Origin: a phage
Length of the DNA stretch: 64,000 bases
Sequence record: PZ674596.1
Direction: 5' to 3' (one strand)
Shown: in pieces, positions 1 to 64,000 of the stretch
Layout: every line of letters begins with the position of its first letter
Numbering within the stretch: the stretch's first letter is position 1
The notes under the pieces: generated by a model
Told to the model about the DNA's origin: nothing
Databases searched by the model: none
What the model saw: only the letters and a program-made list of their open reading frames with translations
Made by a program: the position numbers and the translations under genes

Positions 1-293
1 TGGATGGTGAAAGCATAGCCAGCCTTGCATCGTTATTTTCCGGTCGCTTGGAGGACAGGAAGATCATGCTTGTTCTGAGTGATGGCGCGCCGTGGGCTGT
101 TGGGAGAGGTTTTGACGCTCATTTGCGTTCAGTTGCGAAGCAAATTGAAACGCAGACTGATATTGATTTGATGGCAATTGGCATCATGACTGACGCACCG
201 GAGAGATTTTACTCAAATCATGCCCTGGTAACGAGCGTTGATAGTCTTGGTTCATCTGTAGTTACTGAACTATCTCGTATCATTTTAAAGTGA
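1..293 (+). CDS. vWA-domain protein, C-terminal fragment (CobT-like); 5' end lies outside window
   Basis: Open frame runs from window edge to stop at 293 (table ORF 48..293 is its tail); LVLSDGAP vWA-like motif; followed by an AAA ATPase as in phage cobT/cobS-like pairs. Confidence 0.4.
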   Translation, partial: DGESIASLASLFSGRLEDRKIMLVLSDGAPWAVGRGFDAHLRSVAKQIETQTDIDLMAIGIMTDAPERFYSNHALVTSVDSLGSSVVTELSRIILK

Positions 294-388
294 ACAAAAC
301 AGCCTTAATGATAAGTAACCACTTACGATAGATGATGATATATTTATATAAGAAGTTGAACGCTCATTAGAGAACAAAGGAAAAACGC

Positions 389-1624
389 ATGACGACTACT
401 GCACTGCAAAATGAAAAAAATCCTTCTGATTACCTTGTTTGCAAGTGGTGCGGCAAATCATTTCACTATTTTAAGTCCCATGTAGCCAATGGTAATTGCG
501 AGGGCATTCCTGAGTCAGTAAAAGATGCCGATCCTGACACCGTACTGAAAATGTACACAACGCAGTTTCCAGATGAACCAACGCTATCGAAAAAGGCACT
601 TGATGCAATTCAAGCTAAACGTGCCGAGCAAAAAAGCGAAATGGCCAAATCTTCTGGCTTGACCAGTAGCCCTGGCTACACAGGCACAGTTGAGTACAAG
701 ACAGATCTGGTCGCAGCTCACGAACTGCTAAACGTAACGGTGGAAGAACTCGGAACAAAACGTGGGACGCCGCTCATGGTTAGCGTCAACGTCAATACGC
801 CGTATCCAGAGTTCGTTCCCGAAGTGAAGAAAGGCTACGTATATGGCGACTTCGAACTGATCAAAGATATTTTCATGATGCTTGAACTTGGCATACCTGG
901 CTATTTGTGGGGTCATGCAGGAACAGGCAAATCGTCATTGCCTACACAGCTATGTGCTTTGCTCAATCGTCCGTTGATCCGTGCCCAACATACAGCATCA
1001 ATGGAAGAGGCACATGTTACGGGGCAAATTCTGGCGCGTGATGGCTCTACGTATTTCGAACCTGGCTTGCTTGCGCTCGCAATGAAGCATGGCTGGGTTT
1101 ACCTCGCGGATGAATACGACTTTGCGTTTCCACAAATTCTTGGCGTGTATCAGCCAGTGCTGGAAGGTGAAGCGTTGGTCATCAAAGAGGCAACTCCAGA
1201 ATGGCGTCGCATTACTCCGCATGAACGGTTTGCTTTCATTGGCACTGGCAACACGAACGGATCTGGTGATGAAACCGGCTTGTACCAGGGTACAAACATC
1301 CAGAACGCCGCGAACTTTTCGCGTTTTGGCATCGTTTCGAATGTGAAATACATGAGCAAAGACGCAGAGATCAACATGCTGACAAATGCAGGCATCGTGG
1401 ATGAATACGCTGAAAAGATGGTTAAGTTTGCCGGTATCGTTCGCGATGGATACGAAGAACACCTCATTAGTCAGCCAATTGGCCCTCGTGAACTTTTGTT
1501 GTCGGCCAAGATTGGAATGATGCGAGGCGACTTTGTGACAGGTATTGAGCGTTCTTTCATTAACAAACTCCCTTCAGCTTCTGCACAAGCGGCTCGTGAA
1601 GTTGTTCAAAAAATATTTGGTTAA
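389..1624 (+). CDS. AAA+ ATPase, CobS/MoxR-like
   Basis: 411 aa; ATG after AAAGGAAAAACGC; Walker A GHAGTGKSS; N-terminal CxxC...C zinc-ribbon-like motif. Confidence 0.6.
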   Translation: MTTTALQNEKNPSDYLVCKWCGKSFHYFKSHVANGNCEGIPESVKDADPDTVLKMYTTQFPDEPTLSKKALDAIQAKRAEQKSEMAKSSGLTSSPGYTGTVEYKTDLVAAHELLNVTVEELGTKRGTPLMVSVNVNTPYPEFVPEVKKGYVYGDFELIKDIFMMLELGIPGYLWGHAGTGKSSLPTQLCALLNRPLIRAQHTASMEEAHVTGQILARDGSTYFEPGLLALAMKHGWVYLADEYDFAFPQILGVYQPVLEGEALVIKEATPEWRRITPHERFAFIGTGNTNGSGDETGLYQGTNIQNAANFSRFGIVSNVKYMSKDAEINMLTNAGIVDEYAEKMVKFAGIVRDGYEEHLISQPIGPRELLLSAKIGMMRGDFVTGIERSFINKLPSASAQAAREVVQKIFG

Positions 1625-1804
1625 TCGTGCGTAAAGGATGTTTCGGCTCTCTTATCGCTGCTTCTGAAACTGGTAAGGCTTGTCTGGTGTGTCCAGACAA
1701 GCCCGATTGTCACCAATCAGCAAAAGAAGTTGCGATTTCGATGCATGGGAAGTTCGTAGGCTTCCCCAATGACAAAATCAAAAAAACCAGAAAGGTAAAA
1801 ACAC

Positions 1805-4800
1805 ATGAAGGCACTGATGGTTCGAACTGACTTCTCACTTGGGGAGTCGGCTCTAAAAGCAGAAAACGCGGTGAAGATTGCCAGAGAAGCTGGCTACACC
1901 GCTGTAATTTCAGCAGATAGCATGAATATTGCGAGCGTTATTCCACTACAACGTGCCGCTGGTGACGACATGGCGGTTATTTGTGGTGTGAAACTAAACA
2001 TTGTTGATGATCCCACATACGAGCACCGGGCTAAACTTGCTAAAGAATCTATGAGATGTATGGAATCATTAGAGCGAGGACGTAACTACTCGTTTACCGC
2101 TCTAATTAAAAATGAGAAAGGATATCGCGACATCTGCGAACTAATGACGGCGGCCAACACACGAGAACAGTTCTACTTTGTACCGCGTCTCTCGCTCGAA
2201 CAGTTGGTTTCTACATATGCCAAAGGCAACATCATCCTGCTTACTTCCGACATCGGTAGCGTGTTCCAACGCAACGATTTTGCAAAAATCATAAGCACAC
2301 TGATTACAGCGGGTGGAAAAGACAACTTCTATAGTGTGGTTTATCCGCACCCTACCCCATTCTACGACCAGATTAACGTCCGGGCGATGAAAGTCGCCAG
2401 CGCATTGAAAATAGAGCCAGTGGCGTTCTATCCCGCTTATTACGAATCGATCGACGATGCAGACATTAAAGACATTGCGCACATGGTTACGAACAACATC
2501 AAAATCGACCAGCCGCATCGTCTGCGTATCCCCCACCAGCGAGATAACGCCGTCAATGGTCGCCGCCATCTCCTTGAGGCGCTTAAAGCCTTCTCCGTTC
2601 GCATGGATGTGCCGGTAACAGCTGCAATGGCCTCAACAACGCAGGATACCATTATCGATGCCTGCACATGGCGCTGGCATGAATTGCCGCCAGCACTGCC
2701 AAAGATGGCAGACGACGAGCCTGCAACGCTGATGAAACTGGCTGTTGCAGGGCTGCGTAAACGTCTTACCACAAAAGAGTTTGGATACACACCACCTGCT
2801 TCTGAGAACAGGGTTTATGTTGAGCGGCTAAAGTACGAAATGGACACGCTGACTCGCCTGGGATTCTGTGGTTACTTCCTGATGGTACGCGATCTGATGA
2901 ATCACAGCCGTGAAACTGGCATTCCTGTCGGGCCTGGTCGTGGTTCCTCCGCTGGATCTCTGGTGGCATGGTGCATAGGCATAACCAACGTCGACCCAAT
3001 CCGTCACGGTCTTCTGTTTGAGCGTTTCATCAACCCTGAGCGTCTCGACTTGCCAGATGCGGATTTGGACTTCAGCCAGGCACGTCGCCATGAGGTGATC
3101 GAGTATCTGAATGAACGATACGGCGAAGATTACGTTGCAGGTATTCCTAACTTCACATATCTGGGCGCAGCCTCTGCACTACGTGACACCGCTCGTATTT
3201 ATGGTGTGGAGTCCGCAGATATGGCGGTATCAAAAGAGCTGAGGAACGTCGAGGATGATAGCCTTCCATTGGAAGAGCTGCGCGAACAACTGGCAAGTCT
3301 CGACAAATACGCGACAAAATACCCTGATGCATTCAATGCAGCCTGCAAGTTACAAAGCCTTATGCGTGGCTTTGGTAGACATGCGGCAGGGATGATTGTA
3401 GCAGGTGTTCCTCTGACAGAACGTACACCGGTTGAACGACGTGGTGACGCGCGTTGTATCGCATTTGACAAGCGTTACTGCGAGGCTATGGGCCTAATTA
3501 AGCTGGACGTGCTTGGCCTGGCAACTCTCGATTTGCTCGATAGTGCAAAACGCTACATAAAAGAGAACACAGGTGAAGATATCAATCTTGATGCCATTTC
3601 TCTTGAAGATCGCAAGGTGCTGGATGGTTTTGCTGCTGGGTACACTCAAGGTGTTTTCCAGCTTGAATCAGGCCCAATGCGCAAGCTGCTTAAAGATTTA
3701 GGTGGTGGAATTGAGCCAATGAGCTTTAAAACGGTCGTTGCTACGACTGCGCTCTTCCGGCCGGGGCCAATTCAGTCAGGCATGTTGGATGATTATGTTT
3801 CTGTCGCCAAAGGCTTTATGACGCCGGAATCATTACACCCCGTTCTTGATGAACTTACCGCAGAAACAAATGGCGTGATTCTTTATCAGGAACAGACGAT
3901 GAACGCGACTCGATTGCTTGCTGGCTTCACAATGGCTGAAGCTGACGGCGTTCGTAAAGCGATCGGCAAAAAAGACATGGAGAAAATGAAGAGCATGGGT
4001 GAGAAGTTCATCGTTCAGGCTCAAGCTGGCTGGATAGACGTTGAGCTGGAAGATGGCACTACACAGCGCATTCACCGTGCGGAACATTTTAAATGCGAAG
4101 ACGGAACACTGAAAACTGTCGAAGAGGCACTTGAGTACGGCGCAAAACTACCTATAAACGCAGTACGCGTTACAGCGTCACATCCAGGGCTATCAGAGAT
4201 GAAAGCGAAGGAGATCTGGACCGCATTCGAAAAGAATGGTGCCTACCAGTTCAACAAATCACACTCTGTTGCTTACTCCTTAATCAGTTATCAATCTATG
4301 TGGTTGAAAACTCATTATCCCGCAGAGTTTTTCGCTGCTGCTCTCACTATTCTTGGCGAAGATAAACACCAGGGGCTGGTTAAAGATGCGCTGACCTATG
4401 GTATTCGCGTATTGCCACCAGACGTTAACGTGTCATCTAACCGAATCGAGATCCGCACGCTTGAAGATGGCAGCCAGGTGCTGTATGCGCCCTTCTCTGC
4501 TGTGAAAGGGTGTTCTGAGAATGGCTGCCAAGCCATCATGAGAGCGCGAGAAAAAGTTGGCGGCAAATTCGAGTCACTGGCGCAATTCGAAGAAGCTGTC
4601 GAGAAACGTGCCTGTAATAGTCGAGTGCGCGAATCACTGCAAAAAGTAGGTGCGTTTGCATCCATCGAGCCAGGTAGTCTGCCAGCAACTGATCCAGAGC
4701 GTCTCCGCGACCAGGCTGAATTGATGGGAAACCTTGTCATAGACGCAGTTAAAGCCTCACGTCCGTTTGAGATGAACCCCAAACGTTCGGCTGAAATTAA

Positions 4801-5323
4801 CGCACTCATGACACGGATGGCGGCTGAAATGGGCTTAGGTGATGAACTAATCCGCCCCAGCATTGGTATTAAGCCGAAAATCATGATCATTCTGGACAAT
4901 GCGAACGGCAATGATGCTCGAACCGGTTACTTCATGGAGAACGGATACGACGACTTTAAGGCCAAGCTATTGACGGCTGGAGATTTACGCATGGGCGATC
5001 TCTATGTCACAGGCGTTTGCAAGAAGGTTAAAGACAAAGAAAAAGACTACACCAAAGACGAGATCGGCCAGTTCACCGACTTTATACGTGAAGAGATCAA
5101 TCTGGTGCGTCCGACCTATGTGCTGACGTGTGGCAGCCGGGCAACGGCATTGTTTAACAACAAAAACAAGCCATCCGATTTGGTCGGCAGGAAGGAGTAT
5201 CTTCCAGACCTTGACGTTACTGTCTTTTACGGGTTTAACCCCAACATTCTTTACTTCAGACCTGAAGAGGGAGAACGACTAGAAGCGATATTAGCCGACG
5301 TAGCAGAAACTATTAAGACGTGA
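1805..5323 (+). CDS. dnaE: DNA polymerase III alpha-subunit-like replicative polymerase (DnaE family) with divergent C-terminal ~170 aa
   Basis: 1172 aa; conserved DnaE core GYFLMVRDL...GPGRGSSAGSLVAWCIGIT..DPI..GLLFERFINPER; RBS AAAGGTAAAAACAC before ATG. Confidence 0.9.
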   Translation: MKALMVRTDFSLGESALKAENAVKIAREAGYTAVISADSMNIASVIPLQRAAGDDMAVICGVKLNIVDDPTYEHRAKLAKESMRCMESLERGRNYSFTALIKNEKGYRDICELMTAANTREQFYFVPRLSLEQLVSTYAKGNIILLTSDIGSVFQRNDFAKIISTLITAGGKDNFYSVVYPHPTPFYDQINVRAMKVASALKIEPVAFYPAYYESIDDADIKDIAHMVTNNIKIDQPHRLRIPHQRDNAVNGRRHLLEALKAFSVRMDVPVTAAMASTTQDTIIDACTWRWHELPPALPKMADDEPATLMKLAVAGLRKRLTTKEFGYTPPASENRVYVERLKYEMDTLTRLGFCGYFLMVRDLMNHSRETGIPVGPGRGSSAGSLVAWCIGITNVDPIRHGLLFERFINPERLDLPDADLDFSQARRHEVIEYLNERYGEDYVAGIPNFTYLGAASALRDTARIYGVESADMAVSKELRNVEDDSLPLEELREQLASLDKYATKYPDAFNAACKLQSLMRGFGRHAAGMIVAGVPLTERTPVERRGDARCIAFDKRYCEAMGLIKLDVLGLATLDLLDSAKRYIKENTGEDINLDAISLEDRKVLDGFAAGYTQGVFQLESGPMRKLLKDLGGGIEPMSFKTVVATTALFRPGPIQSGMLDDYVSVAKGFMTPESLHPVLDELTAETNGVILYQEQTMNATRLLAGFTMAEADGVRKAIGKKDMEKMKSMGEKFIVQAQAGWIDVELEDGTTQRIHRAEHFKCEDGTLKTVEEALEYGAKLPINAVRVTASHPGLSEMKAKEIWTAFEKNGAYQFNKSHSVAYSLISYQSMWLKTHYPAEFFAAALTILGEDKHQGLVKDALTYGIRVLPPDVNVSSNRIEIRTLEDGSQVLYAPFSAVKGCSENGCQAIMRAREKVGGKFESLAQFEEAVEKRACNSRVRESLQKVGAFASIEPGSLPATDPERLRDQAELMGNLVIDAVKASRPFEMNPKRSAEINALMTRMAAEMGLGDELIRPSIGIKPKIMIILDNANGNDARTGYFMENGYDDFKAKLLTAGDLRMGDLYVTGVCKKVKDKEKDYTKDEIGQFTDFIREEINLVRPTYVLTCGSRATALFNNKNKPSDLVGRKEYLPDLDVTVFYGFNPNILYFRPEEGERLEAILADVAETIKT

Positions 5324-5448
5324 TCCCATAAACATGGCCTCTATGGCCATGTTTTCCCTTATCCCCTCATATCCCCTATCCTCGAACTCCTTGCCTTATC
5401 ATCACAATGATATAATCAATATAAGATGATAAGTAAAAAGGAAAGCAC

Positions 5449-5880
5449 ATGATCACCGATATTTACGAGAAAATAATGTCTGATCTCGAGTTTGACCGAG
5501 ACAATCTGGAGGAAGTCTGGCGTAGACAACCCCGCCTTTTAATGGAGTATGGCTCAAAACTCGCTCATGCAGAAAGAAGTGTCGCAGAGGCAAAACTTAA
5601 CCTTGAAGCTGTTGAAGCAAAGCTATACGACACAGAGCGTAAGAACTTGAGTATGAACGGCATTAAGTTCAACGAATCTGTACTGGACGCTAAGGTTAAA
5701 ACAAACCCACAGTATCTGTCTAAACGGCAGAAGTTGGATGAAGCACGGCACATCGCAGACATATACAAACATGCTGTCGCCGCCTTTTCGCATCGCCGAG
5801 ACATGATCGTTCAGGCGTCAAAGATGGCCATCGTTGAATTAGAGCGATTAGGCTCTGAACGCTTTATTACTCCCCGTTGA
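5449..5880 (+). CDS. hypothetical protein (possible UvsY-like recombination mediator)
   Basis: 143 aa helical/charged protein; start context AAAAGGAAAGCACATG; lies between polymerase and SSB/RecA-like genes; homology not verifiable here. Confidence 0.45.
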   Translation: MITDIYEKIMSDLEFDRDNLEEVWRRQPRLLMEYGSKLAHAERSVAEAKLNLEAVEAKLYDTERKNLSMNGIKFNESVLDAKVKTNPQYLSKRQKLDEARHIADIYKHAVAAFSHRRDMIVQASKMAIVELERLGSERFITPR

Positions 5881-5997
5881 TTTTTGATAGATAATAAGTA
5901 AGTACTGATCTATCATTTAACAGCTCGAAAGAGCCACGAATGAACGAAAGCCCAACGCGCATAGCGCCATCGGCCAAATCACAACAAGGAGAAACAC

Positions 5998-7026
5998 ATG
6001 TCTAAGACATTACTTGATTTGCTTAACAAAACTCGTGAAGACATTGCCGCCAAACGTGGTAACAACGTTGATCTGACTCGCTTAAAAGACGGCGTCAACT
6101 ATATTCGCATCTTCCCGAATAAAGACGACCCAAACGGTAAGTTCTTCCAGACTTTCGGTATGCACTACGTTAAGTATCAGAACGAGGAAGGTAAAGAAGC
6201 AACCAACGCTTATATTTGTGAGCAACATACTCACGGTCGCGCTTGTCAGCTATGCGAAATGGTGATGGAAGGTCGCGCTCGTCACAAGGGTAACAAAGCA
6301 ATGGAAGAACGCATCGGTCAAATGCGTGCCACTCCTCGCTACCTGGTCAACGGCATTCTTTCTGCTCGTGAGGATTTCGCAGATGCTGAGAAATGCCAGT
6401 TAATCGAGCTGCCGTCTACTGTATTCGATGATATCTGCAAAGCAATCACCGAAGACATCGCTGATGATATCGGCAATCCACTGAGCAAAGAGGAAGGCTA
6501 CGCATTCCTGATTAAACGTACTGGCTCTGGTCGCGATACCAAATATGACGTCTCGCCTAAGCGTAAAGTCTACAAAGGCGATATCGAAGATAAATTCTGG
6601 AATACCCAGCATGATCTGATCGCATACGCAAATCAGGCTGATGAAACTCGTCTTCTGTCGACAGTTCGCACTATGGGTCGTCTGATTGGCATCGCTGCAC
6701 CAACTGCCGCAGCATCTGCACCAGCAATTTCCTCAACCGCGAAAACATCGGCTGCGGCACTACCTGGATTTGGCTCTGTCACTGGTCATACGGAGGGTGC
6801 GACTGCTGTAGCTACCGCTCATACCCCAGCTTCTGAACCAACCAGTCTGGTTGATGAAGAAATCCTCCGTGCCGTTGAAACTGAATTTAAACCAGAAGCA
6901 AGTCCCGCTGCCGTTGCAGTATCAGTCAAAGAGTCTGAAGCAGTCGCAGCGACATCTGTAGCAGCCGCATCTGCGACGGAAGATGAAGGTCTGGATGACC
7001 TACTGAGAGAGCTGGACTCTCTGTAA
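5998..7026 (+). CDS. ssDNA-binding protein, T4 gp32-like
   Basis: 342 aa; His/Cys zinc-site-like cluster CEQHTHGRACQLC; Ala/Ser/Thr-rich linker; acidic C-terminal tail DEGLDDLLRELDSL. Confidence 0.65.
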   Translation: MSKTLLDLLNKTREDIAAKRGNNVDLTRLKDGVNYIRIFPNKDDPNGKFFQTFGMHYVKYQNEEGKEATNAYICEQHTHGRACQLCEMVMEGRARHKGNKAMEERIGQMRATPRYLVNGILSAREDFADAEKCQLIELPSTVFDDICKAITEDIADDIGNPLSKEEGYAFLIKRTGSGRDTKYDVSPKRKVYKGDIEDKFWNTQHDLIAYANQADETRLLSTVRTMGRLIGIAAPTAAASAPAISSTAKTSAAALPGFGSVTGHTEGATAVATAHTPASEPTSLVDEEILRAVETEFKPEASPAAVAVSVKESEAVAATSVAAASATEDEGLDDLLRELDSL

Positions 7027-7043
7027 TCCCATTACGTGACCAG

Positions 7044-7072
7044 TAAGGCGTCTACGGACGCCTTACTTTTTG
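7044..7072 (+). terminator. Rho-independent terminator after SSB gene
   Basis: Hairpin TAAGGCGTC-tac-GGACGCCTTA followed by CTTTTT. Confidence 0.6.
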
Positions 7073-7086
7073 GAAGGAATGTACCG

Positions 7087-8031
7087 GTGAATTATCTCTT
7101 CGTAGATGGCAATAGCCTGGGTTATTACCACCAACAATCTGACAAATTGCACAACGGCGAAATGGAAGTACAGGCTGCTTTCGGCTTTGTTAAGAACGTC
7201 CGTCGTTATGCCTCCATCCTCCATGCCCGACCTATGATTCTTTGGGATGGATTTAGTGACAAGCGCCGCGACTTTTACCCGGACTACAAAGCAAATCGCG
7301 ACGACGATCCTGATATGAAAAAGATGAAGGAAGGCTTTGCTATCCAGAAGCCATACATCCTCAAAATGATGACCGCGCTTGGAGTTACCCAACTCATTGC
7401 AAAAGATGCAGAAGCGGATGATCTGGCCGGGCTGCTGGTAGCCAGCATTGCACCGCAGCCAATCGTTGAACACATCTATCTGTTAACAGGCGATAGCGAC
7501 TGGCTTCAGTTAGTTCGCGAAAACGTAAGCTGGGTAAGCCTGCGCGAAGACGCCAAAAACAAGCAGGTTAATTTTGAGCAATTTGCGGAACTGACAGGAT
7601 TCGCTACTCCTCGCGCATTTTTGGAAGCAAAAGCATTACAAGGCGATAACTCGGACAACATTAGCGGTGTTGGTGGCATTGGTGCTGGCGGTGCGAAAGA
7701 GCTGCTGCATGAATGGGGAAGTGTCGCAACGATGGTACGCGGCATCAACGACGGCTCAATCGTGGTTGACAAAGGACGCCATAAGACCGCCTTCAACAAA
7801 CTAGCGAAGAATGCCTTCAACGAGAAAACAGGCTGTCGAATGCTCGAAGCGTTCAAGAGAAACATCACGCTAATGAACCTGATTGAGACGAAGTTTCCGC
7901 CTACCGAAATCGAAACAATCAAAGGCAATCGTGACGTGAAAGCATTCGAGCAACTGTGCTACGAGCTGAATTTCCGTTCGTTCCTTGAAGACCTTGAAGT
8001 GTTTGTTCTTCCATTCGAAAGGTATTGCTAA
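7087..8031 (+). CDS. 5'-3' exonuclease / flap endonuclease (T4 RNase H / T5 D15-like)
   Basis: FVDGNSLGYY N-terminal nuclease motif and H3TH motif GDNSDNISGVGGIGAGGAKELL; start placed at in-frame GTG 7087 after GGAAGGA, because table start 7036 lies inside the upstream terminator hairpin. Confidence 0.8.
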   Translation: MNYLFVDGNSLGYYHQQSDKLHNGEMEVQAAFGFVKNVRRYASILHARPMILWDGFSDKRRDFYPDYKANRDDDPDMKKMKEGFAIQKPYILKMMTALGVTQLIAKDAEADDLAGLLVASIAPQPIVEHIYLLTGDSDWLQLVRENVSWVSLREDAKNKQVNFEQFAELTGFATPRAFLEAKALQGDNSDNISGVGGIGAGGAKELLHEWGSVATMVRGINDGSIVVDKGRHKTAFNKLAKNAFNEKTGCRMLEAFKRNITLMNLIETKFPPTEIETIKGNRDVKAFEQLCYELNFRSFLEDLEVFVLPFERYC

Positions 8032-8297
8032 TGCTTAAATCGATTATCAATGGCGCTACAACCACCCCTGCCCAACTGGCAAAAGAAATTGTCTTTTATC
8101 ACGGTGAGTACGCTGTCATCGCACTGCCGTCAATTCTAGGCGCTGCCGGAATGAAAGCGACAGATCGCGAGTTTGGATTAGTCAGCGAGCAGGTCGTAAA
8201 AATCCTCGCTCGTGTATCCAGACTCCTTAACCACGATGCGATTGTATTCGACGAATCCGCCGCTTTAAAACGAATCAACGAAACAAAAGGAGCCTGA
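8031..8297 (+). CDS. hypothetical protein
   Basis: 88 aa from ATG overlapping upstream stop (TAATG); table ORF starts 6 nt earlier at TTG. Confidence 0.4.
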   Translation: MLKSIINGATTTPAQLAKEIVFYHGEYAVIALPSILGAAGMKATDREFGLVSEQVVKILARVSRLLNHDAIVFDESAALKRINETKGA

Positions 8298-8299
8298 TC

Positions 8300-9373
8300 A
8301 TGGCAAAAGGAAAATCCGCACTGGCACTTGCTCTGAAAAAGAAAATCGGTAGCAACGACGAAATTCAGAAAGTAACTCATTGGATTGATACAGGCTTTCC
8401 ACCGTTAAACAAAGCTATTTCTGGTCGTTACGATGGCGGCTTCCCATGTGGTCGTATCGTCGAAGTATTCGGTCCTCCAAGTGCAGGGAAAACGTTCCTT
8501 GCAACAGCAGCGATGATCTCCGCTCAAAAACAAGATGGTCTGGCGGTATTCCTCGATCATGAAAACAGTTTTGACGTTGGCCTGGCTGTAGCCAATGGCC
8601 TGAACGCAGATGAGGATGACGGTCAGTGGGTATACAAGCAGCCTGATACCTTCGAAGACTCTGTAGAGTTGATCGGCACAATTCTTAAATTGGTACGTGA
8701 TGAAGAGCTTATTCCTGAATCAGCACCTATCTGTATCGTGGCTGACTCACTTGCGTCTATGGTTCCGAACTCCAAAGCCGAGAAGTTCGAAAAGATGGCT
8801 GAAGGCACTGCCAAAGACAAAGATCAGCTAAACATGAACGACAATACGGCACTGGCTCGTGCGACAAGTGCGAACTTCCCTACTCTGGCTTTGTGGGCAC
8901 GCAAATACAACGCCTGCATCATCTTCTTGAATCAGGTTCGCACAAAAATCGGTGTAATGTTTGGCGACCCTACTACGTCGCCAGGTGGAGATTCACCGAA
9001 GTTCTACGCTTCTGTACGTATCCGTCTTGGTGCATCGGTGATGAAGGATGGTAAAGAGAAGATCGGCCAGGACGTAGGCGCAGAATGCATCAAAAACAAA
9101 GTTGCACCACCGTATGGCAAATGCACCTGGAAATTCTACTTCGATCCTACTCGTGGCCTCGACGTTATCGAATCGCTCGTCGAGTACATGCTGGAAGAAG
9201 GATACCTGCCAAAGAACGCCAGCGGGCGAGTTGAAATTGGTGACAAGAAATACACCAAATCGCAGATCGTCGAGATGTATCGGGAGAAGCCACTGGCTGA
9301 AATCATTGCGGCTTTGCAGGCAATCGACGACCGAAGAGCAAAAGACAACCCCACCGAGTCAGTAGAAGAGTAA
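8300..9373 (+). CDS. RecA-family recombinase (UvsX/RecA-like)
   Basis: 357 aa; RecA-type Walker A VEVFGPPSAGKTFLA; RBS AAAGGAG. Confidence 0.75.
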   Translation: MAKGKSALALALKKKIGSNDEIQKVTHWIDTGFPPLNKAISGRYDGGFPCGRIVEVFGPPSAGKTFLATAAMISAQKQDGLAVFLDHENSFDVGLAVANGLNADEDDGQWVYKQPDTFEDSVELIGTILKLVRDEELIPESAPICIVADSLASMVPNSKAEKFEKMAEGTAKDKDQLNMNDNTALARATSANFPTLALWARKYNACIIFLNQVRTKIGVMFGDPTTSPGGDSPKFYASVRIRLGASVMKDGKEKIGQDVGAECIKNKVAPPYGKCTWKFYFDPTRGLDVIESLVEYMLEEGYLPKNASGRVEIGDKKYTKSQIVEMYREKPLAEIIAALQAIDDRRAKDNPTESVEE

Positions 9374-9377
9374 ACAC

Positions 9378-9402
9378 AAGGCGTCCACAGGACGCCTTTT
9401 TT
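9378..9402 (+). terminator. Rho-independent terminator
   Basis: AAGGCGTCC-aca-GGACGCCTT followed by TTTT. Confidence 0.7.
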
Positions 9403-9465
9403 ATCTCTTGAAAATATATAAGTACTTACTTATTATTTTCGCATAACAACCACATAGGAAAACAC

Positions 9466-9666
9466 ATGATCAAAATCTATCTATTGGCAGTAGCCACAGG
9501 CGTTTCAGTGGCTCTCATCTACGGTTTACTGGTTCCGTCGCTGATTTCTACCAAGAGTGATTTAGCCGTCATGTTTGGAGTTATCGTTGGTTTTGGTGCT
9601 CCTGTAATCGGTCTTATTGCTGGTCGTAAGTTTATCAACTCATTAATCAAAGCAAAGGGGAAATAA
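9466..9666 (+). CDS. small hydrophobic membrane protein (possible NfeD-like partner of SPFH protein)
   Basis: 66 aa, two hydrophobic helices, basic C-terminus; 3 nt upstream of SPFH gene. Confidence 0.45.
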   Translation: MIKIYLLAVATGVSVALIYGLLVPSLISTKSDLAVMFGVIVGFGAPVIGLIAGRKFINSLIKAKGK

Positions 9667-9669
9667 GTA

Positions 9670-10500
9670 ATGAAGAAAGGTTTACTTGCAGTTGCTCTGG
9701 CGGCTATTTGCACAATGGGTCTTACTGGCTGTGATCGCGTGGAGCCTGGATACGTTGGCATCAAAGTAAACAAATTAGGTGAAGACAAAGGGATCGGTGA
9801 AGTGGTTGGCGTTGGTCGCCAATGGACAGGTCTTAACACCGAACTTTACGTATTCCCGACCTTCAAACAAATGAAGACCTACGACGAACCGTTCACATTC
9901 CAGATGAGTGACGGTACTGCTATTGGTCACAAAATTGGCGTTGCGTATCTGGTTAATCGTGACAAGGTAACGACGGTGTTCCAGACCTATCGCAAAGGCG
10001 TAGACGATATCACCGAATCAGATCTGCGTCAGAAAATTGCCGACTCTCTAAACCGTTTGGCCAGCCGTATGACCACTGACTCATTTATCGACGGTGGTAA
10101 GGCGCAATTGCTGGACAACGCACTGAAAGATATTCAGAAAGAGATGTCTCCGGTTGGTATTGAGGTACTGAGCCTGTCATGGGTTGGAAAGCCTGATTAC
10201 CCAAAAACCGTCATTGAATCTATCAACGCCAAAGTAACGGCTAACCAGCGTACTCTGCAACGTCAGCAGGAAGTTGAACAACGTAAAGCTGAGGCGAATA
10301 TGCTACGTGAACAGGCTAATGGTGAAGCTGATGCTATCCGTGCTCGTGCGCAAGCAGAAGCAGACGCCATTCGTCTGCGCGGTGAAGCTCTGCGTCAAAA
10401 CCCGAACGTTATGGAACTGGAAGCCATCAATAAATGGAATGGCCAGTTACCGCAGTACATGACTCAAGGGGCTAACACTCCTTTCATTACAGTGAAATAA
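9670..10500 (+). CDS. SPFH/band-7 (prohibitin/HflC-like) domain lipoprotein
   Basis: 276 aa; signal peptide with lipobox LTGC; C-terminal A/E/R/Q-rich coiled coil typical of SPFH proteins. Confidence 0.6.
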   Translation: MKKGLLAVALAAICTMGLTGCDRVEPGYVGIKVNKLGEDKGIGEVVGVGRQWTGLNTELYVFPTFKQMKTYDEPFTFQMSDGTAIGHKIGVAYLVNRDKVTTVFQTYRKGVDDITESDLRQKIADSLNRLASRMTTDSFIDGGKAQLLDNALKDIQKEMSPVGIEVLSLSWVGKPDYPKTVIESINAKVTANQRTLQRQQEVEQRKAEANMLREQANGEADAIRARAQAEADAIRLRGEALRQNPNVMELEAINKWNGQLPQYMTQGANTPFITVK

Positions 10501-10516
10501 CTCCCCTAAAAAGTTC

Positions 10517-10542
10517 AGGCGTCCAGTTGGACGCCTTTTTTA
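10517..10542 (+). terminator. Rho-independent terminator
   Basis: AGGCGTCC-agtt-GGACGCCT followed by TTTTTT. Confidence 0.7.
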
Positions 10543-10591
10543 TCGCAATTATCTTATTAAGAAAATAATTTGTTTAAAAGGATAAGAAAAC

Positions 10592-11017
10592 ATGACAGCT
10601 ATTAAGAAACTCTACGATGCCGCAAACGTGGCTCTGGATGTTATTGATGATGAAGCAGCAAAAGGCTTTCCTGAACCTGATTGGGCGCATCAGCTACGAA
10701 ACGCTATCGCAGAAATGACCCCACCAGATCCAACCCCCGAGGAGACAGACTGGCAGCGATTCATCCGTATGTACGCTCAGGAAATAGGTCCAACGCCAAC
10801 GGCAGAGCAGGCAATGCTGCTGAAATACTTCAAAGAGGCGGGAGAGGATTTACCAATTGATGACTCAGCATATTGGTTCCACTGCGCATGGCGTAAGTAT
10901 GACGTGATATTCACACAAGGCATGGGAAGCAAAGATATGGTTGTGTGGCATCTACTCCATATAGACACAGCCGTTGACAGAGTTATTGAACAGTTTTTCC
11001 CTAAACAAGAAGATTGA
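10592..11017 (+). CDS. hypothetical protein
   Basis: 141 aa; ATG after GGATAAGAAAAC; no recognisable motif. Confidence 0.45.
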   Translation: MTAIKKLYDAANVALDVIDDEAAKGFPEPDWAHQLRNAIAEMTPPDPTPEETDWQRFIRMYAQEIGPTPTAEQAMLLKYFKEAGEDLPIDDSAYWFHCAWRKYDVIFTQGMGSKDMVVWHLLHIDTAVDRVIEQFFPKQED

Positions 11018-11072
11018 TCGCCTATTCATAACTAACAAAATAAGTAAACACTAACCACAAAAGGAAAAACAC

Positions 11073-11348
11073 ATGAGAGTTTTAGTTCGAATCGTTACCA
11101 CCACTGTCTATGACGTGTTTCCGCTTTTTATGGTCAAAGTCGATGGCCTTAACGATGAAGAAACTGACGCGCTGATCCAGCGTACTCTTGTTGAATATAC
11201 AGGTCATGACGCTGATTCAGTGATGGTTGATGACGATGGTGTTTGTTGGCATAACGGCAACTGTTGGTACGTAGAAGAGACTCAACAAATCAGTAATGAA
11301 GATGCTGAACATCTTGAGCGTATTTTAAGCATCAGCACTTTTGAGTGA
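11073..11348 (+). CDS. hypothetical protein
   Basis: 91 aa; conserved start context AAAAGGAAAAACACATG. Confidence 0.4.
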   Translation: MRVLVRIVTTTVYDVFPLFMVKVDGLNDEETDALIQRTLVEYTGHDADSVMVDDDGVCWHNGNCWYVEETQQISNEDAEHLERILSISTFE

Positions 11349-11563
11349 GTTTACAGTAAAGTTTATATAAGTTAGTATCTACCTATCATGAAGATTTTTA
11401 TTGAATACTTGTTACTCATCGTTTCAATAGCTTTTGTCATCGACTGCATTTTCACTGGTGTCATTCGTAAAGTCTTTTCCCCGGTGCACGACGTAGTCAT
11501 AAACGCTTTGGCTATCGTGCTCGTATTTAATTCAGCATTTGATGTAATCAAAGAGGTGGCAGC

Positions 11564-11899
11564 ATGAAGACCATTCCATTCGCGCTGTTGTTTCTTTCTT
11601 CGATCGTTGTGGCCGACACCACTGTTTATCAGTGTGAAATGTCTGTAGCCGACGTTAAGAATGGCGCTCTTACCGACGTCATAAAAGCACCATATGGAGC
11701 GATGGTCGTAGACAGCGGCGACCAGTTCTATGTTGTGCGTGACGATCGAGTGTTGTCATCCCCATATCTCACAAATCGTAATGGCAAATTAACCGGCGTC
11801 GGAGAAGACCACTTCGTATACAACAAATACAAGGGCTTCTATGGCGTTCACGCTTCTCAGCAAAGCTACCTTTTCGATGACTGCAAGGAGGTTGGGTAA
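11564..11899 (+). CDS. secreted hypothetical protein
   Basis: 111 aa; N-terminal signal peptide MKTIPFALLFLSSIVVA. Confidence 0.45.
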   Translation: MKTIPFALLFLSSIVVADTTVYQCEMSVADVKNGALTDVIKAPYGAMVVDSGDQFYVVRDDRVLSSPYLTNRNGKLTGVGEDHFVYNKYKGFYGVHASQQSYLFDDCKEVG

Positions 11900-12111
11900 T
11901 GGCATTAACACTGGCAGGTCTGGAAATCGAGAAAACAAGCGGCTACTGGCGTGCTAAGGGTTTCAAGCAGCCTGGCATTCTTGAGCGTCTGGAACGTGAA
12001 GATGGGTATATCGTCCACCAGCGGCGTGAATGGCGTATGTACGATCCAGAAACAGGAAAACTGACTACAAAAGCCGGAACACTTTGGGGTCTGTTAAAGA
12101 AAATACACTAA
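11899..12111 (+). CDS. hypothetical protein
   Basis: 70 aa; ATG overlaps upstream stop (TAATG). Confidence 0.35.
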   Translation: MALTLAGLEIEKTSGYWRAKGFKQPGILERLEREDGYIVHQRREWRMYDPETGKLTTKAGTLWGLLKKIH

Positions 12112-12158
12112 ATGCAAACTGACTGCGGCACGTTCCGCAGTCATATTTCATAGTCGTC

Positions 12159-12691
12159 ACCGCTGACAGCATACACAATCAACTACCGCTGATAGCATAT
12201 CGAGAGTCTATCTCACCGCTCACAGCATACTTTACTCGATTTTTTACCGCTGACAGCATACTTAAGAAATTGCATGAATAATGTGTCCCGGTATGGGTAT
12301 AACCAGAACAAAATTACCGCTGGCAGCATACGAATGTCTGACATATACCATTAATTACCGCTGATAGCATATCCAAACAAAAATTCCTCAATAAAACACC
12401 GCTGACAGCATACGTTCTATCAGGGAGTAGCAGGCAATAAATGCCTTTCACTACAAGCAATCAGCGCAATAGCAATAGAATGTTAGTGAGCGCAAACCTA
12501 TATGGAATGCACTCTTCGAGGTTAGTAACCACTGGGGAGGTATGACAGAGCATTGAGTGGTGATAGATGATTTACCGCTCACAGCATACGTTCATCTCAC
12601 TATACCGCTGGTAGCATATCTTTAACCGTTCACAGCATACTTTTCAGAAAAATAGCCGCTGATAGCATACATTTCACCGCTGACAGCATAT
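12159..12691. repeat. iteron array: 12 direct copies of 16-bp ACCGCTGACAGCATAC (incA-like, downstream of repA)
   Basis: Copies start near 12159, 12185, 12215, 12246, 12316, 12357, 12398, 12574, 12604, 12625, 12655, 12676; all in one orientation, 1-2 mismatches each. Confidence 0.85.
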
Positions 12692-13785
12692 CAAAGCAGT
12701 TTGAGACTATTGGAAAGGATCTCAATCATCTTGATATTTTCAGGCGTCAAATTCTGCGAAAGTTCGGTTATCTTGTTGATAATGTTCTGTTTGGCATCAA
12801 TTTCCCCAGCTTTCTCATCTGGTTTTTTGGGTTCGATGTCTTCAGGTTTTGGCGGTGCGACTTTGAGTTTTGGATTGCGGCTGTGAATCTGGATATAGAT
12901 CGACCGCCCACGCTTAATCTCGCTGTATTCGAGATAGCCCAAATCTTGGAGAGCTTTTAAGCCGTTACGTATAGTCTGATTCTGCGAGCTGACATTCCTG
13001 CTACTCAAATTGAGTCGCGCACGCAATCGAGCAAGCGATACCGGCGCAGGCTTGGTTGGAAGACTTTCGATGAAGGTGTACAGAGCCTGTGCTGTTTCTT
13101 TGCGTGGTAGCTTATTGATAACCTTTAACTGCAAAAGAACCTTATGGTCAAAGCGATATAGTTCGGCCAGCTTCGGTTCTGCATAGAACACCACCGTATC
13201 TTTCTGCTCGTTGTAGTCCACGCTATTGATGAGGTGCACCATCAGAAGCGAGATCTTGTTAGAGCCGTCGACGTTCTTTTCTTCATACGTTCTCTGGAAA
13301 GACAGAGTTGTACGCATGATCTTCAAAAGACTGTTTGTAAGCCGGTCGCGGAGTGTTTTGCGGATCTGTGACGATGGATAGCCACAAAACTTAGCAAATT
13401 TCGTGATGCTTAACTCGACACGACCGTTAGGTTCGCCGTATTCTGCCAGCGAACGCACAACGCCCACCCACGTTTTGAAATCATGATCCATGTCGAGACG
13501 AGGACCGGTTATCTTGATATCGGAATAGCCTTCAGAACGGGCTACTTCGAGCTGGACAAGCTCCTTTGAAGCATCGATCTCATTTGGCTTGTTACGTTTA
13601 CTGTATTTTGTTCCCTTAAGCGTGGGGACGAACAACCCCAGTCGCATCAACGCAATTGGTTGGACTGTATTGTTGCTATTAGGGACAAGTTCCCCTGTGT
13701 ACAATTCAAGGGAACCTTCTTCAAAGTTGTCGATGTTATCTTCTACTTCTTTGTTATTTTTACCTTTTTTATTTTTTGTGGACAT
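12691..13785 (-). CDS. repA: plasmid replication initiator RepA (P1 RepA / RepFIB-like)
   Basis: 364 aa from ATG 13785 (the table's N-terminal 40 aa is read-through of the iteron region); motifs SNNTVQPIALMRLG, DIKITGPRLDMD, LYTFIESLP, HSRNPKLK match my recollection of P1 RepA; flanked by iterons on both sides. Confidence 0.8.
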   Translation of the reverse strand: MSTKNKKGKNNKEVEDNIDNFEEGSLELYTGELVPNSNNTVQPIALMRLGLFVPTLKGTKYSKRNKPNEIDASKELVQLEVARSEGYSDIKITGPRLDMDHDFKTWVGVVRSLAEYGEPNGRVELSITKFAKFCGYPSSQIRKTLRDRLTNSLLKIMRTTLSFQRTYEEKNVDGSNKISLLMVHLINSVDYNEQKDTVVFYAEPKLAELYRFDHKVLLQLKVINKLPRKETAQALYTFIESLPTKPAPVSLARLRARLNLSSRNVSSQNQTIRNGLKALQDLGYLEYSEIKRGRSIYIQIHSRNPKLKVAPPKPEDIEPKKPDEKAGEIDAKQNIINKITELSQNLTPENIKMIEILSNSLKLL

Positions 13786-13805
13786 GTGGACACCTTTGTC
13801 ATTCA

Positions 13806-13907
13806 ACCGCTGACAGCATACTTGATTTGCCGCTGACAGAATACCAAAAACAGTTGGCAGCATACGGTGAACCGCTGACAGACTATCAATTACCGCTGAC
13901 AGCATAC
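13806..13907. repeat. upstream iterons (4 full + 1 half copy), incC/origin-like
   Basis: Same 16-bp iteron near 13806, 13829, 13871, 13892 plus half-site GGCAGCATAC near 13856. Confidence 0.75.
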
Positions 13908-13947
13908 ATGAACATGACTTCAGACCAGTCGTGGCGCGGGTTACAGC

Positions 13948-14020
13948 GATCGGGGATCTTATTTGATCTATATAAGGATCTATCTATGGATCTCTTTATT
14001 AGGATCTATCCTGTGGATAT
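13948..14020. promoter_or_regulatory. origin-like region: six GATC sites in ~60 bp plus DnaA-box-like TGTGGATAT
   Basis: GATC at about 13948, 13955, 13965, 13977, 13989, 14003; CCTGTGGATAT at 14010-14020; next to the iterons. Confidence 0.55.
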
Positions 14021-14106
14021 GTGAATAATTAAAACAGGCATTTACTACCTTCGGCGCACCTGGTGGGTTATCGTTGCCTCGGCTAACAATCACAGAAAAA
14101 TGACAT

Positions 14107-14751
14107 ATGGATCTAAAACGCACGCGCTGGGTTCGTCGTCTTGAAGACGGCTCCTACACTATCGAATCAAATTCCAACCTGAATAAGCAGAAGTTGCTTT
14201 GTGACATCTGCGGTATAGCGGCGAAGTGCCCGATCTACGAAACCAGAATTAAACTTGATAAGGCTGGTGTGAATTTTCATTTAAACAGTTGCATCAGGTA
14301 CGTTCCATTACTCGCATTTCGTAAACCGATCATCGGATTGGATGCCCCCTACTTCAACACACTCCGTTCAGGTGTGACGTGGCGAGATCGTTTATCACCA
14401 GACAAGCTGATTTGCCTCGTATCCGCAGACACAGGGAAAATCATCCGTTTTGGGAAAGTAGACAAGGTTTACTCAGGCCCAGTAGACGAAATGTTGCGGA
14501 AACACAGCCGGTTTAATCATCTCTGTATGGGTGGTGAGAAAATCGAGAAGGTAGAAGAAGTGATCCGCAAATCCTACGGACACTTTCTGACCAAAGATAG
14601 CCTGCTCACCGCAATCTACATCAGACATGTAAAACGTGAGTTCGACCTCGAATACCACAGCGAAGAAGAGCTTAACCTTGTTGACCCACGTCCAAAAGCT
14701 GGCGTCATAAGCATAAACGCAGCGCGTAAAAAGCCCACTGACGCGCTGTAA
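14107..14751 (+). CDS. hypothetical protein
   Basis: 214 aa; first gene after replicon; no recognised motif. Confidence 0.45.
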   Translation: MDLKRTRWVRRLEDGSYTIESNSNLNKQKLLCDICGIAAKCPIYETRIKLDKAGVNFHLNSCIRYVPLLAFRKPIIGLDAPYFNTLRSGVTWRDRLSPDKLICLVSADTGKIIRFGKVDKVYSGPVDEMLRKHSRFNHLCMGGEKIEKVEEVIRKSYGHFLTKDSLLTAIYIRHVKREFDLEYHSEEELNLVDPRPKAGVISINAARKKPTDAL

Positions 14752-15005
14752 CCCTCCAGATCGTATATTGGCGTAGATAGAATCTACGCCTCCTCAAAAT
14801 AGCTCTCATAGCGTTCTACAGTGATCCTGTCTTATTTTTAGTCATACAGACAAGCAAAGTTGCGCCACAATAAATAGGTATATACTTACTTATAAATTTT
14901 GTATATTAAGGCGCTCGTTTCATTCATAACATACCGTTATGCATAGTTGTTTACCTTCTCATTGCTCTTAAAATTTGTATCAAAATAACCACAAAGGAAA
15001 AACAC

Positions 15006-16091
15006 ATGACTTTGCCATACGGCGTCATTTCTGACTGCCACTACCACAAATGGGATGCGTTCTCCACGACGAACGCAGAGGGACTTAACTCCAGACTTGA
15101 AATACAGTTGGAAGCAACGAAAGAAGCAGCCATCGCCATGAAGAAGGCCGGTTGTAAGTACATGTTGGTTGCCGGTGATACATTTCACGTCCGAGGAACT
15201 GTGTCCCCTTCTGTTTTGCATTACGTAACTGAAACGTACAAGTGGATTATCAACGAGCTTGATCTGACAGTAGTAATGCTGGCCGGTAATCACGATCTTG
15301 AAACCAACGATTCAGTATATAGCGCCAACGCAGCAGCATCGCTGAGTTCTATCGGCGTGGTAATCGTATGTGGCAAACGCCCACACTCAATAAAAATTGG
15401 TGATGTGACTGTCCACCTGATTAGCTGGCGTAACAATCATGCGGAGCTTATCAGCGATCTGAAAGCATTACGTAAGAGCGTAGAAGGTGATAATCATGAC
15501 GTTGTTATCCATACATCCATTAACAAAGCCATTCCAACAATGCCTGACGTCGGTATCGATGCGCAGGAGTTAAAGGATATCGGCTTTCGTCTCGTGCTTA
15601 GTGGGCATTACCACAACCACAAAGAGGTCATTCCTGGAGTTATCAGTGTCGGTGCGCTGACCCATCAAAATTGGGGAGATGTTGGATCTCTGGCTGGTTA
15701 CATGATCGTAAACCCGGACGGCAGTTTCAGTCACTACGAAACCAGTGCGCCTAAATTCATTAACCTGGAAGATTATGTTGCCGATGACCAAATTCGCGGC
15801 AACTACGTGCGTTTCCGCGCCGTAATTGAGAACGATGAAGAAGGCATTAAGTACCAGAACATCCTCAAAACAATGGGTGCAAAAGGTGTCGTGTGCAACT
15901 TCATCCGTAAGTCATCAATGATGGAAGGGACAGCAAGCACAACGGAAACCAGCAAAATCGATAGCCTGGGAGAGTCGGTATCTGCTTATTGCAAGATTGT
16001 CCACGATACTGACGGCGGATTTGATCTGAGCAAGTTGGATATTTTGTGTCAGGAAATCCTCACCGAAGCGGAGAGTTCGGAGGCTGTGTGA
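15006..16091 (+). CDS. SbcD/Mre11-like nuclease (T4 gp47-like)
   Basis: Calcineurin-like phosphoesterase motifs DCHYH, GDTFH, GNHD, GHYH in order; start context AAAGGAAAAACACATG. Confidence 0.8.
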   Translation: MTLPYGVISDCHYHKWDAFSTTNAEGLNSRLEIQLEATKEAAIAMKKAGCKYMLVAGDTFHVRGTVSPSVLHYVTETYKWIINELDLTVVMLAGNHDLETNDSVYSANAAASLSSIGVVIVCGKRPHSIKIGDVTVHLISWRNNHAELISDLKALRKSVEGDNHDVVIHTSINKAIPTMPDVGIDAQELKDIGFRLVLSGHYHNHKEVIPGVISVGALTHQNWGDVGSLAGYMIVNPDGSFSHYETSAPKFINLEDYVADDQIRGNYVRFRAVIENDEEGIKYQNILKTMGAKGVVCNFIRKSSMMEGTASTTETSKIDSLGESVSAYCKIVHDTDGGFDLSKLDILCQEILTEAESSEAV

Positions 16092-16132
16092 GGCAAAGTC
16101 GTTATGGGAGCTTTCGAGACTTTGCCATCACG

Positions 16133-16324
16133 ATGAAAAGACTTGAACGAGGCCAGACGGTGATGTTTCACAAGCCCTACCCGCCACAAGGAAATCCCGT
16201 AGCGTTTTATCTTGGAAGGTTAACCAGAAAAGGCGTATTGAGGCGCAGATCCTTCCCGGCGCATACGGAGTTCAGATTGAAAGAAGGTCAAAAGCTAACA
16301 CACGGTATCAAAGGTGTTATATGA
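16133..16324 (+). CDS. small hypothetical protein
   Basis: 63 aa from internal ATG of table ORF 16046..16324, which otherwise overlaps the SbcD-like gene. Confidence 0.3.
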   Translation: MKRLERGQTVMFHKPYPPQGNPVAFYLGRLTRKGVLRRRSFPAHTEFRLKEGQKLTHGIKGVI

Positions 16325-18237
16325 AGTTTTTAAAGCTCCAGGTTGAGAATTTTATGGCTATCGCCAGCGCGGAGGTCGAGTTAGATCAGCGTGGTTTAGT
16401 GCTCATTCAGGGTGTTAATAGTGATGATAGTTCCGCATCAAGTAATGGCTCTGGAAAGTCAACGCTAATGAATAGCCTGATGTGGTGTCTTTATGGCGAA
16501 ACAGCTCATGGTGTGAAGGGTGACGATGTGTTGTCTACCGACCATGAAAAGAACTGTCGTGTTGCAGTAACCATCGAGGATGAAGGCAAGAGATATGCGA
16601 TCATTCGTCACCGTAAACACAAAGAGTTCAAAAATCGGCTTATCGTTCGTGGTGAAGACGGCGATATGACGAAAGGCAAAGATGCGCTGACGCAAGAGTT
16701 CGTCGAGCGTCTGATCGGTGCATCTAAAGAGGTTTTCATGGCTTCCATCTATGCGAGCCAAGAAGCTATGCCAGATTTACCTGGAATGTCCGACAAAAAC
16801 CTCAAAACCATCGTAGAAGAAGCCGCTGGCGTTGACAGACTGACACGCGCCTACGCTATTGCTCGTGAGCGAGCTAATGCAGCTGCCGCACGTATGGATG
16901 TGGTTAAAACCAAATTGGAGTCGACAATCTCGACCATTGAGGCAACACAGTCAGAAATTGAGTCAGCGAAAGCCTCCTCTGAATCATGGGAGCAAGAGCG
17001 TTCTAAACGTTATGACGATGCCCTGGCTGGGCTGGCCAGTGCCGAAGTTGAGTTAACGGAAGTTGAACTTGAGATCCGCACTCTTCCCGAACAGATCCGT
17101 GATACCGAGAAGGCAATCGAAAGTGAGCGCAAAAAGTTAGCCTCAAAAGAAGAACATGACGCCAAGTTGCTCAAAGTTCGTGGTGCGATAACTGATATTC
17201 GGGCAAGCATCAAAGCTACAGAAAATAGTCAGGCTGATGCAATGAGCCGCGCGCGTAATTTTAAGACCAAAGCAGAAGAGGTTGGTACTAAAGTGGGATC
17301 ACCATGCCCTACTTGTGGCAAAGCCTACTGCGAAGAAGATCTATCAACGGTGAAGGAGAATTTCATTGAACAAGCACGTCAGGAAATTGGTCAGGCGAAG
17401 ACACTTGCAGAGGCAATGGCTAAACACAAAACGAATCTTGAGAAAGCGTTAAGCATTGAGTCTGCCCTTGTTAAAACGACACCTGATGTAACGGCTATCA
17501 TTGCCCGGATTGAAGAGCTTACGAAACAACTCTCATCTTTGCGTCATCGTGAGAAGGAGGTTGTTGCTATTGAGTCTCTTGTGACTCGTGCTCGTACTGA
17601 GGTCGATCGTATATCAAAAGAGATTAATCCGTTTATTGCTCTTATCGCCAGACACGAAGATAACCTGGTATCCAGTAAGTCTACCTTCAAGTCCTTAAAA
17701 GATGAGTTGAAGGCTATTCAGGAACAAACGTTGCTATTGGAAAAAGCTCGTCAGGTCTACTCTCCTGCCGGGGTGCGTTCTCATATTTTGACGTCTGTTA
17801 CGCCTTTCCTGAATACACGCACTGCCGAGTATCTCAATACGTTGTCTGACGGGAATATTACTGCTGAGTGGTCGACGATGGATGTCACTAAAAAAGGTGA
17901 GTATCGCGACAAATTCAACATTAGTGTGCAGAAGAAAGGTTCAAGTAAGTCGTTCCAGACCCTCTCTGGTAGTGAGAAGCGGAAGGTTCGCATTGCGTGT
18001 TCTTTGGCATTGCAGGATCTGGTTAGTAACCGGGCGAGTAAAAACATCGATTTGTTTATCGGCGACGAAATTGACGATGCACTCGATACAGCCGGTCTTG
18101 AACGCCTCATGGGTATTCTGGAGTCCAAAGCTCGCGAGCGAGGTACTGTGCTGATTATCTCCCATAAAGAGATGAAGTCATGGTTCCGGGAAACTATTAC
18201 GCTGGAAGTTAAAGAGGGGCGCAGCTATGTCGTTTAA
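16321..18237 (+). CDS. SbcC/Rad50-like ATPase (T4 gp46-like)
   Basis: N-terminal Walker A NGSGKST, long coiled coil with central CPTCGK zinc-hook-like motif, C-terminal DEIDD Walker B. Confidence 0.8.
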   Translation: MKFLKLQVENFMAIASAEVELDQRGLVLIQGVNSDDSSASSNGSGKSTLMNSLMWCLYGETAHGVKGDDVLSTDHEKNCRVAVTIEDEGKRYAIIRHRKHKEFKNRLIVRGEDGDMTKGKDALTQEFVERLIGASKEVFMASIYASQEAMPDLPGMSDKNLKTIVEEAAGVDRLTRAYAIARERANAAAARMDVVKTKLESTISTIEATQSEIESAKASSESWEQERSKRYDDALAGLASAEVELTEVELEIRTLPEQIRDTEKAIESERKKLASKEEHDAKLLKVRGAITDIRASIKATENSQADAMSRARNFKTKAEEVGTKVGSPCPTCGKAYCEEDLSTVKENFIEQARQEIGQAKTLAEAMAKHKTNLEKALSIESALVKTTPDVTAIIARIEELTKQLSSLRHREKEVVAIESLVTRARTEVDRISKEINPFIALIARHEDNLVSSKSTFKSLKDELKAIQEQTLLLEKARQVYSPAGVRSHILTSVTPFLNTRTAEYLNTLSDGNITAEWSTMDVTKKGEYRDKFNISVQKKGSSKSFQTLSGSEKRKVRIACSLALQDLVSNRASKNIDLFIGDEIDDALDTAGLERLMGILESKARERGTVLIISHKEMKSWFRETITLEVKEGRSYVV

Positions 18238-18970
18238 ATTAAGCCGCTCGCAGTTTTTGCAGGTATTTGCAGTGATGCAGTCGATAAAACTGATCAATGG
18301 GCATACTTCCAATGGTGCGGCTCCACGTATTCTGTGGAGCAGCAACAATATTGACGGAGTACAATTCGCCGCGTTGCTTGGTCTAATATCCGAGACACCA
18401 TTGATGCAAAGTTTGAAATCACTACCACCTGGATGTATTGCGCCGATCCTGATTAATCCTTTTGTTGAGGGGGGATATCTTCCCAACGTCGGGCCTGGGT
18501 TTATTGCATCCCATGAAACTGAAGATCTTAACATTAATAGCGAAGGGTTCTTTGGGGGAATGGGTGCGCATCACTGTATGGCTTTCACGAACCTTATTCG
18601 ACTTGCCAATAAGCGGGTGGATAGTTTGGCATCGCCAGGTGATGCTTTTACTGGTTTCCTTATCCAAAGGAGGGATAAAAAGTACAGTACGGACAAACTA
18701 CAGTTTGTTGGTAAGTATGGAGAAATGGTAGAAATCGAACTTCAGCTCCCTCATGTTTTAGCAAACGATAGTGCAGACAGTCGGAGGCTGTTGGGCATCA
18801 TGCGTCATTTCATAGCAAGTGGTGTTAAACATGCCGCAGATAAACGTGTCACGCAGGAAAATGAGTATTCAGACTTTGCAAACTATCCCCAACCAACGTT
18901 GCAAACGGCAATAGTAGCCAATTCGTTGGAGGCGAGATTATTGGAAAACCCTATATGGGGAACATGGTAA
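18227..18970 (+). CDS. hypothetical protein
   Basis: 247 aa; start overlaps SbcC-like stop. Confidence 0.45.
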   Translation: MSFKLSRSQFLQVFAVMQSIKLINGHTSNGAAPRILWSSNNIDGVQFAALLGLISETPLMQSLKSLPPGCIAPILINPFVEGGYLPNVGPGFIASHETEDLNINSEGFFGGMGAHHCMAFTNLIRLANKRVDSLASPGDAFTGFLIQRRDKKYSTDKLQFVGKYGEMVEIELQLPHVLANDSADSRRLLGIMRHFIASGVKHAADKRVTQENEYSDFANYPQPTLQTAIVANSLEARLLENPIWGTW

Positions 18971-18979
18971 GGAGACTAT

Positions 18980-19549
18980 ATGAGTAAAAAAATCAGCGTA
19001 GTTGGTGTTGATCCCTCAATGAGCAACTTTGGGCTTGCTGTGGGCACTTTAGACCTTGAGACGGACGAACTTGAGATTCACGGCCTTACTCTTGTTGAGA
19101 CTAAAGCGGGGAGTAACAAAAAGACCGTTCGTGTGAACAGTGACGATCTGCGCCGAGCCAGTGAAATATGGCGTGTTGCGAAGCCAATCATTGATAAGGC
19201 AAATATGGTTTTTTGTGAGCTACCGGTTGGGAGCCAAAACTCTCGTTCGCAGACGTCTTACGGTATTTGTATCGGTGTACTTGCGTGTGTGGATAAGCCA
19301 TTGATCCAGGTTACTCCAAACGAAATCAAGCATTTTGTCGGCAATAAACTTACTACATCGAAAGAAGAGATTATCCAGTGGGCTACGAAAAAACACCCTA
19401 AAGCACCGTGGCTGCGTCGTAAGCAATCTGGACAGGATGTTCTCGTGAACAAAAACGAACATTTGGCTGATGCGGTGGCTGCCATCCATACCGGTATGCA
19501 AACAGATCAGTTCCGCCAGGTGCGCGATGTTCTTAAGTCTCTCATTTGA
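18980..19549 (+). CDS. RuvC-like Holliday junction resolvase
   Basis: 189 aa; N-terminal VVGVDPS..FG acidic motif and later E/H/D residues in RuvC-like order; RBS GGAGACTAT. Confidence 0.55.
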   Translation: MSKKISVVGVDPSMSNFGLAVGTLDLETDELEIHGLTLVETKAGSNKKTVRVNSDDLRRASEIWRVAKPIIDKANMVFCELPVGSQNSRSQTSYGICIGVLACVDKPLIQVTPNEIKHFVGNKLTTSKEEIIQWATKKHPKAPWLRRKQSGQDVLVNKNEHLADAVAAIHTGMQTDQFRQVRDVLKSLI

Positions 19550-19583
19550 TTTCATTGATAGGTAAGTGCTTATCTATTAACAT

Positions 19584-19614
19584 GGGCCACTATATTTAGT
19601 GGCCCTCTTTATTT
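19584..19614 (+). terminator. Rho-independent terminator
   Basis: GGGCCACTA-tatt-TAGTGGCCC followed by T-rich run. Confidence 0.6.
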
Positions 19615-19622
19615 GGTGATAC

Positions 19623-21938
19623 ATGATAAGCATCGTAAAACGTAACGGCCAAACAGAGCCGTTATCCGAAGAAAAATACAACCGCGTCGTAATGTATGGC
19701 GTAGAAGGCATTCGTGGTGTAAGCGCATCCGCTGTAGCAATGGGAGCTGCGGCCAGCATTTTTGATGGGATGACCACCAGCCAGTTGCATGAGGCTTTGG
19801 TTAAATCTGCCGCTGATTTGATCTCACCAGAAGCACCAAATTACTCACAGGTGGCTGCCCGCCTGAACATTTTTAAAATCCGCAAAGATGCCTTCGGTCG
19901 TTACGACTATCCGAACTTCTACCAACACATTGTCAAGAACGTTAACAAGGGCGTTTATGACAAGGATTTGCTGACACATTATTCGTTTGAAGAGATCGAA
20001 GAACTCGGCAATTACATTAAGCCTAAACGTGACGATCTTTTTGGCTATGCAGCTACGGTGCAGTTGCAAAGCAAATACCTCGTTCAAAACCGTGTTACTG
20101 GTGAGATTCATGAGGGGCCGCAACATATCTATATGCTGGTAGGCATGTGTCTGTTCCAGAATTGGGAAGACGACTGCGCTGGCAAAACACGTATGGAGAT
20201 GGTCAAAGGTTTCTATGACGTTACAAGTACGTTCAAACTGTCTCTGCCCACACCAATCATGGCCGGCGTCCGTACTCCAACCCGTCAGTTCTCCAGTTGT
20301 GTGCTGATTGAGTCTGGCGATAGTCTGAAAGGGATTAGTGCAGCTTCAGCCGCAATTATCGACTACGTTTCACGTCGTGCTGGAATTGGTATTGGTTTTG
20401 GCCGTATCCGTGCGCTGGGCAGCGAGATCCGCAATGGTGAAGCCACCCATACCGGAGTTATTCCATTCCTGAAGCATTTCCAGACGGCTGTTAAATCTTG
20501 TTCGCAAGGTGGTGTTCGTGGTGGCGCAGCAACAGCGTTTTACCCGATCTGGCATCTTGAAGTTGAAAGTCTGCTGGTGGTGAAAAATAACCGTGGTATT
20601 GATGAAAACCGCGTTCGCCATCTTGATTACGGCGTCATGAGTAACCGTCTAATGTACCGTCGACTCGTCAGAAGCGAGAACATCACTCTGTTCAGCCCGC
20701 ATGATGTGCCTGATATGTACGAAGCCTTCTTCACAGACCAGGAGCTGTTTGAAAAGCTGTACCATAAATACGAAGCCGATGATTCAATTCGCAAGAAGTC
20801 AGTACCTGCCATTGAGCTGTTCTCATCTCTGATGCAGGAACGAGCGTCCACGGGCCGAATTTATATTGCGAACGTCGATCATATTAATGAGCATGGCGCT
20901 TTCATTCCTGCTCTTGCACCTGTCCGCCAGTCAAACCTGTGTATGGAGATCACCCTACCCACCCGTCCACTGGCATTTACCGACGACCCGAACGGTGAGA
21001 TCGCGCTATGCACTTTATCCGCTTTTAACCTCGGAGCCATCCGTTCACTGGAGTCTCTTAAAGAGGTGGCGTTCTATGCCGTTGCTGCACTGGATTCGTT
21101 ACTGGATTATCAAGACTATCCGATGGAGGCAGCCGAAGTGCCTGCCAAAGCTCGTCGTAGCTTGGGAATTGGTGTAACCAACTTTGCTTATTACCTGGCA
21201 AAGAATGGCGTTCGTTATTCTGATACCGCTGGCAATAAACTGGTGCATGAAACGTTCGAAGCTATCCAGTATTACCTTCTTGATGCCAGCTGCCGACTTG
21301 CTGAAGCAAAAGGTGAGTGTGACTGGTTTGAGCAGACCAAATACGCAATTGGTCAGTTGCCGATCGACCATTACCGTTCTTCATTAGACGAAAGTGGCGA
21401 AACCAACTTTGAGTTAAAGATGCCGTGGGAAGAACTGCGTGAACGTATTGCAAAATACGGCCTTCGCAACTCCACACTGACGGCACAAATGCCATGCGAG
21501 ACTTCCAGCCAGATCACTAATTCCACCAACGGCATCGAACCGCCTCGTGGCCCGGTGTCGGTGAAATCTTCTAAGGACGGCATCGTTAAGATGGTCGTGC
21601 CTGAGTTTGAAAAACTGAAGGAACAGTATGAATACCTGTGGGATATGCCGGACAACCGCGGCTATCTGACAAAGGTGGCGATCATCCAGAAGTTCTTTGA
21701 CCAGGCTATTTCAGCCAATACCAACTATGACCCTTCTCGCTTTGAAGGCGATAAAGTCCCAATGATGACGCTACTGTCAGATTTGCTTCTCGCCTACAAG
21801 ATGGGAGTTAAAACGCTTTACTACCACAACACCAGAGATGGTGCAGGAAAGCGTGATGACGACGAACCGCAGAATCCACTGGCGCAAGCTGTAGCCGTCG
21901 AGCCAGAAGATGAGTGCGACGGAGCCTGCAAAATCTGA
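19623..21938 (+). CDS. nrdA: ribonucleotide reductase class Ia large subunit
   Basis: 771 aa; active-site region SNLCMEITLP and overall NrdA-like sequence. Confidence 0.9.
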   Translation: MISIVKRNGQTEPLSEEKYNRVVMYGVEGIRGVSASAVAMGAAASIFDGMTTSQLHEALVKSAADLISPEAPNYSQVAARLNIFKIRKDAFGRYDYPNFYQHIVKNVNKGVYDKDLLTHYSFEEIEELGNYIKPKRDDLFGYAATVQLQSKYLVQNRVTGEIHEGPQHIYMLVGMCLFQNWEDDCAGKTRMEMVKGFYDVTSTFKLSLPTPIMAGVRTPTRQFSSCVLIESGDSLKGISAASAAIIDYVSRRAGIGIGFGRIRALGSEIRNGEATHTGVIPFLKHFQTAVKSCSQGGVRGGAATAFYPIWHLEVESLLVVKNNRGIDENRVRHLDYGVMSNRLMYRRLVRSENITLFSPHDVPDMYEAFFTDQELFEKLYHKYEADDSIRKKSVPAIELFSSLMQERASTGRIYIANVDHINEHGAFIPALAPVRQSNLCMEITLPTRPLAFTDDPNGEIALCTLSAFNLGAIRSLESLKEVAFYAVAALDSLLDYQDYPMEAAEVPAKARRSLGIGVTNFAYYLAKNGVRYSDTAGNKLVHETFEAIQYYLLDASCRLAEAKGECDWFEQTKYAIGQLPIDHYRSSLDESGETNFELKMPWEELRERIAKYGLRNSTLTAQMPCETSSQITNSTNGIEPPRGPVSVKSSKDGIVKMVVPEFEKLKEQYEYLWDMPDNRGYLTKVAIIQKFFDQAISANTNYDPSRFEGDKVPMMTLLSDLLLAYKMGVKTLYYHNTRDGAGKRDDDEPQNPLAQAVAVEPEDECDGACKI

Positions 21939-22044
21939 CATATGGTGGGGGATATCCCCACCTTCTCTTTGATTTGTAAGCCTTGTTTAAACACATAAGA
22001 TAACAACTTGTTTAAACGCACCAAAAAAGAAAAAGGAAAAACAC

Positions 22045-23187
22045 ATGTCATATTCAACGTTCCGTTTGGGTGCTAATGATGCAACCAAAGAGCCTATGTT
22101 CCTCGGACAATCTGTCAACGTGGCACGTTACGATCAGCAAAAATACCGTGATTTTGAAAAGTTGATTGAACGTCAATTGTCTTTCTTCTGGCGGCCGGAA
22201 GAAGTTGATATTTCGAGCGATCGTATCGACTTCAACACGAAGCTGCGGGACCACGAACGTCACATTTTTCTGAGCAATCTCCGTTATCAAACGTTACTCG
22301 ATTCAGTTCAGGGACGTAGTCCAAATGCAACGCTGCTGCCGCTTATCTCTATTCCTGAACTGGAAACGTGGGTTGAAACGTGGTCTTTCTCTGAGACTAT
22401 CCATAGCCGCAGCTACACCCACATTATTCGTGGCATGGTGGACGATCCGAGCATTGTTTTTGACGGTATTGTTACGGATGAAGAAATCATCAACCGAGCG
22501 ATCAGTATCTCTGCTGAATATGACAGGCTTTATGGGATGACCTGCGAGCGCCAGTCGTTAGGTGAGAAGGAATTTGAGCGTCTGTACGTAAATGAATATG
22601 GCTGGGAGCCATACCCTTTGCATCGTCAGCTTTTCCGCACGTTGGTGTCCATTAATGCGCTTGAGGCGATCCGTTTCTACGTAAGTTTTGCATGTACGTT
22701 TGCCTTTGGTGAACGGAAGTTGCTTGAGGGTAACACCAAAATTATGCGCTTTATTGCCCGTGATGAAGCTCTGCATTGCGAAGGAACTGAACGCATGATC
22801 CGCTTCATGCGTACCGGTCGCGAAGGTTTATTGTGGAAAGAGATTGCTGCTGATGAAGAAAACGTCATTTACGACACCATGAAATCAGTCGCCGAACAAG
22901 AAATGAACTGGGCAGACTATCTCTTCAAAGACGGTTCGATGATTGGTTTAAACGCGGATATTCTCAAAACCTATGTAAAATACCGCACCAATCTGGCTAT
23001 GAATCGTCTTGGCCTGAAGGCTTTATTTCCAGAAGTTACCACTGATCCGCTGGTCTGGATGAACAAGTGGTTGTTAACCGACACACTGCAAATTGCACCA
23101 CAAGAGGCAGAGCAAAGCACATATCTGGTAGGTCAGATCGATTCTACCGTGGATAAGGCTTCTCTAAGCCAGTTTGCAGACCTGTAA
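22045..23187 (+). CDS. nrdB: ribonucleotide reductase class Ia small subunit
   Basis: 380 aa; di-iron ligand motifs SETIHSRSY and DEALHCEG; start context AAAAAGGAAAAACACATG. Confidence 0.85.
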
Positions 23188-23264
23188 ACCGATACAAAGC
23201 ATTATGTGGCCTGGCAACGCTGGGCCACAATGGATCACAAGAATTAAGAAGGAGCAAAACTAGC

Positions 23265-24134
23265 ATGAACTTTACCAAACTGACTGACCACCTGAAACTT
23301 GCCACCGATCGACTCATTGGATTTAAGCCAGAACCATATGAGTTGCATGAAGGCCATGGTGTAGCCACTGAAAGTATTTACAAGATGGTCGATCAGTTTC
23401 ATGAACTCTTCCAGCATCCGAGACGCGTTATGCCGACACCAGAGCTGCTTCGTCTCCGTGCAAGCCTGATTCATGAAGAAGCTGTAGTGGAAGGTATTCC
23501 AGCCGCAATGAATGGGGATATTGAGCAACTGCTGGATGCAATGGCCGACTTTTTATACGTTGGTGTTGGTACGATGGTCGCCATCAAAGGTGGTATTTCT
23601 ACCGGCATGACTTATTACACGCAGGAACAGAGCATTGATCGCTTTATGCAGACAATTTTTGTGCCTGGTAACACTGTTTTCGATGATATGGCAATGCCAT
23701 TTCAGGAAGCTCGTGAGGCGTCATGTATGCTCGAAGAGCTGGCAGATAAACTTGAGAAGAAGACTGTTAAGGATTCTGAGCTGATTCAGGAACTGCGCCG
23801 TGTAATGAACAAAATCTATGTGGCGTGCATGATGACTTATCGACTGGCTGATTTTCTCGGTATCAATGTCGTCGAGCTGGTTGGCGAAATTCATCGGTCC
23901 AACATGACAAAATTATGGCCTGCAGATGCCGAAGAGCGTCGCCATGCTGTGGCCAACTGCAAATACGACTCTTCTGACCTGGGATTTCGCCATGCTGATG
24001 GCACCGATAAGATGATCGGTTTTCGAATTTCCGATGGAAAGATTCTGAAGTCTCCAACCTATAGTGATGTCGATTTATCCTCCTTTGTTGAGCAAGCTAA
24101 AGCCTCAGCAATGTACGGAATGATCAAAAAATAA
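23265..24134 (+). CDS. putative MazG-like all-alpha nucleotide pyrophosphohydrolase
   Basis: 289 aa; EExxE..D-like acidic motifs (HEEAVVEGI..DIEQLLDAMAD; EELADKLEKK); tentative. Confidence 0.35.
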   Translation: MNFTKLTDHLKLATDRLIGFKPEPYELHEGHGVATESIYKMVDQFHELFQHPRRVMPTPELLRLRASLIHEEAVVEGIPAAMNGDIEQLLDAMADFLYVGVGTMVAIKGGISTGMTYYTQEQSIDRFMQTIFVPGNTVFDDMAMPFQEAREASCMLEELADKLEKKTVKDSELIQELRRVMNKIYVACMMTYRLADFLGINVVELVGEIHRSNMTKLWPADAEERRHAVANCKYDSSDLGFRHADGTDKMIGFRISDGKILKSPTYSDVDLSSFVEQAKASAMYGMIKK

Positions 24135-24203
24135 TTGTAGGTAGTTATCTATCTGTGTATATTGCGCTGGCGCGTTAAATTTCTGAAACAACTATTCGTT
24201 TTT

Positions 24204-24228
24204 GGTGGCCTATGGCCACCATTTTTTT
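24204..24228 (+). terminator. Rho-independent terminator
   Basis: GGTGGCC-tat-GGCCACC followed by TTTTTTT. Confidence 0.7.
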
Positions 24229-24305
24229 ATCTGTCTGGTCTTGTTCTCTCAATAAATGTAAACTCACGCAATGAATAAGTGGTTACTTATCTTTGTGAGG
24301 TTTTT

Positions 24306-25409
24306 GTGTCACTCCTTTTGAATCGTGAGCATACGAACGGTCAGGTAACAAACGCATCGTATGCAAAAGTTATTGAGACGGTGCTTAAAAGCGGCGTGCA
24401 GGCTGATGATCGCACAGGCACTGGTACTTTAAGCACCTGTTACGTTCCCTCTTACTACATGCTTACTGGTGGGACTGTGCCGCTTATTTCTGGAAAGGCG
24501 GTAAATCTTAAGCCACTGCTTGTCGAACTTGAGTGGTATCTGAAAGGCACGGGCAACATCCAATTTCTCAAGGATAACGGCGTTAAGATTTGGGATGCAT
24601 GGGCCGATGAGAATGGCGATTTGGGGCCGGTTTACGGTAAGCAGTGGCGTCGATGGGAAGATACCCGCATCGTGAGCCATAGTGAATATCTGAGCAAGAT
24701 CGCTACTTTCCGTGAACGCGGGTACAAAGTCGAGGGATACCTGGGTATCAGTGAAGATCGCGTAGTGCTGTCCCGTGAAATCGATCAGCTACAGCGTATT
24801 GTCGATACACTGCGCACGAACCCTACCGATCGTCGCATCATGCTTAACGCATGGAACGTAGGCGAGCTTGAGGATATGAAACTGCCACCTTGCCACTTTG
24901 TCTTCTCTTTGTGGAGTCGTGAGCTGGATTTTGAAACCCGTTTAACGATGGCAACTGACATTGGTCTTCAACACAGTCGCCTCGGTTACGAGTCTATCTA
25001 CACCAAGATGCTATACGATCTGGAGATAGACGGCAGTGTTACTGAAGCTGAACTGGATGAACTTGGAATCCCCAAACGCATCCTCAACTCCTGCCTCGTA
25101 CAGCGTAGCGTAGACACTTTTGTTGGTATGCCATTCAATATTGCTGGCTATGGCATTCTCACTCATTTTCTCGCGAAGATTACGGGTCACATGGCCGGTG
25201 CATTTGTGCATTTTGGCTTTGACGTGCATTTGTACAACAACCACATGGAAGGTGTGTGTGAGCTAATGCAACGACAGGCTCCAGAGCATTCAGATCCGGT
25301 CGTTATATTCCCTAATGAATGGTCTGAGCTGGATGATTTCAAATGGGACGAGATTCTTATTCTTGGCTATGCCCCTCTACCGTGGATCAAGGTTCCAGTG
25401 GCGGTGTGA
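24306..25409 (+). CDS. thyA: thymidylate synthase (ThyA family, with insertions)
   Basis: ThyA motifs DRTGTGT, DRRIMLNAWNVGEL, PPCH, GMPFNIAGY; start uncertain: placed at in-frame GTG 24306 after GAGG, since table GTG 24279 lies inside an operator-like palindrome. Confidence 0.8.
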   Translation: MSLLLNREHTNGQVTNASYAKVIETVLKSGVQADDRTGTGTLSTCYVPSYYMLTGGTVPLISGKAVNLKPLLVELEWYLKGTGNIQFLKDNGVKIWDAWADENGDLGPVYGKQWRRWEDTRIVSHSEYLSKIATFRERGYKVEGYLGISEDRVVLSREIDQLQRIVDTLRTNPTDRRIMLNAWNVGELEDMKLPPCHFVFSLWSRELDFETRLTMATDIGLQHSRLGYESIYTKMLYDLEIDGSVTEAELDELGIPKRILNSCLVQRSVDTFVGMPFNIAGYGILTHFLAKITGHMAGAFVHFGFDVHLYNNHMEGVCELMQRQAPEHSDPVVIFPNEWSELDDFKWDEILILGYAPLPWIKVPVAV

Positions 25410-25410
25410 T

Positions 25411-25824
25411 ATGGCAAGAGGTATGTATGTCTTATGCGAAATTGAAGGTGTGCTGGCAAATACCAGCCATCGTAAATCTGTATCTGACTCGGATGCAGGC
25501 CAATTCATTGCCGGTGATGAACTCATTTTCCCCACCAGCCGTATGTTGCGTGGTTTTGCTCGCTCAGGGGCTGAAGTGGTGCTTATCAGTAGCCGCTCTG
25601 AAACTCTTGAAGCGCCCACTAAACGATGGCTGAAAGATTTTGGTGTTGATTACGACTGGCTTCACCTCGTACCGAATAGCACCAGTTATGAGAAGCATAT
25701 TAAGCGCACATTAGCGGAGCATAAAGGCGATCTGCTTATCGCTGCGCTGGTGCACGATCCTCGACTCCGTGCCGCTTTAGCTGACTCTCATCATAGACCG
25801 GTCATCTATGAGGTGAGCAAATGA
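25411..25824 (+). CDS. hypothetical protein
   Basis: 137 aa from ATG overlapping thyA stop; upstream part of table ORF overlaps thyA. Confidence 0.4.
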   Translation: MARGMYVLCEIEGVLANTSHRKSVSDSDAGQFIAGDELIFPTSRMLRGFARSGAEVVLISSRSETLEAPTKRWLKDFGVDYDWLHLVPNSTSYEKHIKRTLAEHKGDLLIAALVHDPRLRAALADSHHRPVIYEVSK

Positions 25825-26297
25825 AGATGATAGCTGCTGTTGGCCGTAACTATGAGATCGGCATAGCGAACGAACTGCCCTGGCGTTGTTCTACCGATCT
25901 GAAGCTATTTAAGAGACTCACCAAAAACGCCACTGTCGTTATGGGGCGTAAAACGATGGAAAGTCTCAAACGCCCTCTTCCAGAGCGTCATAACCTCGTT
26001 TTGACGCGCTCTCATGGCTTTGTACCAAATGGATTCTACCCTGCTGGTGTGGATGATGTGTTGCGATTACCAGAGCCTGTGTGGGTGATTGGCGGGGAAC
26101 AAATTTACTCGCTATTCATGCCGCATGTTGAAGAGATTTGGCTCTCCCACATCGGCGTTGATGTGCCAAACGCCGATGCATTCTTCCCGGCAAGCATGAT
26201 GCGTAATTTAGGCTTTGTGCCTGTTGAAACAGCTTATACCCAACGAGCCAGCGAGGAAGAGCCTGGCTTTTCGCAGATCGTATACAGAAGGTCGTAA
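25821..26297 (+). CDS. folA: dihydrofolate reductase
   Basis: 158 aa; DHFR-like N-terminus MIAAVGRNYEIG..LPW and VVMGRKT; adjacent to thyA as in T4 td/frd. Confidence 0.85.
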   Translation: MKMIAAVGRNYEIGIANELPWRCSTDLKLFKRLTKNATVVMGRKTMESLKRPLPERHNLVLTRSHGFVPNGFYPAGVDDVLRLPEPVWVIGGEQIYSLFMPHVEEIWLSHIGVDVPNADAFFPASMMRNLGFVPVETAYTQRASEEEPGFSQIVYRRS

Positions 26298-26941
26298 TGG
26301 ATTACCGGATTGGGATCACTGGTGCTCAGGGCAGTGGGAAAACAACCCTGGCTAAATATATCGACAAACATTACGGAATCCCTTACGTGGATGCTGGTGT
26401 CGGAAGTTTGATGAGCCGCCTCGGTGTTCGAGTAGGTGATTCTATGCCTCTATATGAGCGGCTTCAGATTCAAATGGAAATAGCAAAGCATATAGAGCTA
26501 CTTACGCGTGGTGCTGAAGGCTTTGTTATCGATCGCACACCTGCTGATGTTATGGCCTACACGTTGGATTTGGTCGGCCATACAAATGAAGATCGGTGTA
26601 TTGAGTTAGCCCTCGATATCGAAAAGTTTTGCCACAAAACTGCTATTTCAAACTTTAACGCCATTGCTGGCCTACGCCCGGGGGGCGCTCTCTCAGAGCG
26701 AGATTACTTGCGGTCACAACGAGCATCATTAGACCGTCTGTATGTCGCTCGTATTGATGCGTTGATGTGCGGGGAACTGACAAAAATTCACCTGCATCCG
26801 CAAAGGGGAGATCTGCAAACCTTCGTCGTTTCCAACCGGTATCGCACAGTTGAAGCAAGAGCCAGATCAGTGATGAGAATGCTAGATAACGCTGTAGAAA
26901 AGATAGAAAACCGGTTCTGTGGCCGAGTGACCGTTCATTAG
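26297..26941 (+). CDS. P-loop nucleoside/nucleotide kinase-like protein
   Basis: 214 aa; Walker A GITGAQGSGKTT at N-terminus. Confidence 0.5.
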   Translation: MDYRIGITGAQGSGKTTLAKYIDKHYGIPYVDAGVGSLMSRLGVRVGDSMPLYERLQIQMEIAKHIELLTRGAEGFVIDRTPADVMAYTLDLVGHTNEDRCIELALDIEKFCHKTAISNFNAIAGLRPGGALSERDYLRSQRASLDRLYVARIDALMCGELTKIHLHPQRGDLQTFVVSNRYRTVEARARSVMRMLDNAVEKIENRFCGRVTVH

Positions 26942-27002
26942 AAATTGTTCGCCTCTTCGACATTGCGACAATAAAACTCTCAAAATGGGTTAAGGATAAA
27001 AA

Positions 27003-27422
27003 ATGTTTAGTGAAATGTTGCTTGAAGATGAACTGGATCGGAAAACAACAGAGGCTTTGATTCGTGTAGCGGACGAACATTCCCGGTCGCTTATGAGCGA
27101 TCGAGAGGCTCGTCTGGCTATTCGTGCCATATTCGAAACTGCGCAGGGGCTTGTTGGCGCACAAGTAGGTGAAGCCATTAACATCGCCATGTCTCAGTTC
27201 AGTGAAGACAGTAAAAAGCCTCTGTTTCCTATGCATTTGATGCTGGCTGGTGGCACGGTGCTTTATATCTCTGTTTGTCTGGATAGCAACCAAATCAATA
27301 TTCTCAACACTGCGTCAGGTAAGTGGAAAGATCCGATTGTCTGTGAAACCAGTGAAGAAACTTTGAAAAAAGCGGCTCAATTTGTACGTAGCGCACTACT
27401 TAAGGGCGCTAAGAAGTTGTAA
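27003..27422 (+). CDS. hypothetical protein
   Basis: 139 aa; no recognised motif. Confidence 0.45.
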   Translation: MFSEMLLEDELDRKTTEALIRVADEHSRSLMSDREARLAIRAIFETAQGLVGAQVGEAINIAMSQFSEDSKKPLFPMHLMLAGGTVLYISVCLDSNQINILNTASGKWKDPIVCETSEETLKKAAQFVRSALLKGAKKL

Positions 27423-27431
27423 GGAGTAGTA

Positions 27432-28226
27432 ATGGGACAACCGGTAGACATAACAGGTAAACGTTTTGGAAAGTTGGTTGCACTTAAATATTCCGGTATT
27501 TCAAACAAACAAGGGCGACTTTGGGATTGCATCTGCGATTGCGGCAACACCTGCCTGGTTAGTTACGGGAAGCTAAATCACGGGGCGACAATATCGTGTG
27601 GCTGTGTCTACAACGCACATCGCCGTAGCGTAAAGCCTCATGGTATGAGTAAAACGCCAATTTATCGTATATGGCTGGGTATGCGGGAACGATGTGAAAA
27701 ACCAACCCATCACGCCTATAAGTGGTATGGCGGCCGAGGTATCAAAGTCTGCGAGCGGTGGCAAATATTTGAAAATTTTTATGCTGACATGGGAGAGCGA
27801 CCAGAGGGGATGTCTCTTGATCGCAAAGATGTGAATGGTGACTACGAACCTGAAAATTGCAGATGGGCGACTTTTGAAGAACAGGCCAATAACACGCGTT
27901 CAAACTTAATTTTGGAGCATAAGGGGGAAAAGCTGACTCTCTCACAATGGGCTAAAAGAGCCGGGATTCAGACATCAACTCTTCACTATCGAATCAAGAA
28001 AGGGTGGCCATTAGATCGCGCGCTTAACGCCAGCGTCGACACGTATGCCAACCGAGATAGTAAGCGTCTGATCGAGTGTCGCGGCAGAACTCAGCGAATT
28101 ACCGAATGGGCTAGAGAGGTTGGCTTGACTGCGACCATTATCTCGCAGCGAATTTTGAGGGGGTGGGATGTTGAAGCTGCCATCTTCACACCGTCCAAAC
28201 GACCAGTAAAAGGAGATAAAAAGTGA
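27432..28226 (+). CDS. HNH endonuclease (homing-endonuclease-like)
   Basis: 264 aa; Cys cluster CDCGNTC..SCGC and HNH-like core DRKDVNGDYEPENCRWATFEEQANN. Confidence 0.6.
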   Translation: MGQPVDITGKRFGKLVALKYSGISNKQGRLWDCICDCGNTCLVSYGKLNHGATISCGCVYNAHRRSVKPHGMSKTPIYRIWLGMRERCEKPTHHAYKWYGGRGIKVCERWQIFENFYADMGERPEGMSLDRKDVNGDYEPENCRWATFEEQANNTRSNLILEHKGEKLTLSQWAKRAGIQTSTLHYRIKKGWPLDRALNASVDTYANRDSKRLIECRGRTQRITEWAREVGLTATIISQRILRGWDVEAAIFTPSKRPVKGDKK

Positions 28227-28771
28227 TTGCTACAGGGGTGGACATCGAATCAACAGGTCTTGATTTCCTCTCAGGCCATAAAATCATTGAAATCGCAATG
28301 GTGAAGTACGAAATTGAGACACAGACAATGGTTGATAGTTTTGTAATGCGGTTCAACCCGCGTCGCAGTATCGATCCGAAAGCGCAAGCGGTACACGGCA
28401 TCAGTCTTGAAGATTTAGCCGCCGAGCCGTTACTAGCCGATCACGCTTCATCTGTCGCTTCGTATCTCTCTTCTTCCGATATTTGGATAGCCCACAACGG
28501 CGAAGCGTTCGATATTCCGTTTATTAGGCATGAGCTGAAAAGTTACGGTTTTTCGCTTCCAGACATCCCATTGATTGACACTCTATTTTCCCTGTGGGCC
28601 ACAGAAGACGGTAAACGTCCCCGCCTTGAAGAGTTGGCCTTCTCTCTTGGCTTTATATACGATCATGCCAAAGCACATAGTGCCTTATATGACACAAACT
28701 TAATGATGCAATGCTTCTTTAAGGCACGTAATAAGTACGGATTTTTTAAATTACCCTCTGAAATTGTGTAA
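28223..28771 (+). CDS. DnaQ-like 3'-5' exonuclease (DEDDh)
   Basis: Exo motifs GVDIESTGLD, HNGEAFDIPF, H-x4-D (AHSALYD); GTG start after AAAGGAG. Confidence 0.8.
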   Translation: MIATGVDIESTGLDFLSGHKIIEIAMVKYEIETQTMVDSFVMRFNPRRSIDPKAQAVHGISLEDLAAEPLLADHASSVASYLSSSDIWIAHNGEAFDIPFIRHELKSYGFSLPDIPLIDTLFSLWATEDGKRPRLEELAFSLGFIYDHAKAHSALYDTNLMMQCFFKARNKYGFFKLPSEIV

Positions 28772-28775
28772 AACA

Positions 28776-28814
28776 AAAGCCTACTTTAAAAAGTTTAAAG
28801 TAGGCTTTCTTTTA
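28776..28814 (+). terminator. Rho-independent terminator
   Basis: 15-bp stem AAAGCCTACTTTAAA / TTTAAAGTAGGCTTT followed by T-rich run. Confidence 0.7.
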
Positions 28815-28929
28815 AAGAACAGTCGCCTTTCAATCATTTCCTGCCTGTATTTAATACTTTTCCGCCTGATAGGTTTAGTCAAAATGCAGCCATCGAAACG
28901 CAAATGTAACCAAACAGAAGGAGACTTAC

Positions 28930-29739
28930 ATGAGTTCGGTTGAAAATGTAATGACAAATGATGATCTGGACGAGCTGACAGCCATGTTGCAATCACTTGA
29001 TGAACCAGTAAAAAAAGCTGCACAGGTTGAAAATACTGATGATATTGACGATCTGCTGCTCGGCCTAGATGCTGGCGTAGCCATGAGTTCTGATGATGTT
29101 GCCGAAGAACTGTTCAATGAAGAAAAAGCAGGTGATTTCAGCTCTGCTTTAAATGAGTTGGAGTTAGCGCATGAGCCTATAAACATAATTAACGCTGAAA
29201 GTGTTGAAGCTGCCGAAAACGAGCCAGAACAATTGGGATTTATTGAGGTTGAAGAGTGTGTTGAGGTTAATGATGAATTAAAAGTTCAACAGTCAAATGA
29301 TAGCAATACAAATAAAAAAGCTCGTACTGCAAGAGGTCCTCGTTTTACTTTAAGTGATAAAGATGATTCGTTTTTCAATAAAGCGGGCTTAGAAAAAGAT
29401 ATTTTCTTAGACGCTTACGATAACGCGCCTGTCAAAGCAAAGGATAAGATATTAAACCTTCTTAATTGGTTTAGCGGAGGTCCAGATATTAGTGTTTACA
29501 CGGTAATTTCCATGAGACACCTTCTCACAGAAAAGAAGGCTACAAGTAATAGTATTAAGATTGCTTTAATGAGCAATCCAGAAAAACCGTATCCGCTTAA
29601 TACTGCGTCAACTCAGGCTGGGCAAATGATGGCTGTATTTCCAGCGACAGGAATTGCCGTTAGAGACGGTGGAAATCTAACATTGAACGAAGAATCACCG
29701 ATCGTTAAGAAGTTTGTCGCGGAGTACACTATTGGATGA
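28930..29739 (+). CDS. acidic hypothetical protein (candidate DNA mimic)
   Basis: 269 aa; N-terminal ~120 aa very rich in D/E; RBS AAGGAG. Confidence 0.5.
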   Translation: MSSVENVMTNDDLDELTAMLQSLDEPVKKAAQVENTDDIDDLLLGLDAGVAMSSDDVAEELFNEEKAGDFSSALNELELAHEPINIINAESVEAAENEPEQLGFIEVEECVEVNDELKVQQSNDSNTNKKARTARGPRFTLSDKDDSFFNKAGLEKDIFLDAYDNAPVKAKDKILNLLNWFSGGPDISVYTVISMRHLLTEKKATSNSIKIALMSNPEKPYPLNTASTQAGQMMAVFPATGIAVRDGGNLTLNEESPIVKKFVAEYTIG

Positions 29740-29813
29740 CGTTCCCCTACTTAAAATAAAGCCCATAGAGAGCTTTATAGTACTGGGTAAGCCAATCACA
29801 TACCCAGCACCAC

Positions 29814-29860
29814 AAAAACGCGCCAGAGAGCTTCTCGTTTGCATTTCTGGCGCGTTTTAT
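29814..29860. terminator. bidirectional hairpin terminator
   Basis: AAAACGCGCCAGA...TCTGGCGCGTTTT perfect inverted repeat. Confidence 0.6.
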
Positions 29861-29922
29861 TTGATTGCCAGACATAAAATCAAATGCAAAAATAGGTATA
29901 TACTTACCTATCGAGAAAGAAG

Positions 29923-30516
29923 ATGATTGCAGCCGAAAAAATCAAACAGCGAAAGCGCGACAACTCTCTTCGTGACCTCTGGAGAACACCTGACTGGCTG
30001 TTTTCTGCCATTCAACGTTATCTTGGAGTGACATTTGATGTTGACGTTGCCTGCAACAAGGACAATGCAAAGCTGCCTAATTTCATAGGCGTTGAGCGTG
30101 ATGCTTTGAAATCTGAATGGGGACAGCCAGGTACAATTGCCTTCCTCAATCCACCCTACTCCAAAATCTACCCCTGGATTGATGCGGCTATACGTGAGCA
30201 GGCTCGTGGAGTTACAACAGTGATGCTAATTCCTCAATCCCTAGATACAAAGTGGTATGAGCGTGCAACAGAGTGTGCGAATGAGACGATTATTCTGTCT
30301 GGTGGCCGCGTAGCGTTTGTCGAGCCTGACGTAAATCTGGGTCAGGTAGAAGTAAACATCAACCCAGGTGGCAGTATGCTCGTTGTTTTTCGAGGATTCT
30401 GTCAGGACGCTGGGCACTCTATAAGCAAGATCCCTTTGGACGTCATGAAAAGTCTGGGAGGGTATGATCCTGCGAATGTGATCAGGAAAAAAAGACCATC
30501 AAAGAAGGCTGCTTAG
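29923..30516 (+). CDS. phage-type N6-adenine DNA methyltransferase (Dam-like)
   Basis: 197 aa; catalytic motif FLNPPYS; small size typical of phage Dam family. Confidence 0.75.
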   Translation: MIAAEKIKQRKRDNSLRDLWRTPDWLFSAIQRYLGVTFDVDVACNKDNAKLPNFIGVERDALKSEWGQPGTIAFLNPPYSKIYPWIDAAIREQARGVTTVMLIPQSLDTKWYERATECANETIILSGGRVAFVEPDVNLGQVEVNINPGGSMLVVFRGFCQDAGHSISKIPLDVMKSLGGYDPANVIRKKRPSKKAA

Positions 30517-30537
30517 TTTGTTCTGGCGTCTGTAATT

Positions 30538-30595
30538 AGCCTGCTTCTGTATATATAAATAACTACATATTAATTATTAATATACGGAAGCAGGC
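30538..30595. repeat. large AT-rich palindrome (copy 1 of 2)
   Basis: AGCCTGCTTCTGTATATATAAAT...ATATACGGAAGCAGGC; near-identical arms recur at 63197-63251. Confidence 0.7.
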
Positions 30596-30701
30596 AGCTT
30601 TGTATCAGAGACTCCAGACCTGAACATCACTACAGAATCCACTAGAACCCCTTCCCAGACGCTTTAAAATCGATTTTATGAACCACTTTAAGGAAACCAA
30701 C

Positions 30702-30932
30702 ATGTCATACCCGACTAATGTCGTTGCGCTCGTAGAGAGCGATTTTCTGGCCCAGGCTCGTGAAATGATGAAAGATCGTGAGCAGGCTTTCAACTTGTAC
30801 GAATGGGCAATTAAGTGCTTGCATCTTGGCGAGCATCGCGAACTTGTTGAACAGCTTTTAGGTGAGTTGATCAATGAGGTGTTTGCCTTGAATGTTCAAC
30901 TACATGGTAGAGAAAATAATCAATCACAATGA
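30702..30932 (+). CDS. hypothetical protein
   Basis: 76 aa from ATG after AAGGAAACC; table ORF starts 24 nt earlier. Confidence 0.4.
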   Translation: MSYPTNVVALVESDFLAQAREMMKDREQAFNLYEWAIKCLHLGEHRELVEQLLGELINEVFALNVQLHGRENNQSQ

Positions 30933-31514
30933 TAGATAAGTACAAACTATTCATAAAGTGAATTGTAAGTGCTAAGATCTGATAGTTTCCAGTCGTAGAC
31001 TGGAGACTCGACCTGATGGGTGGGGGTAAGCGTCACTGGCGTCAGGTTTAAAAAAGCTCACTACCAGCGTAGAACTGGTGCCGTTTAGGTGTCGGGGAAG
31101 GGGGAACCAAAGTGAGCAGAGACAAGGGTCACTTTATGATTGTCGAGTCTGGGGTGTTTCGAGAGGTTGAATCCAGTACTCCCCTTCATAAAGTGTGGGA
31201 AGATCTCGGTTCTGGGGTGCTGTCATCCATAACTTCCCAAGTCTAAGCTGGCAGTAGACTTAGACCATAACTTTTCAGGTTATGAAACGACCAGGTTGGT
31301 GAGAGATTTTTATACTCACCTCCCTGGGAGAGTATTACCTGAAAAGACAACCTCTCACTTCGTTCGAGGTGAACTTCACTCACTTCGTTCGTTCAGTTCA
31401 GGTTTATAAAAACCTGTTCTGGGAAGTAATTTGTTTATTTTAATAATTATTAACACGCACGCGTGTGCGCACGCGCGAGGAAAAATCGGCGCGGCGCTTG
31501 ATTCAGGAGTTTAT

Positions 31515-32105
31515 ATGACGACGAAGACACCAGCCCGATCGCAAGCAAAAACTCGCAAAAAAGCCAAAAACAAAAATTCCCCCCGCACCAATCCCACAAC
31601 GCCTGTCGTAGAGTTCAATCCCCAGCTTAAAACCGTGAAAATCTTTAGTGATGGCTCTTGCCTTAAAAATCCGGGTGGCCCGGGCGGTTACGGTATCGTT
31701 CTCCAGTATCGTGGTGAGGAACGCGAGTTCTCAGATGGTTTTCATAGCACCACCAATAACCGCATGGAGATGATGGGGGCACTTATCGGGCTGGAGCGTT
31801 TGAAATATCCATGCAACGTTATTTTGCACTCTGATAGCCAGTATCTGAAAAACGGCATGACACAGTGGATGAAATGGTGGAAACGCAATGGATGGATGAC
31901 TTCTGACAAAAAACCGGTAAAGAATGTTGATCTGTGGAAGCGTCTGGATGAGGCCGCAAGTCGACATAATGTTCGCTGGAAGTGGGTTAAAGGTCACGCC
32001 GGGCATCGTGAAAATGAAATATGTGATCGACTCGCGAAGATCGCAGCTTTTTCAGCAGCAGATATGCCTCACAAGAAAGATATTGGTTTTGTTTATAATA
32101 AATAG
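31515..32105 (+). CDS. rnhA: ribonuclease HI with basic N-terminal extension
   Basis: Near-complete match to RNase HI core ([35 protein letters not shown]); start at ATG 31515 after CAGGAG. Confidence 0.85.
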
Positions 32106-32253
32106 TAAGTAAGTGTTTACCTATCATTTTAAATCATGTATCTTATCGGCGTCAGGATGACAATGTGTCGGTAAGACACAGTTCCAGGATGGAACGAGAA
32201 AGGCGGCTGGCAATCGCCAGCCGCAACTCTTTCTGACACTGGATGGAGTCCAC

Positions 32254-32748
32254 ATGGCACGTCAAACCTATTTCACTTCTGTAACTAAACGCCCTCGTTC
32301 TTTACGTCAAATTTTGGCCGAATTATTTAGCGGTCGTGTTATGTCACGCCTTGAAGAACTAGAGACTACCGTTCGGTTGCTGAATGAACGTTTAGATAAT
32401 CAAGCGTCAGTTGTTGCGAACGTGGGGGCGATTGTTGCCTCTGGCTCTTCACGCGAAGCGAAAAATGCACGGCCTTTAGTGAAGGAGAAAAACAACAAGG
32501 ACAGTTCGAATGGAAAATTTTCAAAGAAAGAGGCTGAAACCAATGGCCTACGTTCTCATTATAGTTTCACTGGCGACGGTAGCCGTTCCAGCCGGTCAGA
32601 GCCTTTTGATGCCGGATTCATCCATCACCACACCTTCGTCGACGACAATTACCACCACTCCAGTGGAGCGTCCTGTCACTCTGGATGGGATGGCGGTGGA
32701 TGCGATACCTCAAGTTCATCCAGTTACTCAGGATCATGCTGTGACTAA
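32254..32748 (+). CDS. hypothetical protein (frame uncertain)
   Basis: 164 aa; 3' part is low-complexity S/G/C-rich and overlaps an alternative frame 32510..32761. Confidence 0.3.
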   Translation: MARQTYFTSVTKRPRSLRQILAELFSGRVMSRLEELETTVRLLNERLDNQASVVANVGAIVASGSSREAKNARPLVKEKNNKDSSNGKFSKKEAETNGLRSHYSFTGDGSRSSRSEPFDAGFIHHHTFVDDNYHHSSGASCHSGWDGGGCDTSSSSSYSGSCCD

Positions 32749-32757
32749 GGCGGTTGT

Positions 32758-32946
32758 ATGAACTGGTTTTCAAATCACTTTGGAAAAATTTGGCTGGCAA
32801 TTCTTGCCCTTATGGCCGCCGGTTGGGTATCGAACATTATAAAACTTGTTTGCTCTGGCGATCTCCAGTTTCAGGCTGGCATGACCTTGGCTCGTGTAGT
32901 TGGGATTTTTGTTTTTCCAGTTGGTTCGGTACTTGGTTATTTCTGA
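32758..32946 (+). CDS. small membrane protein
   Basis: 62 aa with two hydrophobic segments; overlapped by alternative ORF 32754..32984. Confidence 0.35.
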   Translation: MNWFSNHFGKIWLAILALMAAGWVSNIIKLVCSGDLQFQAGMTLARVVGIFVFPVGSVLGYF

Positions 32947-33039
32947 CGGCTGTTAGTGCATATGCATTGACCATCTCTGCGTAAGCAATTTATGTAATTA
33001 GAAAACAACTTGTTTTGACAAATAATAAAAGGAAAGCAC

Positions 33040-33465
33040 ATGTTAGGTTTCTTCAAAAAGAAAACTCGTAAAGCTGTTATCGAAGTCAAAAAAATGGAGA
33101 ACCGTGATGCGGTTGAGGCCACCGTGTGGGGCGCGTACATGATCTCCTATGCCGACGGCACATGTGACGCAAAAGAAATTGCCATTCTTGAGAAGACAAT
33201 TGCAGCTCTGCCTGCGTTTTCTCCGTTTGCTGGTGAAATTGCCCAAATGAGCGCCAATATCCGTGCTCGTTACGAAGCGTCCCCTCGTTCTGCTAATGCA
33301 CAGGCTATTCGTGAGCTGTCTGATATTGCGGGTACTCCAGAGGCGGTCGATGTTCTGTGTCTGTGCCTTGATATTGCCGATCAGGACGGCATTGGTGAAC
33401 AAGAAGAGCAGGCACTGAAAAAGATCGCCCAGGCGCTTCAGTTGTCACTGGATGCTTATCTCTAA
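33040..33465 (+). CDS. TerB-like (tellurite-resistance-type) domain protein
   Basis: 141 aa; size and helical acidic pattern reminiscent of TerB; start context AAAAGGAAAGCACATG. Confidence 0.4.
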   Translation: MLGFFKKKTRKAVIEVKKMENRDAVEATVWGAYMISYADGTCDAKEIAILEKTIAALPAFSPFAGEIAQMSANIRARYEASPRSANAQAIRELSDIAGTPEAVDVLCLCLDIADQDGIGEQEEQALKKIAQALQLSLDAYL

Positions 33466-33623
33466 TGCTTGAGAGATTCCGGCTTGTGATCGTCATTGCT
33501 CTTCTGGTGATGGCGGTGTTGGTGGATTTTACGGGAAAGATGATGTCTGTCATTTCTGATGGCGTCCTCATTGGTCTGGCGATCTACTTCGCTTATCCGT
33601 TAGTTCGTAAAGCAAAGTGTTAA
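33465..33623 (+). CDS. small membrane protein (52 aa, not in ORF table)
   Basis: ATG overlaps upstream stop (TAATG); translation MLERFRLVIVIALLVMAVLVDFTGKMMSVISDGVLIGLAIYFAYPLVRKAKC; followed by a terminator hairpin. Confidence 0.4.
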   Translation: MLERFRLVIVIALLVMAVLVDFTGKMMSVISDGVLIGLAIYFAYPLVRKAKC

Positions 33624-33626
33624 TGA

Positions 33627-33653
33627 CAAGGGCCAAATGGCCCTTGTGTTTCG
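33627..33653 (+). terminator. Rho-independent terminator
   Basis: CAAGGGCC-aaat-GGCCCTTG followed by TGTTTCGTT. Confidence 0.6.
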
Positions 33654-33762
33654 TTGACCGAAATAGAGAGTTTGCACCTTTACGTTTAGCTTGCTCCCCT
33701 TTTATGCCACATCACAATAAAGCCAATAAGAAAACAACTTGTTTAAGCATTAGGAAAAACAC

Positions 33763-34329
33763 ATGTGCAAGAAATGCAAAGCGATAGCTGATGAACAAAA
33801 CGCCTTATTCGAAGAAATGGATGCTAATGAACTGGTCAAAATGTTAGCCATTCTTCGAGGAATAGAAGACGTTTCCATATTTGAGAGACTGTTTACAATA
33901 CTTAATTTTAATTCCACCTTTGAAGAGCCAACTCAGATTGTAGCTTTGGCACACCATTTCGGTGTTCATTACCTTGCTGAAAAAGAGAGAGCTGATAAGT
34001 TGCAAGCGACTTTGGATATGGTGAGCGAGACTCAAGAAACTGATGACGGTAACAAAAGTGAGACGATTATTGCCAGCAAAGATCGTGAAATTGCCGGGCT
34101 TAAATCCTCTCTAACGATGTTGATGTCTGCAATCAACCTTATGTCTTCTAAAGCAGGTTCTAAAATGCCATCACTAAACAGCGACGATCCGATGGCCGTT
34201 CGCCAGCTTTTAGGTGCAATGGCCGACCAGCTCGACGACACAAAGAGTCGCCTTGAAGACATGATGCGGGAGCTCACGCATCGCCATGACTTGAATAAGC
34301 AGCCGCACAAAACGCAATACGCACTCTAA
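33763..34329 (+). CDS. hypothetical protein
   Basis: 188 aa; start context AGGAAAAACACATG. Confidence 0.5.
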   Translation: MCKKCKAIADEQNALFEEMDANELVKMLAILRGIEDVSIFERLFTILNFNSTFEEPTQIVALAHHFGVHYLAEKERADKLQATLDMVSETQETDDGNKSETIIASKDREIAGLKSSLTMLMSAINLMSSKAGSKMPSLNSDDPMAVRQLLGAMADQLDDTKSRLEDMMRELTHRHDLNKQPHKTQYAL

Positions 34330-34346
34330 TACAGCACCAGTCGACA

Positions 34347-34369
34347 GGGGGCGACAGCCCCCATTTTTA
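34347..34369 (+). terminator. Rho-independent terminator
   Basis: GGGGGC-gaca-GCCCCC followed by ATTTTTA. Confidence 0.65.
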
Positions 34370-34470
34370 CGCCTTAAATCTGCTGTAACGCCTATGAATG
34401 CAGCTTTTATGCCTTTTCAAGTTTGCGATAATTACACCAATCAGAAAACAAATTATTTAATGGTGTAATT

Positions 34471-36156
34471 ATGAATACAGCCCTTTCCATCATCGACGAT
34501 GCCAGCTCAAACACGGCTATCGACTATCGTCAGGAAATGAATGTCATCCACGAAATCGTGGCCGAGTGCGAGAAAGAGATCGCCTTCATGTATCAGGTAC
34601 ACGACTTCGTTTATGGCGACGAACGCCACAACATGATTAATCGCCTGCTGAGACTAAACCATCGACCAGATGAAGATCGCTCGCGTTTAAATCGAGGTTG
34701 GTTGGATAAAGTCGATCTGGAATGGGTGAAACAGAATATTTGGGCCGAGTACTGGAGGAAGGTCACGGACATGACTAACGTTTTGCTGATCATGCCAGCT
34801 TCCCGTCGAGATGAGTGGCGCGAGCAGTTTATAGAGGGCAAACAGGAAGTCATCAAAACTGACAGAACCGGCTACCAGATGAAGGTTAAAGAGTTCGTTG
34901 GTGTACCGGAGTTCAAAGCAGAAACGGTCATACCCACGATGCTTAATTTGCTGAATGACAGGCACAAATATCTCTCTGAGCGCGTGTATGGCTTGTTTAA
35001 GGCGCTGAGTCCTGCGCACAAGACAAATAAGACAAACGGTTTCAGCGAGCGGCTGATAATCGCTGACTGCATTTCTGATTTCTGGCGGGACAGCGTTAGC
35101 GTGAACTATCGCAAAGAGGACTACATCGACGATCTGCGTGTCTTGCTTCATTTCTTCGCGCACAAAGAATTTATTACCATCAACCGCACTGCTGAGGTGC
35201 TATCAGCTGCGTATCGGGCAAACGACTGCCAGACCGGTGACTGGATGAACGTCGATGGAAATCTGATGCGCGTGAAGATGTTCAAGAACGGCAACGTTCA
35301 CTTTGAAATACATCCTGACGTGGCCTGGAAGTTGAATGAGGTGCTGGCTTACAGTATGCCTGCTGCAATCCCCGCGCCATGTCGCACCGCGCCAAAAACA
35401 CGGGCACCAAAGCAGTTCGGGTTAATCCAGAAGACGATCTCCGTGCCGGTTCGCACTGCGCTTCGTGACGGGCGATTGAGCAAAGACAAAGGCGTATGGT
35501 ACTTCTCTGATTCAGCTCTCCAGAAGTCGCAGGTGGAAGAGCTTGAGCGCACACTGAGCTTCATTGGCGGCGTGCAGGAGAAAAAACACTGGCAGTTCCC
35601 GTATGACATCGTCCATACGCTAAATACGATTGTGGCTACCGGATTAATACCGGATACAAAATCACACCAGTTCTACCCTACCCCACGCTTGATTGCTGAG
35701 TACGTTGCCAGAGCCACTGAATTGAAGCCTGGTGAGAAGCTGCTGGAGCCTCAAGCCGGACGTGGGGATCTTCTGGCCTATATTAACGCCGATCTGGAAG
35801 ATGTTACCTGCATAGAAATCGCACCTCTCTTCGCTGATATCCTGCGTGGAAAAGGGTATACGAACACGATTTGCTGCGACTTCATAAAGTGGTCTGAGGA
35901 CAACGCAGGTTATCAGTTCGACAAAATCGTTATGAACCCGCCGTACTCGCTTGGTCGTCATAGAGAGCACACTCTGGCTGCGCTTGGGCATCTGAAAGTC
36001 GGCGGGCGTCTTGTAGCAGTATTGCCGGGCACTGCGCCAATACTGGACTGGATGACGATGGATAATTACGTTTATGCCAGAGGGAAGTCGTTTACCAACG
36101 AGTTTGAAGACACAGGGATCACAGTCAGCGTATACGTTTTCAAACGCGTTAAATGA
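34471..36156 (+). CDS. large protein with C-terminal N6-adenine DNA methyltransferase domain
   Basis: 561 aa; SAM-binding-like LEPQAGRGDL then catalytic VMNPPYS near C-terminus; ~400 aa N-terminal region of unknown function. Confidence 0.6.
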   Translation: MNTALSIIDDASSNTAIDYRQEMNVIHEIVAECEKEIAFMYQVHDFVYGDERHNMINRLLRLNHRPDEDRSRLNRGWLDKVDLEWVKQNIWAEYWRKVTDMTNVLLIMPASRRDEWREQFIEGKQEVIKTDRTGYQMKVKEFVGVPEFKAETVIPTMLNLLNDRHKYLSERVYGLFKALSPAHKTNKTNGFSERLIIADCISDFWRDSVSVNYRKEDYIDDLRVLLHFFAHKEFITINRTAEVLSAAYRANDCQTGDWMNVDGNLMRVKMFKNGNVHFEIHPDVAWKLNEVLAYSMPAAIPAPCRTAPKTRAPKQFGLIQKTISVPVRTALRDGRLSKDKGVWYFSDSALQKSQVEELERTLSFIGGVQEKKHWQFPYDIVHTLNTIVATGLIPDTKSHQFYPTPRLIAEYVARATELKPGEKLLEPQAGRGDLLAYINADLEDVTCIEIAPLFADILRGKGYTNTICCDFIKWSEDNAGYQFDKIVMNPPYSLGRHREHTLAALGHLKVGGRLVAVLPGTAPILDWMTMDNYVYARGKSFTNEFEDTGITVSVYVFKRVK

Positions 36157-36217
36157 TAGGTAAATACTTACCTAATTTGTGTAAGAATGTAGTTACTAAA
36201 CGATAAGAGAAAAACAC

Positions 36218-36922
36218 ATGAACAACCTCCAGTTAGAGCATTTTAACGTCACAGGCCATTCTGATTTTCCTTTCAAGTTTACATTGAAAGGTTATGCAGA
36301 GGATGCGGTAGGCCAGATCATTATTGATAAAGGCATCGTTAAGTTTGAGGGGAATTTTGATGAATCCGCGAAAACATTCATAGACTTCGTTGCCAAACGT
36401 TGGAGCGAGCAATGGAAAGACCTGGAAAAGCGCGCTAATGAGTTTGATCGGTTCATGGATGCAATGGATACAGCAAAAGAGGCTCTTGCTGCCGGGACTC
36501 CGTTAGATCTGGAGTCACTTTTCAACGGCGAAGTGGCCTCTGCGATGTTCGCCACCATGTTCGCGGGTGAGTTCGTCCGCAGCGGTGCCAAAAACTACCT
36601 TGAGCTGGATTACAACGTCCCTGCAATTGGCGACTTCGTCGTTACCATCCAACGCAAAGAAGGTAAGACGCCAGGTGAACGCGTCGCAGAGCTTGAGGCC
36701 GTTGTGGATCAGCGTAACGGAGAGTGTGACCGTTTGATCAACGAGCTTCATGCACTTCGGGAAGAAAGAATATGTGCGGGTAGCAATACACGTAATGCTG
36801 CGGATATCTACTTCCAGTTAGTCGAGGAATGCCAGATTCCACCAGGTGGCTCTCTTGTCGATTACGTCAGACATTTAATGGCGGAAGTTAACTCCAGCCA
36901 TAAAGATGGTGAGGTGCGCTGA
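36218..36922 (+). CDS. hypothetical protein (shares C-terminal module with 39406..40098)
   Basis: 234 aa; C-terminal NTRNAADIYFQLVEECQIPPGGSLVDYV also present in a second protein. Confidence 0.5.
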   Translation: MNNLQLEHFNVTGHSDFPFKFTLKGYAEDAVGQIIIDKGIVKFEGNFDESAKTFIDFVAKRWSEQWKDLEKRANEFDRFMDAMDTAKEALAAGTPLDLESLFNGEVASAMFATMFAGEFVRSGAKNYLELDYNVPAIGDFVVTIQRKEGKTPGERVAELEAVVDQRNGECDRLINELHALREERICAGSNTRNAADIYFQLVEECQIPPGGSLVDYVRHLMAEVNSSHKDGEVR

Positions 36923-37302
36923 TGTTTGGCATTGACGCACAGCGTGTAGCCGCTTTTGCAAAAAGCCCTCTTGATAATCCCTTGTCTCGTAGTGAGCAAA
37001 TGGAGCTGGCAAGGCTTTTTCTTCACATTCAAAAACAGGCAGACATTTTCAATAACATGCCTAATCAACCTATTCTGGATGGTCACATCCAGATGGTCAT
37101 TAACAGTCATGAGAAAGGCTGGGCTGCAATCGTCCCCTGCACAATTACATACAAGTTGGCGAAAGAGGTTCAAGAGTTTCGAAAAGCCAGTGTCGAATCG
37201 GAGGCTACCAAAGCCGCAATAAACACTCTTATTCGCATGGGGTTCACATGGAACGGTGGAGCCTACTGGCAAGCACCTCACCCCATTTTATCCGGCAATT
37301 AG
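36922..37302 (+). CDS. hypothetical protein
   Basis: 126 aa; start overlaps upstream stop. Confidence 0.45.
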   Translation: MFGIDAQRVAAFAKSPLDNPLSRSEQMELARLFLHIQKQADIFNNMPNQPILDGHIQMVINSHEKGWAAIVPCTITYKLAKEVQEFRKASVESEATKAAINTLIRMGFTWNGGAYWQAPHPILSGN

Positions 37303-37332
37303 ACGCTACAAATCCTTCGGCATGAATAAATA

Positions 37333-37395
37333 AAGGCCATAAGTTGTGGCCTTAAATAAATTGTTTTCCACCTTTTCTTATTTGTGAAAATAACC
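37333..37395 (+). promoter_or_regulatory. conserved terminator-promoter cassette
   Basis: Hairpin AAGGCCATAAGTTGTGGCCTT followed by AAATAAATTGTTTTCCACCTTTTCTTATTTGTGAAAATAACC; related copies near 42960, 46910, 50971, 51577. Confidence 0.55.
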
Positions 37396-37421
37396 ACAAC
37401 TAGAAAACAACGGAGTTAAGA

Positions 37422-38063
37422 ATGTCTAGTATTTCCGAAGCTCATATGTTCGCCGCTGGCGCTCATGGTGGCGTTGGTCAGAAAAGAAAATATACCGGCG
37501 AAGACTACATCAACCACCCGGTTGCGGTCCGAGAGATTGTTGCATTGCATGACGGAACCGTGGAGATGCAAATCGCGGCGCTTCTGCATGATGTGGTCGA
37601 AGACACCCATGTAACCATAGAGATGGTTCGTGATCACTTCGGTGAGCGCGTAGCTGAAATGGTTCAGGCTCTGACCAACATTGCAAGGCCAGAAGACGGC
37701 AATCGAATACAGCGTTTCATCATCAATGTCCGGGAGCTGGAGCAAAATCTCGACATGCAGACGCGCATGATCAAGCTGGCTGACCTGCTCGACAATACCT
37801 CTTCTATCGTGAGTCGCGATCCCGAGTTTTCAGCTGTCTACCTCGCAGAGAAAGAACTGATGCTGGACGTACTCTTTCACGGCAAAGAGATTGGTGCCAA
37901 CGCTGATGTTGTCGAGTACATGGAGAGGATAGGTATAGAACACCCGTTGCTATTAAGCGCAATGGCGAAAGTCACTGAAGGTATTGCGCTTCTGAAACCG
38001 GTACACATCAAACGTTATGAAAAACACAAATCGCTGATCTGGAGCGCGTGGGAGGCTGCATGA
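37422..38063 (+). CDS. SpoT/RelA-type HD-domain (p)ppGpp hydrolase-like protein (small alarmone hydrolase)
   Basis: 213 aa; aligns to RelA/SpoT hydrolase domain: EDYINHPVAV..IAALLHDVVEDT..FGERVAEMV..IKLADLLDN. Confidence 0.7.
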   Translation: MSSISEAHMFAAGAHGGVGQKRKYTGEDYINHPVAVREIVALHDGTVEMQIAALLHDVVEDTHVTIEMVRDHFGERVAEMVQALTNIARPEDGNRIQRFIINVRELEQNLDMQTRMIKLADLLDNTSSIVSRDPEFSAVYLAEKELMLDVLFHGKEIGANADVVEYMERIGIEHPLLLSAMAKVTEGIALLKPVHIKRYEKHKSLIWSAWEAA

Positions 38064-38602
38064 AGGTCGAAAAAATAGATGTTCTTTCCTTTGTGCTGAC
38101 GGATCTGGAACGCCTCGATCCGGTTCGAGTAATGATTGAAAACTACGAACCTGGTAAGGGAAGAATCACCATCATCTGCTACGGAAAAGCGTGGACTGCG
38201 GCTTGGTTTGCTATGGGCGGTGATGATGTGCAGACGTTCATTAAGCGGGTCAGCAACGAGTATCTAATCGGCTATTTCGACTCTCAACTGCGAAGCACGG
38301 TCGACGATGACAACGATGCAAATCTGCTTTTCGTGAAGTCAGAAATCATAAAGTTACGAAGAGAGAGAGAAATCGACGCCGTACTGGCTCGTGAAATGTG
38401 GGACGAGGCGGAAAACGCCGATGACGTAAAAGAAAGCTGCTGTTGTTTCGGCGTCGGTAACAAACTGCTGAATCTCTTTGGTGATGATCCGTGGTATGCC
38501 GACTGGCCAACGGTACCAAACCCGAAATACCAGTATCTGGAACGCATTGTGAACGCGGTACGTGAAGGGCTGAAAGAGTTAGACAAGTTAGAGGCATCGT
38601 AA
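38060..38602 (+). CDS. hypothetical protein
   Basis: 180 aa from ATG 38060 overlapping upstream stop. Confidence 0.45.
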   Translation: MKVEKIDVLSFVLTDLERLDPVRVMIENYEPGKGRITIICYGKAWTAAWFAMGGDDVQTFIKRVSNEYLIGYFDSQLRSTVDDDNDANLLFVKSEIIKLRREREIDAVLAREMWDEAENADDVKESCCCFGVGNKLLNLFGDDPWYADWPTVPNPKYQYLERIVNAVREGLKELDKLEAS

Positions 38603-39108
38603 TGAGAGAGAAAATCAAGAACCCGGTCGTCGTATTGTATAAACGGGAAACCAGCGATTCTTATGCGGTATCCATCACTGATGGAAGCCAGAACATGCAC
38701 GATGGTCTGCTAATGGCCGCCGTATCTCCTGATGATTCGGACTACCCTTTCGCCACTTTCGCTATGGTTGGTTACTACATGGCTGCCGAAATTGAGAAGT
38801 TGCGGGCGCAGAGAGACGCATTAGCGGCGGAGAATGTGGCATTGCGATCTAAGGCTGCGGAACTGGCACATGAAGCGTCAAAAATTTACTCGGCATATAA
38901 CGCCACTATCACAGAGCCTGACGGGGATTTTATGGACATGCAGACATTGCATGAAATGCAGTGCATAGAAACTCCAGCCACCGACGCTTTTCTGGCTGAA
39001 GTACGTGCGCAGGGCGTGGAGATGTTTGCGGAGTGTGCATACACACTTGAACATCATGATCACGCATTAGCTTTTGCCGCCGAGCTACGTGAAGGAGGCA
39101 ACCAGTGA
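38602..39108 (+). CDS. hypothetical protein
   Basis: 168 aa; start overlaps upstream stop. Confidence 0.45.
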   Translation: MREKIKNPVVVLYKRETSDSYAVSITDGSQNMHDGLLMAAVSPDDSDYPFATFAMVGYYMAAEIEKLRAQRDALAAENVALRSKAAELAHEASKIYSAYNATITEPDGDFMDMQTLHEMQCIETPATDAFLAEVRAQGVEMFAECAYTLEHHDHALAFAAELREGGNQ

Positions 39109-39404
39109 CTGTATGTCTTATTGATAAACGTCGACGTGGGCAACAAATACCATCTGTTGAAATGCCGAATCACACATGGTTTTGCGTACTTGATATCGAT
39201 GGTATCGATACGTTGATCGACACTCGTCATTACTGCGAAACCGCAACAGCTACTCCTGCAAAAGCAAAGAAAATGGCTGCTCTGATAGAAAACTGGACTC
39301 CACCTGATGGTTGGTGCAATGGGAATGATCGAGATTGGCACGAAAAAATGAAGGGCTATATCTGCGATTTTTTACGTAAATGCAACGGATTCAGGGTGAT
39401 GTGA
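39105..39404 (+). CDS. hypothetical protein
   Basis: 99 aa; GTG start after GAAGGAGG. Confidence 0.4.
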   Translation: MTVCLIDKRRRGQQIPSVEMPNHTWFCVLDIDGIDTLIDTRHYCETATATPAKAKKMAALIENWTPPDGWCNGNDRDWHEKMKGYICDFLRKCNGFRVM

Positions 39405-39405
39405 T

Positions 39406-40098
39406 ATGACCAACATTAACTATCAGGCACTGCGTGAAAAGGCAGAAAAAGCAACGTGGGGAGACTGGGACTCATATAAACCACACCGTGGCGCACGTGG
39501 TTATAAGGTCCGACTAAGTGGTCAGGCCATTGCGCAACACGTTCTGAAAAACAACGCTGAATTTATTGCTGCCTTTAATCCAAAGGTTGCTTTGGCATTA
39601 CTGGATGAACTGGAAAGAAACCAGCAATACATCAAACGCCGTGACCAGGAGAACGAGGAAATTGCGCTAACGGTAGGGAGGCTTCGCGTTGAGCTGGAAG
39701 GCAAAGACAGCAAAATAGCCAATCTTACCGCCGAACGCGATGCTCTTCGTGAAGGTGAGATGGGCGACGCTAGGCATAGCAACACACGGGCCGCAGCTGA
39801 TATCTACTTCCAACTGGTCGAGGAGTGCGAAATTCCTGCTGGCGGTTCTCTGGTCGAGTACGTTGACGATATGCGCGAGAAGTTGGAAGCCGCAGAGAAG
39901 CGCATTGCAGAGTTAGAAAGTGGTTCTCAGGCACAAAAGTTAGTTGAAGCAATCATTGTTGCGATAGAAAACGAACAGGAAAGGCTTTTTGATGAAGATT
40001 ACCTAATGGATTCGAAAGAATGCATTGACGTAATTCGTGAAGAAGTAAAGCGATGGAATGATTCCCGTGCCGCTGGCATTCGCATCAAAGGAGAGTGA
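39406..40098 (+). CDS. hypothetical protein (paralogous C-terminal module)
   Basis: 230 aa; NTRAAADIYFQLVEECEIPAGGSLVEYV matches C-terminus of 36218..36922. Confidence 0.5.
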   Translation: MTNINYQALREKAEKATWGDWDSYKPHRGARGYKVRLSGQAIAQHVLKNNAEFIAAFNPKVALALLDELERNQQYIKRRDQENEEIALTVGRLRVELEGKDSKIANLTAERDALREGEMGDARHSNTRAAADIYFQLVEECEIPAGGSLVEYVDDMREKLEAAEKRIAELESGSQAQKLVEAIIVAIENEQERLFDEDYLMDSKECIDVIREEVKRWNDSRAAGIRIKGE

Positions 40099-40099
40099 T

Positions 40100-40363
40100 A
40101 TGGCAACTTTGACAAAAAAAGAACAAGCATGGTTGAGCGAATTACAGGACGTTCTTGATCGCTGCCCATCACCGAAAAAAATTGGTTTTTACACCATTGG
40201 CGATAAAAGCATTTACCTGTATGACCTGCGCCGCATGGATGAAATCATGGAGGCTCTTGATAATCGTTCGTCGATGGATTGGTGTGTTGCTGTCCATGAT
40301 ATGAATGCCGGATTTGATGAAAGGATTTTGTTCCCCTCGTCAGTTGAAAGCACTGCGGGTTAA
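40100..40363 (+). CDS. hypothetical protein
   Basis: 87 aa from ATG 40100 after AAAGGAGAG; table ORF extends into upstream gene. Confidence 0.4.
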   Translation: MATLTKKEQAWLSELQDVLDRCPSPKKIGFYTIGDKSIYLYDLRRMDEIMEALDNRSSMDWCVAVHDMNAGFDERILFPSSVESTAG

Positions 40364-40373
40364 GGAGTAACAC

Positions 40374-41213
40374 ATGACCACTATAACCGATAAGAAACAG
40401 TATCCAGGCGAGCAATATCTTAATGAGCTAATCACCAACATAGAGTTTGCTGCAAGGGCACCAGTTGAAGTCGTGAGAGCGATGGCAGCAGAGCTACAGA
40501 AGCGGCGCGAAGCTGATAGTGCAGAACCTGCAAGTAATCATGAAGAGTTGCCGCTTGATTATCTCCAAGGTCAAAAAGATGGTCTTGAATGGGCTGCGCA
40601 GCTTGCAGAAGCAAATCACCCACAAACTGGCGACTGGCTTTACGATGACCCGCTGGAGCTGGCTAAAGCTATCAGAAAAGGTCCTGACATGCCCGAATTC
40701 GATGGACCAACTCCGGTAACTCCGGATGGTTGGATAAGCTGTAGTGAGCGAATGCCTGTAATTGGCGAGCTAAATTGGAGAACTAGTTTTCCTTTACTGG
40801 TTATGTGTGAGATCGGCGTTATACCTGCTTATTACGGCTTTGTGAGCGTTAATGGTGATAGGCATTATGGCTTTATGGAGAGTCTTAAATACGGAGACGA
40901 TAACGGCAACCATCCTCAAACTAATGAATATGGTCTGATTAGCAATGTCACACACTGGATGCCACTACCAGAACGCCGCAGGAGTCGAACAGTGAATAAA
41001 GCAGAGTTATTTCAGAAAATATCGGCTCTCGCGACTGAATGTCACGCTATAGCATCTGAGCTTGATGTTGGCGGTGAACGAACCGAGATGTTCGAAATAT
41101 ACAGTGTGCTGCGCAATCTCTGTCGGCGTGGCTACGCTACTCAGGTAGGGCGAATGACTAACCCACTACTTTCATTCTGTGATGAGGATGACTCGGATGA
41201 GGATGACGAATGA
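40374..41213 (+). CDS. hypothetical protein with acidic C-terminal tail
   Basis: 279 aa; ends DEDDSDEDDE; central W..C..RMP / THWMPLP segment. Confidence 0.45.
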   Translation: MTTITDKKQYPGEQYLNELITNIEFAARAPVEVVRAMAAELQKRREADSAEPASNHEELPLDYLQGQKDGLEWAAQLAEANHPQTGDWLYDDPLELAKAIRKGPDMPEFDGPTPVTPDGWISCSERMPVIGELNWRTSFPLLVMCEIGVIPAYYGFVSVNGDRHYGFMESLKYGDDNGNHPQTNEYGLISNVTHWMPLPERRRSRTVNKAELFQKISALATECHAIASELDVGGERTEMFEIYSVLRNLCRRGYATQVGRMTNPLLSFCDEDDSDEDDE

Positions 41214-41593
41214 TGCATAAATCAGTAGCCGGTGAGCTTCAGAAGGAAGTCGATAATACCACTGATCTATTGGACGATATTTTAAGCATTCTCGCGCTGC
41301 TTGAGGCTGGTGATTGGTCAGAACATTGCACTAAAACAGAGCTAGGCGGTCGGCTTGAAAGAGAGATTACACGACTGATTAGCGATGCCCAAAATGATTT
41401 GTCACCTGAGCATCTCCCCTGCGATGTAGTTCTTGTGCCAGGGATGAGGATACACGAAGGCGTCAGAACGAAAACATTATTAACCGCATTACAGAGAAGA
41501 GCCGAACTAAGCTCGCGGATAAAGTTGATGCCATCCAAAATATTTGATGTCGTCAAATTTACGCCATCGCAACATACTGAGAGAGATAAATGA
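41210..41593 (+). CDS. hypothetical protein
   Basis: 127 aa; start overlaps upstream stop. Confidence 0.4.
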   Translation: MMHKSVAGELQKEVDNTTDLLDDILSILALLEAGDWSEHCTKTELGGRLEREITRLISDAQNDLSPEHLPCDVVLVPGMRIHEGVRTKTLLTALQRRAELSSRIKLMPSKIFDVVKFTPSQHTERDK

Positions 41594-42405
41594 GCACGGT
41601 AGCGAAAGATCTCACAGAAGATATTCTCAATGAAATTATTGCTGGTGCAAATACCTCGCTTGAGCAACTTCTTGCGTTAGCACTGAGAGCCGAACGTCGA
41701 GACAGAAATCGTTTTTATGAGCGATTACCAGGGAAGCGACCAGATAGATCGGATGAAGAAGGTTGCGATATAGACTACATGGAGCCTTCAGAGATTTATC
41801 AACTTGGTAAAGATGACGGCTGGAACGCTTATCACGATGCTGTGATGAAGTTGGATGAAAAAGTTAAACCTCTTTCTCGACCGGTAGATCACGGTTTCCG
41901 CGATAACTGCGAATGCTCTAGTTGCCAGACCACGGCCCGTATTTGTTCCGAATTGACAGATAAGTCCAGCCTAATCTACGAAGTTAATGTAGGCGGTAAT
42001 ACATGGGTCGAATGCACAAGAGCTGCATACGTAAGAGCAAAAGACAAGGGTGAATTAACCAGAGTTGTTACCCATCACCCAAATAATGAGCTTAAAGATC
42101 ACCAGATTAGAGAACTGGTGAACGAGTTGCGGGATATTGCGGTTACGTATCACGGAACGCAGCAATTGCGGGAGAAAATTGCCAGAGCAGTGAACAACTC
42201 GCTCAAAGGTGGACAATCCCAACCGAAACGTATACGAATTACACATATAGGTGAAAACGGAACAGAAATCCCCCAATTTTCTGTTGGGGACATCTTTGAT
42301 GTACATGGAGAAGAGTTTGGCGAGCCTCACATCACTATGCCTAGTGGCCATGTTTATTGGCTAAGAGCTATGGAGAAATATGGTGATAAATGGGAAGTGT
42401 TATGA
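41590..42405 (+). CDS. hypothetical protein with Cys-rich motif
   Basis: 271 aa; CECSSCQ..C motif; overlaps next gene start. Confidence 0.45.
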   Translation: MSTVAKDLTEDILNEIIAGANTSLEQLLALALRAERRDRNRFYERLPGKRPDRSDEEGCDIDYMEPSEIYQLGKDDGWNAYHDAVMKLDEKVKPLSRPVDHGFRDNCECSSCQTTARICSELTDKSSLIYEVNVGGNTWVECTRAAYVRAKDKGELTRVVTHHPNNELKDHQIRELVNELRDIAVTYHGTQQLREKIARAVNNSLKGGQSQPKRIRITHIGENGTEIPQFSVGDIFDVHGEEFGEPHITMPSGHVYWLRAMEKYGDKWEVL

Positions 42406-42418
42406 GGGATGCGAAGTT

Positions 42419-42943
42419 ATGACTAAATTTGGAAAGCTGGAAGCTCATTTGCTAACTCGTAACTACCGCCATGATGTGCATCCATATAGACAGTGGATCG
42501 ATGAAAGCGAAGGAGTTGTTACATTCCCTCTATACAGGTTTGATGGGATGTTGGCCGGGTATCAGACATACAGACCAGGCGCTCCTAAGCAGCATAGCAA
42601 TCCGAAGATGGCCCGGTATTTCACACGAGCGCACGGCAGACAGCTACTATGGGGAACCTATCTTCCTTTAAAAGATGGACCGATATGGATAACTGAGTCG
42701 ATTTTTAAAAGTGCAGCAGTGCACAACGCGGGCGGAAATTCGTGGGCGCTGTTAGGTTCGACTTTCTCAGCAGGATTACGTCGTCAACTGGCAATGCTGC
42801 CGTATGACTTTCGCGTAATAGGTGACAATGATGCGGCTGGTGAATCACTTGTGAAGTCTTTCGGAAAAGGTTTTGTGGCCCCGGATCTTGACGAGCTACA
42901 ACCAAATGAAGTGTCTCATTTGATTTTTAGCCATAGCCAATAA
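42419..42943 (+). CDS. Toprim-like domain protein (tentative)
   Basis: 174 aa from ATG 42419; acidic motifs ITESIF and GDNDAAGE spaced like Toprim E and DxD. Confidence 0.4.
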   Translation: MTKFGKLEAHLLTRNYRHDVHPYRQWIDESEGVVTFPLYRFDGMLAGYQTYRPGAPKQHSNPKMARYFTRAHGRQLLWGTYLPLKDGPIWITESIFKSAAVHNAGGNSWALLGSTFSAGLRRQLAMLPYDFRVIGDNDAAGESLVKSFGKGFVAPDLDELQPNEVSHLIFSHSQ

Positions 42944-42959
42944 GCATCCCTTCTCCATT

Positions 42960-43022
42960 AAGGCCACTAGTTGTGGCCTTAAACAATTTGTTTTCTACCT
43001 TTTCTTGTTCGAGAAAATAACG
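42960..43022 (+). promoter_or_regulatory. conserved terminator-promoter cassette
   Basis: AAGGCCACTAGTTGTGGCCTT followed by AAACAATTTGTTTTCTACCTTTTCTTGTTCGAGAAAATAAC. Confidence 0.55.
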
Positions 43023-43079
43023 TTCATTTGTCTGGTGCTATGTACCGATCAGTTGCACTGAGTGAGCTTCTTTCATGTA

Positions 43080-43099
43080 TACTGTATAAATGAACAGTA
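43080..43099 (+). promoter_or_regulatory. LexA (SOS) box upstream of humD-like gene
   Basis: TACTGTATAAATGAACAGTA fits CTGT-N8-ACAG; 17 nt upstream of ATG 43116. Confidence 0.7.
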
Positions 43100-43115
43100 T
43101 TGAGGGCAAAACGCT

Positions 43116-43505
43116 ATGGGCTTCCCTTCTCCTGCGGCGGATTATGCTGAGAGCCGTATTTCTCTTGATCAGCAGATAATTAGACATCCTTCAGCGACCT
43201 ACTTCATGAGAGCGGCTGACAGCCATCATCGTGAGGGAATATTGCAGGGCGCATTGCTGGTGGTCGATTCCTCACTTACCCCGGTTGATGGTTCTCTGCT
43301 TGTATGCGCTCTGGATGGGGAATATCGCGTAAAAAGATACCGGAAGTATCCACGTCAGCATCTGGAGGATTTAAGAACTGGTAAGAAGGAAGCATTGCCA
43401 AAGGATGACGATGGATGCACGGGCAGCAATGCCGTGTTTGGTGTGATCACTCACATTATCAACGACGCAAGAAGTGGCGAGTTTGATGATTGTCCCGTGA
43501 TGTAG
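43116..43505 (+). CDS. humD: UmuD'-like protein lacking the N-terminal arm (HumD-like)
   Basis: 129 aa beginning MGFPSPAADY, i.e. at the UmuD Cys24-Gly25 processing site; Ser and Lys of the catalytic dyad alignable (ADSH; VKR); P1 HumD has the same form. Confidence 0.75.
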   Translation: MGFPSPAADYAESRISLDQQIIRHPSATYFMRAADSHHREGILQGALLVVDSSLTPVDGSLLVCALDGEYRVKRYRKYPRQHLEDLRTGKKEALPKDDDGCTGSNAVFGVITHIINDARSGEFDDCPVM

Positions 43506-43516
43506 GAGAACTGATT

Positions 43517-43542
43517 AGGCGGTGCATTGCACCGCCTTTTTA
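43517..43542 (+). terminator. Rho-independent terminator between convergent humD and mrp
   Basis: AGGCGGTGCA-tt-GCACCGCCT followed by TTTTT. Confidence 0.7.
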
Positions 43543-44643
43543 TCACACTGCGCGGAATGCGATTTCGCCAGGTATTACTTCACCTTGCCAATACATTTGG
43601 GCAGCAACGCGATCTGCGAGGTCACGATAAATAGCTGTAAATTCGCTATCTGGACGACTAATAACGGTTGGTGTTCCGTTATCCAGATCTTCACGAAGAG
43701 AGATATGAAGTGGCATTTGGCCTAACAACTGCGTGTTGTATTTCTCGGCCAGTTTCTGTGCGCCACCGGTGCCAAAAATTGGCTCGTGATGACCGCAGTT
43801 ACTGCAAATATGCACACTCATGTTTTCAACGATACCCAGTACCGGCACTTCGACTTTTTCGAACATCACAATGCCTTTCTTCGCATCGATCAGCGCGATG
43901 TCTTGCGGCGTAGTTACCACAACCGCACCAGTTACAGGAATGTTCTGCGCCAGCGTCAACTGAATATCACCAGTGCCCGGCGGCATATCGAGAACAAGAT
44001 AGTCCAGATCAGGCCACAATGTTTCCTGCAACATCTGCATTAACGCCTTGCTCGCCATCGGTCCACGCCACACCATTGCATTGTCGTCGGTGACCAGATA
44101 ACCAATAGAGTTGGTTGCCAGGCCATGAGACATGATAGGTGCCATGTGAGTACCGTCAGGTGAGGTTGGACGTTGGTTTTCCGCGCCCAGCATGGTTGGA
44201 ATTGATGGACCATAGATATCGGCATCCAAAATACCAACTTTCGCACCTTCAGCAGCCAACGCCAGTGCCAGGTTTACCGCCGTGGAGGATTTACCCACGC
44301 CGCCCTTGCCTGAGCTGACGGCGATAATGTTCTTAACGCCATTAATGCCTGGTTGGTTTTTGACGCGCTTAAGCGTGGCAATGTTGTACGACAGCTTCCA
44401 GTCAATAGCCTTTGCGCCAGTGATACGGAGCAGATCACCACTACATTGCTCTTTCAGGTCTTCAAAAGGCTTATTCCACACGAAAGGCATGATTAGTTCG
44501 ACATGCAGTGTGTCATCCATCAACGCAACATGGTGTAACGCTTTAAGCGTAGTCAGGTTGTGTTTCAGGGTTGGGTGCTGAAAATTAGCCAGCGTACCGG
44601 CTACCATTGCTCTCAGGGCATCCGGCGATTTGGACTCGCTCAT
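43543..44643 (-). CDS. mrp: Fe-S cluster carrier ATPase Mrp/ApbC (host-type)
   Basis: 366 aa; deviant Walker A SGKGGVGKSS; matches my recollection of enterobacterial Mrp. Confidence 0.9.
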   Translation of the reverse strand: MSESKSPDALRAMVAGTLANFQHPTLKHNLTTLKALHHVALMDDTLHVELIMPFVWNKPFEDLKEQCSGDLLRITGAKAIDWKLSYNIATLKRVKNQPGINGVKNIIAVSSGKGGVGKSSTAVNLALALAAEGAKVGILDADIYGPSIPTMLGAENQRPTSPDGTHMAPIMSHGLATNSIGYLVTDDNAMVWRGPMASKALMQMLQETLWPDLDYLVLDMPPGTGDIQLTLAQNIPVTGAVVVTTPQDIALIDAKKGIVMFEKVEVPVLGIVENMSVHICSNCGHHEPIFGTGGAQKLAEKYNTQLLGQMPLHISLREDLDNGTPTVISRPDSEFTAIYRDLADRVAAQMYWQGEVIPGEIAFRAV

Positions 44644-44800
44644 CCCGTCTCCTTTATTTTAATTTGCGCAATTGTCGCCTTGTAGTGTACTCCAGCTACG
44701 ACATTTAATCATTTATGAGAAATGCTGTTATCACATGGCAGACATAAGGCCATTTTGTTACTATCAAGCCCCTTTTCACTACAAAGAAGTAATGCCTACT

Positions 44801-46834
44801 ATGACCCAAGTCGCGAAGAAAATTCTGGTGACGTGCGCGCTGCCGTACGCTAACGGCTCAATCCACCTCGGCCATATGCTGGAGCACATCCAGGCTGATG
44901 TCTGGGTTCGTTACCAGCGAATGCGCGGCCACGAGGTTAATTTCATCTGTGCCGACGATGCCCACGGTACGCCGATCATGTTGAAAGCACAGCAGCTTGG
45001 TATCACACCGGAGCAGATGATTGGCGAAATGAGTCAGGAACATCAGACTGATTTCGCAGGCTTTAACATCAGCTATGACAACTATCACTCGACGCACAGC
45101 GAAGAGAACCGTCAGTTGTCCGAGCTTATCTATACTCGCCTGAAAGAGAACGGTTTTATTAAAAACCGCACCATCTCTCAGCTGTACGACCCGGAAAAAG
45201 GCATGTTCCTGCCGGACCGTTTTGTAAAAGGCACATGCCCGAAATGTAAAGCGCCGGATCAATACGGCGATAACTGTGAAGTCTGCGGCGCTACTTACAG
45301 CCCGACTGAACTGATCGAGCCGAAATCGGTAGTTTCTGGTGCTACGCCGGTAATGCGTGATTCCGAACACTTCTTCTTTGATCTGCCTTCTTTCAGCGAA
45401 ATGTTGCAGGCATGGACCCGCAGCGGTGCGTTGCAGGAGCAGGTGGCAAACAAAATGCAGGAGTGGTTTGAATCTGGCCTGCAACAGTGGGATATCTCCC
45501 GCGATGCGCCGTACTTCGGTTTTGAAATTCCGAACGCACCGGGCAAATATTTCTACGTCTGGCTGGACGCGCCGATTGGCTACATGGGTTCCTTCAAGAA
45601 TCTGTGCGACAAACGCGGCGACACTACCAGCTTCGACGAATACTGGAAGAAAGACTCCACCGCCGAGCTGTACCACTTCATCGGTAAAGATATCGTTTAC
45701 TTCCACAGCCTGTTCTGGCCTGCCATGCTGGAAGGCAGCAACTTCCGCAAGCCGACCAACCTGTTTGTTCACGGCTATGTGACGGTGAACGGCGCGAAGA
45801 TGTCCAAGTCTCGCGGCACCTTTATTAAAGCCAGCACCTGGCTGAATCATTTTGACGCCGACAGCCTGCGTTACTACTACACTGCGAAACTCTCTTCGCG
45901 CATTGATGATATCGATCTCAATCTGGAAGATTTCGTTCAGCGTGTGAATGCCGATATCGTTAACAAAGTGGTTAACCTGGCCTCCCGTAATGCAGGCTTT
46001 ATCAACAAGCGTTTTGACGGCGTGCTGGCAAGCGAACTGGCTGACCCGCAACTGTACAAAACCTTTACTGATGCCGCTGAAGTGATTGGCGAAGCATGGG
46101 AAAGCCGCGAATTTGGCAAAGCTATCCGTGAAATCATGGCACTGGCTGACCTGGCTAACCGCTATGTTGATGAACAGGCTCCGTGGGTGGTGGCGAAGCA
46201 GGAAGGACGCGATGCCGATCTGCAGGCGATTTGCTCTATGGGCATTAACCTGTTCCGCGTGCTGATGACGTACCTGAAACCGGTACTGCCGAAACTGACT
46301 GAACGTGCAGAAGCATTCCTGAATACAGAACTGACCTGGGATGGTATCCAGCAACCGCTGCTGGGCCATAAAGTGAATCCGTTCAAGGCACTGTATAACC
46401 GTATCGATATGAAACAGGTGGAAGCACTGGTGGAAGCATCCAAAGAAGAAGTGAAAGCCACAGCTGCACCGGTAACTGGCCCACTGGCTGACGACCCGAT
46501 TCAGGAAACCATCACCTTTGACGACTTCGCCAAAGTTGACCTGCGTGTGGCGCTGATTGAAAACGCGGAGTTTGTCGAAGGTTCTGACAAACTGCTTCGC
46601 CTGACGCTGGATCTCGGTGGTGAAAAGCGTAATGTCTTCTCAGGCATCCGTTCCGCTTATCCAGATCCACAGGCACTGATTGGTCGTCACACCATTATGG
46701 TGGCTAACCTGGCACCACGTAAAATGCGCTTCGGTATCTCTGAAGGCATGGTGATGGCTGCTGGCCCCGGCGGGAAAGATATCTTCCTGTTAAGCCCGGA
46801 TGCTGGTGCTAAACCTGGCCACCAGGTTAAGTAA
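44801..46834 (+). CDS. metG: methionyl-tRNA synthetase (host-type)
   Basis: 677 aa from ATG 44801 (table ORF has spurious 43-aa extension); [16 protein letters not shown], Zn knuckle CPKCK..CEVCG; near-identical to enterobacterial MetG as I recall it. Confidence 0.95.
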
Positions 46835-46856
46835 TTAAACAACCTCTCTTCGCAAT

Positions 46857-46880
46857 GCCCGGCAACACGCCGGGCATTTT
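46857..46880 (+). terminator. Rho-independent terminator after metG
   Basis: GCCCGGC-aacac-GCCGGGC followed by ATTTT. Confidence 0.7.
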
Positions 46881-46995
46881 CATATAGACACAATCCCTCC
46901 TGATTTACACAAGCCCTAAAACAATTTGTTTTCTACCTTTTGTTGATTGAGATAATAAGCCACATAAGAAAACAACTTGTTTTGGAGTAGTTGAA

Positions 46996-47295
46996 ATGTT
47001 GAACATTACCCAAGCCTACCAGGTGGCATTGATCAGTTCATCTCATACATCAGAGGAAGATGCTCGCCGATTCATGATCGCAAGCAATGAGCTGGATTGG
47101 GTTTCACAAATTGATGGCGGTTGTATTGTTCACGCCGGGTTACAGGATGATGTCTGGAAAGACGACTTGCGTCGATATGGTATATCCGAAGGCGCGATTG
47201 CTAACATTCAGAAAGTACTTGATGTAGGCTTTGACTCTGTACATTTTGATTGTGGAGCACCAGTCGTTGAAGGGCTTGAGTGCTGGAACTGGTAA
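46996..47295 (+). CDS. hypothetical protein
   Basis: 99 aa; preceded by AAAACAACTTGTTTT palindrome and GGAG. Confidence 0.45.
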   Translation: MLNITQAYQVALISSSHTSEEDARRFMIASNELDWVSQIDGGCIVHAGLQDDVWKDDLRRYGISEGAIANIQKVLDVGFDSVHFDCGAPVVEGLECWNW

Positions 47296-47340
47296 CAGAT
47301 ATTAAAGCATTGGTAGTTTGTTTTTAGGATTATCAAAGAA

Positions 47341-48075
47341 ATGAAAAAGTTGAAAAGTTTAGAAATCCCTGGGACTGGTTATAAATTCTTTATGGACAAC
47401 GCGGAGTGTGCGCCTAACGCGTTGGAAAAAATACAAAGTCTTATCAACAGCCTTACTGAAGAAGCGAAAGAACTGAAGAGCGAGGCGACAAAGGACAATA
47501 CAGCTAAAATCCAATGCTTAAATCTCGTTTCTTATTGTTTATATCAAGTGTCCAAAACACTGATTAAAGGCAATATCTATTACGACGATGAAGACACCTC
47601 GACACCTGAAGAAAAAGATAGCGATGAAGAACTCTATGAAGATATCTCTACCAGTGCGGGTCACGCTGCCTTCGATGCTATGGGTGAATCGTCAGGCATC
47701 AGATCGTTTGTTGAACAGAACAATTCGACAATAATGATTGAGTACTGTGAACAAACAAGCTCCAAGGCCATACATGTTCTTCACGATGTTGCTGCAGGGG
47801 TTCGCTGTGAGGCTGAAGCGGTCAGAAAAGATGTATTTGGTGCAGACAGTAATACCGTGAAAGCGTTCATCAACAGTGCTCTGCTAAATTCTTACTCAAA
47901 CCTTATCGTCAATGCGGCACTATGCGCAAATTCAGGTGAAGAACACATTGTCATAACTGAAACCAAACATGAGCATCAACAGTCACCAACCATAGAAGAG
48001 GTAACTGCATTGGCTATCAAACAGGCGAGTGAAATTAGTGATGAAATTCTCTCTCTGCTAAACAAAACTATGTAA
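47341..48075 (+). CDS. hypothetical protein
   Basis: 244 aa; acidic central region. Confidence 0.5.
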   Translation: MKKLKSLEIPGTGYKFFMDNAECAPNALEKIQSLINSLTEEAKELKSEATKDNTAKIQCLNLVSYCLYQVSKTLIKGNIYYDDEDTSTPEEKDSDEELYEDISTSAGHAAFDAMGESSGIRSFVEQNNSTIMIEYCEQTSSKAIHVLHDVAAGVRCEAEAVRKDVFGADSNTVKAFINSALLNSYSNLIVNAALCANSGEEHIVITETKHEHQQSPTIEEVTALAIKQASEISDEILSLLNKTM

Positions 48076-48189
48076 AACATTGATAATGGCGGTCAAAATT
48101 TGATTCTTTTCTATAAGAATCCGTTGATCGCCACTACTCCCCTTCCATACCTGCAATCATACCCTTAAATATCAATAGGTTATGGTTGT

Positions 48190-48935
48190 TTATACAAATA
48201 AGAAAACAACTAAATAACAGATCAACGAAACGTCAACGCTTTCACCCGATTTGGTCTAAAAAATTGACGTTTTCACACATCACTTCTTATACCCGTAACT
48301 CTACGCAGCAGACAGCGCCACAGCGTCCAATTTTCACCACAGACGACCCAACACACTACCAACAAAAACACACGCTCAAAATCGCTCCCGTTGCGTTACA
48401 CAACCATATAAACAACTTATTTTCAGGCATAACAAAACAACTAAATAACACACATGCCATTCCCAAAAACAACCAACCTCTTTATGGCAGGCTACCGAAA
48501 AGACCCACCTCTTCTCCCCAGGCTACCGGACAACCAACCTAACTTTCACAGGCAATCCGAAAACATTCATACGCGCGATACCCACGACACGCCATTCCCC
48601 AAACAGCGAAGAAACACCAGAATCACTGAAACCCCAACGAAGCCTGTAACCGCAAGGATTCTCTCAATCCCAAAAGACACGAAACAGAACAATCACGGGA
48701 AACGCCATTACCCAATACACGAATAACTACAAAAGCCTTTCACACACTCCAGACAAACAACTCAAACACAATAACGAAAGGAATCGCCCACCTGCCATTA
48801 CTCCATACACGGAGAAGAACAATCACCAAAACGACGAGAACACCCCATAGAAGAACCACCGCAAAACGAACGAAACCACATACACCGACAGAGAAAACAG
48901 CACACCCAATTCACCAACAGAAATAGTCGCCGTAT
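48190..48935 (+). repeat. G-depleted A/C-rich low-complexity tract with dispersed direct repeats
   Basis: ~750 bp with almost no G on plus strand; 17-mer AAAACAACTAAATAACA twice (near 48199 and 48434); GCCATT(C/A)C(C/T)C-type repeats near 48456, 48591, 48704, 48794. Confidence 0.7.
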
Positions 48936-49127
48936 AGAACATTCTGGAAGGAGTGAGCATTAACGCCTATAGAGAGGTTGAGACAGATAAAACACAACAT
49001 GTATAGCGAAGAAGCCAGGTATGTATAAGTGGGGAGGGAAGGAGGGGTGTCGCCTCCTTTTTCGTATTTATTCAACTCCTGATTTTATCCCCCGTAACAC
49101 CCCTACGGTCAGCCTTCGGTCCATACA

Positions 49128-49266
49128 GGGAAAAGGCTGCATCCCGCTACAGAAACGGCTGGGTTGCCTTCGGGGAACGGCTGGGGATTTTCAGGGAAAC
49201 GGTCGAGTTGCCTGTGTGGATTTCGGGAAAAGGCTCGATGCCGGTTCAGGAACGGTGGCGTACCGG
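49128..49266 (+). repeat. tandem imperfect repeats RGGAAAMGGCT (6 copies, ~21-31 bp period)
   Basis: GGGAAAAGGCTGCATCCCGC, AGAAACGGCTGGG, GGGGAACGGCTGGGG, AGGGAAACGGTCGAG, GGGAAAAGGCTCGATGCCGG, AGGAACGGTGGCG; related 20-mers at 52353-52395. Confidence 0.7.
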
Positions 49267-49616
49267 TATAGCGAGAGGGAGAGTTGCGGCTACCCACCTG
49301 TAATGTGCGGGAAGAAGAGAGGCGCTCACGTAGGCGGACTTGCTTACCGCTGGATTCCCTCTGAATGCCCAGCTACAGCGTAATTGTGCCAGACAGCCAA
49401 CGGGTCACAATCGATTTCAGTAGGTTTTTGGGGAGAGGATTACTCTGCCACCAGCCACTTTCGGCCACTAAATCAGAATAATGTAAAAAGTGTACTCGGT
49501 ACTGAACCTGAAAACTCACTGCCAAAACCACATTCACCGGAATAAAATCCTTTTTCGCCTGTGCGTTATTGCGATAATAACACCATCAAGAAAACATGTT
49601 GTTTAAGGATTGCTTT

Positions 49617-49946
49617 ATGTTTACAAACATCGACATCAACCAAATCAAGAAATTAACTCAAAAAGAGTTTGATCAGTTTTATGAGTTAGAAGGTTGGTCT
49701 TCCACTCTGATCAATTCAAGATGGGTGCTGGAACTGATGACTCGTGATGACGCACCTGCTTTGATGATTTGCGACATGGGTGAAGATGCTGACTTTATGG
49801 ATATGAGCGAATTTTGTGTGGACACATACAACCGCAGCCAGAAGTACTACTTCACATGCGATAGCGAGAATGACGTTATTTCTAAGGTCTATCTTCACCT
49901 TGTCCAGCATTGGGACGTTCAGGAGTTTCTTGAAGTATTCGAGTAA
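49617..49946 (+). CDS. hypothetical protein
   Basis: 109 aa from ATG 49617 after AAGGA; table start 49596 lies in the promoter palindrome. Confidence 0.4.
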   Translation: MFTNIDINQIKKLTQKEFDQFYELEGWSSTLINSRWVLELMTRDDAPALMICDMGEDADFMDMSEFCVDTYNRSQKYYFTCDSENDVISKVYLHLVQHWDVQEFLEVFE

Positions 49947-50099
49947 CCCCAACCAAAGCCAGCATTGCTGGCTTAATTTCTCTATAGCCGCAGGGAAGAA
50001 CCTGCATATCGCTCATGCACCTGATCAATATGCTTTGTAGCCGTTTTCTTACTGGTATTATTTACGCCATTGAGAAAACAAGTTGTTTACGGAGTTGTA

Positions 50100-50411
50100 A
50101 TGAAAAAATCATTGGTTCTTGGTCTGGACAAAGACCAGAAGAGAAAAGAGAAGCCTGCGCTGGTTGCTCAATTAACTTTGCTGGACATCGTTGCCAATGG
50201 AACCTCTATTCGTCTGTTCCGTGAAACAGCGGTGTCTTTCGATAAAAACACCTTTACTCGTTATGTAATGAATGTTCGTCGCCAGCGTGGAAAAGGCTGG
50301 GTGGCATTTCAAAGAATGTGGCCGGAACATCAGCTCGAACTGGCTTTGATGGAAGTTAACCGCGTGGCCCAGCAAGAGATTCAGAGAGCATCAGTGATGG
50401 CAATAGCCTGA
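50100..50411 (+). CDS. hypothetical protein
   Basis: 103 aa from ATG 50100 after ACGGAG. Confidence 0.45.
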   Translation: MKKSLVLGLDKDQKRKEKPALVAQLTLLDIVANGTSIRLFRETAVSFDKNTFTRYVMNVRRQRGKGWVAFQRMWPEHQLELALMEVNRVAQQEIQRASVMAIA

Positions 50412-50446
50412 TAATGTGCAAGTGGCAATTAGTCGACAGTACGACA

Positions 50447-50473
50447 GCCCCGCCATCCTTACGGGGCTTTTTT
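50447..50473 (+). terminator. Rho-independent terminator
   Basis: GCCCCG-ccatccttac-GGGGC followed by TTTTTT. Confidence 0.65.
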
Positions 50474-50537
50474 GTATTGTAAGTACATACTTACGATCAT
50501 AGAATATAAAAATAATCAAAACACTACGGAGAGTGAA

Positions 50538-50933
50538 ATGACCGTTAAACGCGAAAAACTGACAGTTGATGTTTACTATGCCTCTGAAACCGCCGAAGGT
50601 AAGAATGTGGCAAAAATCACCGTTGTTACGTACAACACCGAAACTGGTGCCGAAGTACAGGCCAGTACGATCGTGCGTAAAGGTGATGCCTCCGGCGGCG
50701 AGTACGCGACTCAATACCAGTCCATTCTCGATGCAACTGACCCGCTGCTGCTGAAAATCGAGAACTACTTCCGCCAGGTTGATGAAGAGGTGTTTGAAAC
50801 CATGATGAATATGGTTAACACCGTATTCGCCTCCAGCCTGAATACCAACACTACCTGGATTGGTCAGTACGGCCTGCGCATTACCTCTGGCATTCCTGCC
50901 GACACCTTAATCCCTGAAAGCGTATTCGCTTAA
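50538..50933 (+). CDS. hypothetical protein
   Basis: 131 aa from ATG 50538 after GGAGAG. Confidence 0.5.
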   Translation: MTVKREKLTVDVYYASETAEGKNVAKITVVTYNTETGAEVQASTIVRKGDASGGEYATQYQSILDATDPLLLKIENYFRQVDEEVFETMMNMVNTVFASSLNTNTTWIGQYGLRITSGIPADTLIPESVFA

Positions 50934-50942
50934 TCCTCTTTA

Positions 50943-50970
50943 AATGGCGCGTAAACCGCGCCATTTTATT
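50943..50970 (+). terminator. Rho-independent terminator
   Basis: AATGGCGCG-taaac-CGCGCCATT followed by TTATT. Confidence 0.65.
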
Positions 50971-51050
50971 AAGCCCGATAACAATTTGTTTTCTGCCTTA
51001 TCTGATTTGTGAAAATGATTTCACTGAAGCAAGTTAATAAGGAAACCATC

Positions 51051-51425
51051 ATGGGACTTGATATCTATATCGAGACACAGCCTAAAAACGATCTGAATAA
51101 CGAGGCATCCAGAAAGCAGGTTGCTTACTTCCGTAAGTTCAATGCGCTCGTTGGGTGGATGGAGCGCAACGTAGGTGAAGTCGAAAATTGTGAGCTTTTA
51201 GAATTAACGATGAATGACATTTGTTTTCTGAAGGCTCATTTGATGCACATAAACGAAAGTAATTGCGAAGAGTACTTGCCTACCCGGGAAGGTTTTTTCT
51301 TCGGCAGTCAGGAGTACGATGAAGGTTACTGGCATGATGTGGGGCAGTTGAAAGAGCTTGTGGAAGATCTGATTAAGAACCACGACTTTCACAATAACAG
51401 ACTGACCTTCTGCGCCTGGTGGTAA
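51051..51425 (+). CDS. hypothetical protein
   Basis: 124 aa from ATG 51051 after AAGGAAACC. Confidence 0.45.
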   Translation: MGLDIYIETQPKNDLNNEASRKQVAYFRKFNALVGWMERNVGEVENCELLELTMNDICFLKAHLMHINESNCEEYLPTREGFFFGSQEYDEGYWHDVGQLKELVEDLIKNHDFHNNRLTFCAWW

Positions 51426-51775
51426 ATATGGGCGATTTCAAGAAACGCCTGAAGGAAAGAGCCGAGATGGTCAGAAAGCAAAACGCCTCTTCTGTCATCA
51501 GATACGCAAGGCAGTTTAGTCGCAACAACAAATCAGTTGAGGAAAAGATCCTTAGCGTAATCGTGCGATAATTATTAAGGCCACCAGCATTGGTGGTCTT
51601 AAATGACCATCCTGTTTCCCTCAGGCTAATAACACCAACCTCTTACCTCCAGGCAACCGACAAACCCACCTGTTCCCGTCCGGCTACCGCAACTTTCCAC
51701 TTTGACGCCTTATTCGTACAACGATAATTAACGCCAACAAGAAAACAATTTGTTATTTACGATAAGGAATTAATC

Positions 51776-52258
51776 ATGAATTTTATCGCTACTGTAAACG
51801 CACCCGCACATGGCAATATCGCTGTAACGTTCTCTGACATTGAAAAACGAGTACTTGGTGCATGGCGCGACAATGAGACGGTAGAACTGTCAGCACAAGA
51901 AAAATGCATTATTGCACGCGACATCATTGGCAATCGTCGTTACTCGAGGGTATTTGAGAAAGCATATGTGGTAAATTCTGGATTCGGAACGTTCGTCTTT
52001 CCGGTGCGCTCCGGGCGATTCTGCCAGTCCAAGCTGATTGAGTTCGCTACGCAGATTTCTTTCTGGATTAAAACTCAATCGTCGTTCAAATTTTCCGACG
52101 ATGAAGCAGTATCGCAGGGGATGCGGATCGCCAACAATGCGATTAAATGCAAAAACATTACGTATACCGCTGGCGTTGATACATGGAAACTGTTTTGCGC
52201 TAACTTTATGCTGAATGTATACGCAAGCAACCGCATCCACATCCTTGATGGCGTGTAA
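51776..52258 (+). CDS. hypothetical protein
   Basis: 160 aa; ATG after AAGGAATTAATC. Confidence 0.5.
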   Translation: MNFIATVNAPAHGNIAVTFSDIEKRVLGAWRDNETVELSAQEKCIIARDIIGNRRYSRVFEKAYVVNSGFGTFVFPVRSGRFCQSKLIEFATQISFWIKTQSSFKFSDDEAVSQGMRIANNAIKCKNITYTAGVDTWKLFCANFMLNVYASNRIHILDGV

Positions 52259-52267
52259 CTGAGAAGA

Positions 52268-52288
52268 GGGCCAGAAACGGCCCTTTAT
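52268..52288 (+). terminator. Rho-independent terminator
   Basis: GGGCC-agaaac-GGCCC followed by TTTAT. Confidence 0.6.
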
Positions 52289-52511
52289 CTATAGCCACCA
52301 GCTGCCGCAGGGAAATTTTCAGAAGCGGCGAGGAACGTATTCATGAGCCGACGGGGGAACGGCCAGGATTTTTTCGGGAAACGGCTGCATTCGCCTTTGT
52401 GTAGAAAAAACATCGGGAAGCTGGTGGAATCCAACCAGCGGTTGTCGGACAGGTGAGCGGGGAAAATTATGATGACTTTCGTCACCTGAGACATCCAGAT
52501 TTCTTTCGTAG

Positions 52512-52557
52512 CATAATCACATACGTGATTAAGTGGTGTGATTAAGTGAAAAATCAC
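52512..52557. promoter_or_regulatory. two adjacent operator-like palindromes (GTGATTA / TAATCAC family)
   Basis: TAATCAC-atac-GTGATTA and GTGATT-aagtgaaa-AATCAC, with direct repeat GTGATTAAGTG x2. Confidence 0.45.
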
Positions 52558-52804
52558 GCGCACATAATACGCGAGCGGATACAGAACAAAACAAAATACC
52601 GATCCGCACCGACAAATAAGCGCGGATCACATAGCAAGACTAAAAGCCAATGATTAACCATACTCTATAGCGCAATATAACGCGTTTTAAGCGCGTTAAT
52701 GTGTTAAGTAATGGGCATGTACTGGTAAGGATATAAAAGCGCGTCTATGGCGTTATTTTGGCGCTTATTTTTATGTTGTTGGAGTGAGTTAAAGACAATA
52801 AAAA

Positions 52805-52871
52805 ACGCGCCATCAATGGCGCGTTATTGTGGAAGTATTGGAAACGAAAAAAGCGCCCATAGTGGGCGCTC
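52805..52871 (-). terminator. tandem hairpin terminators downstream of minus-strand island genes
   Basis: AACGCGCCAT-ca-ATGGCGCGTT and AGCGCCCA-tag-TGGGCGCT, each with A-run on plus strand (T-run on minus); second hairpin recurs near 53347. Confidence 0.55.
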
Positions 52872-52875
52872 GATT

Positions 52876-53106
52876 TTATTTGTGTAAACTGATTTTAAAT
52901 CCCATTTCTACGAACGCTTTTAACATTAAAAATATATCAGCGTCGTTCACGTCTGCTTTTTTTCGCTCCTGGTCGCTCAATAAGTCAATTTTGCGCGTCG
53001 TTTCATCTATAAGCTCGACTGCGCGCCCAGCGTAACCAGCGATCCCAGCGATGCGATTAACATAATATTCATTATGGACGTTAACGCCAGCGATAAGAAC
53101 AAACAT
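52876..53106 (-). CDS. small hypothetical protein
   Basis: 76 aa; RBS AAGGAG 6 nt upstream of ATG. Confidence 0.45.
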   Translation of the reverse strand: MFVLIAGVNVHNEYYVNRIAGIAGYAGRAVELIDETTRKIDLLSDQERKKADVNDADIFLMLKAFVEMGFKISLHK

Positions 53107-53126
53107 GATTAAGCTCCTTAAAAAAA

Positions 53127-53330
53127 TTAAATAGAATTTTGAAGTTTTCCGATTAATGCGCTTAAACGTAAGTATTCACGTTTGCGCTTGCAATCTCGCT
53201 TGCTGTTAAGCAAATCAGAAAACGTAAAATTTAATTGGTCGCGTTGCGCGATCAAATCATCGATTAATTCCAGTTTATAAGCGCGATACTTTGCGCGATA
53301 TTCTGCGCGGATCTTGTCATAGCTGACCAT
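53127..53330 (-). CDS. small basic hypothetical protein
   Basis: 67 aa from ATG 53330 with RBS AAAGGAG; table N-terminal extension covers a hairpin. Confidence 0.4.
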   Translation of the reverse strand: MVSYDKIRAEYRAKYRAYKLELIDDLIAQRDQLNFTFSDLLNSKRDCKRKREYLRLSALIGKLQNSI

Positions 53331-53378
53331 TTTTAAAGCTCCTTTAAAGCGCCCATAGTGGGCGCTTGATTCCATTAA

Positions 53379-54029
53379 TTACGCTTTGAAAGCATCAGCT
53401 AAATAATTGTAGAAATCATTTTTAATGAAGCGATATTGCTGAGTACCAGCTTTTGCGCTCCCAGCTCCTTTGACTTTCTCAACAAGTCCGAGACGTTCGC
53501 AAAGATTGATCAACTGGTTGGCTTGAGTATAGCCAGCGTCCAATTTAATTTCGCACGCTTTTTTAGCTTCATTCATTAAATCGAAAACAGCGCCATTAGT
53601 GAACGTGTCGATCTCGTCGTTAATCATATCGATTAAAGCGAATACACGAGATCCTGACATATCAGCGACGGAATAAACGCATTTACCAGCTTTAATGGAT
53701 TTAACCAGATAAACCAGTTTTTCCAGTGAATAACTATTAGTCATTGCATCACGGAAAAATACTTCTGGCGCTTGTTTGCTTGCTTTAATCGCATAGTAGA
53801 AAACAGAGCATAATTTTTCGTCTTCAACAGCGTTTACAACGTTGTTGATGAAGTAAGCAAGTTTAGTGGTAGCAGCTTGCATATTTGCTTTATCTGCTTT
53901 GGTGTGCGTACCATTTTTATAATGTTCGTTATATGTTTGAGTTGCCAGATCTGCTTTTTCTTTTAATTCATTTGTTACAACACGCGCAGCTTCAACGATG
54001 GATTTTTTAGATAAGATAATATTGGTCAT
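53379..54029 (-). CDS. hypothetical protein
   Basis: 216 aa from ATG 54029 with RBS AGGAA; low-GC coding region. Confidence 0.5.
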   Translation of the reverse strand: MTNIILSKKSIVEAARVVTNELKEKADLATQTYNEHYKNGTHTKADKANMQAATTKLAYFINNVVNAVEDEKLCSVFYYAIKASKQAPEVFFRDAMTNSYSLEKLVYLVKSIKAGKCVYSVADMSGSRVFALIDMINDEIDTFTNGAVFDLMNEAKKACEIKLDAGYTQANQLINLCERLGLVEKVKGAGSAKAGTQQYRFIKNDFYNYLADAFKA

Positions 54030-54322
54030 GGTTTTATTCCTTACAAAAATTAAAATGAATTTATTTTTTACTGTCGTTAGCCAGTTCGCTTTCGACGAGT
54101 TCAATTATCGATACGCAAAAAAAGATTGCAAGTGTTTTTTTTAGTTTTTTGCAGGGACGAAAGTCCTAGAAATAAAAGCGAGATCGTCGAAGGTGTTCCC
54201 TAAATAAATAATTAATTCCGGCTTATAACCTTATATGTTTATACGGAGTAGAATTGGAGGTGTATTTAATAAATGGCATTTAAAAAAATAACCGGACTTA
54301 GCCGGTTATTACCCTTATACAT

Positions 54323-54619
54323 TTATCGGACTGATTCTACAGCCTTACGATTGGTGTCAAATAACGCATCAACGAACTGCACAGAAGAGTTGTTCGATTC
54401 ACATGGTTCATAATTTTCCACTTGTTCACATAGTTGAGCGGTCTTACCAATGTTTATCCCTAATTTTACAGCTGCTGAAAGTTTAAACATGCAAACTGGT
54501 ACATTCTGAGACGTTGAGCATACGTCATTCATCAGCGACTGAATAATTGCGATATCATCCTTTGCATTGGCCGAAATTGAGTAAACTAAAAATAAAGATG
54601 TCAATAGTATCGATTTCAT
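54323..54619 (-). CDS. small secreted Cys-rich protein
   Basis: 98 aa; signal peptide MKSILLTSLFLVYSISANA; six Cys in mature part. Confidence 0.5.
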   Translation of the reverse strand: MKSILLTSLFLVYSISANAKDDIAIIQSLMNDVCSTSQNVPVCMFKLSAAVKLGINIGKTAQLCEQVENYEPCESNNSSVQFVDALFDTNRKAVESVR

Positions 54620-54622
54620 AAC

Positions 54623-55144
54623 TCAAAACGGTAAAATTCGTTCAACCCAATCGAAGAATACAAGTGTTTTTCTGCCGTCTTCTAACTTAAGAGTGACCTG
54701 GCAAGCATCAACGCCTCTTGATATCCCTTCTATTTCACGACCGTCTGCCATGTAGACCCTTATAGATTTGCCGTTTTGGTAAGCCTGACGACATATCTTA
54801 AAAAAGTCACGACGTGATGGCTGATTGTCAACATAGTCTGGATGTATTGTTAGCCTACCTTTGAACTCGCGAGCAATGCCATCGATTACACCTGATTCAA
54901 TTGTGCTAATGCGCTCAAGTGGGAGTCTTATACGATTTTCTTTATCATATGGAAGCGGGCATAAATCTAGCTTATTGCGGGAAGGCATTGTCCCCTGAAC
55001 GTACATGCAAAACACCTGACCGTCTTCAAGCGTGACTCTTACAGGAATGTTGTTTTTCCGCCAGAACATAAGTATGTTTTCAGCATGTTCGTAGTCTCGT
55101 GGCCAGACTTCTGCTGGAATGCCGTAGGTGATGTCTTTAACCAT
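54623..55144 (-). CDS. hypothetical protein with internal tandem repeat of ~80-aa domain (weak Sm/Hfq-like signature)
   Basis: 173 aa; halves share R..N.IPVRVTLEDGQV / GKSIRVYMADGREIEG pattern; ends 3 nt before the secreted-protein gene. Confidence 0.45.
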   Translation of the reverse strand: MVKDITYGIPAEVWPRDYEHAENILMFWRKNNIPVRVTLEDGQVFCMYVQGTMPSRNKLDLCPLPYDKENRIRLPLERISTIESGVIDGIAREFKGRLTIHPDYVDNQPSRRDFFKICRQAYQNGKSIRVYMADGREIEGISRGVDACQVTLKLEDGRKTLVFFDWVERILPF

Positions 55145-55246
55145 AGTCTACCTTTTTAAGTCTTTTTTGGTCATTATATACATCTCTATGATGCGTAGAC
55201 AGACTAACCGTACATTCCAACAAAAATTGATTATGGAACAAGTTTC

Positions 55247-56047
55247 ATGAAGAATGGGGTGAATAAAAAATACTCATTAGCATTGTTAATAGCGGCTTTA
55301 CTATTAACAGGTTGTGATTCTGATGAAGAGCGAGCCATAAATCTGGTCGAGAAGGATATTCGCTCTACACTGCTAGATCCTGATGCTGGTCGGTTCACGA
55401 ATATGCGAGCTATTCAGTTAGGTGAAAATAGCTATTCATATATGGTATGTGGAGAGGTGAATGGCAAAAACGTCTTGAACGCCTATACAGGTGCGACCGC
55501 ATTCAATGCACACATCTTTGATGTTCGTGAACGTAACCCGATTGTATTCGTTGCAATGGATAAAAATACCAACTCGGCAAGAGAACGATTACGTTTTGAA
55601 CGCCAAAATCTAGCATGTAAAGAAAATGGTGTGAAACTTTATCTGGAAAACGAATCTAATATCAGGAAGGAAAAAGAGAAAATAGATGATTTAAAAAAAA
55701 CTCCATTAGGTCAGGCTGTGTTTGATGCTGCAAGTGATTCGACATATGTGAGTAGAGAGTTGGGCGAATCGAGAGGTGTTAGTGAAGTGTATGCAAGAGA
55801 AAATGATAAATATGCTCTTGTTAGCGTCACCAATTATGACACTCCTGACTTTTACAAATTTAGGAAAAAAGATAACGGTGAACTAGAACCTGTTAGAGGA
55901 CTGTCTTACACCGGCTATCCATTCGCGGTTACACTGTGCCATTCTGAACAAACAGATTATGACAAATGCATAACAGAAGAAGAAATCAAGTTGCTTCGAG
56001 ACGAAAAGAATAAGCTGGATGATTTTGTCGTGCCACCAGAAGAATAA
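55247..56047 (+). CDS. lipoprotein of unknown function
   Basis: 266 aa; signal peptide with lipobox LLTGC; only plus-strand gene in the low-GC island. Confidence 0.55.
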   Translation: MKNGVNKKYSLALLIAALLLTGCDSDEERAINLVEKDIRSTLLDPDAGRFTNMRAIQLGENSYSYMVCGEVNGKNVLNAYTGATAFNAHIFDVRERNPIVFVAMDKNTNSARERLRFERQNLACKENGVKLYLENESNIRKEKEKIDDLKKTPLGQAVFDAASDSTYVSRELGESRGVSEVYARENDKYALVSVTNYDTPDFYKFRKKDNGELEPVRGLSYTGYPFAVTLCHSEQTDYDKCITEEEIKLLRDEKNKLDDFVVPPEE

Positions 56048-56106
56048 CATATACAAAATATTTAATTGCTGTTAACATTTAATCGTTCAGACATAGGGAA
56101 AGTCCT

Positions 56107-56144
56107 ATGCCCTCGACAAATCTTTCTGGTATTGTCGAGGGCAT
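56107..56144. terminator. bidirectional hairpin between convergent genes
   Basis: ATGCCCTCGACAA...TTGTCGAGGGCAT inverted repeat. Confidence 0.6.
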
Positions 56145-56169
56145 GTTTCACATTTATAGGTAGATAGCG

Positions 56170-57303
56170 TTAATTGGCGTTTTCGTTCTTCTCTTTTTTG
56201 CTAATTTCATCACATGCAAGGTTCATTATGTCTATGTTTTCTTGTTTTTGAAGGTTGCCGACAATTTTTTGGCGCAATTCATAAAATCGCTCGCGTGGTA
56301 TAGCTTCCTTGTTGCCGCTGATGTGAAGTATTGCGTGACAGCTAGGGCAGACGGCAATCAGATCTGTTTTTGGGTTCACGCTTCGTGCACCTTCGCCTTG
56401 TGAAAGTGGGATGATGTGGTGAGCGTGTAGCAGCGTTTTCGTTTCTTTACCGTCAATTTCCTTGCCGTATATTTCCGACATCGTTCTGCAACATAGTTGA
56501 CACCTGTAGTCTGCGTTTGCCAGAACGTCATTCCTTAACCCGGATACGCGGCTACGATGTTGCGACTGGATTAATCTTGTTTCGCCCTCTATATATTCCT
56601 CAACTTCTTCTTTCTGGAGGTCGTAGCTGATTTCTTCTTGAGTTACGTTGTCTTCTGCTTTGGCTGAGACTGCATGAATCTCTTTCTTATTCAACGAGAA
56701 AGGTGATTTGAGAGCATCAGCACTGTTTTGCCCTCTTGAATGTTGTGATTTTAGAGCAAGATTGTAAATCTCTTTTAATTTGACATTTTTTTTGTTTGTT
56801 CTAAAGAACTTTCTGCTCTCTACTTGTGAGATAATCCCTGATTCTATATATTGAATTAACACACGAAGAAAATGTTCTATAGATTTTTTACTTTTGAATG
56901 AAAAGGAATAGCCGACTTTCTTTCTCAACTCGTTTTCGCTAAAGAACTCTTTCAGATTTTCGTCGTCAGTCAGGTTAATGGTTGCACCTGCCCAGGTTGA
57001 AGCTTCTACAATTTCAGGAATAACCTCTTGGTCGCCAAGCTGATTGTTTATTTCATCCAGCATTTTAAAGACTGTCAATATTGGATACGGATTCGTCACC
57101 AGACCGTTAGAGGATTTCGTTCTAGGCCCATTCTTTTTTATAATGATGGGGTGCTGTTGAGAAGTTTTCTTTAATTGTAAATAATAAAGGTTTATATTAT
57201 TATTCGTTGATATACCTGCCGGTTTTATCAAGGATAATTTTTCATCACATGCAATATCATCTATTATATTTCTTAGGTCACACGTTTTTATAAATTGACG
57301 CAT
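56170..57303 (-). CDS. HNH-nuclease-domain protein with unknown N-terminal domain
   Basis: 377 aa; C-terminal CQLCC...HAHHIIPLS...CPSCH HNH signature; low GC; RBS GGAGGA lies in a CCTCCGAA/TTCGGAGG hairpin. Confidence 0.6.
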   Translation of the reverse strand: MRQFIKTCDLRNIIDDIACDEKLSLIKPAGISTNNNINLYYLQLKKTSQQHPIIIKKNGPRTKSSNGLVTNPYPILTVFKMLDEINNQLGDQEVIPEIVEASTWAGATINLTDDENLKEFFSENELRKKVGYSFSFKSKKSIEHFLRVLIQYIESGIISQVESRKFFRTNKKNVKLKEIYNLALKSQHSRGQNSADALKSPFSLNKKEIHAVSAKAEDNVTQEEISYDLQKEEVEEYIEGETRLIQSQHRSRVSGLRNDVLANADYRCQLCCRTMSEIYGKEIDGKETKTLLHAHHIIPLSQGEGARSVNPKTDLIAVCPSCHAILHISGNKEAIPRERFYELRQKIVGNLQKQENIDIMNLACDEISKKEKNENAN

Positions 57304-57443
57304 ATATCCTCCGAATTTCTTCGGAGGCGGAGCCTACAAATATCGTTCAGCCAATCAAGAAATTTTTTCAGCCGGAGGTGTACATTTCAAAAAATGTGAC
57401 GAATGTCACATGCAGGTGCTCTCATACACCTGCATGTAGACTA

Positions 57444-58010
57444 TTAATCATTCAATAATCTATATTTTCTTTTGATTAAATCTTCACCTTTTTTGGTGAA
57501 CACAAAACCAAATTGCGATTTTTTGTTTAGACGAAGGACTCTGTTATCCAACGCATCGGTTGATGGAATCAATGTTTGATCATCTATCCAATTAAGTAGC
57601 GTAAGAAAGTTCAGCAGCCTCAACGTTGTTGTGCGAAGCTCTTTCGATATATTTTCAATGCTGGCAATTCGTCTTTCTTTTTTCTCAGGTGGTACAGATA
57701 ATTGTTCTTGAGGTTTCGTGGATAGATAATCAATTTCGTTTGCTGCATCGAATGATATGTGTGGCGTAATTTTGCTAAAAAAGCCTTTCGCTGACTCACT
57801 TGATAATAAACCAGACCTATTCATATCGTTTGTTATTCTGTACAGGAGTGGACTGTGTTTCATTTCAGGATAACGTTGATAAAAGTTAAGCAATTCAAAA
57901 GCAGCATTAGCGCCAACAAGAAAATCAGAAGGATCGCTGACTTTCCAGAAAGAATGATTTTTCTTAGCGCCAGTGGTGTCAACAAATGATAATTCTTTTA
58001 ACCAACTCAT
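57444..58010 (-). CDS. hypothetical protein
   Basis: 188 aa from ATG 58010 with RBS AAGGAG; inverted repeat GATGTGCTC-N13-GAGCACATC overlaps the RBS. Confidence 0.45.
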   Translation of the reverse strand: MSWLKELSFVDTTGAKKNHSFWKVSDPSDFLVGANAAFELLNFYQRYPEMKHSPLLYRITNDMNRSGLLSSESAKGFFSKITPHISFDAANEIDYLSTKPQEQLSVPPEKKERRIASIENISKELRTTTLRLLNFLTLLNWIDDQTLIPSTDALDNRVLRLNKKSQFGFVFTKKGEDLIKRKYRLLND

Positions 58011-58075
58011 GATGTGCTCCTTTCTAACAAGTGAGCACATCATAGAATTAGTAGATAGGGGGTAAATATGAAATG

Positions 58076-58354
58076 TTACGGCAACCTGCTCAGTATTTCC
58101 TCTAAATCTTTTTTTGTCATATTGGAGTTTTCATAGATGCGCATGATTTTCTCACGCGTCTTAGCGGAAACCCCAACGGCAGATGTGACTTTGTCAAATT
58201 CAGCCATAGTCATCGTCTCCAGAATGGCATTGATAACTTCAGCCTTAGACATCTTGATTTTTTTCTCTTTGAGTTTTATTTGAAATTTTCCAAGTTTTTC
58301 ATTGGCCTTATCAGACAATGCCACTTGGCAATAAGTTGTTTTTTTTTCGCTCAT
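58076..58354 (-). CDS. small hypothetical protein
   Basis: 92 aa, Lys-rich; starts 2 nt after helicase stop. Confidence 0.4.
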   Translation of the reverse strand: MSEKKTTYCQVALSDKANEKLGKFQIKLKEKKIKMSKAEVINAILETMTMAEFDKVTSAVGVSAKTREKIMRIYENSNMTKKDLEEILSRLP

Positions 58355-58356
58355 AA

Positions 58357-59916
58357 CTAATCTCGTTTCAGAATTCCAAAATCGAATGCGCCATCAACAG
58401 GCAATACACCTTCCGCAAAGCCAGGTGTGGTGTCGATGATGTGTTTTCGCTCATAAGAGTGAGACAACAGGTATTTGTTGCTAGTGTCAATGAAATCAGT
58501 GATAAAACACACGTTTGCCTGATTCTTCTTGGCTCGTAAGCCACGACCGACACGCTGCCTCATTTCAACTTCTGCTTTCCCACCACCAGCCAGAATGACC
58601 GCACCAACGCTTGGCACATCAACACCGACATCCAGAATAGTCGAGCCTATTAAAACATCTATGTCGCCAGACGCTAAACTGTTCAGCTTTGCTTGCCTTG
58701 TCGACTGGTTCGATTCCCCATAAATGAAGTCAACTCTAAGGCCGGACTCTTTCATCATTTCCATCAGGATTTGCCCGTGGCGTTTAAGACGAACCAGAGT
58801 CATACAATTGAGAGAATGTTGCTTATAGAGCAATGCTTCGCGAACAATGGCCTCATTACGTCCCAAATTATACACGATCCCCAACTGATAAGCCTTTTGG
58901 TAGGCAGTGCTCATACCTACTCTAAAATTGAGGTATTTGTTGGCAAGTTCTGCCTTGATTCTGGCCTCGTCCGGCTTGTAGGCAACTTTATGATAAAGGA
59001 AGTATGGTTTTGCCAGAATGCCTCTATCAATCAGGTACTTTTCTGTGACTTTAATTTCAATTCGCCCGGCCACCGCCATCAGGCGCATGTTGGCTTCCGT
59101 CGAATCCTTCATGAACGGCGTGGCTGTAAGCGCCAGACGATAGTCTGCGTTCACACATAATCTGGCGATGTCATAGAAATTTGAGCCTGAAGACTCATGC
59201 GCCTCTTCCAGAATAAGAAGAGAGACACTTGAAAGGAAGCGTTTCACCAACTCCCGACGTTTGAGGTGGTAGCTTTTCTTATCTGGTGTTGCATCGCGTG
59301 GTGGTTCTTCGAGGAAACTTGCAAGAGTTTGAACTGTAGCGACGTTGATATGTCGTGATACCTGGAACTCACCCGAGCCAATGACTCCAACCTTTTGGTC
59401 CTTTAACCACGGTTCGCCATTTTCGGCGCGGTAGTCGATGGATCTCTGGAAGTTTTCGGCCATTTGAAACATCAGAACAGAGCGGGTTGTTAAAAATAAT
59501 GTCATTCGACCGATACGTGCAGCTGCTTTGCAGGCAACGTTAGATTTCCCACCACCAGTAGCGATCTGGGCAATCATCATTCCCTCGCGAACTAGTGTTT
59601 CCACAGCCTGATCCTGATATGCATAATCAGGATTGTATGGGAATGGGTTAACCGCCGGATTTGGCTTTCCAAGCGCCGGGGCTTTGTCTTTGCGGATATG
59701 AACACATTTGATGCCCGCCTTGTTCAAGTTCGCCGCTACAGGCTTGGCAAAGCCAGCAGGGAACGAGTTTTTACTCCAGTTGAACATCGTGCTTGTGCCC
59801 TTCCAGTCGCCAGTCTCGACTTCGTAGCTCAACATTTGCTGCACCAGTTGCTTTACCTTGTCATCTGCGCCAGAAATAAGCGCATTTACTGCGTTAGATA
59901 CAATCCGAACAGTCAT
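58357..59916 (-). CDS. SF2 helicase (UvsW-like, tentative)
   Basis: 519 aa; motif I ATGGGKS, motif II ILEEAHE, motif III TATP, motif VI QRVGRGLR; N-terminal region loosely resembles UvsW N-domain. Confidence 0.65.
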   Translation of the reverse strand: MTVRIVSNAVNALISGADDKVKQLVQQMLSYEVETGDWKGTSTMFNWSKNSFPAGFAKPVAANLNKAGIKCVHIRKDKAPALGKPNPAVNPFPYNPDYAYQDQAVETLVREGMMIAQIATGGGKSNVACKAAARIGRMTLFLTTRSVLMFQMAENFQRSIDYRAENGEPWLKDQKVGVIGSGEFQVSRHINVATVQTLASFLEEPPRDATPDKKSYHLKRRELVKRFLSSVSLLILEEAHESSGSNFYDIARLCVNADYRLALTATPFMKDSTEANMRLMAVAGRIEIKVTEKYLIDRGILAKPYFLYHKVAYKPDEARIKAELANKYLNFRVGMSTAYQKAYQLGIVYNLGRNEAIVREALLYKQHSLNCMTLVRLKRHGQILMEMMKESGLRVDFIYGESNQSTRQAKLNSLASGDIDVLIGSTILDVGVDVPSVGAVILAGGGKAEVEMRQRVGRGLRAKKNQANVCFITDFIDTSNKYLLSHSYERKHIIDTTPGFAEGVLPVDGAFDFGILKRD

Positions 59917-59998
59917 AAACCTCTTTCCTTAGTGCCTTTTGTATGTTATTTGGCTATTATAATAAGTAAGTGATTACTTAGTGGATTGTAGCAATAAA

Positions 59999-60679
59999 AT
60001 GGATGTAAAAATCACGATTTTGCAGGTTGATGTTGCCAACCTTCGCCCGAATACCTGGAACACCAATTCGGTTGGTGCGCAGAATTTTGAAAAACTGAAA
60101 GGTTCTATCGAAAAATTGGGCTTTTTTAAGCCAATTTTGGCTCGTGAACTTGAAGATGGATTTTTTGAAATCCTCGGCGGCGAACATCGCTGGCGTGCTG
60201 CTATTGAGCAAGGAATTTCAACGGTTCCGGTGCTTTCTGTGGGCAAAATTAGCGATGTCGTAGCTAAACAGATGTCACTGGTGGACAACGAGCGATACGG
60301 TGAAGACGACCAAATCGCATTGCAACGCTTCATTGAAGAAATTCAGTCAGAACTTGACTATCAACTGTCTGAAATCGCCCCGTATGACGACGAAATCTCG
60401 ATGGTTTTAGCAAAAGAGGCGGCAATCGACCTTGAAGCACTGGAGGCGTTGTCTCGTGGTAGTGATGAGCCTGTCGATACCGACAAACGAGAGAAAACCG
60501 AACGTGTGGGTGCGGAACATCAGACCATGCGCTTCAAAGTAACTTTCGATGCGTCAGATCGTGTTGCAGAAACCATAAAAAACATCATCAAAGAGCAGGC
60601 TATTAACACCGGTAATGAAATGGAGAACGCTGGTGAGGCTCTGGTGTGGCTGGTCGACTACTACAAGGAGCGTATGTAA
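59999..60679 (+). CDS. ParB N-terminal-domain (ParB/Srx-like) protein 1
   Basis: GGEHRWRAA ParB box-II-like motif; start uncertain (ATG 59999 or GTG 59981). Confidence 0.5.
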   Translation: MDVKITILQVDVANLRPNTWNTNSVGAQNFEKLKGSIEKLGFFKPILARELEDGFFEILGGEHRWRAAIEQGISTVPVLSVGKISDVVAKQMSLVDNERYGEDDQIALQRFIEEIQSELDYQLSEIAPYDDEISMVLAKEAAIDLEALEALSRGSDEPVDTDKREKTERVGAEHQTMRFKVTFDASDRVAETIKNIIKEQAINTGNEMENAGEALVWLVDYYKERM

Positions 60680-61347
60680 TGACCAAAAAGTTTGAAATCG
60701 TATATCGCGACCCGGCAGATCTTATTCCCTATGAGATGAATGCCAAAAAGCATGATGAACAGCAGATCCGAGATCTGGCCGCAGCCATTAAAAAGCGCGG
60801 ATTTGACCAGCCAATTACGGTCGATAAGAACGACGTAATTATTACTGGCCACGGCCGCCGTGAGGCTGCAATTTTTGCTGGACTTGAGCGCGTACCGGTT
60901 ATTGTTCGCGATGATCTCAGTGATGACGAGGTTCGTGCGAAGCGCCTTGAAGATAACCGACTTGCCAGCATTGATTACGATGCAATTAAGCTACAGAAAG
61001 AGCTTGAGTCGCTTGTTCTGGACGATATCGAGGTTTTCGGCTTTGAAGAGCGTGAGTTGAATGTTCTCGTTGGCAGTATGACAGAAGAAATGGACACCGA
61101 TTCGCTAGTTATCGATCTTGGCGAAGAAACTAAACGACAGAAGGATGAACACACCGAGATCAGTCGTGAAGTTGCAGCGGAAGAAGTACGTGTTGTCGAC
61201 GTATTGGGCTTTAAAACGCTCCCTGCTGGCTCTGCCATTGTTGTTGGTGATTTGCTTGCCCACATGGAAGAAATGACGGGAGAAAGCGGGGTAGACGCAT
61301 TTGTGGCATATGCGGAGAAGATCTCTTCCGGGGAGATGGCTGCATGA
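60679..61347 (+). CDS. ParB N-terminal-domain (ParB/Srx-like) protein 2
   Basis: 222 aa from ATG overlapping upstream stop; ITGHGRREAA motif; acidic C-terminal half. Confidence 0.5.
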   Translation: MTKKFEIVYRDPADLIPYEMNAKKHDEQQIRDLAAAIKKRGFDQPITVDKNDVIITGHGRREAAIFAGLERVPVIVRDDLSDDEVRAKRLEDNRLASIDYDAIKLQKELESLVLDDIEVFGFEERELNVLVGSMTEEMDTDSLVIDLGEETKRQKDEHTEISREVAAEEVRVVDVLGFKTLPAGSAIVVGDLLAHMEEMTGESGVDAFVAYAEKISSGEMAA

Positions 61348-62009
61348 GCAAATACATCATCAACGTATCGTTTCAGACACGCGTAAATAAAACCACGCGC
61401 ACGTTGGAAATCGCTGAGTCGTTCGGGCTTGGCCTGGACGAAAAAGAGTGGACGCTTTACGACAATCTGGAGCTGGAAGTGAAGCAGGGCGATGTGGTGT
61501 ACATCACCGGCCAATCCGGTTCTGGCAAATCCGTTGTGCTGCGCGAGTTGCAACGCCAGATGAAGGATGAAGGGCTTTCTGTAGCCTCCATCGATGATTT
61601 TACCTTCGATAATGAGGTTAACGTCATCGATCAGTTGGGCAAAACGACCAGTGATGCGCTTGGGTTGTTATCTATGGCTGGTCTGAACGATGCATATCTG
61701 TTTGTTCGCAAGCCTTCTGAAATGTCAGACGGCCAGAAATATCGTCTCAAGATTGCCAAACTGATTGAGTCAGGCGCTAAAGTGTGGGCTGCTGACGAGT
61801 TCGGCGCTGTTCTCGACCGTGTAACCGCTCAGGTTGTGGCGTCTAACCTCCAGCGTGCCGCTCGAAAGGTTGGTGCGACGGTAATGGTGGCGACGACTCA
61901 CGAAGACCTGAAGAACGCGCTGCGCCCGGATATGCAGATCACCAAGCACTACAAAGAACGCGTGAAGGTGGAATATCACAATGGTAGTCACGATGAGGTC
62001 CATTCATGA
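61344..62009 (+). CDS. soluble ABC-type ATPase
   Basis: 221 aa; Walker A GQSGSGKS, signature-like SDGQKYRL, Walker B VWAADEF, H-loop TTHED; no membrane domain. Confidence 0.55.
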   Translation: MSKYIINVSFQTRVNKTTRTLEIAESFGLGLDEKEWTLYDNLELEVKQGDVVYITGQSGSGKSVVLRELQRQMKDEGLSVASIDDFTFDNEVNVIDQLGKTTSDALGLLSMAGLNDAYLFVRKPSEMSDGQKYRLKIAKLIESGAKVWAADEFGAVLDRVTAQVVASNLQRAARKVGATVMVATTHEDLKNALRPDMQITKHYKERVKVEYHNGSHDEVHS

Positions 62010-62896
62010 CGGACATCATCATTAAACGCTACCGCCCTGAAGAGTTTCCGCGTCATCTGGACTTTCTGGAGCGAATGACTGTTACAAAGGGAACTGTAGA
62101 GGACTGGCACGCTCTTAAGTCGCTTCACTACAAAACAGACGGCAAACCTTTCGCGCCAACTTACTATCGCTGCGAACTTGATGACCGTCTGGTGGGCGTC
62201 GTGGTTATGGCTTACCCGAAACTACTGTTGGCACCTCGCCACCGCATGTTTCCTAAGTTGAAACCAACCACTAATACCACCGTGGCTAACCAGTACTGGG
62301 GTCGGTACGTGAATAACAACTTTGCGGTGATCAGTCGCTCAGTTGTGGATACTCAGTATCGTGGCGTAGGCGTCTCTTATCGAATGATTAACCTGGTTAG
62401 CAGGATGCATGACCGGCCAATCATTGAGATCCAGTCCTCGATGAGCAAATACAATCCCTTCGCCATGAAAGCAGGGTTTAAGTTCATCCGCCCTGAGCGA
62501 CCGAAGAGCTATGAAAGTGCACTGCGTGTATTCCAGCGCCATTTCCGTTCTGACCCGGGTAATAACGAGGCGATCGTCAAAGAGTTGTTCGCAATGAGCG
62601 AGTCTCGTCGTCGCCGTGCACTGCGTGATCTGGTGGCGGACTACCACAAGAACAGTTCCCTGGCAAAAGCTGGGCGGAATCGTGGCACGACGATTCAGGA
62701 CATTGCCGACAGTCTGGTGGACGAGGCCAGCATTGTGAAGCTGCTCAAGGACATTCACAACCTGAGCTTTACGTCTCCGTTGTATGGTGTGTACCGAAAC
62801 CCTGACTTTGGCCGTCGACTGCCTGACACGCTGCCACTGCTGGCATTCGACAAACAACCTTTGGATAAACCGTTAGAAATTGCTTTACCGGCATAA
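62006..62896 (+). CDS. hypothetical protein (possible GNAT-like fold)
   Basis: 296 aa; RSVVDTQYRGVGVSYRMINLV resembles acetyl-CoA-binding motif; overlaps ATPase stop. Confidence 0.4.
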   Translation: MTDIIIKRYRPEEFPRHLDFLERMTVTKGTVEDWHALKSLHYKTDGKPFAPTYYRCELDDRLVGVVVMAYPKLLLAPRHRMFPKLKPTTNTTVANQYWGRYVNNNFAVISRSVVDTQYRGVGVSYRMINLVSRMHDRPIIEIQSSMSKYNPFAMKAGFKFIRPERPKSYESALRVFQRHFRSDPGNNEAIVKELFAMSESRRRRALRDLVADYHKNSSLAKAGRNRGTTIQDIADSLVDEASIVKLLKDIHNLSFTSPLYGVYRNPDFGRRLPDTLPLLAFDKQPLDKPLEIALPA

Positions 62897-62905
62897 GGAT
62901 TTGCC

Positions 62906-63172
62906 ATGACGTTAACCGACAAACAAAAGGACATCATCAAAACGCTCAATCTCGGTTATGAGCGAGGTCATCTACTTGATCTGGACGAATTGCTTGAAGT
63001 TTTGCCGTACAAGACAACAAAGCAAAGTATCCAGTTCTCAATTCGCGCTCTGATAAAAAAGGGGCTGGTGGAGAAAGGGCATACGCGCCAACGCAGTGAC
63101 AATCGCTATCACCGCCGGACTCTTGGGTTAACCACTTTAGGTCGAGCCAAAGCGAAGTTACTGGTGATGTAA
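62906..63172 (+). CDS. small basic protein, possible winged-helix DNA-binding
   Basis: 88 aa; helix-turn-wing-like segment; last gene of operon. Confidence 0.4.
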   Translation: MTLTDKQKDIIKTLNLGYERGHLLDLDELLEVLPYKTTKQSIQFSIRALIKKGLVEKGHTRQRSDNRYHRRTLGLTTLGRAKAKLLVM

Positions 63173-63196
63173 TCGGTCTGGGAGCTTATTTAAAGA

Positions 63197-63251
63197 CCTG
63201 CTTCTGTATATATAAATAATAAGTAACTTATTAAATATATACGGAAGCAGG
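63197..63251. repeat. large AT-rich palindrome (copy 2 of 2)
   Basis: CCTGCTTCTGTATATATAAATAATAAGTAACTTATTAAATATATACGGAAGCAGG; centre is ATAAGT-A-ACTTAT. Confidence 0.7.
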
Positions 63252-63368
63252 CTTAGTAAGACATGCCCAGACCTAATTAAACACCCCAGAAAACAAGTTG
63301 GTTAGCATACGCAGTAAACAAGTTGTTTTAGAGCGCATGGACGCGCTCTGTGTGTTTTAGAGGGATCT

Positions 63369-64000
63369 ATGACGGTCGAAAAAGACGAGGTAAAAACTCG
63401 CCTGACACCAGCGGAGTGGGCCGAAGCTGAAGCCAAATGGACGTCAGGCGAATATACACTCTCAAAGCTGGAGGAAGAGTACGGCATTCGTCGTGAAACA
63501 CTCTCCAGACATTTCAAAAAGCGAGGATTAGAGAAAGGCGCGGACTCTGTTGGGAAGATGGTTCGTGAGTCTCTTAAATCTGACGCAGAGCTTCGCGCTA
63601 AAGCTCGTGCGGAAAAGATAGAAGAACGTCGTACACGTTATGACGGCTGGGCGTATGCGTTGGGGCAGATGGTGATGGTCGAAGTCACTACGGCCAAACG
63701 TGAGGGTAAGCCTTTAGGGGCGATTGAGGATTCTCTCAAGAGCTTACAGAGAGCCAGTAATACCCTTGCAAAATGCTTTGAAGTTTCGTCCAAAGCATTG
63801 GGCATGGATCATGCGGAAAATGACGAGGAAGAAATTCCGAACCTGGTATTTGGTGAGCTTACGCCTTCCCAGGTGGCGAAATTACGTCAGGAAGACGACG
63901 AGCCTGAAATCATCGATGACGAATTGCTTGAGACGTTGGAAGAAGAAGCTCTAAGCGAATTTGATGCGACAGATGATGGAAGTGAAGGGGAGGACGAATA
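63369..64000 (+). CDS. hypothetical protein, 3' end outside window (possible DNA-binding / terminase small subunit-like)
   Basis: Open frame from ATG 63369 to window end (not in ORF table); very acidic downstream part; preceded by AAACAAGTTGTTTT motifs. Confidence 0.4.
   Translation, partial: MTVEKDEVKTRLTPAEWAEAEAKWTSGEYTLSKLEEEYGIRRETLSRHFKKRGLEKGADSVGKMVRESLKSDAELRAKARAEKIEERRTRYDGWAYALGQMVMVEVTTAKREGKPLGAIEDSLKSLQRASNTLAKCFEVSSKALGMDHAENDEEEIPNLVFGELTPSQVAKLRQEDDEPEIIDDELLETLEEEALSEFDATDDGSEGEDE

Follow-up and report, generated by a model that had tools for sequence, protein, structure and literature searches.

In the IncP plasmid RK2, transcription is repressed by KorB, a partition-related HTH protein of the ParB family that binds 13-bp palindromes (TTTAGCnGCTAAA) at 12 promoter-proximal or distal sites. 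The omega protein of pSM19035 is an RHH partition protein which doubles as a repressor. The same double role is played by ParG, an RHH partition protein that represses at the OF operator of TP228 (PMC3130281), and the phage-plasmid N15 contains dispersed centromere sites (IR1-4) which are bound by SopB (PMC7205306 and its reference 59). In T4-type phages, modular shuffling of genes is mediated by promoter-early stem-loops (PeSLs), composite cassettes in which a terminator is joined to a promoter (PMC2839356, PMC4122927). Published papers name pHCM2-type plasmids and CTX-M-15 carriers such as pECOH89 as examples of the SSU5 type, and phage-plasmids of this type are common in clinical Escherichia, Salmonella and Klebsiella.

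Here we analyse a window of 64,000 nt (PZ674596.1; all coordinates refer to its + strand unless stated otherwise), which belongs to an SSU5-like siphovirus phage-plasmid and is 95-98% identical to the Escherichia phages CMS-2020a, Cyrano and PhiR41_1. A 15-base near-palindrome, AAAACAAnTTGTTTT, adjoins promoter-like sequence 5′ of about 16 gene groups and most likely serves as the binding site of a single regulator that would switch them together. We did not find this motif described in the searchable literature, in which a full-text search for the motif strings returned 0 papers, and the literature on SSU5/pHCM2 promoters, motifs and repeats yielded no mention of a palindrome or cassette element. 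Throughout, we infer promoter, terminator and operator functions from the sequence, from comparison with relatives and from one published lysogen transcriptome.

One palindrome in two placements

Allowing at most one mismatch, the core AAACAAnTTGTTT is present at 16 sites in the window, where approximately none would be expected: shuffled sequence yields 0.04 for the 15-mer and 0.19 for AACAAnTTGTT, and the observed count was reached in 0 of 100 shuffles. With its flanks, the consensus is a near-palindrome of 15-17 bp, (G)AAAACAAnTTGTTT(A). By the gene annotation of the near-identical Cyrano, every one of the 16 sites is intergenic and, because about 11% of the window is non-coding on a crude ORF map, the probability of this arising by chance is about 3e-16. 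All are located 5′ of + strand genes, and 12 of the 16 fall at 33-52 kb, amid small genes of unknown function. The 11 short palindromes of the initial annotation are all present to within a few bases (10562, 22000, 33002, 33731, 34445, 46969, 49591, 50075, 51742, 63290 and 63315), and one more, at 48409, was missing from its list. That annotation had separated the short palindrome from the one in the cassettes; the two are in fact a single element, since TAAACAAnTTGTTTTC of the cassettes is the exact reverse complement of the short form, GAAAACAAnTTGTTTA. Its suggestion of a second class of regulator-binding site is borne out in that the palindrome is distinct from another dispersed palindrome of the same genome, TAGGTAAGTACTTACCTA.

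The element occurs in two placements relative to the putative transcription start. In class B, GAAAACAAnTTGTTTA lies 12-13 nt 3′ of a TGnGATAAT-like -10 and directly 5′ of the ribosome-binding site (approximately +14); in class A, TAAACAAnTTGTTTTC lies directly 3′ of a terminator-like hairpin and some 22 nt 5′ of the -10 (approximately -38). Some promoters contain both, and the A-to-B spacing is then always 51 bp, as it also is in SSU5, pJN2-26, Cyrano and IMG/VR loci. Among 171 unique class B contexts, 123 have a -10-like hexamer, with a gap to AAAACAA that is commonest at 12-13 nt (70/123), and the Shine-Dalgarno sequence or ATG is most often 11-14 nt 3′ of the site. A hexamer passing the strict test is absent from the other 48 contexts and a TGn is found in only 56 of the 123; the -10 assignment is only the commonest arrangement, which counts against an operator model.

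In the window, class B sites are found at 10562-10576 (AAAATAATTTGTTTA, 3′ of a hairpin with a T-run at 10518-10535 and 16 nt 5′ of the ATG at 10592), at 22000-22014 (ATAACAACTTGTTTA, 5′ of an nrdB-like gene at 22045), at 33002-33016 (AAAACAACTTGTTTT, 5′ of an ORF at 33040), at 33731-33745 (AAAACAACTTGTTTA, 5′ of an ORF at 33763) and at 50075-50089 (AAAACAAGTTGTTTA, 11 nt 5′ of an ATG). At three further sites a -10-like sequence lies 5′ of the palindrome: at 34424-34459, TGCGATAAT (34424-34432) is followed after a 12-nt gap by AAAACAAATTATTTA (34445-34459), 5′ of a DUF4942 gene (34471); at 49570-49605, the same TGCGATAAT (49570-49578) and gap precede AAAACATGTTGTTTA (49591-49605) and an ATG at 49609; and at 51721-51756, acGATAAT (51721-51728) and a 13-nt gap precede AAAACAATTTGTTAT (51742-51756), 5′ of an ORF at 51776. 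The additional palindrome at 48409-48423, TAAACAACTTATTTT(C), is oriented as in class A and lies in an A/C-rich stretch without a convincing gene.

Cassettes at putative transcription-unit borders

A unit of about 60 bp had been reported at five places, and four of these (37333, 42960, 46910 and 50971) do share the arrangement ...AAACAAnTTGTTTTC-tACCTTTTc-N9-TGnGAaAAT, as seen in an alignment of nine cassettes (A3) that spans the hairpin, the palindrome, the CCTTTT box and TGnGAaAAT. The fifth (51577-51600) has only a related hairpin (AAGGCCACCAGCATTGGTGGTCTT), with neither palindrome nor promoter box. The hairpin attributed to the cassette, AAGGCCAC..GTGGCCTT, is present at 37333 and 42960; at the other two, different hairpins lie further upstream (46857-46875 and 50946-50962). 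At the level of sequence, a stem-loop followed by a promoter within less than 100 bp is one conserved unit in A3, in which the class A site abuts the hairpin and is followed by tACCTTTTc-N9-TGnGAaAAT.

The 42960 cassette opens with the hairpin AAGGCCACTAGTTGTGGCCTT (42960-42980; RNA fold -16.2 kcal/mol, z -4.3), which would close the preceding unit; no T-run adjoins the AAGGCCAC hairpin and we therefore call it terminator-like only. Next come an operator-like class A palindrome, TAAACAATTTGTTTT(C) (42980-42994), centred at about -38 from the putative start, and a promoter core (42998-43018) which comprises, in alignment A3, a CCTTTTC box, a 9-nt gap and cgaGAAAAT with its -10-like hexamer at 43013-43018. 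A second full cassette at 37333-37391 has its hairpin at 37333-37353, the palindrome TAAATAAATTGTTTT at 37353-37367, a CCACCTTTTC box and TGTGAAAAT at 37383-37391; in the downstream (+12) position of its promoter there is a half-site, GAAAACAA (37403-37410), directly 5′ of a Shine-Dalgarno sequence and an ORF starting at 37422. The promoter at 46918-46983 has both placements, with class A at 46918-46932, TGAGATAAT at 46948-46956, class B at 46969-46983 (centres 51 bp apart) and an ATG at 46996. The cassette at 50946-51016 has a different terminator hairpin (GGCGCGTAAACCGCGCC with ATTTTATT), a class A site at 50978-50992, a GCCTTAT box and TGTGAAAAT at 51008-51016.

Two sites form a pair in the leader of the late operon (63290-63329), where a class B-oriented AAAACAAGTTGGTTA (63290-63304) and a class A-oriented TAAACAAGTTGTTTT (63315-63329) lie 3′ of TAATTA (63274-63279) with their centres 25 bp apart. 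Across 41 variants of this leader the spacer is fixed in length (the pair is always 25 bp apart) and free in sequence. Directly 3′ of the pair, and 5′ of the Shine-Dalgarno sequence and ATG of terS (63370), there is a terminator-like GC hairpin, GAGCGCATGGACGCGCTC with TGTGTGTTTT (63331-63359), whose stem shows compensatory changes in relatives (GAGCAC/GTGCTC, GGCGTC/GATGCC). The same is true of the cassette hairpin, which folds at -12 to -16 kcal/mol and whose stems in relatives read GGCCAC/GTGGCC, GGCTAT/ATAGCC and GGCAGT/ACTGCC. The proposal that the sites mark transcription-unit borders agrees with these observations: they lie 3′ of terminator-like hairpins with compensatory stem changes and 5′ of a -10-like hexamer, a Shine-Dalgarno sequence and an ATG. 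A scan for consensus sigma-70 promoters did not call the cassette promoters, at which there is no recognisable -35 hexamer, and counts of promoter-like and terminator-like sequences in the window were not above those in shuffles. A pure repressor model would leave the conserved CCTTTT box in the spacer without a function, which hints that a further factor is involved.

Both site and architecture are conserved in Cyrano, SSU5 and Klebsiella pJN2-26, and hence in three host genera, although the conserved DNA of pJN2-26 is only about 73-79% identical to that of the window. Cyrano has 18 sites in 108 kb, each 5′ of a gene or operon, with none inside the 28-kb structural operon and two at its head. 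Core genes that are themselves conserved (nrdB, helicase, cobT and terS) are also preceded by sites, and accessory regions of relatives have up to 10 sites in 11 kb. A scan of viral contigs with AGAAAACAANTTGTTTA recovered SSU5-like contigs and chance matches, with no unrelated phage group having several genuine sites; the matches in L007 and L019 are chance ones inside coding DNA. The equivalent scan of genome contigs gave, among the matches listed, single chance matches only.

Repression, activation and a candidate binder

The explanation that we favour, with moderate confidence, is that these approximately 16 cassettes are specific to the SSU5 type, that the palindrome is a putative operator of a dimeric, phage-encoded repressor, and that the cassettes also act as crossover points. 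On the sequence features described above, the palindrome is probably the operator of a global regulator, and the sign of regulation is probably repressing. Each cassette would then consist of a hairpin which usually ends the preceding transcription unit, an extended -10 promoter of sigma-70 appearance (TGnGATAAT/GAAAAT) that lacks a recognisable -35 and has a conserved gCCTTTTc box about 9 nt 5′ of the -10, and one or two copies of the 15-17-bp near-palindrome. In one orientation the near-palindrome would cover the early transcribed region 3′ of the -10 and 5′ of the Shine-Dalgarno sequence (centre at about +14; with a start some 7 nt past TGnGATAAT, the class B site would span about +7 to +21), and in the other it would cover the -35 region (centre at about -38). 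At either place a bound protein would most likely block RNA polymerase. In this way the whole set of units may be kept shut while the element is a plasmid prophage, the controlled set including accessory genes, several genes of replication and nucleotide metabolism and the 28-kb late operon. An extended -10 promoter is normally independent of an activator, and +14 and -38 are typical positions for a repressor. In the transcriptome of the E. coli LF82 (Cyrano) lysogen, the first genes behind sites are at background (5.7-7.8 versus a median of 9.8), with values of 7.1 for CYRAN_1, 5.7 for CYRAN_58, 7.0 for CYRAN_85, 7.1 for CYRAN_87, 7.8 for CYRAN_90, 6.3 for CYRAN_93, 7.5 for CYRAN_101 and 5.7 for CYRAN_108 (PMC9928086 S1 Table). 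Counting against silencing, CYRAN_102, CYRAN_109 and the parA operon are expressed in the lysogen despite lying just downstream of site-bearing units.

Silence in the lysogen is equally well compatible with dependence on an activator. The cassettes might represent a phage-specific class of middle or late promoter that requires a phage activator, following the logic of the P1 Lpa late and T4 MotA middle promoters, with the palindrome and/or the CCTTTT box as recognition element; site-bearing genes would then be silent because the activator is absent. We regard this as unlikely, though several features point towards it, among them the missing -35 hexamer, the conserved box 8-9 nt 5′ of the -10, the presence of the site at the late structural operon and a small winged-helix-like protein (88 aa, 62906-63172) encoded directly 5′ of the late promoter. 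Moreover, the immunity operator proper could be the other dispersed palindrome, TAGGTAAGTACTTACCTA, in which case the present class would form a second tier. However, most sites are centred at about +14, past the putative start, where activators hardly ever act, the site also occurs in inverted orientation at -38, with both positions occupied on a single promoter, and the TGn of the extended -10 speaks for independence from an activator. The late promoters of P1 and P7 are also unlike in sequence and position, those annotated in P7 (LPmat, LPpro and LPlyz) having the box CAAGTGACT/CAAGTGATT (the '-22 region') 4 nt before the -10. The arrangement is not that of a P1 Lpa-dependent late promoter, the site in the window being AAACAAnTTGTTT at +14 or -38 and not CAAGTGACT 4 nt before the -10.

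The leading candidate for the binder of the palindrome is a highly conserved ParG-like partition protein. Tentatively, and with a good deal of doubt, we suggest that this partner of a type Ib ParA may bind the palindromes both as a dispersed centromere and as a global silencer of about 18 lytic promoters, that of the late operon included. In Cyrano, SSU5 and pJN2-26, AAAACAAGTTGTTTC is found in conserved context 33-35 nt 5′ of the parA ATG. ParA itself (222 aa, the size of type Ib) matches the Pfam families AAA_31, MipZ and CbiA. Its partner (119 aa, encoded at 29975-30334 of Cyrano) is conserved to an exceptional degree and is expressed in the lysogen; sequence searches of Pfam and the PDB gave no match to it, its N-terminal tail is basic, and the strand-helix-helix order that comes after the tail was read by eye only. 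In Cyrano, no AAACAA site is present in the control region of the CI-like HTH repressor gene (CYRAN_45/46 intergenic region, L003 42575-42825), which counts against the operator model; that region has GGTAAGTGCTTACC, a member of the other palindrome class. Pfam, PHROGs and PDB sequence searches with small proteins as candidate binders gave nothing useful beyond a weak HTH_19 match for the CI-like CYRAN_45. An RHH-looking protein of 92 aa (58076-58354, - strand) was set aside because its conservation is only 51-58% between phages in which the site is invariant; its AlphaFold2 model (pLDDT 52) is too poor for a fold search. Two ParB-N-domain proteins of the window (59981-61347) are not expressed in the lysogen. 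We know of no fit to half-site and spacing among the host factors Fis, IHF, KdgR, NrdR, PurR and Cra or the 434-type operators; the KdgR site has AAACA/TGTTT in common with the palindrome, at a different spacing.

Probably a DNA site rather than an RNA element

A further alternative, which we consider improbable, is that the element acts in RNA, whether as a 5′-leader motif recognised by a translational repressor like RegA of T4, as a nut-like site bound by an antiterminator or through pairing with another copy. The class B sites do lie within the putative 5′ UTR, 11-31 nt before the start codon; the two sites of the late leader are able to pair with each other directly before a terminator-like hairpin; hairpins lie between units and would have to be passed by read-through; and the window encodes an FljA-like mRNA-binding repressor. 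Against this, the arm changes across 153 unique sites comprise 74 that are one-sided (4 of them G.U-compatible) and 0 that are compensatory, while the bases at the centre are random (C28, T28, G25, A23). This combination agrees with a dimeric protein that binds DNA, and does not agree with an RNA hairpin. The predicted hairpin of the palindrome is unstable and is absent from the minimum-energy RNA folds of five leaders, with z close to zero (-0.65 to +0.82), and at gathering thresholds no Rfam family matched anywhere in the window. Class A copies are inverted and 5′ of the promoter, and so would fall outside the same transcript. A dimer bound to double-stranded DNA would produce just this perfect two-fold symmetry with an unconstrained centre, and the signature of a regulator-binding site that had been proposed for the palindrome is upheld by arms that are conserved independently, a centre base that is free and spacings that are fixed.

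Gene gain and loss at cassettes

The cassettes sit at junctions of gene gain and loss, as do the PeSLs of T4. An 82-bp cassette at 46914-46994 is the sole homology to SSU5 in its neighbourhood, the flanking genes differing on both sides. At 49592 the window has a single fused cassette; in PhiR41_1 the corresponding place holds two cassettes with a further gene between them, making this a one-gene indel junction. In Cyrano, the extra gene CYRAN_110 is flanked by two copies of the 51577 hairpin, and synteny of the window with both Cyrano and PhiR41_1 is broken at 37393-37396, directly after a cassette. Near-identical and repeated as they are, the cassettes would serve as crossover points for the gain, loss or swap of single genes. 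Breakpoints of synteny fall near sites in 15 of 102 cases versus 2.8 expected under a uniform model, an enrichment that is not beyond the expectation from confinement to intergenic DNA.

It is very improbable that the repeats do not themselves regulate anything and are the conserved termini of a promoter cassette that moves or recombines and has spread by duplication, with the palindrome as a site of recombination or cleavage. The indel junctions, the isolated island of homology and the density of up to 10 sites in 11 kb in accessory regions of relatives would suit such a reading, but across genomes of 73-79% identity conservation of the palindrome far exceeds that of its flanks, exact spacings to the -10 and to the partner site are kept, sites also precede the non-moving core genes nrdB, helicase, cobT and terS, and no recombinase is associated with the palindrome. 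A reading as an integron attC site was rejected, the core not fitting GTTRRRY and the cited paper being silent on SSU5 sites.

Comparison with known systems

A single 15-bp site before about 18 units would constitute a regulon that is open to direct testing, and offers a simple way to the protein in control. The make-up of the cassettes suggests a possible route for swapping accessory genes such that each newcomer comes under the same control, which bears on the carriage and expression of resistance and defence genes. Were the binder indeed the partition protein, inheritance of the plasmid would be tied to silencing of the prophage: segregation and quiescence would be read from the same sites, in an omega-like or N15-SopB-like arrangement at genome scale, and the repeated cassettes would be a recombinase-free way to plug new genes into the regulon.

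Each of the systems with which we began resembles this locus in part. As in RK2, there is a 13-bp palindrome with a free centre base in about a dozen copies at or near plasmid promoters; the palindrome sequence is different, however, and KorB is a ParB-family HTH protein. As with N15, ParG and omega, single palindromes are scattered over a plasmid-prophage genome, and the parA operon has one of them in its promoter. In contrast to those partition systems, there is no repeat array next to the par genes, and the RHH fold of the ParA partner has been read by eye only; N15, furthermore, has 4 sites, and SopB is an HTH ParB rather than an RHH protein. The C1 and Lpa systems of P1 likewise rely on a short conserved site that recurs ahead of numerous operons dispersed over a plasmid-prophage genome and puts them under the joint control of one protein, and two site classes coexist there as here. 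C1 operators are, however, asymmetric 17-mers, whereas the site described here is a symmetric 15-mer at +14 or -38, and, unlike the C1 type, the control region of the CI-like repressor gene is without an operator. Finally, PeSLs differ in belonging to T4-type myoviruses with a T4 early-promoter consensus, whereas the present host is an SSU5-like siphovirus phage-plasmid whose cassettes have an extended -10 promoter without a -35, and a palindromic operator-like site in two orientations is outside the definition of a PeSL. The likeness is one of architecture: in both, a short stem-loop and a promoter form a unit of many copies, which cluster among small accessory genes and lie at junctions where close relatives differ by an insertion, a deletion or a replacement. 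The window provides three clean cases of such junctions (49592, 51577 and 46914-46994).

A near-palindrome found between genes in two placements

The 15-base near-palindrome of the AAAACAA-N-TTGTTTT type (core AAACAAnTTGTTT) is present at 16 sites in the window with at most one mismatch. Shuffled sequence would be expected to yield 0.04 copies of the 15-mer and 0.19 of AACAAnTTGTT, and the observed counts were reached in 0 of 100 shuffles. All of the sites lie between annotated genes, for which the probability is about 3e-16 if, as a crude ORF map indicates, about 11% of the window is non-coding. Every short palindrome listed in the initial annotation was recovered, together with one that it had not listed, at 48409. 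This additional site falls within about 800 nt (48200-48990) in which the + strand is strongly enriched in A/C and poor in G/T. The stretch contains no convincing gene, also holds two copies of AAAACAACTAAATAACA and half-sites, and is 68-71% conserved in SSU5 and pJN2-26.

The initial annotation had further described a 60-bp unit in five copies and had treated its palindrome as distinct from the shorter one. An alignment of nine cassettes supports the unit at 37333, 42960, 46910 and 50971, whereas 51577 has a related hairpin without palindrome or promoter box, and the AAGGCCAC..GTGGCCTT hairpin thought to be part of the unit is confined to 37333 and 42960. The two palindromes are exact reverse complements and thus one element in two placements. 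In class A (T-AAACAAnTTGTTTT-C), the order is hairpin, site and then tACCTTTTc-N9-TGnGAaAAT. In class B (aAG-AAAACAAnTTGTTT-A), the site lies 12-13 nt 3′ of a -10-like hexamer, in many cases with TG before it (TGCGATAAT, TGAGATAAT), and 11-31 nt upstream of the start codon with the Shine-Dalgarno sequence immediately after it. If transcription starts ~7 nt past the hexamer, the centres of the class B and class A sites would fall near +14 and -38, respectively. Both placements occur on one promoter at 46918-46983, 51 bp apart, and this spacing is repeated in SSU5, pJN2-26, Cyrano and metagenomic relatives; promoters with class A only often retain the half-site GAAAACAA downstream (e.g. at 37403). 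The double-site promoter follows a full-length methionyl-tRNA synthetase gene (44672-46834, annotated MetRS in Cyrano and PhiR41_1), which has an opposite-strand MinD/ParA-like gene on its other side.

Among 171 unique class B contexts, picked solely by their palindrome flanks, the gap of 12-13 nt was the commonest (70 of the 123 with a hexamer), with a second mode at 19 nt. The promoter assignment is the commonest pattern rather than a universal one, because in 48 of the 171 no hexamer satisfies a strict test and 56 of the 123 carry TGn. Lacking a -35, these promoters escape a generic sigma-70 scan. A LexA box (TACTGTATAAATGAACAGTA, 43080-43099) lies downstream of the cassette at 42960 and precedes the umuD-like gene humD (43116-43505). 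Cyrano lacks the segment 42200-43078, this cassette included, and humD expression in its lysogen is high, 148 against a median of 9.8.

Conservation among phage-plasmids

Escherichia phages CMS-2020a, PhiR41_1 and Cyrano (about 108 kb) match the region around the sites at 95-99% identity. E. coli LF82 carries Cyrano as its plasmid prophage pLF82, and this phage-plasmid is an SSU5-like siphovirus (PMC9928086). Identity to Salmonella phage SSU5 is patchy (about 84%), conserved DNA of the Klebsiella phage pJN2-26 is about 73-79% identical, and P1/P7 resemblance is limited to the humD area. Mapped on the Cyrano annotation, the window begins with genes for cobalamin synthesis and ends 640 nt into the terminase small-subunit gene. 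Between them are T4-like genes for replication, recombination and nucleotide metabolism, a long run of small genes annotated without function, humD, the MetRS gene and two ParB-domain genes. It also encodes a full-length homologue, shared with SSU5 and pJN2-26, of FljA, the repressor of phase-1 flagellin (54623-55144, - strand; Pfam Flag1_repress, E 3e-82), through which a phage-plasmid may shut off host flagellin. The non-coding stretch at 30950-31480 contains two exact 13-nt direct repeats (CTCACTTCGTTCG, at 31354 and 31379) and, at about 31455-31478, a run in which purines and pyrimidines alternate (CACGCACGCGTGTGCGCACGCGCG). It may be an origin-like region or a small RNA; in Cyrano the corresponding region, where the 44-codon CYRAN_81 is annotated, is expressed in the lysogen at 12-fold over background.

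Of the 18 sites in complete Cyrano, two stand at the head of the 28-kb terminase-to-lysis operon, whose interior has none, and others precede parA, a DnaB-like helicase gene, cobT and nrdB. The same site and architecture recur in SSU5 and pJN2-26, partly before different genes. Across 41 sequence variants of the late-operon leader, the site or sites are retained, and the 25 bp between the centres of the pair stay constant while the spacer sequence drifts. Between these sites and the terS ribosome-binding site lies a GC hairpin followed by TGTGTGTTTT (63331-63359), which shows compensatory stem substitutions among the variants and lacks the T-run in one lineage; possible roles are an antitermination-dependent attenuator or terminator, or a 5′ stabiliser. 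A long inverted repeat, (A/G)CCTGCTTCTGTATAT and ATATACGGAAGCAGGC separated by 25 nt of AT-rich DNA, has two copies, one just 5′ of the late-operon promoter (63196-63252) and one before a small ORF at 30678 (30539-30595), each with CCAGACCT about 15 nt further on. The copy upstream of terS is kept in 41 relatives, and a late-gene regulator may act at this repeat.

The palindrome as a probable DNA site

An RNA structure is poorly compatible with the pattern of change: among 153 unique sites, there are 74 changes confined to one arm (4 of them G.U-compatible) and no compensatory ones, the palindrome hairpin is absent from predicted leader folds, whose energies equal those of shuffles, Rfam returned no match, and class A copies lie upstream of their own promoter. 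The separate AAGGCCAC hairpin is predicted to be stable (-16.2 kcal/mol, z -4.3). The centre base of the palindrome is C, T, G or A evenly in the same 153 sites. Two half-sites conserved independently of each other, an unconstrained centre and constant spacings are the mark of a symmetric dimer bound to double-stranded DNA. We conclude that the regulatory element is real, strongly non-random and conserved in evolution, and that it is probably an operator to which a protein binds within promoter cassettes. The predicted operator, in its two placements, marks out about 16-18 units in SSU5-type phage-plasmids as one regulon.

Cassettes as junctions for gene exchange

Between 38.6 and 48.1 kb, homology to SSU5 consists solely of the 82-bp cassette at 46914-46994, and the genes on both sides are unrelated. 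Where PhiR41_1 has a promoter cassette, a 72-codon gene, a hairpin and a second promoter cassette, the window has one cassette, its upstream half matching the first copy and its downstream half the second, joined at the palindrome at 49592. Similarly, CYRAN_110 lies between two direct copies of TTAAGGCCACCAnnnnTGGTGGyCTTAAATGAC, of which the window has one, at 51577, and synteny with Cyrano and PhiR41_1 stops at 37393-37396, directly past a cassette. Of 102 alignment ends, 15 are no more than 60 nt from a site, against 2.8 expected if uniform (P about 1.5e-7), an excess that disappears when breakpoints are confined to intergenic DNA; the recombination argument is therefore carried by the individual junctions. 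These indicate that the promoter cassette doubles as a junction for gene exchange.

Sign of regulation and candidate binding protein

Normalised reads per Cyrano gene for LF82 in LB (PMC9928086, S1 Table) show that the first genes behind the sites do not exceed the prophage median, 9.8 (CYRAN_1 7.1, CYRAN_58 5.7, CYRAN_85 7.0, CYRAN_87 7.1, CYRAN_90 7.8, CYRAN_93 6.3, CYRAN_101 7.5 and CYRAN_108 5.7). The predicted promoters are therefore off in the lysogen. A repressor operator is favoured because extended -10 promoters are usually activator-independent and because repressors typically bind at +14 or -38, in some cases at both. Dependence on an activator would fit silence in the lysogen equally well, and simple repression does not account for the conserved CCTTTT box in the spacer. 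We regard repression by the binding protein as an even call.

The control region of the Cyrano CI-like HTH gene (CYRAN_45) lacks the site and instead has GGTAAGTGCTTACC, a member of another dispersed class of 18-bp palindromes, TAGGTAAGT-ACTTACCTA. There are 18 copies in Cyrano and 10 in the window (5895, 9415, 11368, 14875, 19559, 29893, 32106, 36157, 50476 and 59963, with at most 5 mismatches), usually between TTGAtA (-35-like) and TAtcAT (-10-like). Those in the window are intergenic and precede replication and recombination genes, and in Cyrano some lie between late structural genes. Since the CYRAN_45 region carries this other palindrome, the genome would have two operator classes, with the AAACAA type as the second; the 18-bp palindromes are probably the other one, and possibly the operators of the immunity repressor.

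Sequence searches of small candidate proteins were uninformative. A 92-aa RHH-looking protein (58076-58354, - strand) with an N-terminal strand-helix-helix pattern (TTYCQVALSDKANEKLGKF...MSKAEVINAILE), encoded downstream of a UvsW-like helicase gene and 12-fold above background in the lysogen, was set aside as a candidate, being only 51-58% conserved and poorly modelled by AlphaFold2 (pLDDT 52). The best circumstantial candidate lies outside the window and is the 119-aa partner (Cyrano 29975-30334) of a 222-aa ParA of type Ib size, the gene pair occupying 29307-30334 in Cyrano, 6498-7522 in SSU5 and 9882-10909 in pJN2-26. The AAACAA site is in the parA-operon promoter of all three phages. Read by eye, the partner shows a basic tail at the N-terminus, followed by a strand-helix-helix (RHH-like) pattern; it has no Pfam or PDB match and is 9-fold above background in the lysogen. 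Over the C-terminal 97 residues, its identity among these elements from Escherichia, Salmonella and Klebsiella is 97-98%, against 51-96% for eleven other proteins and 83-91% for its ParA. No repeat array was seen near the two genes. That this ParG-like partition protein is the binder is a lead and not a result, and we think it rather unlikely. Were it to bind, the sites would resemble the dispersed IR1-4 centromeres of N15 (PMC7205306) and the ParG operator of TP228 (PMC3130281).

Comparison with known systems

Dispersed operators and composite terminator/promoter cassettes are of a kind already known. This particular member appears to be undescribed, its motif not having been found in the literature searched, coverage of which was incomplete. 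The PeSLs of T4-type phages show the same gene-exchange behaviour (PMC2839356, PMC4122927) and have composite design and evolutionary behaviour in common with these cassettes, but they belong to another phage family, use another promoter type and lack an operator. In the annotated P7 record, the P1/P7 late promoters have CAAGTGACT 4 nt before the -10, which differs from the site in both sequence and position. The operators of P1 C1 are asymmetric 17-mers. The sites may share with N15, ParG, omega and KorB the idea of a partition-linked protein that reads scattered palindromes.

Follow-up and report, generated by a model that had tools for sequence, protein, structure and literature searches.

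A predicted LexA-controlled humD cassette encoding a pre-truncated UmuD′-like protein in an SSU5-like phage-plasmid

The Locus and the Element That Carries It

The window analysed here, a 64-kb stretch of phage DNA (PZ674596.1), contains a small gene, humD, located downstream of a toprim/primase-like gene and followed by a convergent apbC gene and by metG (Table 1). The ORF upstream of humD (42380-42943) matches the PHROG 849 DNA primase. The terminator-like hairpin after this gene would insulate humD from upstream transcription and, since terminator-like hairpins are present on both sides, humD looks monocistronic.

Table 1. Coordinates of the features of the humD region and of related genes in the window
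Feature	Position	Strand	Remarks
Pol III alpha homologue	1805-5323	+	
RecA homologue	8300-9373	+	PF00154, 145.8 bits
Terminator-like hairpin	42958-42982	+	after the toprim/primase-like gene
Candidate sigma-70 promoter	43053-43083	+	TTGCAC-N19-TATACT, read from the sequence
LexA (SOS) box, predicted	43080-43099		TACTGTATAAATGAACAGTA; 3 mismatches to the 20-mer consensus
Shine-Dalgarno-like GAGGG	43102-43106	+	9 nt before the ATG; plausible ribosome-binding site
humD	43116-43505	+	ORF for a 129-aa pre-truncated UmuD′-like protein, S24 fold
Terminator-like hairpin and T-run	43517-43537	+	closes the humD unit; just beyond the 3′ end of the convergent apbC
apbC (mrp)	43543-44643	-	carried by the phage-plasmid itself
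metG, essential methionyl-tRNA synthetase	44801-46834	+	carried by the phage-plasmid itself

The window as a whole is colinear with p1, the 108-kb plasmid of WEM25. Its humD region shares 98-99% identity with Escherichia coli plasmids of about 108 kb, and Escherichia phage Cyrano encodes an identical HumD protein. The WEM25 replicon carries siphovirus structural genes together with genes for partition proteins of the ParB/RepB/Spo0J family, RepA, DnaE, DnaB, primase, ligase, RecA, NrdAB, ThyA, and DHFR. The window is assigned to an SSU5/pHCM2-like phage-plasmid, and neither to P1 nor to a chromosome. Strain LF82 harbours Cyrano, itself described as an SSU5-like phage-plasmid, and ciprofloxacin induces it (PMC9928086). 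The order apbC-metG on the plasmid is the same as in the E. coli chromosome, and a prophage integrated at the E. coli metG locus was therefore considered, but it was rejected because the window is colinear with SSU5-like plasmids carrying apbC-metG; the pair is plasmid-borne in all relatives. The two genes are 88.6% identical to those of K-12 in DNA, while the proteins are 94% (ApbC) and 98.8% (MetG) identical; a protein identity above the DNA identity indicates that both are under purifying selection. The 720-aa TTG ORF of the ORF list overextends metG, whose real start is the one in Table 1. LF82 lysogens express the apbC homologue (PMC9928086).

Several other features of the element were noticed. 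Megablast against the WEM25 plasmid, colinear elsewhere, found no match for the replication-initiator region (12111-13946), which contains an ORF on the minus strand (12691-13905) for a Rep3-type initiator, so the replicon module has apparently been swapped. Two further mosaic stretches (37396-41884 and 55138-58106) show little or no match to WEM25 p1, and the first of them, just upstream of the toprim-humD region, holds small Ea22/ead-like genes. A phage-type DHFR is encoded at 25821-26297 on the plus strand (PF00186); PGAP names its homologue in WEM25 p1 as the trimethoprim-resistance protein DfrA51, and DfrA51-type trimethoprim resistance has been described for SSU5 (PMC12217456). PADLOC gave no defence-system match, and neither the Rfam scan nor the tRNA scan of the window returned a hit.

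Identity of the HumD Protein

The product of humD begins with MGFPSPAADY. An in-frame TGA codon (43101-43103) lies five codons 5′ of the ATG, so a longer N-terminus, and with it an N-terminal arm, is ruled out. The protein matches the NCBIfam model NF051876 ("HumD family translesion DNA polymerase"), an equivalog model with a cut-off of 120 bits, at 219.8 bits and with residues 1-129 on profile positions 1-129. It also matches PHROG 811 (UmuD-like protein) and the Pfam family PF00717 (Peptidase_S24; 37.9 bits versus a threshold of 23.3). In the alignments, the identity of window HumD reaches 91% with P1 HumD and 44% with UmuD of E. coli K-12, and its residue 2 falls on Gly25 of UmuD, with which UmuD′ begins (i.e., at the Cys24/Gly25 cleavage position). 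The original prediction, namely a UmuD′-like protein that starts at the point of RecA-mediated cleavage and is homologous to both UmuD and P1 HumD, is thus corroborated by the full-length family match and by the alignment. This start, a Met followed by GFPSP, is common to 108 of the 121 HumD cluster representatives.

Two other identities were considered and rejected. Against the canonical UmuD model NF007621 the protein reaches 87 bits, under the cut-off of 110, and it has no arm, an ADSH motif, and no umuC beside it. Against the LexA repressor model TIGR00498 it reaches 27.2 bits versus a cut-off of 110.95, and the C-domain alone aligns, leaving the winged-helix DNA-binding domain uncovered; the label "LexA family transcriptional regulator" that some databases attach to relatives of this protein is therefore a misnomer. 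At the structural level, the best PDB match by sequence is UmuD′ (1UMU; E = 6.7e-23). An AF2 model built from a shallow family alignment was weak (pLDDT 61.5) and was used just for confirmation of the fold; a Foldseek search with this weak model also placed 1UMU at the top (E = 6e-6), with the complex of UmuD and the RecA filament among the best matches.

By these homology criteria the locus belongs to the HumD family proper. It is no new gene, since RefSeq already lists an identical protein as HumD. The comparison of window humD with P1 humD gives a dN/dS of 0.048 at a dS of 0.87; the coding sequence is under strong purifying selection.

Expression Signals and the Predicted LexA Box

The predicted LexA box upstream of humD has the core CTGTATAAATGAACAG, with the arms CTGT and ACAG, at 43082-43097. 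The CTGT-N8-ACAG box announced in the original prediction is therefore present, with the trivial correction that 18 nt, instead of 17, separate the end of the core from the humD ATG (16 nt from the end of the 20-mer). The three mismatches of TACTGTATAAATGAACAGTA to the consensus TACTGTATATATATACAGTA all fall within the AT-rich spacer. None of 100 shuffles yielded a 20-mer as close to the LexA consensus, and this is the sole CTG-N10-CAG site with six or fewer mismatches from the consensus within the window. It is important to note that the bare CTGT-N8-ACAG pattern is not significant: it occurs twice in the window against 0.84 expected, and at least two occurrences were found in 17 of 100 shuffles. 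Its count was accordingly dropped as evidence, and the match of the 20-mer together with the conservation across loci was used instead. The second occurrence, at 50214-50229 (CTGTTCCGTGAAACAG), has a GC-rich spacer and no TA flanks and was discarded as a chance match.

The candidate −10 hexamer TATACT (43078-43083) overlaps the left arm of the predicted LexA box, and the arrangement TTGCAC/TTTCAC...TATACT recurs upstream of the P1-type and other humD variants. A strict sigma-70 scan (spacers of 16-18 nt) called no promoter upstream of humD; since the candidate, with its 19-nt spacer, goes uncalled by such a scan, the position of the humD promoter must be taken as provisional. The GAGGT/GAGGG motif before humD is conserved in homologous loci.

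Conservation of the Box and of the Cassette

In the GenBank record of P1, a feature located 19 nt before humD carries the label "LexA binding site in the regulatory region of lxr and humD", and the 16-nt core of this site is identical in the alignment to that of the window. The homology between P1 and the window spans window positions 43069-43504 (436 bp, 85% nucleotide identity). It starts just ahead of the LexA box and reaches the stop codon; beyond this segment P1 and the window share nothing. No homologue of P1 Lxr was found in the window. LexA binding at the window box would be expected by analogy with P1 humD.

The footprinting sample comprised 80 viral-contig loci with humD. In P1-like and SSU5-like loci, which represent at least five distinct upstream backgrounds, the CTGT/ACAG arms are perfect and lie 36-39 nt before the ATG, and the spacers between them vary among the viral humD loci (TATAAATGA, TATGAATAA, TATGGATAA, TATGTGTAT, and TACAGATAA). 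Fixed arms with free spacers and flanks match what selection for LexA binding would predict. One lambdoid group (72% identity) presents two tandem LexA boxes with one mismatch each. Another one (71%) has no LexA box upstream of humD, which in this group is probably co-transcribed with the upstream gene.

Some SSU5-like elements, those of the Cyrano type, have a HumD protein 100% identical to that of the window and unrelated upstream DNA. Their box, TACTGTATGTGTATACAGTA, is different from that of the window and closer to the LexA consensus (L007, 2960-3000; L091, L092, L095-L098, upstream of the match). An identical protein behind unrelated DNA points to a recombination breakpoint at the start codon and to an independent retention of SOS control. 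Regarding expression, the Cyrano humD is absent from the genes expressed in unstressed LF82 lysogens (PMC9928086), a silence that gives weak support to the SOS model.

In PLSDB the cassette was found in 660 plasmids, in two identity classes that correspond to SSU5-like and P1-like sizes. The LexA box and humD behave as one discrete cassette that P1-like and SSU5-like phage-plasmids, two unrelated families, have exchanged.

Polymerase Partner and Proposed Mechanism

The original prediction also stated that the window lacks a gene for a Y-family polymerase, and the searches agree. With the E. coli UmuC and DinB proteins as tblastn queries, the best match in the window and in the complete WEM25 p1 plasmid had E = 1.2, and no Y-family polymerase appears in the PGAP annotation of WEM25 p1. 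Likewise, none of the 80 viral loci has a UmuC/DinB match within 3 kb of humD, and among species-representative genomes none of the 10 genomic loci of HumD type (i.e., with a Met-GFPSP start and an acidic tail) has umuC within 4 kb. The full-length umuD homologues of the same set of genomes, which carry the N-terminal arm and the Cys/Ala-Gly site, mostly have umuC within a few dozen nucleotides; a handful have it 1-2 kb or a few kb away, and six gave no hit. In a Chitinophagaceae MAG (L081, ~4001-4345), a UmuD-like ORF appears to start at the position of the cleavage site, with "KNTM" alone preceding it after a stop, and a umuC homologue lies directly next to it; the ORF may encode a pre-truncated UmuD′ that has kept its polymerase in cis. 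Nearly every complete E. coli genome (5423 of 5426) carries umuC, and the UmuC of the host would be the obvious partner for window HumD.

The reading that we favour, and that we hold to be probable, is that of a self-contained, LexA-repressed humD cassette that would yield a pre-activated UmuD′ form for the host UmuC. In the undamaged cell, host LexA bound to the box overlapping the −10 region would keep humD off. Upon DNA damage, the RecA*-mediated cleavage of LexA would derepress the gene, and HumD would be synthesised directly in the UmuD′ form, without the 24-residue arm, making the RecA*-mediated self-cleavage unnecessary. HumD would then dimerise and bind the chromosomal UmuC of the host to form a Pol V-like translesion polymerase, HumD2-UmuC, which would be available earlier than the delay of the host UmuD-to-UmuD′ conversion allows. 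The complementation of UmuD′ and the partnership with UmuC are expected for window HumD from its 91%-identical P1 counterpart. In this sense, the P1 GenBank note states that HumD "functionally complements E. coli UmuD′", and a passage of PMC7092418, citing McLenigan et al. (1999), presents P1 HumD as an already activated, shorter UmuD; further papers refer to the same 1999 study. No experiments on the window allele or on any SSU5-like element were found in the literature. Overall, the original interpretation is supported at the level of the sequence.

The simple model of a UmuD′ mimic does not account for the near-invariant C-terminal tail, and the RecA and Pol III alpha homologues encoded by the element itself make other partners of HumD conceivable, beside or instead of the host proteins.

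C-terminal Tail, Active Site, and Alternative Roles

Window HumD ends with SGEFDDCPVM (residues 120-129; window 43478-43502). This 10-residue acidic extension is found in HumD proteins and is absent from UmuD, including the types encoded next to umuC. No other part of the family is as conserved: the form EFDDCPV[M/I/L] appears in approximately 95% of the 121 representatives, and more distant members carry tails such as EFDDIPVI, VFDDTVVF, and similar ones. The tail, noted also at the loci L011, L012, L015, L048, and L053, resembles the C-terminal tip of SSB (MDFDDDIPF), and the confidence of the weak AF2 model is low in this part. The literature search on the HumD tail, or on mimicry of the SSB tail by HumD, returned nothing relevant. 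The near-invariant EFDDCPVM tail without a UmuD counterpart may be a new detail. The tail might serve as an interaction peptide, as a degron, or as a contact for UmuC, and should be taken as a lead and not as a finding.

UmuD and UmuD′ contact the alpha, epsilon, and beta subunits of Pol III, and the N-terminal arm of UmuD has targeting and regulatory functions. HumD might act mainly through partners other than UmuC, such as the replisome, the DnaE and RecA of the element, or the SSB-interaction sites reached through the acidic tail, so that it would be a damage-induced modulator of replication instead of a mutagenesis factor. The tail fixed in the family and missing from UmuD-type proteins encoded beside umuC, its likeness to the SSB tip, the two homologues carried by the element, and the low AF2 confidence, as for a flexible peptide (although in a weak model), are all compatible with such a role. 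However, P1 HumD, with 91% identity and the same tail, is recorded as complementing UmuD′, a function that requires UmuC, and the resemblance to the SSB motif is short and was noticed post hoc; we consider this alternative unlikely. A more specific proposal, which appears quite unlikely as well, is that the tail ([E/V]-F-D-D-x-P-x-hydrophobic-COOH) mimics the SSB tip and that HumD, or HumD2-UmuC, would dock on the SSB-Ct pockets of replication and repair proteins, or compete with SSB for them, replacing the functions of the lost arm. If it were true, the solo phage HumD would be mechanistically distinct from UmuD′ and more than a pre-cleaved copy of it.

The active-site region bears on another possibility, that of HumD as an active S24 protease in trans, for example on host UmuD, LexA, or a phage repressor once damage has occurred. 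The equivalents of UmuD Ser60 and Lys97 are kept in window HumD as S36 and K73, so the Ser/Lys dyad has not been lost, and K73 is retained in 118 of the 121 representatives. Position 36, on the contrary, is Ser in 76 of them, Thr in 43 (36%), and Ala in 2, and in the family x-[S/T]-H-[F/Y/H], with one residue deleted, takes the place of the GDSM motif of UmuD (ADSH in window HumD). Such a relaxed Ser position and degraded motif would be expected in a protein for which self-cleavage has become dispensable, and a protease acting in trans seems very improbable. The Thr found at the position of the "catalytic" serine in more than one third of the family may also be a new detail.

Finally, humD might be a passenger in decay that has lost its function, with the LexA-like sequence as a leftover, as could be thought of an accessory cassette that moves between unrelated phage-plasmids and lacks the box in one lambdoid group. 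This reading is disfavoured to the point of being scarcely credible by the low dN/dS, by the intact ORF with a start shared by most of the representatives, and by LexA arms that stay invariant while spacers and flanks vary.

The preferred reading thus continues to be the LexA-repressed cassette that supplies a UmuD′ form to host UmuC. A cassette shared by unrelated phage-plasmids and kept under strong purifying selection indicates that a supply of a Pol V accessory subunit that would be induced by damage and would need no cleavage is evidently useful to very different temperate elements. Plasmids of clinical and animal E. coli often carry humD, which could affect SOS mutagenesis and, through it, the way resistance evolves. 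The conserved tail and the relaxed serine raise testable questions on how HumD differs from UmuD′.

Comparison with Known Systems

The locus offers nothing new in kind: knowledge of HumD goes back to 1999, and hundreds of E. coli phage-plasmids already have this protein in their annotation. The closest system is that of P1, whose HumD was reportedly the subject of a study by McLenigan et al. in 1999 (J Bacteriol 181:7005). P1 HumD (AAQ14181) has, like that of the window, 129 amino acids, the Met-Gly-Phe-Pro-Ser-Pro start, and the same C-terminal tail, and in both cases the core CTGTATAAATGAACAG lies just upstream in a phage without umuC. The backbones differ, since P1 is a myovirus whereas the window belongs to an unrelated SSU5-like siphovirus. 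P1 has the divergent lxr and the downstream phd-doc, and neither accompanies humD in the window; here humD is placed, unlike in P1, between the toprim gene and apbC-metG, and the distance from the box to the ATG is 3 nt shorter.

The UmuD and UmuD′ proteins of E. coli (PDB 1UMU, 1AY9, and 1I4V) have in common with HumD the LexA-like S24 fold, the GFPSPAADY...HPSATYF block, the Ser/Lys positions, and a promoter controlled by a LexA box, which is a predicted one in the window. In contrast to UmuD, window HumD lacks the 24-residue arm and the Cys-Gly site, and therefore a RecA*-dependent activation; it does not form an operon with umuC, and it presents a 4-residue insertion before the last strand. 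N15 gp26, phiKO2 gp23, the proteins of HK140/HK639, and those of other lambdoid prophages have the same truncated architecture and the tail, with 60-71% identity to window HumD, and most of them have LexA-like boxes upstream, some being imperfect and in tandem or absent. Other mobile elements carry SOS-controlled accessory proteins of the S24 family for translesion synthesis, such as those of mucAB, impCAB, rumAB, and samAB (PMC11541004). In these operons a cleavable UmuD homologue of full length is accompanied by a Y-family polymerase of its own, whereas the humD of the window is a solo gene for a pre-truncated protein.

Follow-up and report, generated by a model that had tools for sequence, protein, structure and literature searches.

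The apbC (mrp) and metG genes, which encode an Fe-S cluster carrier ATPase and methionyl-tRNA synthetase (MetRS) respectively, form a divergent pair on the Escherichia coli chromosome. The same pair occupies positions 43543-46834 of the DNA analysed here, a stretch of 64,000 nt from record PZ674596.1 (hereafter the window), where it lies inside a single SSU5-type phage-plasmid (P-P). This raises the questions of how two housekeeping genes came to reside in such an element, and of why they are kept there. A first-pass annotation, made from the sequence without database searches, suggested that the block could be either a recent host capture or an assembly chimera.

The block is already annotated, and P-P metG has already been tied to antimicrobial tolerance in the literature. 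In Shigella sonnei, expression of P-P metG is described as generating a tolerant or persistent sub-population, predisposing to cephalosporin resistance (Tam et al. 2024, medRxiv 10.1101/2024.10.27.24316207, as summarised in PMC12452169), and a large share of epidemic multidrug-resistant S. sonnei is stated, in the literature as summarised, to harbour this P-P. The pWPMR2-type P-P of S. sonnei is an element of the same kind as that in the window (SSU5 supergroup, Escherichia/Shigella clades J/K), pWPMR2 itself having been assigned to SSU5 clade K (bioRxiv 10.1101/2025.09.12.675607). It carries the same metG, and the gene covered by Tam et al., as far as the summary describes it, has no essential difference from that of the window; the block in the S. 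sonnei plasmids has about 98% identity, and the ApbC protein they encode is identical. A second characterised relative, Cyrano (pLF82), produces virions, is present at 5.5 copies per cell and has 81% identity to SSU5 over 65% coverage; ciprofloxacin induces it 39-fold, and in the lysogen its apbC homologue, CYRAN_99, is expressed at 9-fold over background, and its metG, CYRAN_100, is outside the list of genes expressed at 5-fold or more (PMC9928086). Beyond the report on metG, the present analysis covers its companion apbC, where the block came from and the selection regime under which it persists.

Results

The block lies within an SSU5-type phage-plasmid

The whole window is collinear with P-Ps of ~110 kb, for example pERB3f3, which bears out the first-pass reading that the host-type block is interior to the element rather than at its edge. 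Upstream of the block are RepB (at about 12690-13904, alongside ParB-like genes), dnaE, nrdAB, thyA and folA, and in the collinear pERB3f3 the terminase, portal and capsid genes begin just beyond the end of the window, placing replication and partition genes on one replicon with packaging and structural genes (the latter as seen in pERB3f3). Membership of the SSU5 supergroup is indicated by common synteny, by a DUF5983 homologue of 43% amino acid identity and by the presence of the same operator palindrome in SSU5. The P-P is self-sufficient in gene content, with dnaE, nrdAB, thyA, folA, rnhA and a ligase.

The two genes are part of a module with the conserved order humD-apbC-metG-DUF5983 (Table 1). 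The block has P-P-type DNA on both flanks, and both of its alleles, apbC and metG, are of P-P type from end to end, being 99% identical to those of pERB3f3. The left member, humD, has ~86% nucleotide identity to humD of phages P1 and P7 and a piN/piS of 0.04; the predicted LexA box TACTGTATAAATGAACAGTA lies upstream of it, and the P1 and P7 records have an annotated LexA feature beneath the humD match. The right member, the DUF5983 gene, is a syntenic anchor common to SSU5 and its Klebsiella relatives, the homologues in which have 43-46% amino acid identity. Cyrano and pECOH89 contain the same module at 96-98% identity, but the genes that border it, beyond humD on the left and beyond the DUF5983 gene on the right, are not those of the window; pECOH89 also carries blaCTX-M-15, which is absent from the window. 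Whereas Cyrano has tRNA genes for Asn, Thr and Ser, and none for Met, a search of the whole window for tRNA genes found none. No Rfam family was detected in 40000-52000, and no obvious Fe-S client enzyme for ApbC was found among the genes of the element. Many P-Ps of the same group encode an AtaT-like GNAT toxin. A T4 Vs-like 'ValRS modifier', suggested by a weak Pfam label precomputed for related loci, was discarded as a candidate: the window homologue, at 54323-54619, has no Pfam match.

Table 1. Features of the module and its boundaries, in window coordinates
Feature	Position	Strand	Basis
Left boundary cassette: terminator-like hairpin (42958-42982) overlapping operator/promoter cassette copy 1, AAACAATTTGTTTTCTACC (42981-42999)	42958..42999	+	Exact 19-mer repeat of 46919-46937
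Predicted LexA (SOS) box upstream of humD	43080..43099	+	Fits CTG-N10-CAG; assigned by consensus only
humD, P1-type UmuD'-like translesion polymerase subunit, 129 aa	43116..43505	+	NCBIfam HumD equivalog, 219.8 bits (cut-off 120)
Hairpin common to convergent humD and apbC	43517..43537	.	-18.6 and -17.5 kcal/mol
apbC/mrp, Fe-S cluster carrier ATPase, 366 aa, intact	43543..44643	-	NCBIfam NF008669 equivalog and motifs
Divergent promoter/leader region (putative promoter)	44644..44800	.	Conservation
metG, methionyl-tRNA synthetase, 677 aa, intact, C-terminal tRNA-binding domain present	44801..46834	+	NCBIfam NF001100 equivalog and motifs
metG terminator: 10-bp stem, 5-nt loop, then UUUUCAU	46854..46885	+	Hairpin 46854-46878, -19.1 kcal/mol, z -5.3
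Right boundary cassette: AAACAATTTGTTTTCTACC copy 2 (46919-46937), extended -10-like TGAGATAAT, exact palindrome AAAACAACTTGTTTT (46969-46983)	46919..46983	+	Promoter reading from sequence only
DUF5983 gene, 99 aa	46996..47295	+	Pfam DUF5983, 42.8 bits

Two complete enzymes in a divergent arrangement

Both genes are complete and in their native divergent arrangement, as had been recognised at first pass: full-length ApbC (366 aa) and MetG (677 aa) are encoded in the same order as on the E. coli chromosome. metG begins at the ATG at 44801, which matches the E. coli gene, whereas the program-made list of open reading frames has it start at a TTG at 44672. MetG scores 1019.8 bits against NF001100 (cut-off 587), with residues 4-677 aligned to positions 3-676 of the 676 in the profile, has intact HLGH (residue 22) and KMSKS (residue 333) motifs, and exceeds the cut-off for each of the Pfam domains tRNA-synt_1g, Anticodon_3 and tRNA_bind. 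ApbC scores 759.3 bits against NF008669 (cut-off 348) and has an intact deviant Walker A motif, GKGGVGKS, at residue 112 and a CxxC motif, CSNC, at residue 280; the Cyrano record labels this gene 'MinD', but MinD models fall below their cut-off (57.2 against 212.9 bits).

The window metG has 94.1% nucleotide and 98.8% amino acid identity to the E. coli chromosomal copy, the eight substitutions being conservative and located away from the HIGH and KMSKS motifs. The equivalent values for apbC are 82.6% and 94.5%, with a dS of about 1.4, and the window protein is three codons shorter at its N-terminus than its E. coli chromosomal counterpart. Both P-P genes are predicted from these features to encode catalytically intact enzymes, and the purifying selection on metG (piN/piS 0.017) lends indirect support to the predicted methionylation activity of its product.

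Expression signals

As on the E. coli chromosome, the divergent genes are separated by a region that includes a metG-proximal promoter and leader; this segment, at 44754-44800, is conserved across the Enterobacteriaceae. The region is 157 nt long in the window, 26 nt longer than the 131 nt of the E. coli chromosome, and its remaining 110 nt (44644-44753) are P-P-specific, neither this sequence nor the P-P terminators having a match among 80 chromosomal loci. Only two of the 157 intergenic sites vary across nine P-P alleles, whereas the genes on either side vary at 17% and 31% of their third codon positions. A consensus scan of the intergenic region found no strong sigma-70 site. The near-palindrome TAATTTGCGCAATTG was considered as an intergenic regulatory motif and rejected, being repeated no more than expected by chance, and no meaningful repeats were found.

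The proposal that each gene has its own terminator stands for metG, which is followed by the hairpin at 46854-46878, but not for apbC, which shares the 43517-43537 hairpin with humD. The latter structure is a rho-independent terminator for humD, with a U-run at 43538-43542, and is without a U-tract in the apbC direction. Both hairpins contain compensatory changes: 43520 C>T accompanies 43534 G>A in three alleles of the shared structure, while in the metG terminator CCCGGC/GCCGGG is replaced by CCCAGC/GCTGGG in the allele of an E. albertii plasmid, and two further alleles have G-U intermediates. The P-P metG terminator is unrelated to that of metG on the E. coli chromosome, and the window and the chromosome differ in terminators and neighbouring genes alike. 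From the patterns of substitution, the expression signals of the module appear themselves to be under selection.

The presence of the same regulatory motifs on both sides of the block was corroborated, AAACAATTTGTTTTCTACC being found exactly at 42981-42999 and 46919-46937, and six times in all when up to three mismatches were permitted, against 0.02 expected. The palindrome AAAACAACTTGTTTT immediately precedes the next ribosome-binding site. For the palindrome AAAACAAnTTGTTTT, 0.4 matches were expected and 22 strand matches, corresponding to about 11 sites, were found between 22000 and 63330; it is P-P-wide, occurring in all ten P-P loci compared, among them SSU5 and a Klebsiella relative, but not in any of 81 chromosomal loci.

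Distribution among plasmids, phages and chromosomes

The module was found in about 190 PLSDB plasmids (188 at 95% identity or above; range 95-99%) from E. coli, Shigella, E. albertii and E. fergusonii hosts, and in four phage records, including Cyrano. PhiR41_1 was deposited as a phage, with K-12 as its host. The block is also present, always on a plasmid, in 215 records (~4%) of the 5,426 complete E. coli genomes searched. Chromosomal metG, which the first-pass annotation advised looking for in the host, is present in all 5,426, including every carrier of the block, where it is intact. The flanking P-P DNA occurs 230 times in these genomes and never on a chromosome, which counts against an assembly chimera.

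The impression that a second MetRS on a P-P is unusual proved sound, such a gene being rare in phages: among 50,697 phage records, the four of this lineage are the only full-length enterobacterial phage genomes with one. The other enterobacterial match is a 5-kb Salmonella fragment, probably chromosomal DNA, and metG is also found in megaphages and one jumbo cyanophage.

A relative without the block was sought in PLSDB using the joined left and right flanks, and no record had the two adjacent; the empty-site comparison was instead made against the more distant SSU5 and Klebsiella P-Ps. SSU5, pHCM2 and Klebsiella SSU5-like P-Ps have the same backbone, operator palindrome and DUF4942-to-DUF5983 synteny, but humD, apbC and metG are all absent from them at the syntenic position, as in SSU5 and Klebsiella pJN2-26. 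These comparisons indicate that acquisition of apbC-metG was specific to the Escherichia/Shigella branch, and the absence of the module from SSU5 and pJN2-26 implies that it is dispensable for the phage cycle.

Divergence and selection

Homology to the E. coli chromosome stops at the ends of the coding sequences, at the stop codons. Within apbC, 45% of third codon positions differ from Escherichia, which equals the distance between Citrobacter and Escherichia. No chromosomal ApbC has more than 95% amino acid identity to the P-P protein, and a search with ApbC for a donor in one genome from each of 100,044 species identified none, the best matches having 94-95% amino acid and at most 83.6% nucleotide identity. 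The P-P alleles form their own clade, with metG nested among Escherichia species. Some P-P metG alleles, those of pECOH89 and two others, are mosaic, containing stretches of sites at which they match the chromosomal allele of E. coli. The source of apbC may be an unsampled lineage that stands as far from Escherichia as Citrobacter does; metG resembles an Escherichia gene and has apparently been patched repeatedly by host alleles.

All nine P-P alleles examined are intact. Within the P-P lineage, piS is 0.094 for apbC and 0.169 for metG, and piN/piS just 0.006 and 0.017 respectively, compared with 0.18 for the neighbouring DUF5983 gene. Across the nine alleles, 67 apbC codons vary synonymously and one changes an amino acid; likewise, the ApbC protein WP_000004356.1 is common to plasmids of E. 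coli, E. albertii and S. sonnei despite their differing DNA. These values point to very strong purifying selection on both genes in the P-P lineage, stricter for apbC than for metG, and to a module that is old rather than recently acquired. Faster evolution on a plasmid was considered as the cause of the long apbC branch and rejected, since piS is lower in apbC than in metG.

Discussion

It is probable that humD-apbC-metG represents long-resident, selectively kept cargo of the Escherichia/Shigella SSU5-type P-Ps (pECOH89, pLF82 or Cyrano, and pWPMR2), expressed in the plasmid state. An ancestor of this branch would have taken up an enterobacterial apbC-metG pair, trimmed nearly exactly to the two coding regions and the metG-proximal promoter, at a site in the variable early or accessory region, between two copies of the operator-promoter cassette. 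As suggested by hairpin terminators and a divergent promoter region of its own that hardly varies, the pair would behave as an autonomous transcription unit, or 'moron', expressed during replication of the element as a plasmid of roughly five copies. Given the plasmid copy number and the intact genes, a lysogen would have a second, multi-copy source of MetRS and ApbC beside the chromosomal genes. Because only eight conservative substitutions separate the enzyme from E. coli MetRS, tolerance would arise through MetRS dosage rather than through an altered enzyme, and the element may itself benefit from the cargo.

Compatible with this explanation, although rather improbable as an account of the module, is a role in the lytic cycle, in which a MetRS and ApbC of the element's own would keep translation initiation and enzyme maturation going while virions are made. 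Such a role could be likened to that of the aminoacyl-tRNA synthetases of giant viruses and jumbo phages, and would suit a self-sufficient element whose relative Cyrano has three tRNA genes; metG is also present in megaphages and a jumbo cyanophage, and the module lies in the plus-strand early region, with operator/promoter cassettes to either side. However, metG retains a host-type promoter and its own terminator, outside any phage operon, SSU5 and its Klebsiella relatives complete their cycle without the module, and lysogens express the apbC homologue without induction (PMC9928086). A host phenotype is, moreover, reported for the carried state, according to the summary in PMC12452169.

Two further proposals are each very unlikely. 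In the first, the block would serve mainly as a target for recombination, permitting integration or exchange at chromosomal metG. The mosaic metG alleles are consistent with this, as are six public draft contigs that fuse P-P and chromosome inside metG and include both reciprocal types of single-crossover junction. Nevertheless, these joins are best read as assembler errors, an intact protein is not needed for a homology arm, yet the coding sequences are under extreme purifying selection, and apbC, at 17% divergence, is too distant for efficient recombination. The chromosomal integration through metG hinted at by the drafts was rejected, as none of the 230 flanking occurrences in complete E. 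coli genomes is chromosomal; stable cointegrates are thus not seen.

In the second, the P-P enzyme would be an inhibitor-resistant or decoy synthetase, shielding the cell from a MetRS-directed inhibitor or toxin in the manner of the plasmid-borne IleRS MupA or the second MetRS of Gram-positive bacteria. Resistance through a second, plasmid-borne synthetase has precedents, and AtaT, of which many of these P-Ps encode a relative, targets aminoacyl-tRNA. Like the mupA and mupB IleRS genes and the synthetases of giant viruses and jumbo phages, metG here is an extra aminoacyl-tRNA synthetase gene on a mobile element; unlike those enzymes, which are strongly diverged from the host's, the window MetG is a near-copy (98.8% amino acid identity) of a sensitive housekeeping enzyme, accompanied by its native chromosomal neighbour. 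Its changes lie away from HIGH and KMSKS, it matches the standard MetG equivalog, scoring 33 bits against the MupA/MupB 'exception' models (cut-off 1900), and the proposal leaves apbC unexplained.

The two origins envisaged in the first-pass annotation fared less well still. Recent capture of the present host's own apbC-metG is highly improbable: gene order and the metG-proximal promoter are as on Enterobacteriaceae chromosomes, and metG is placed among Escherichia species, but identity to E. coli is only 82.6% for apbC (dS about 1.4) and 94.1% for metG, no closer donor was found in the 100,044 species, the terminators and 110 nt of intergenic sequence have no chromosomal match, the P-P alleles form a clade of their own with piS of 0.09-0.17, and the module is in plasmids from four host species. 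That chromosomal apbC-metG reads were stitched into a P-P contig is barely credible, for although the locus is prone to mis-joins, all six draft joins falling at the equivalent of 45,695-45,993 in the window, where the two metG versions differ at 4 of 299 nt, about 190 complete plasmids, assembled independently, and four phage genomes share the architecture of the window, every E. coli chromosome differs from the block by 6-17%, and the window, with P-P flanks on both sides and P-P-type alleles throughout that are 99% identical to those of pERB3f3, is not among the six chimeric cases.

A bolder extension, and an improbable one, is that the module amounts to more than an extra dose of metG, with ApbC and MetRS acting jointly as a P-P-controlled switch, perhaps along with the AtaT-like aminoacyl-tRNA acetyltransferase toxin encoded by most of these P-Ps, that sets the fraction of translation-arrested, antibiotic-tolerant cells. 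Room for such a switch is left by the differing histories of the two genes, by apbC being the most constrained gene of the module and by the nearly invariant, P-P-specific 110 nt. More immediately, the metG-driven mis-joins in public drafts are relevant to surveillance pipelines that count metG copies. Carriers, ~4% of complete E. coli genomes, have a second, multi-copy metG, a gene tied, in the published summary, to a tolerance that can precede resistance; as an accessory trait, P-P metG goes unnoticed in screens for resistance genes.

Organisation of the apbC-metG block

The block consists of two complete housekeeping genes in their native divergent arrangement, as had been proposed in the first-pass annotation. 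Against the NCBIfam equivalog models, MetG scores 1019.8 bits (cut-off 587) and ApbC 759.3 bits (cut-off 348); both have complete sets of Pfam domains, and their signature motifs are unbroken (HLGH at residue 22 and KMSKS at residue 333 of MetG; GKGGVGKS at residue 112 and CSNC at residue 280 of ApbC). The layout matches that of the E. coli chromosome, on which the order is yehE-apbC-metG-DUF4132 gene. A mechanical ORF list began metG at TTG 44672, a start overruled by alignment with E. coli. Similarly, in the record of Cyrano (pLF82), a related phage-plasmid, the apbC homologue (L001 12429-13529, CYRAN_99), identical in protein sequence to that of the window, is labelled 'Septum site-determining protein MinD', which can be rejected, as MinD models fall under their cut-offs and the NCBIfam ApbC model reaches 759 bits.

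Features of the window discussed in the text
Feature	Coordinates	Strand	Description
LexA-box-like sequence	43080-43099		TACTGTATAAATGAACAGTA; 17 nt upstream of humD
humD	43116-43505		P1-type; HumD equivalog, 219.8 bits; directly left of apbC
Shared hairpin	43517-43537		common to convergent humD and apbC; U-tract on humD strand only
apbC/mrp	43543-44643	minus	366 aa ApbC/Mrp
metG	44801-46834	plus	677 aa MetG; ATG start by alignment with E. coli
metG hairpin and U-run	46854-46885		predicted terminator of metG; -19.1 kcal/mol
Unannotated stretch	48100-49560		~1.45 kb; no annotated gene here in close relatives; 99% conserved with pERB3f3
FljA-like protein	54623-55144	minus	173 aa; Pfam 'Repressor of phase-1 flagellin', 274.9 bits
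Low-GC segment	55138-58106		GC 0.36-0.40; unalignable to pERB3f3
HNH-domain protein	56170-57303	minus	377 aa; inside the low-GC segment

The two genes were also thought to have a terminator each. This appears correct for metG, but apbC shares the hairpin of humD and lacks a U-tract of its own. The LexA-box-like sequence preceding humD makes it probable that this neighbour of the block is under SOS control; Cyrano has a different LexA-type box, TACTGTATGTGTATACAGTA, at the same spot.

A single element with phage-plasmid DNA on both sides

The same phage motifs flank the block on either side, in agreement with its earlier description as internal to the element rather than at its edge. The 19-mer AAACAATTTGTTTTCTACC has exact copies at 42981 and 46919 (six matches with up to three mismatches, against 0.02 expected), and the block is bracketed by the palindrome AAAACAAnTTGTTTT, which occurs at approximately 11 sites over 22000-63330 (22 strand matches, against 0.4 expected). 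AAAACAAnTTGTTTT was present in every phage-plasmid locus fetched by that stage (SSU5 and a Klebsiella relative among them) but absent from all 81 chromosomal loci, which marks it as a putative regulatory motif common to the whole family.

The window is one element, neither two separate elements nor an assembly chimera. It is collinear with single plasmids of approximately 110 kb, such as pERB3f3, which carry RepB, dnaE, nrdAB, thyA, folA and rnhA on the upstream side and ParB-like genes, terminase, portal and capsid on the downstream side; its sequence is of phage-plasmid type throughout the block and on both flanks, and the architecture recurs in 188 PLSDB plasmids from E. coli, Shigella, E. 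albertii and E. fergusonii (block alone, at least 95% identity) and in four phage records (Cyrano, two CMS-2020a records and PhiR41_1). A 4.4-kb query taken around the block has matches spanning 80% or more of it in 180 PLSDB plasmids; index entries for the identical ApbC protein come from over 12,000 assembly blocks, mostly contigs of 50-200 kb. A methionyl-tRNA synthetase (MetRS) gene on a phage is as unusual as had been supposed: of the full-length enterobacterial phage genomes within a set of 50,697 phage records, just the four of this lineage contain one. A further, chromosomal copy, around 90% identical to the window, is found in all 5,426 complete E. coli genomes, in which the phage-plasmid allele is present in 215 records at 95% identity or above (224 plasmid places overall). 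In one E. coli phage-plasmid (NZ_CP075739.1 86682-91272, plasmid match H195) a transposase interrupts the block, and a 257-kb Klebsiella pneumoniae plasmid carries the gene pair at 82.6% identity (NZ_OP378650.1 43401-46692, plasmid match H203), which may reflect a separate capture event or chromosomal DNA that was misassigned.

Joins between phage-plasmid and chromosomal DNA inside metG do occur in six public draft E. coli contigs (L094, L097, L101, L102, L107 and L108). Some run from humD through phage-plasmid apbC and metG into chromosomal DUF4132 genes, and others, reciprocally, from the yeh fimbrial genes through chromosomal apbC and metG to the phage-plasmid DUF5983 gene. All six switch within the window-equivalent interval 45,695-45,993, where the two versions of metG differ at 4 of 299 nt. 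These could be rare real cointegrates, but are most likely mis-joins by the assembler, since the flanking phage-plasmid DNA, found 230 times in complete E. coli genomes, is never chromosomal there.

Origin and age of the module

The suggestion of a recent capture from the host is contradicted by a DNA divergence of 6-17%, by unrelated flanks and by the lack of any donor among the species genomes scanned. Relative to the E. coli chromosome, apbC has 82.6% DNA and 94.5% protein identity (dS ~1.4), and metG 94.1% and 98.8% (dS ~0.29). Chromosomal homology is limited to the two coding regions and approximately 47 nt of the metG promoter and leader; no relationship to the E. coli chromosome or to 80 other enterobacterial loci is seen for either terminator or for the 110 nt adjacent to apbC. 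A scan for apbC donors across 100,044 species, each represented by one genome, found nothing above 95% amino-acid or 83.6% nucleotide identity. In gene trees, apbC of the phage-plasmids sits on a long branch that is sister to the entire genus Escherichia, and their metG genes are placed among Escherichia species. The two genes disagree in the same way at third codon positions, where differences between phage-plasmid and E. coli are 45% for apbC (E. coli vs Citrobacter 43%, vs E. albertii 29%) and 16% for metG (E. coli vs E. albertii 18%, vs Citrobacter 32%).

The simplest reading is an old capture from an unsampled lineage, with metG later homogenised through recombination with host chromosomes. 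Mosaic alleles are indicative of such gene conversion between plasmid and chromosomal copies: metG of the related phage-plasmid pECOH89 (L003) is near-identical to the chromosomal allele across a central kilobase (nt ~500-1600), and two further phage-plasmid contigs have shorter chromosomal-type patches (window-equivalent 45133-45628 in L098 and 46051-46630 in L099). SSU5 and Klebsiella pJN2-26 retain the DUF4942-to-DUF5983 synteny without humD, apbC or metG, and the module was therefore acquired within the Escherichia/Shigella branch, in which humD-apbC-metG-DUF5983 is fixed and the genes flanking both ends are variable.

Selection on the module

Among nine phage-plasmid alleles, apbC varies synonymously in 67 codons and in amino acid at one (piN/piS 0.006), and metG in 213 and 14 codons, respectively (piN/piS 0.017); the ratio is 0.04 for humD and 0.18 for the neighbouring DUF5983 gene. 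One ApbC protein, WP_000004356.1, is common to plasmids of three host species. The 157-nt divergent promoter region has just two variable sites, compared to variation at 17% of third positions in apbC and 31% in metG, and the stems of both terminators contain compensatory substitutions. These patterns of variation point to selection on the phage-plasmid maintaining both proteins and their expression signals, contrary to the idea of a passenger or decaying fragment.

Other features of the window

Host-type genes are also found at 1-24700 (dnaE, nrdA, nrdB, thyA, an SbcCD-like pair and CobT/CobS-like genes). As these nucleotide-metabolism and replication genes have just 60-80% identity to those of Klebsiella, Yersinia and Salmonella SSU5-type plasmids, they constitute ancient backbone, whereas the apbC-metG module is lineage-specific. 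At ~36300, the 3-kb ISEcp1-blaCTX-M-15 insertion of pERB3f3 is missing (the alignment skips from 10820 to 13870 of that locus), hence the window contains no ESBL gene.

For the unannotated stretch at 48100-49560, which has no Rfam match, a replication origin and a long, CA-rich non-coding RNA are both conceivable. The plus strand of 48200-48910 is very C+A-rich and G-poor (GC skew -0.35, AT skew +0.35); next comes a structured, G-rich portion in which a terminator-like GGAGGGGTGTCGCCTCC-TTTTT lies near 49037-49060. The strength of the FljA-like match suggests that the phage-plasmid may alter host flagellin expression. The adjoining low-GC segment looks like variable cargo, possibly defence-related.

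Possible function and implications

Eight conservative substitutions, none at active-site motifs, separate the phage-plasmid MetRS from that of the host, suggesting that the effect of the additional metG would be one of dosage and regulation, not changed enzymology. The dosage would come from a multi-copy element and the module's own predicted promoter region. A role in lytic growth is possible, and compatible with this dosage reading. That the block serves purely as a homology arm is disfavoured by the strong purifying selection and by the absence of flanking phage-plasmid DNA from chromosomes in complete E. coli genomes; that MetRS is a resistance enzyme is disfavoured by the same few substitutions and a standard MetG equivalog score.

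AtaT-type toxins are aminoacyl-tRNA acetyltransferases. An AtaT/AtaR-like GNAT toxin-antitoxin pair is encoded outside the window on related phage-plasmids (L093 10191-11025; CYRAN_26/27 of Cyrano), the best solved relatives being 6gts and 6ajm (269 bits), with KacT at 253 bits; the pair is found in 145 PLSDB plasmids, mostly the metG-bearing 106-114 kb Escherichia phage-plasmids. Any connection of such a toxin to the additional MetRS would be speculative.

Cyrano, an SSU5-like phage-plasmid with ~5.5 copies per cell, forms virions and responds to ciprofloxacin with 39-fold induction; in its lysogen, the apbC homologue is among 13 genes expressed above background, a list from which metG is absent (PMC9928086). 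According to the account of Tam et al. 2024 in PMC12452169, multidrug-resistant S. sonnei is associated with phage-plasmid metG present in varying copy number, and expression of this gene generates a tolerant or persistent sub-population predisposing to third-generation cephalosporin resistance. pWPMR2, the S. sonnei plasmid in question, falls within clade K of SSU5 (bioRxiv 10.1101/2025.09.12.675607).

The original observation is confirmed, with a slight correction to the apbC terminator; of its interpretation, host-type genes in a phage-plasmid, rare among phages, stand, but recent capture and chimerism do not. The feature itself was already known from RefSeq and phage-record annotation and from a prior functional study. 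What is added here is that the module is old and composite in origin, that apbC and the promoter region are under extreme constraint, and that metG is the site of a probable artefact in draft assemblies.
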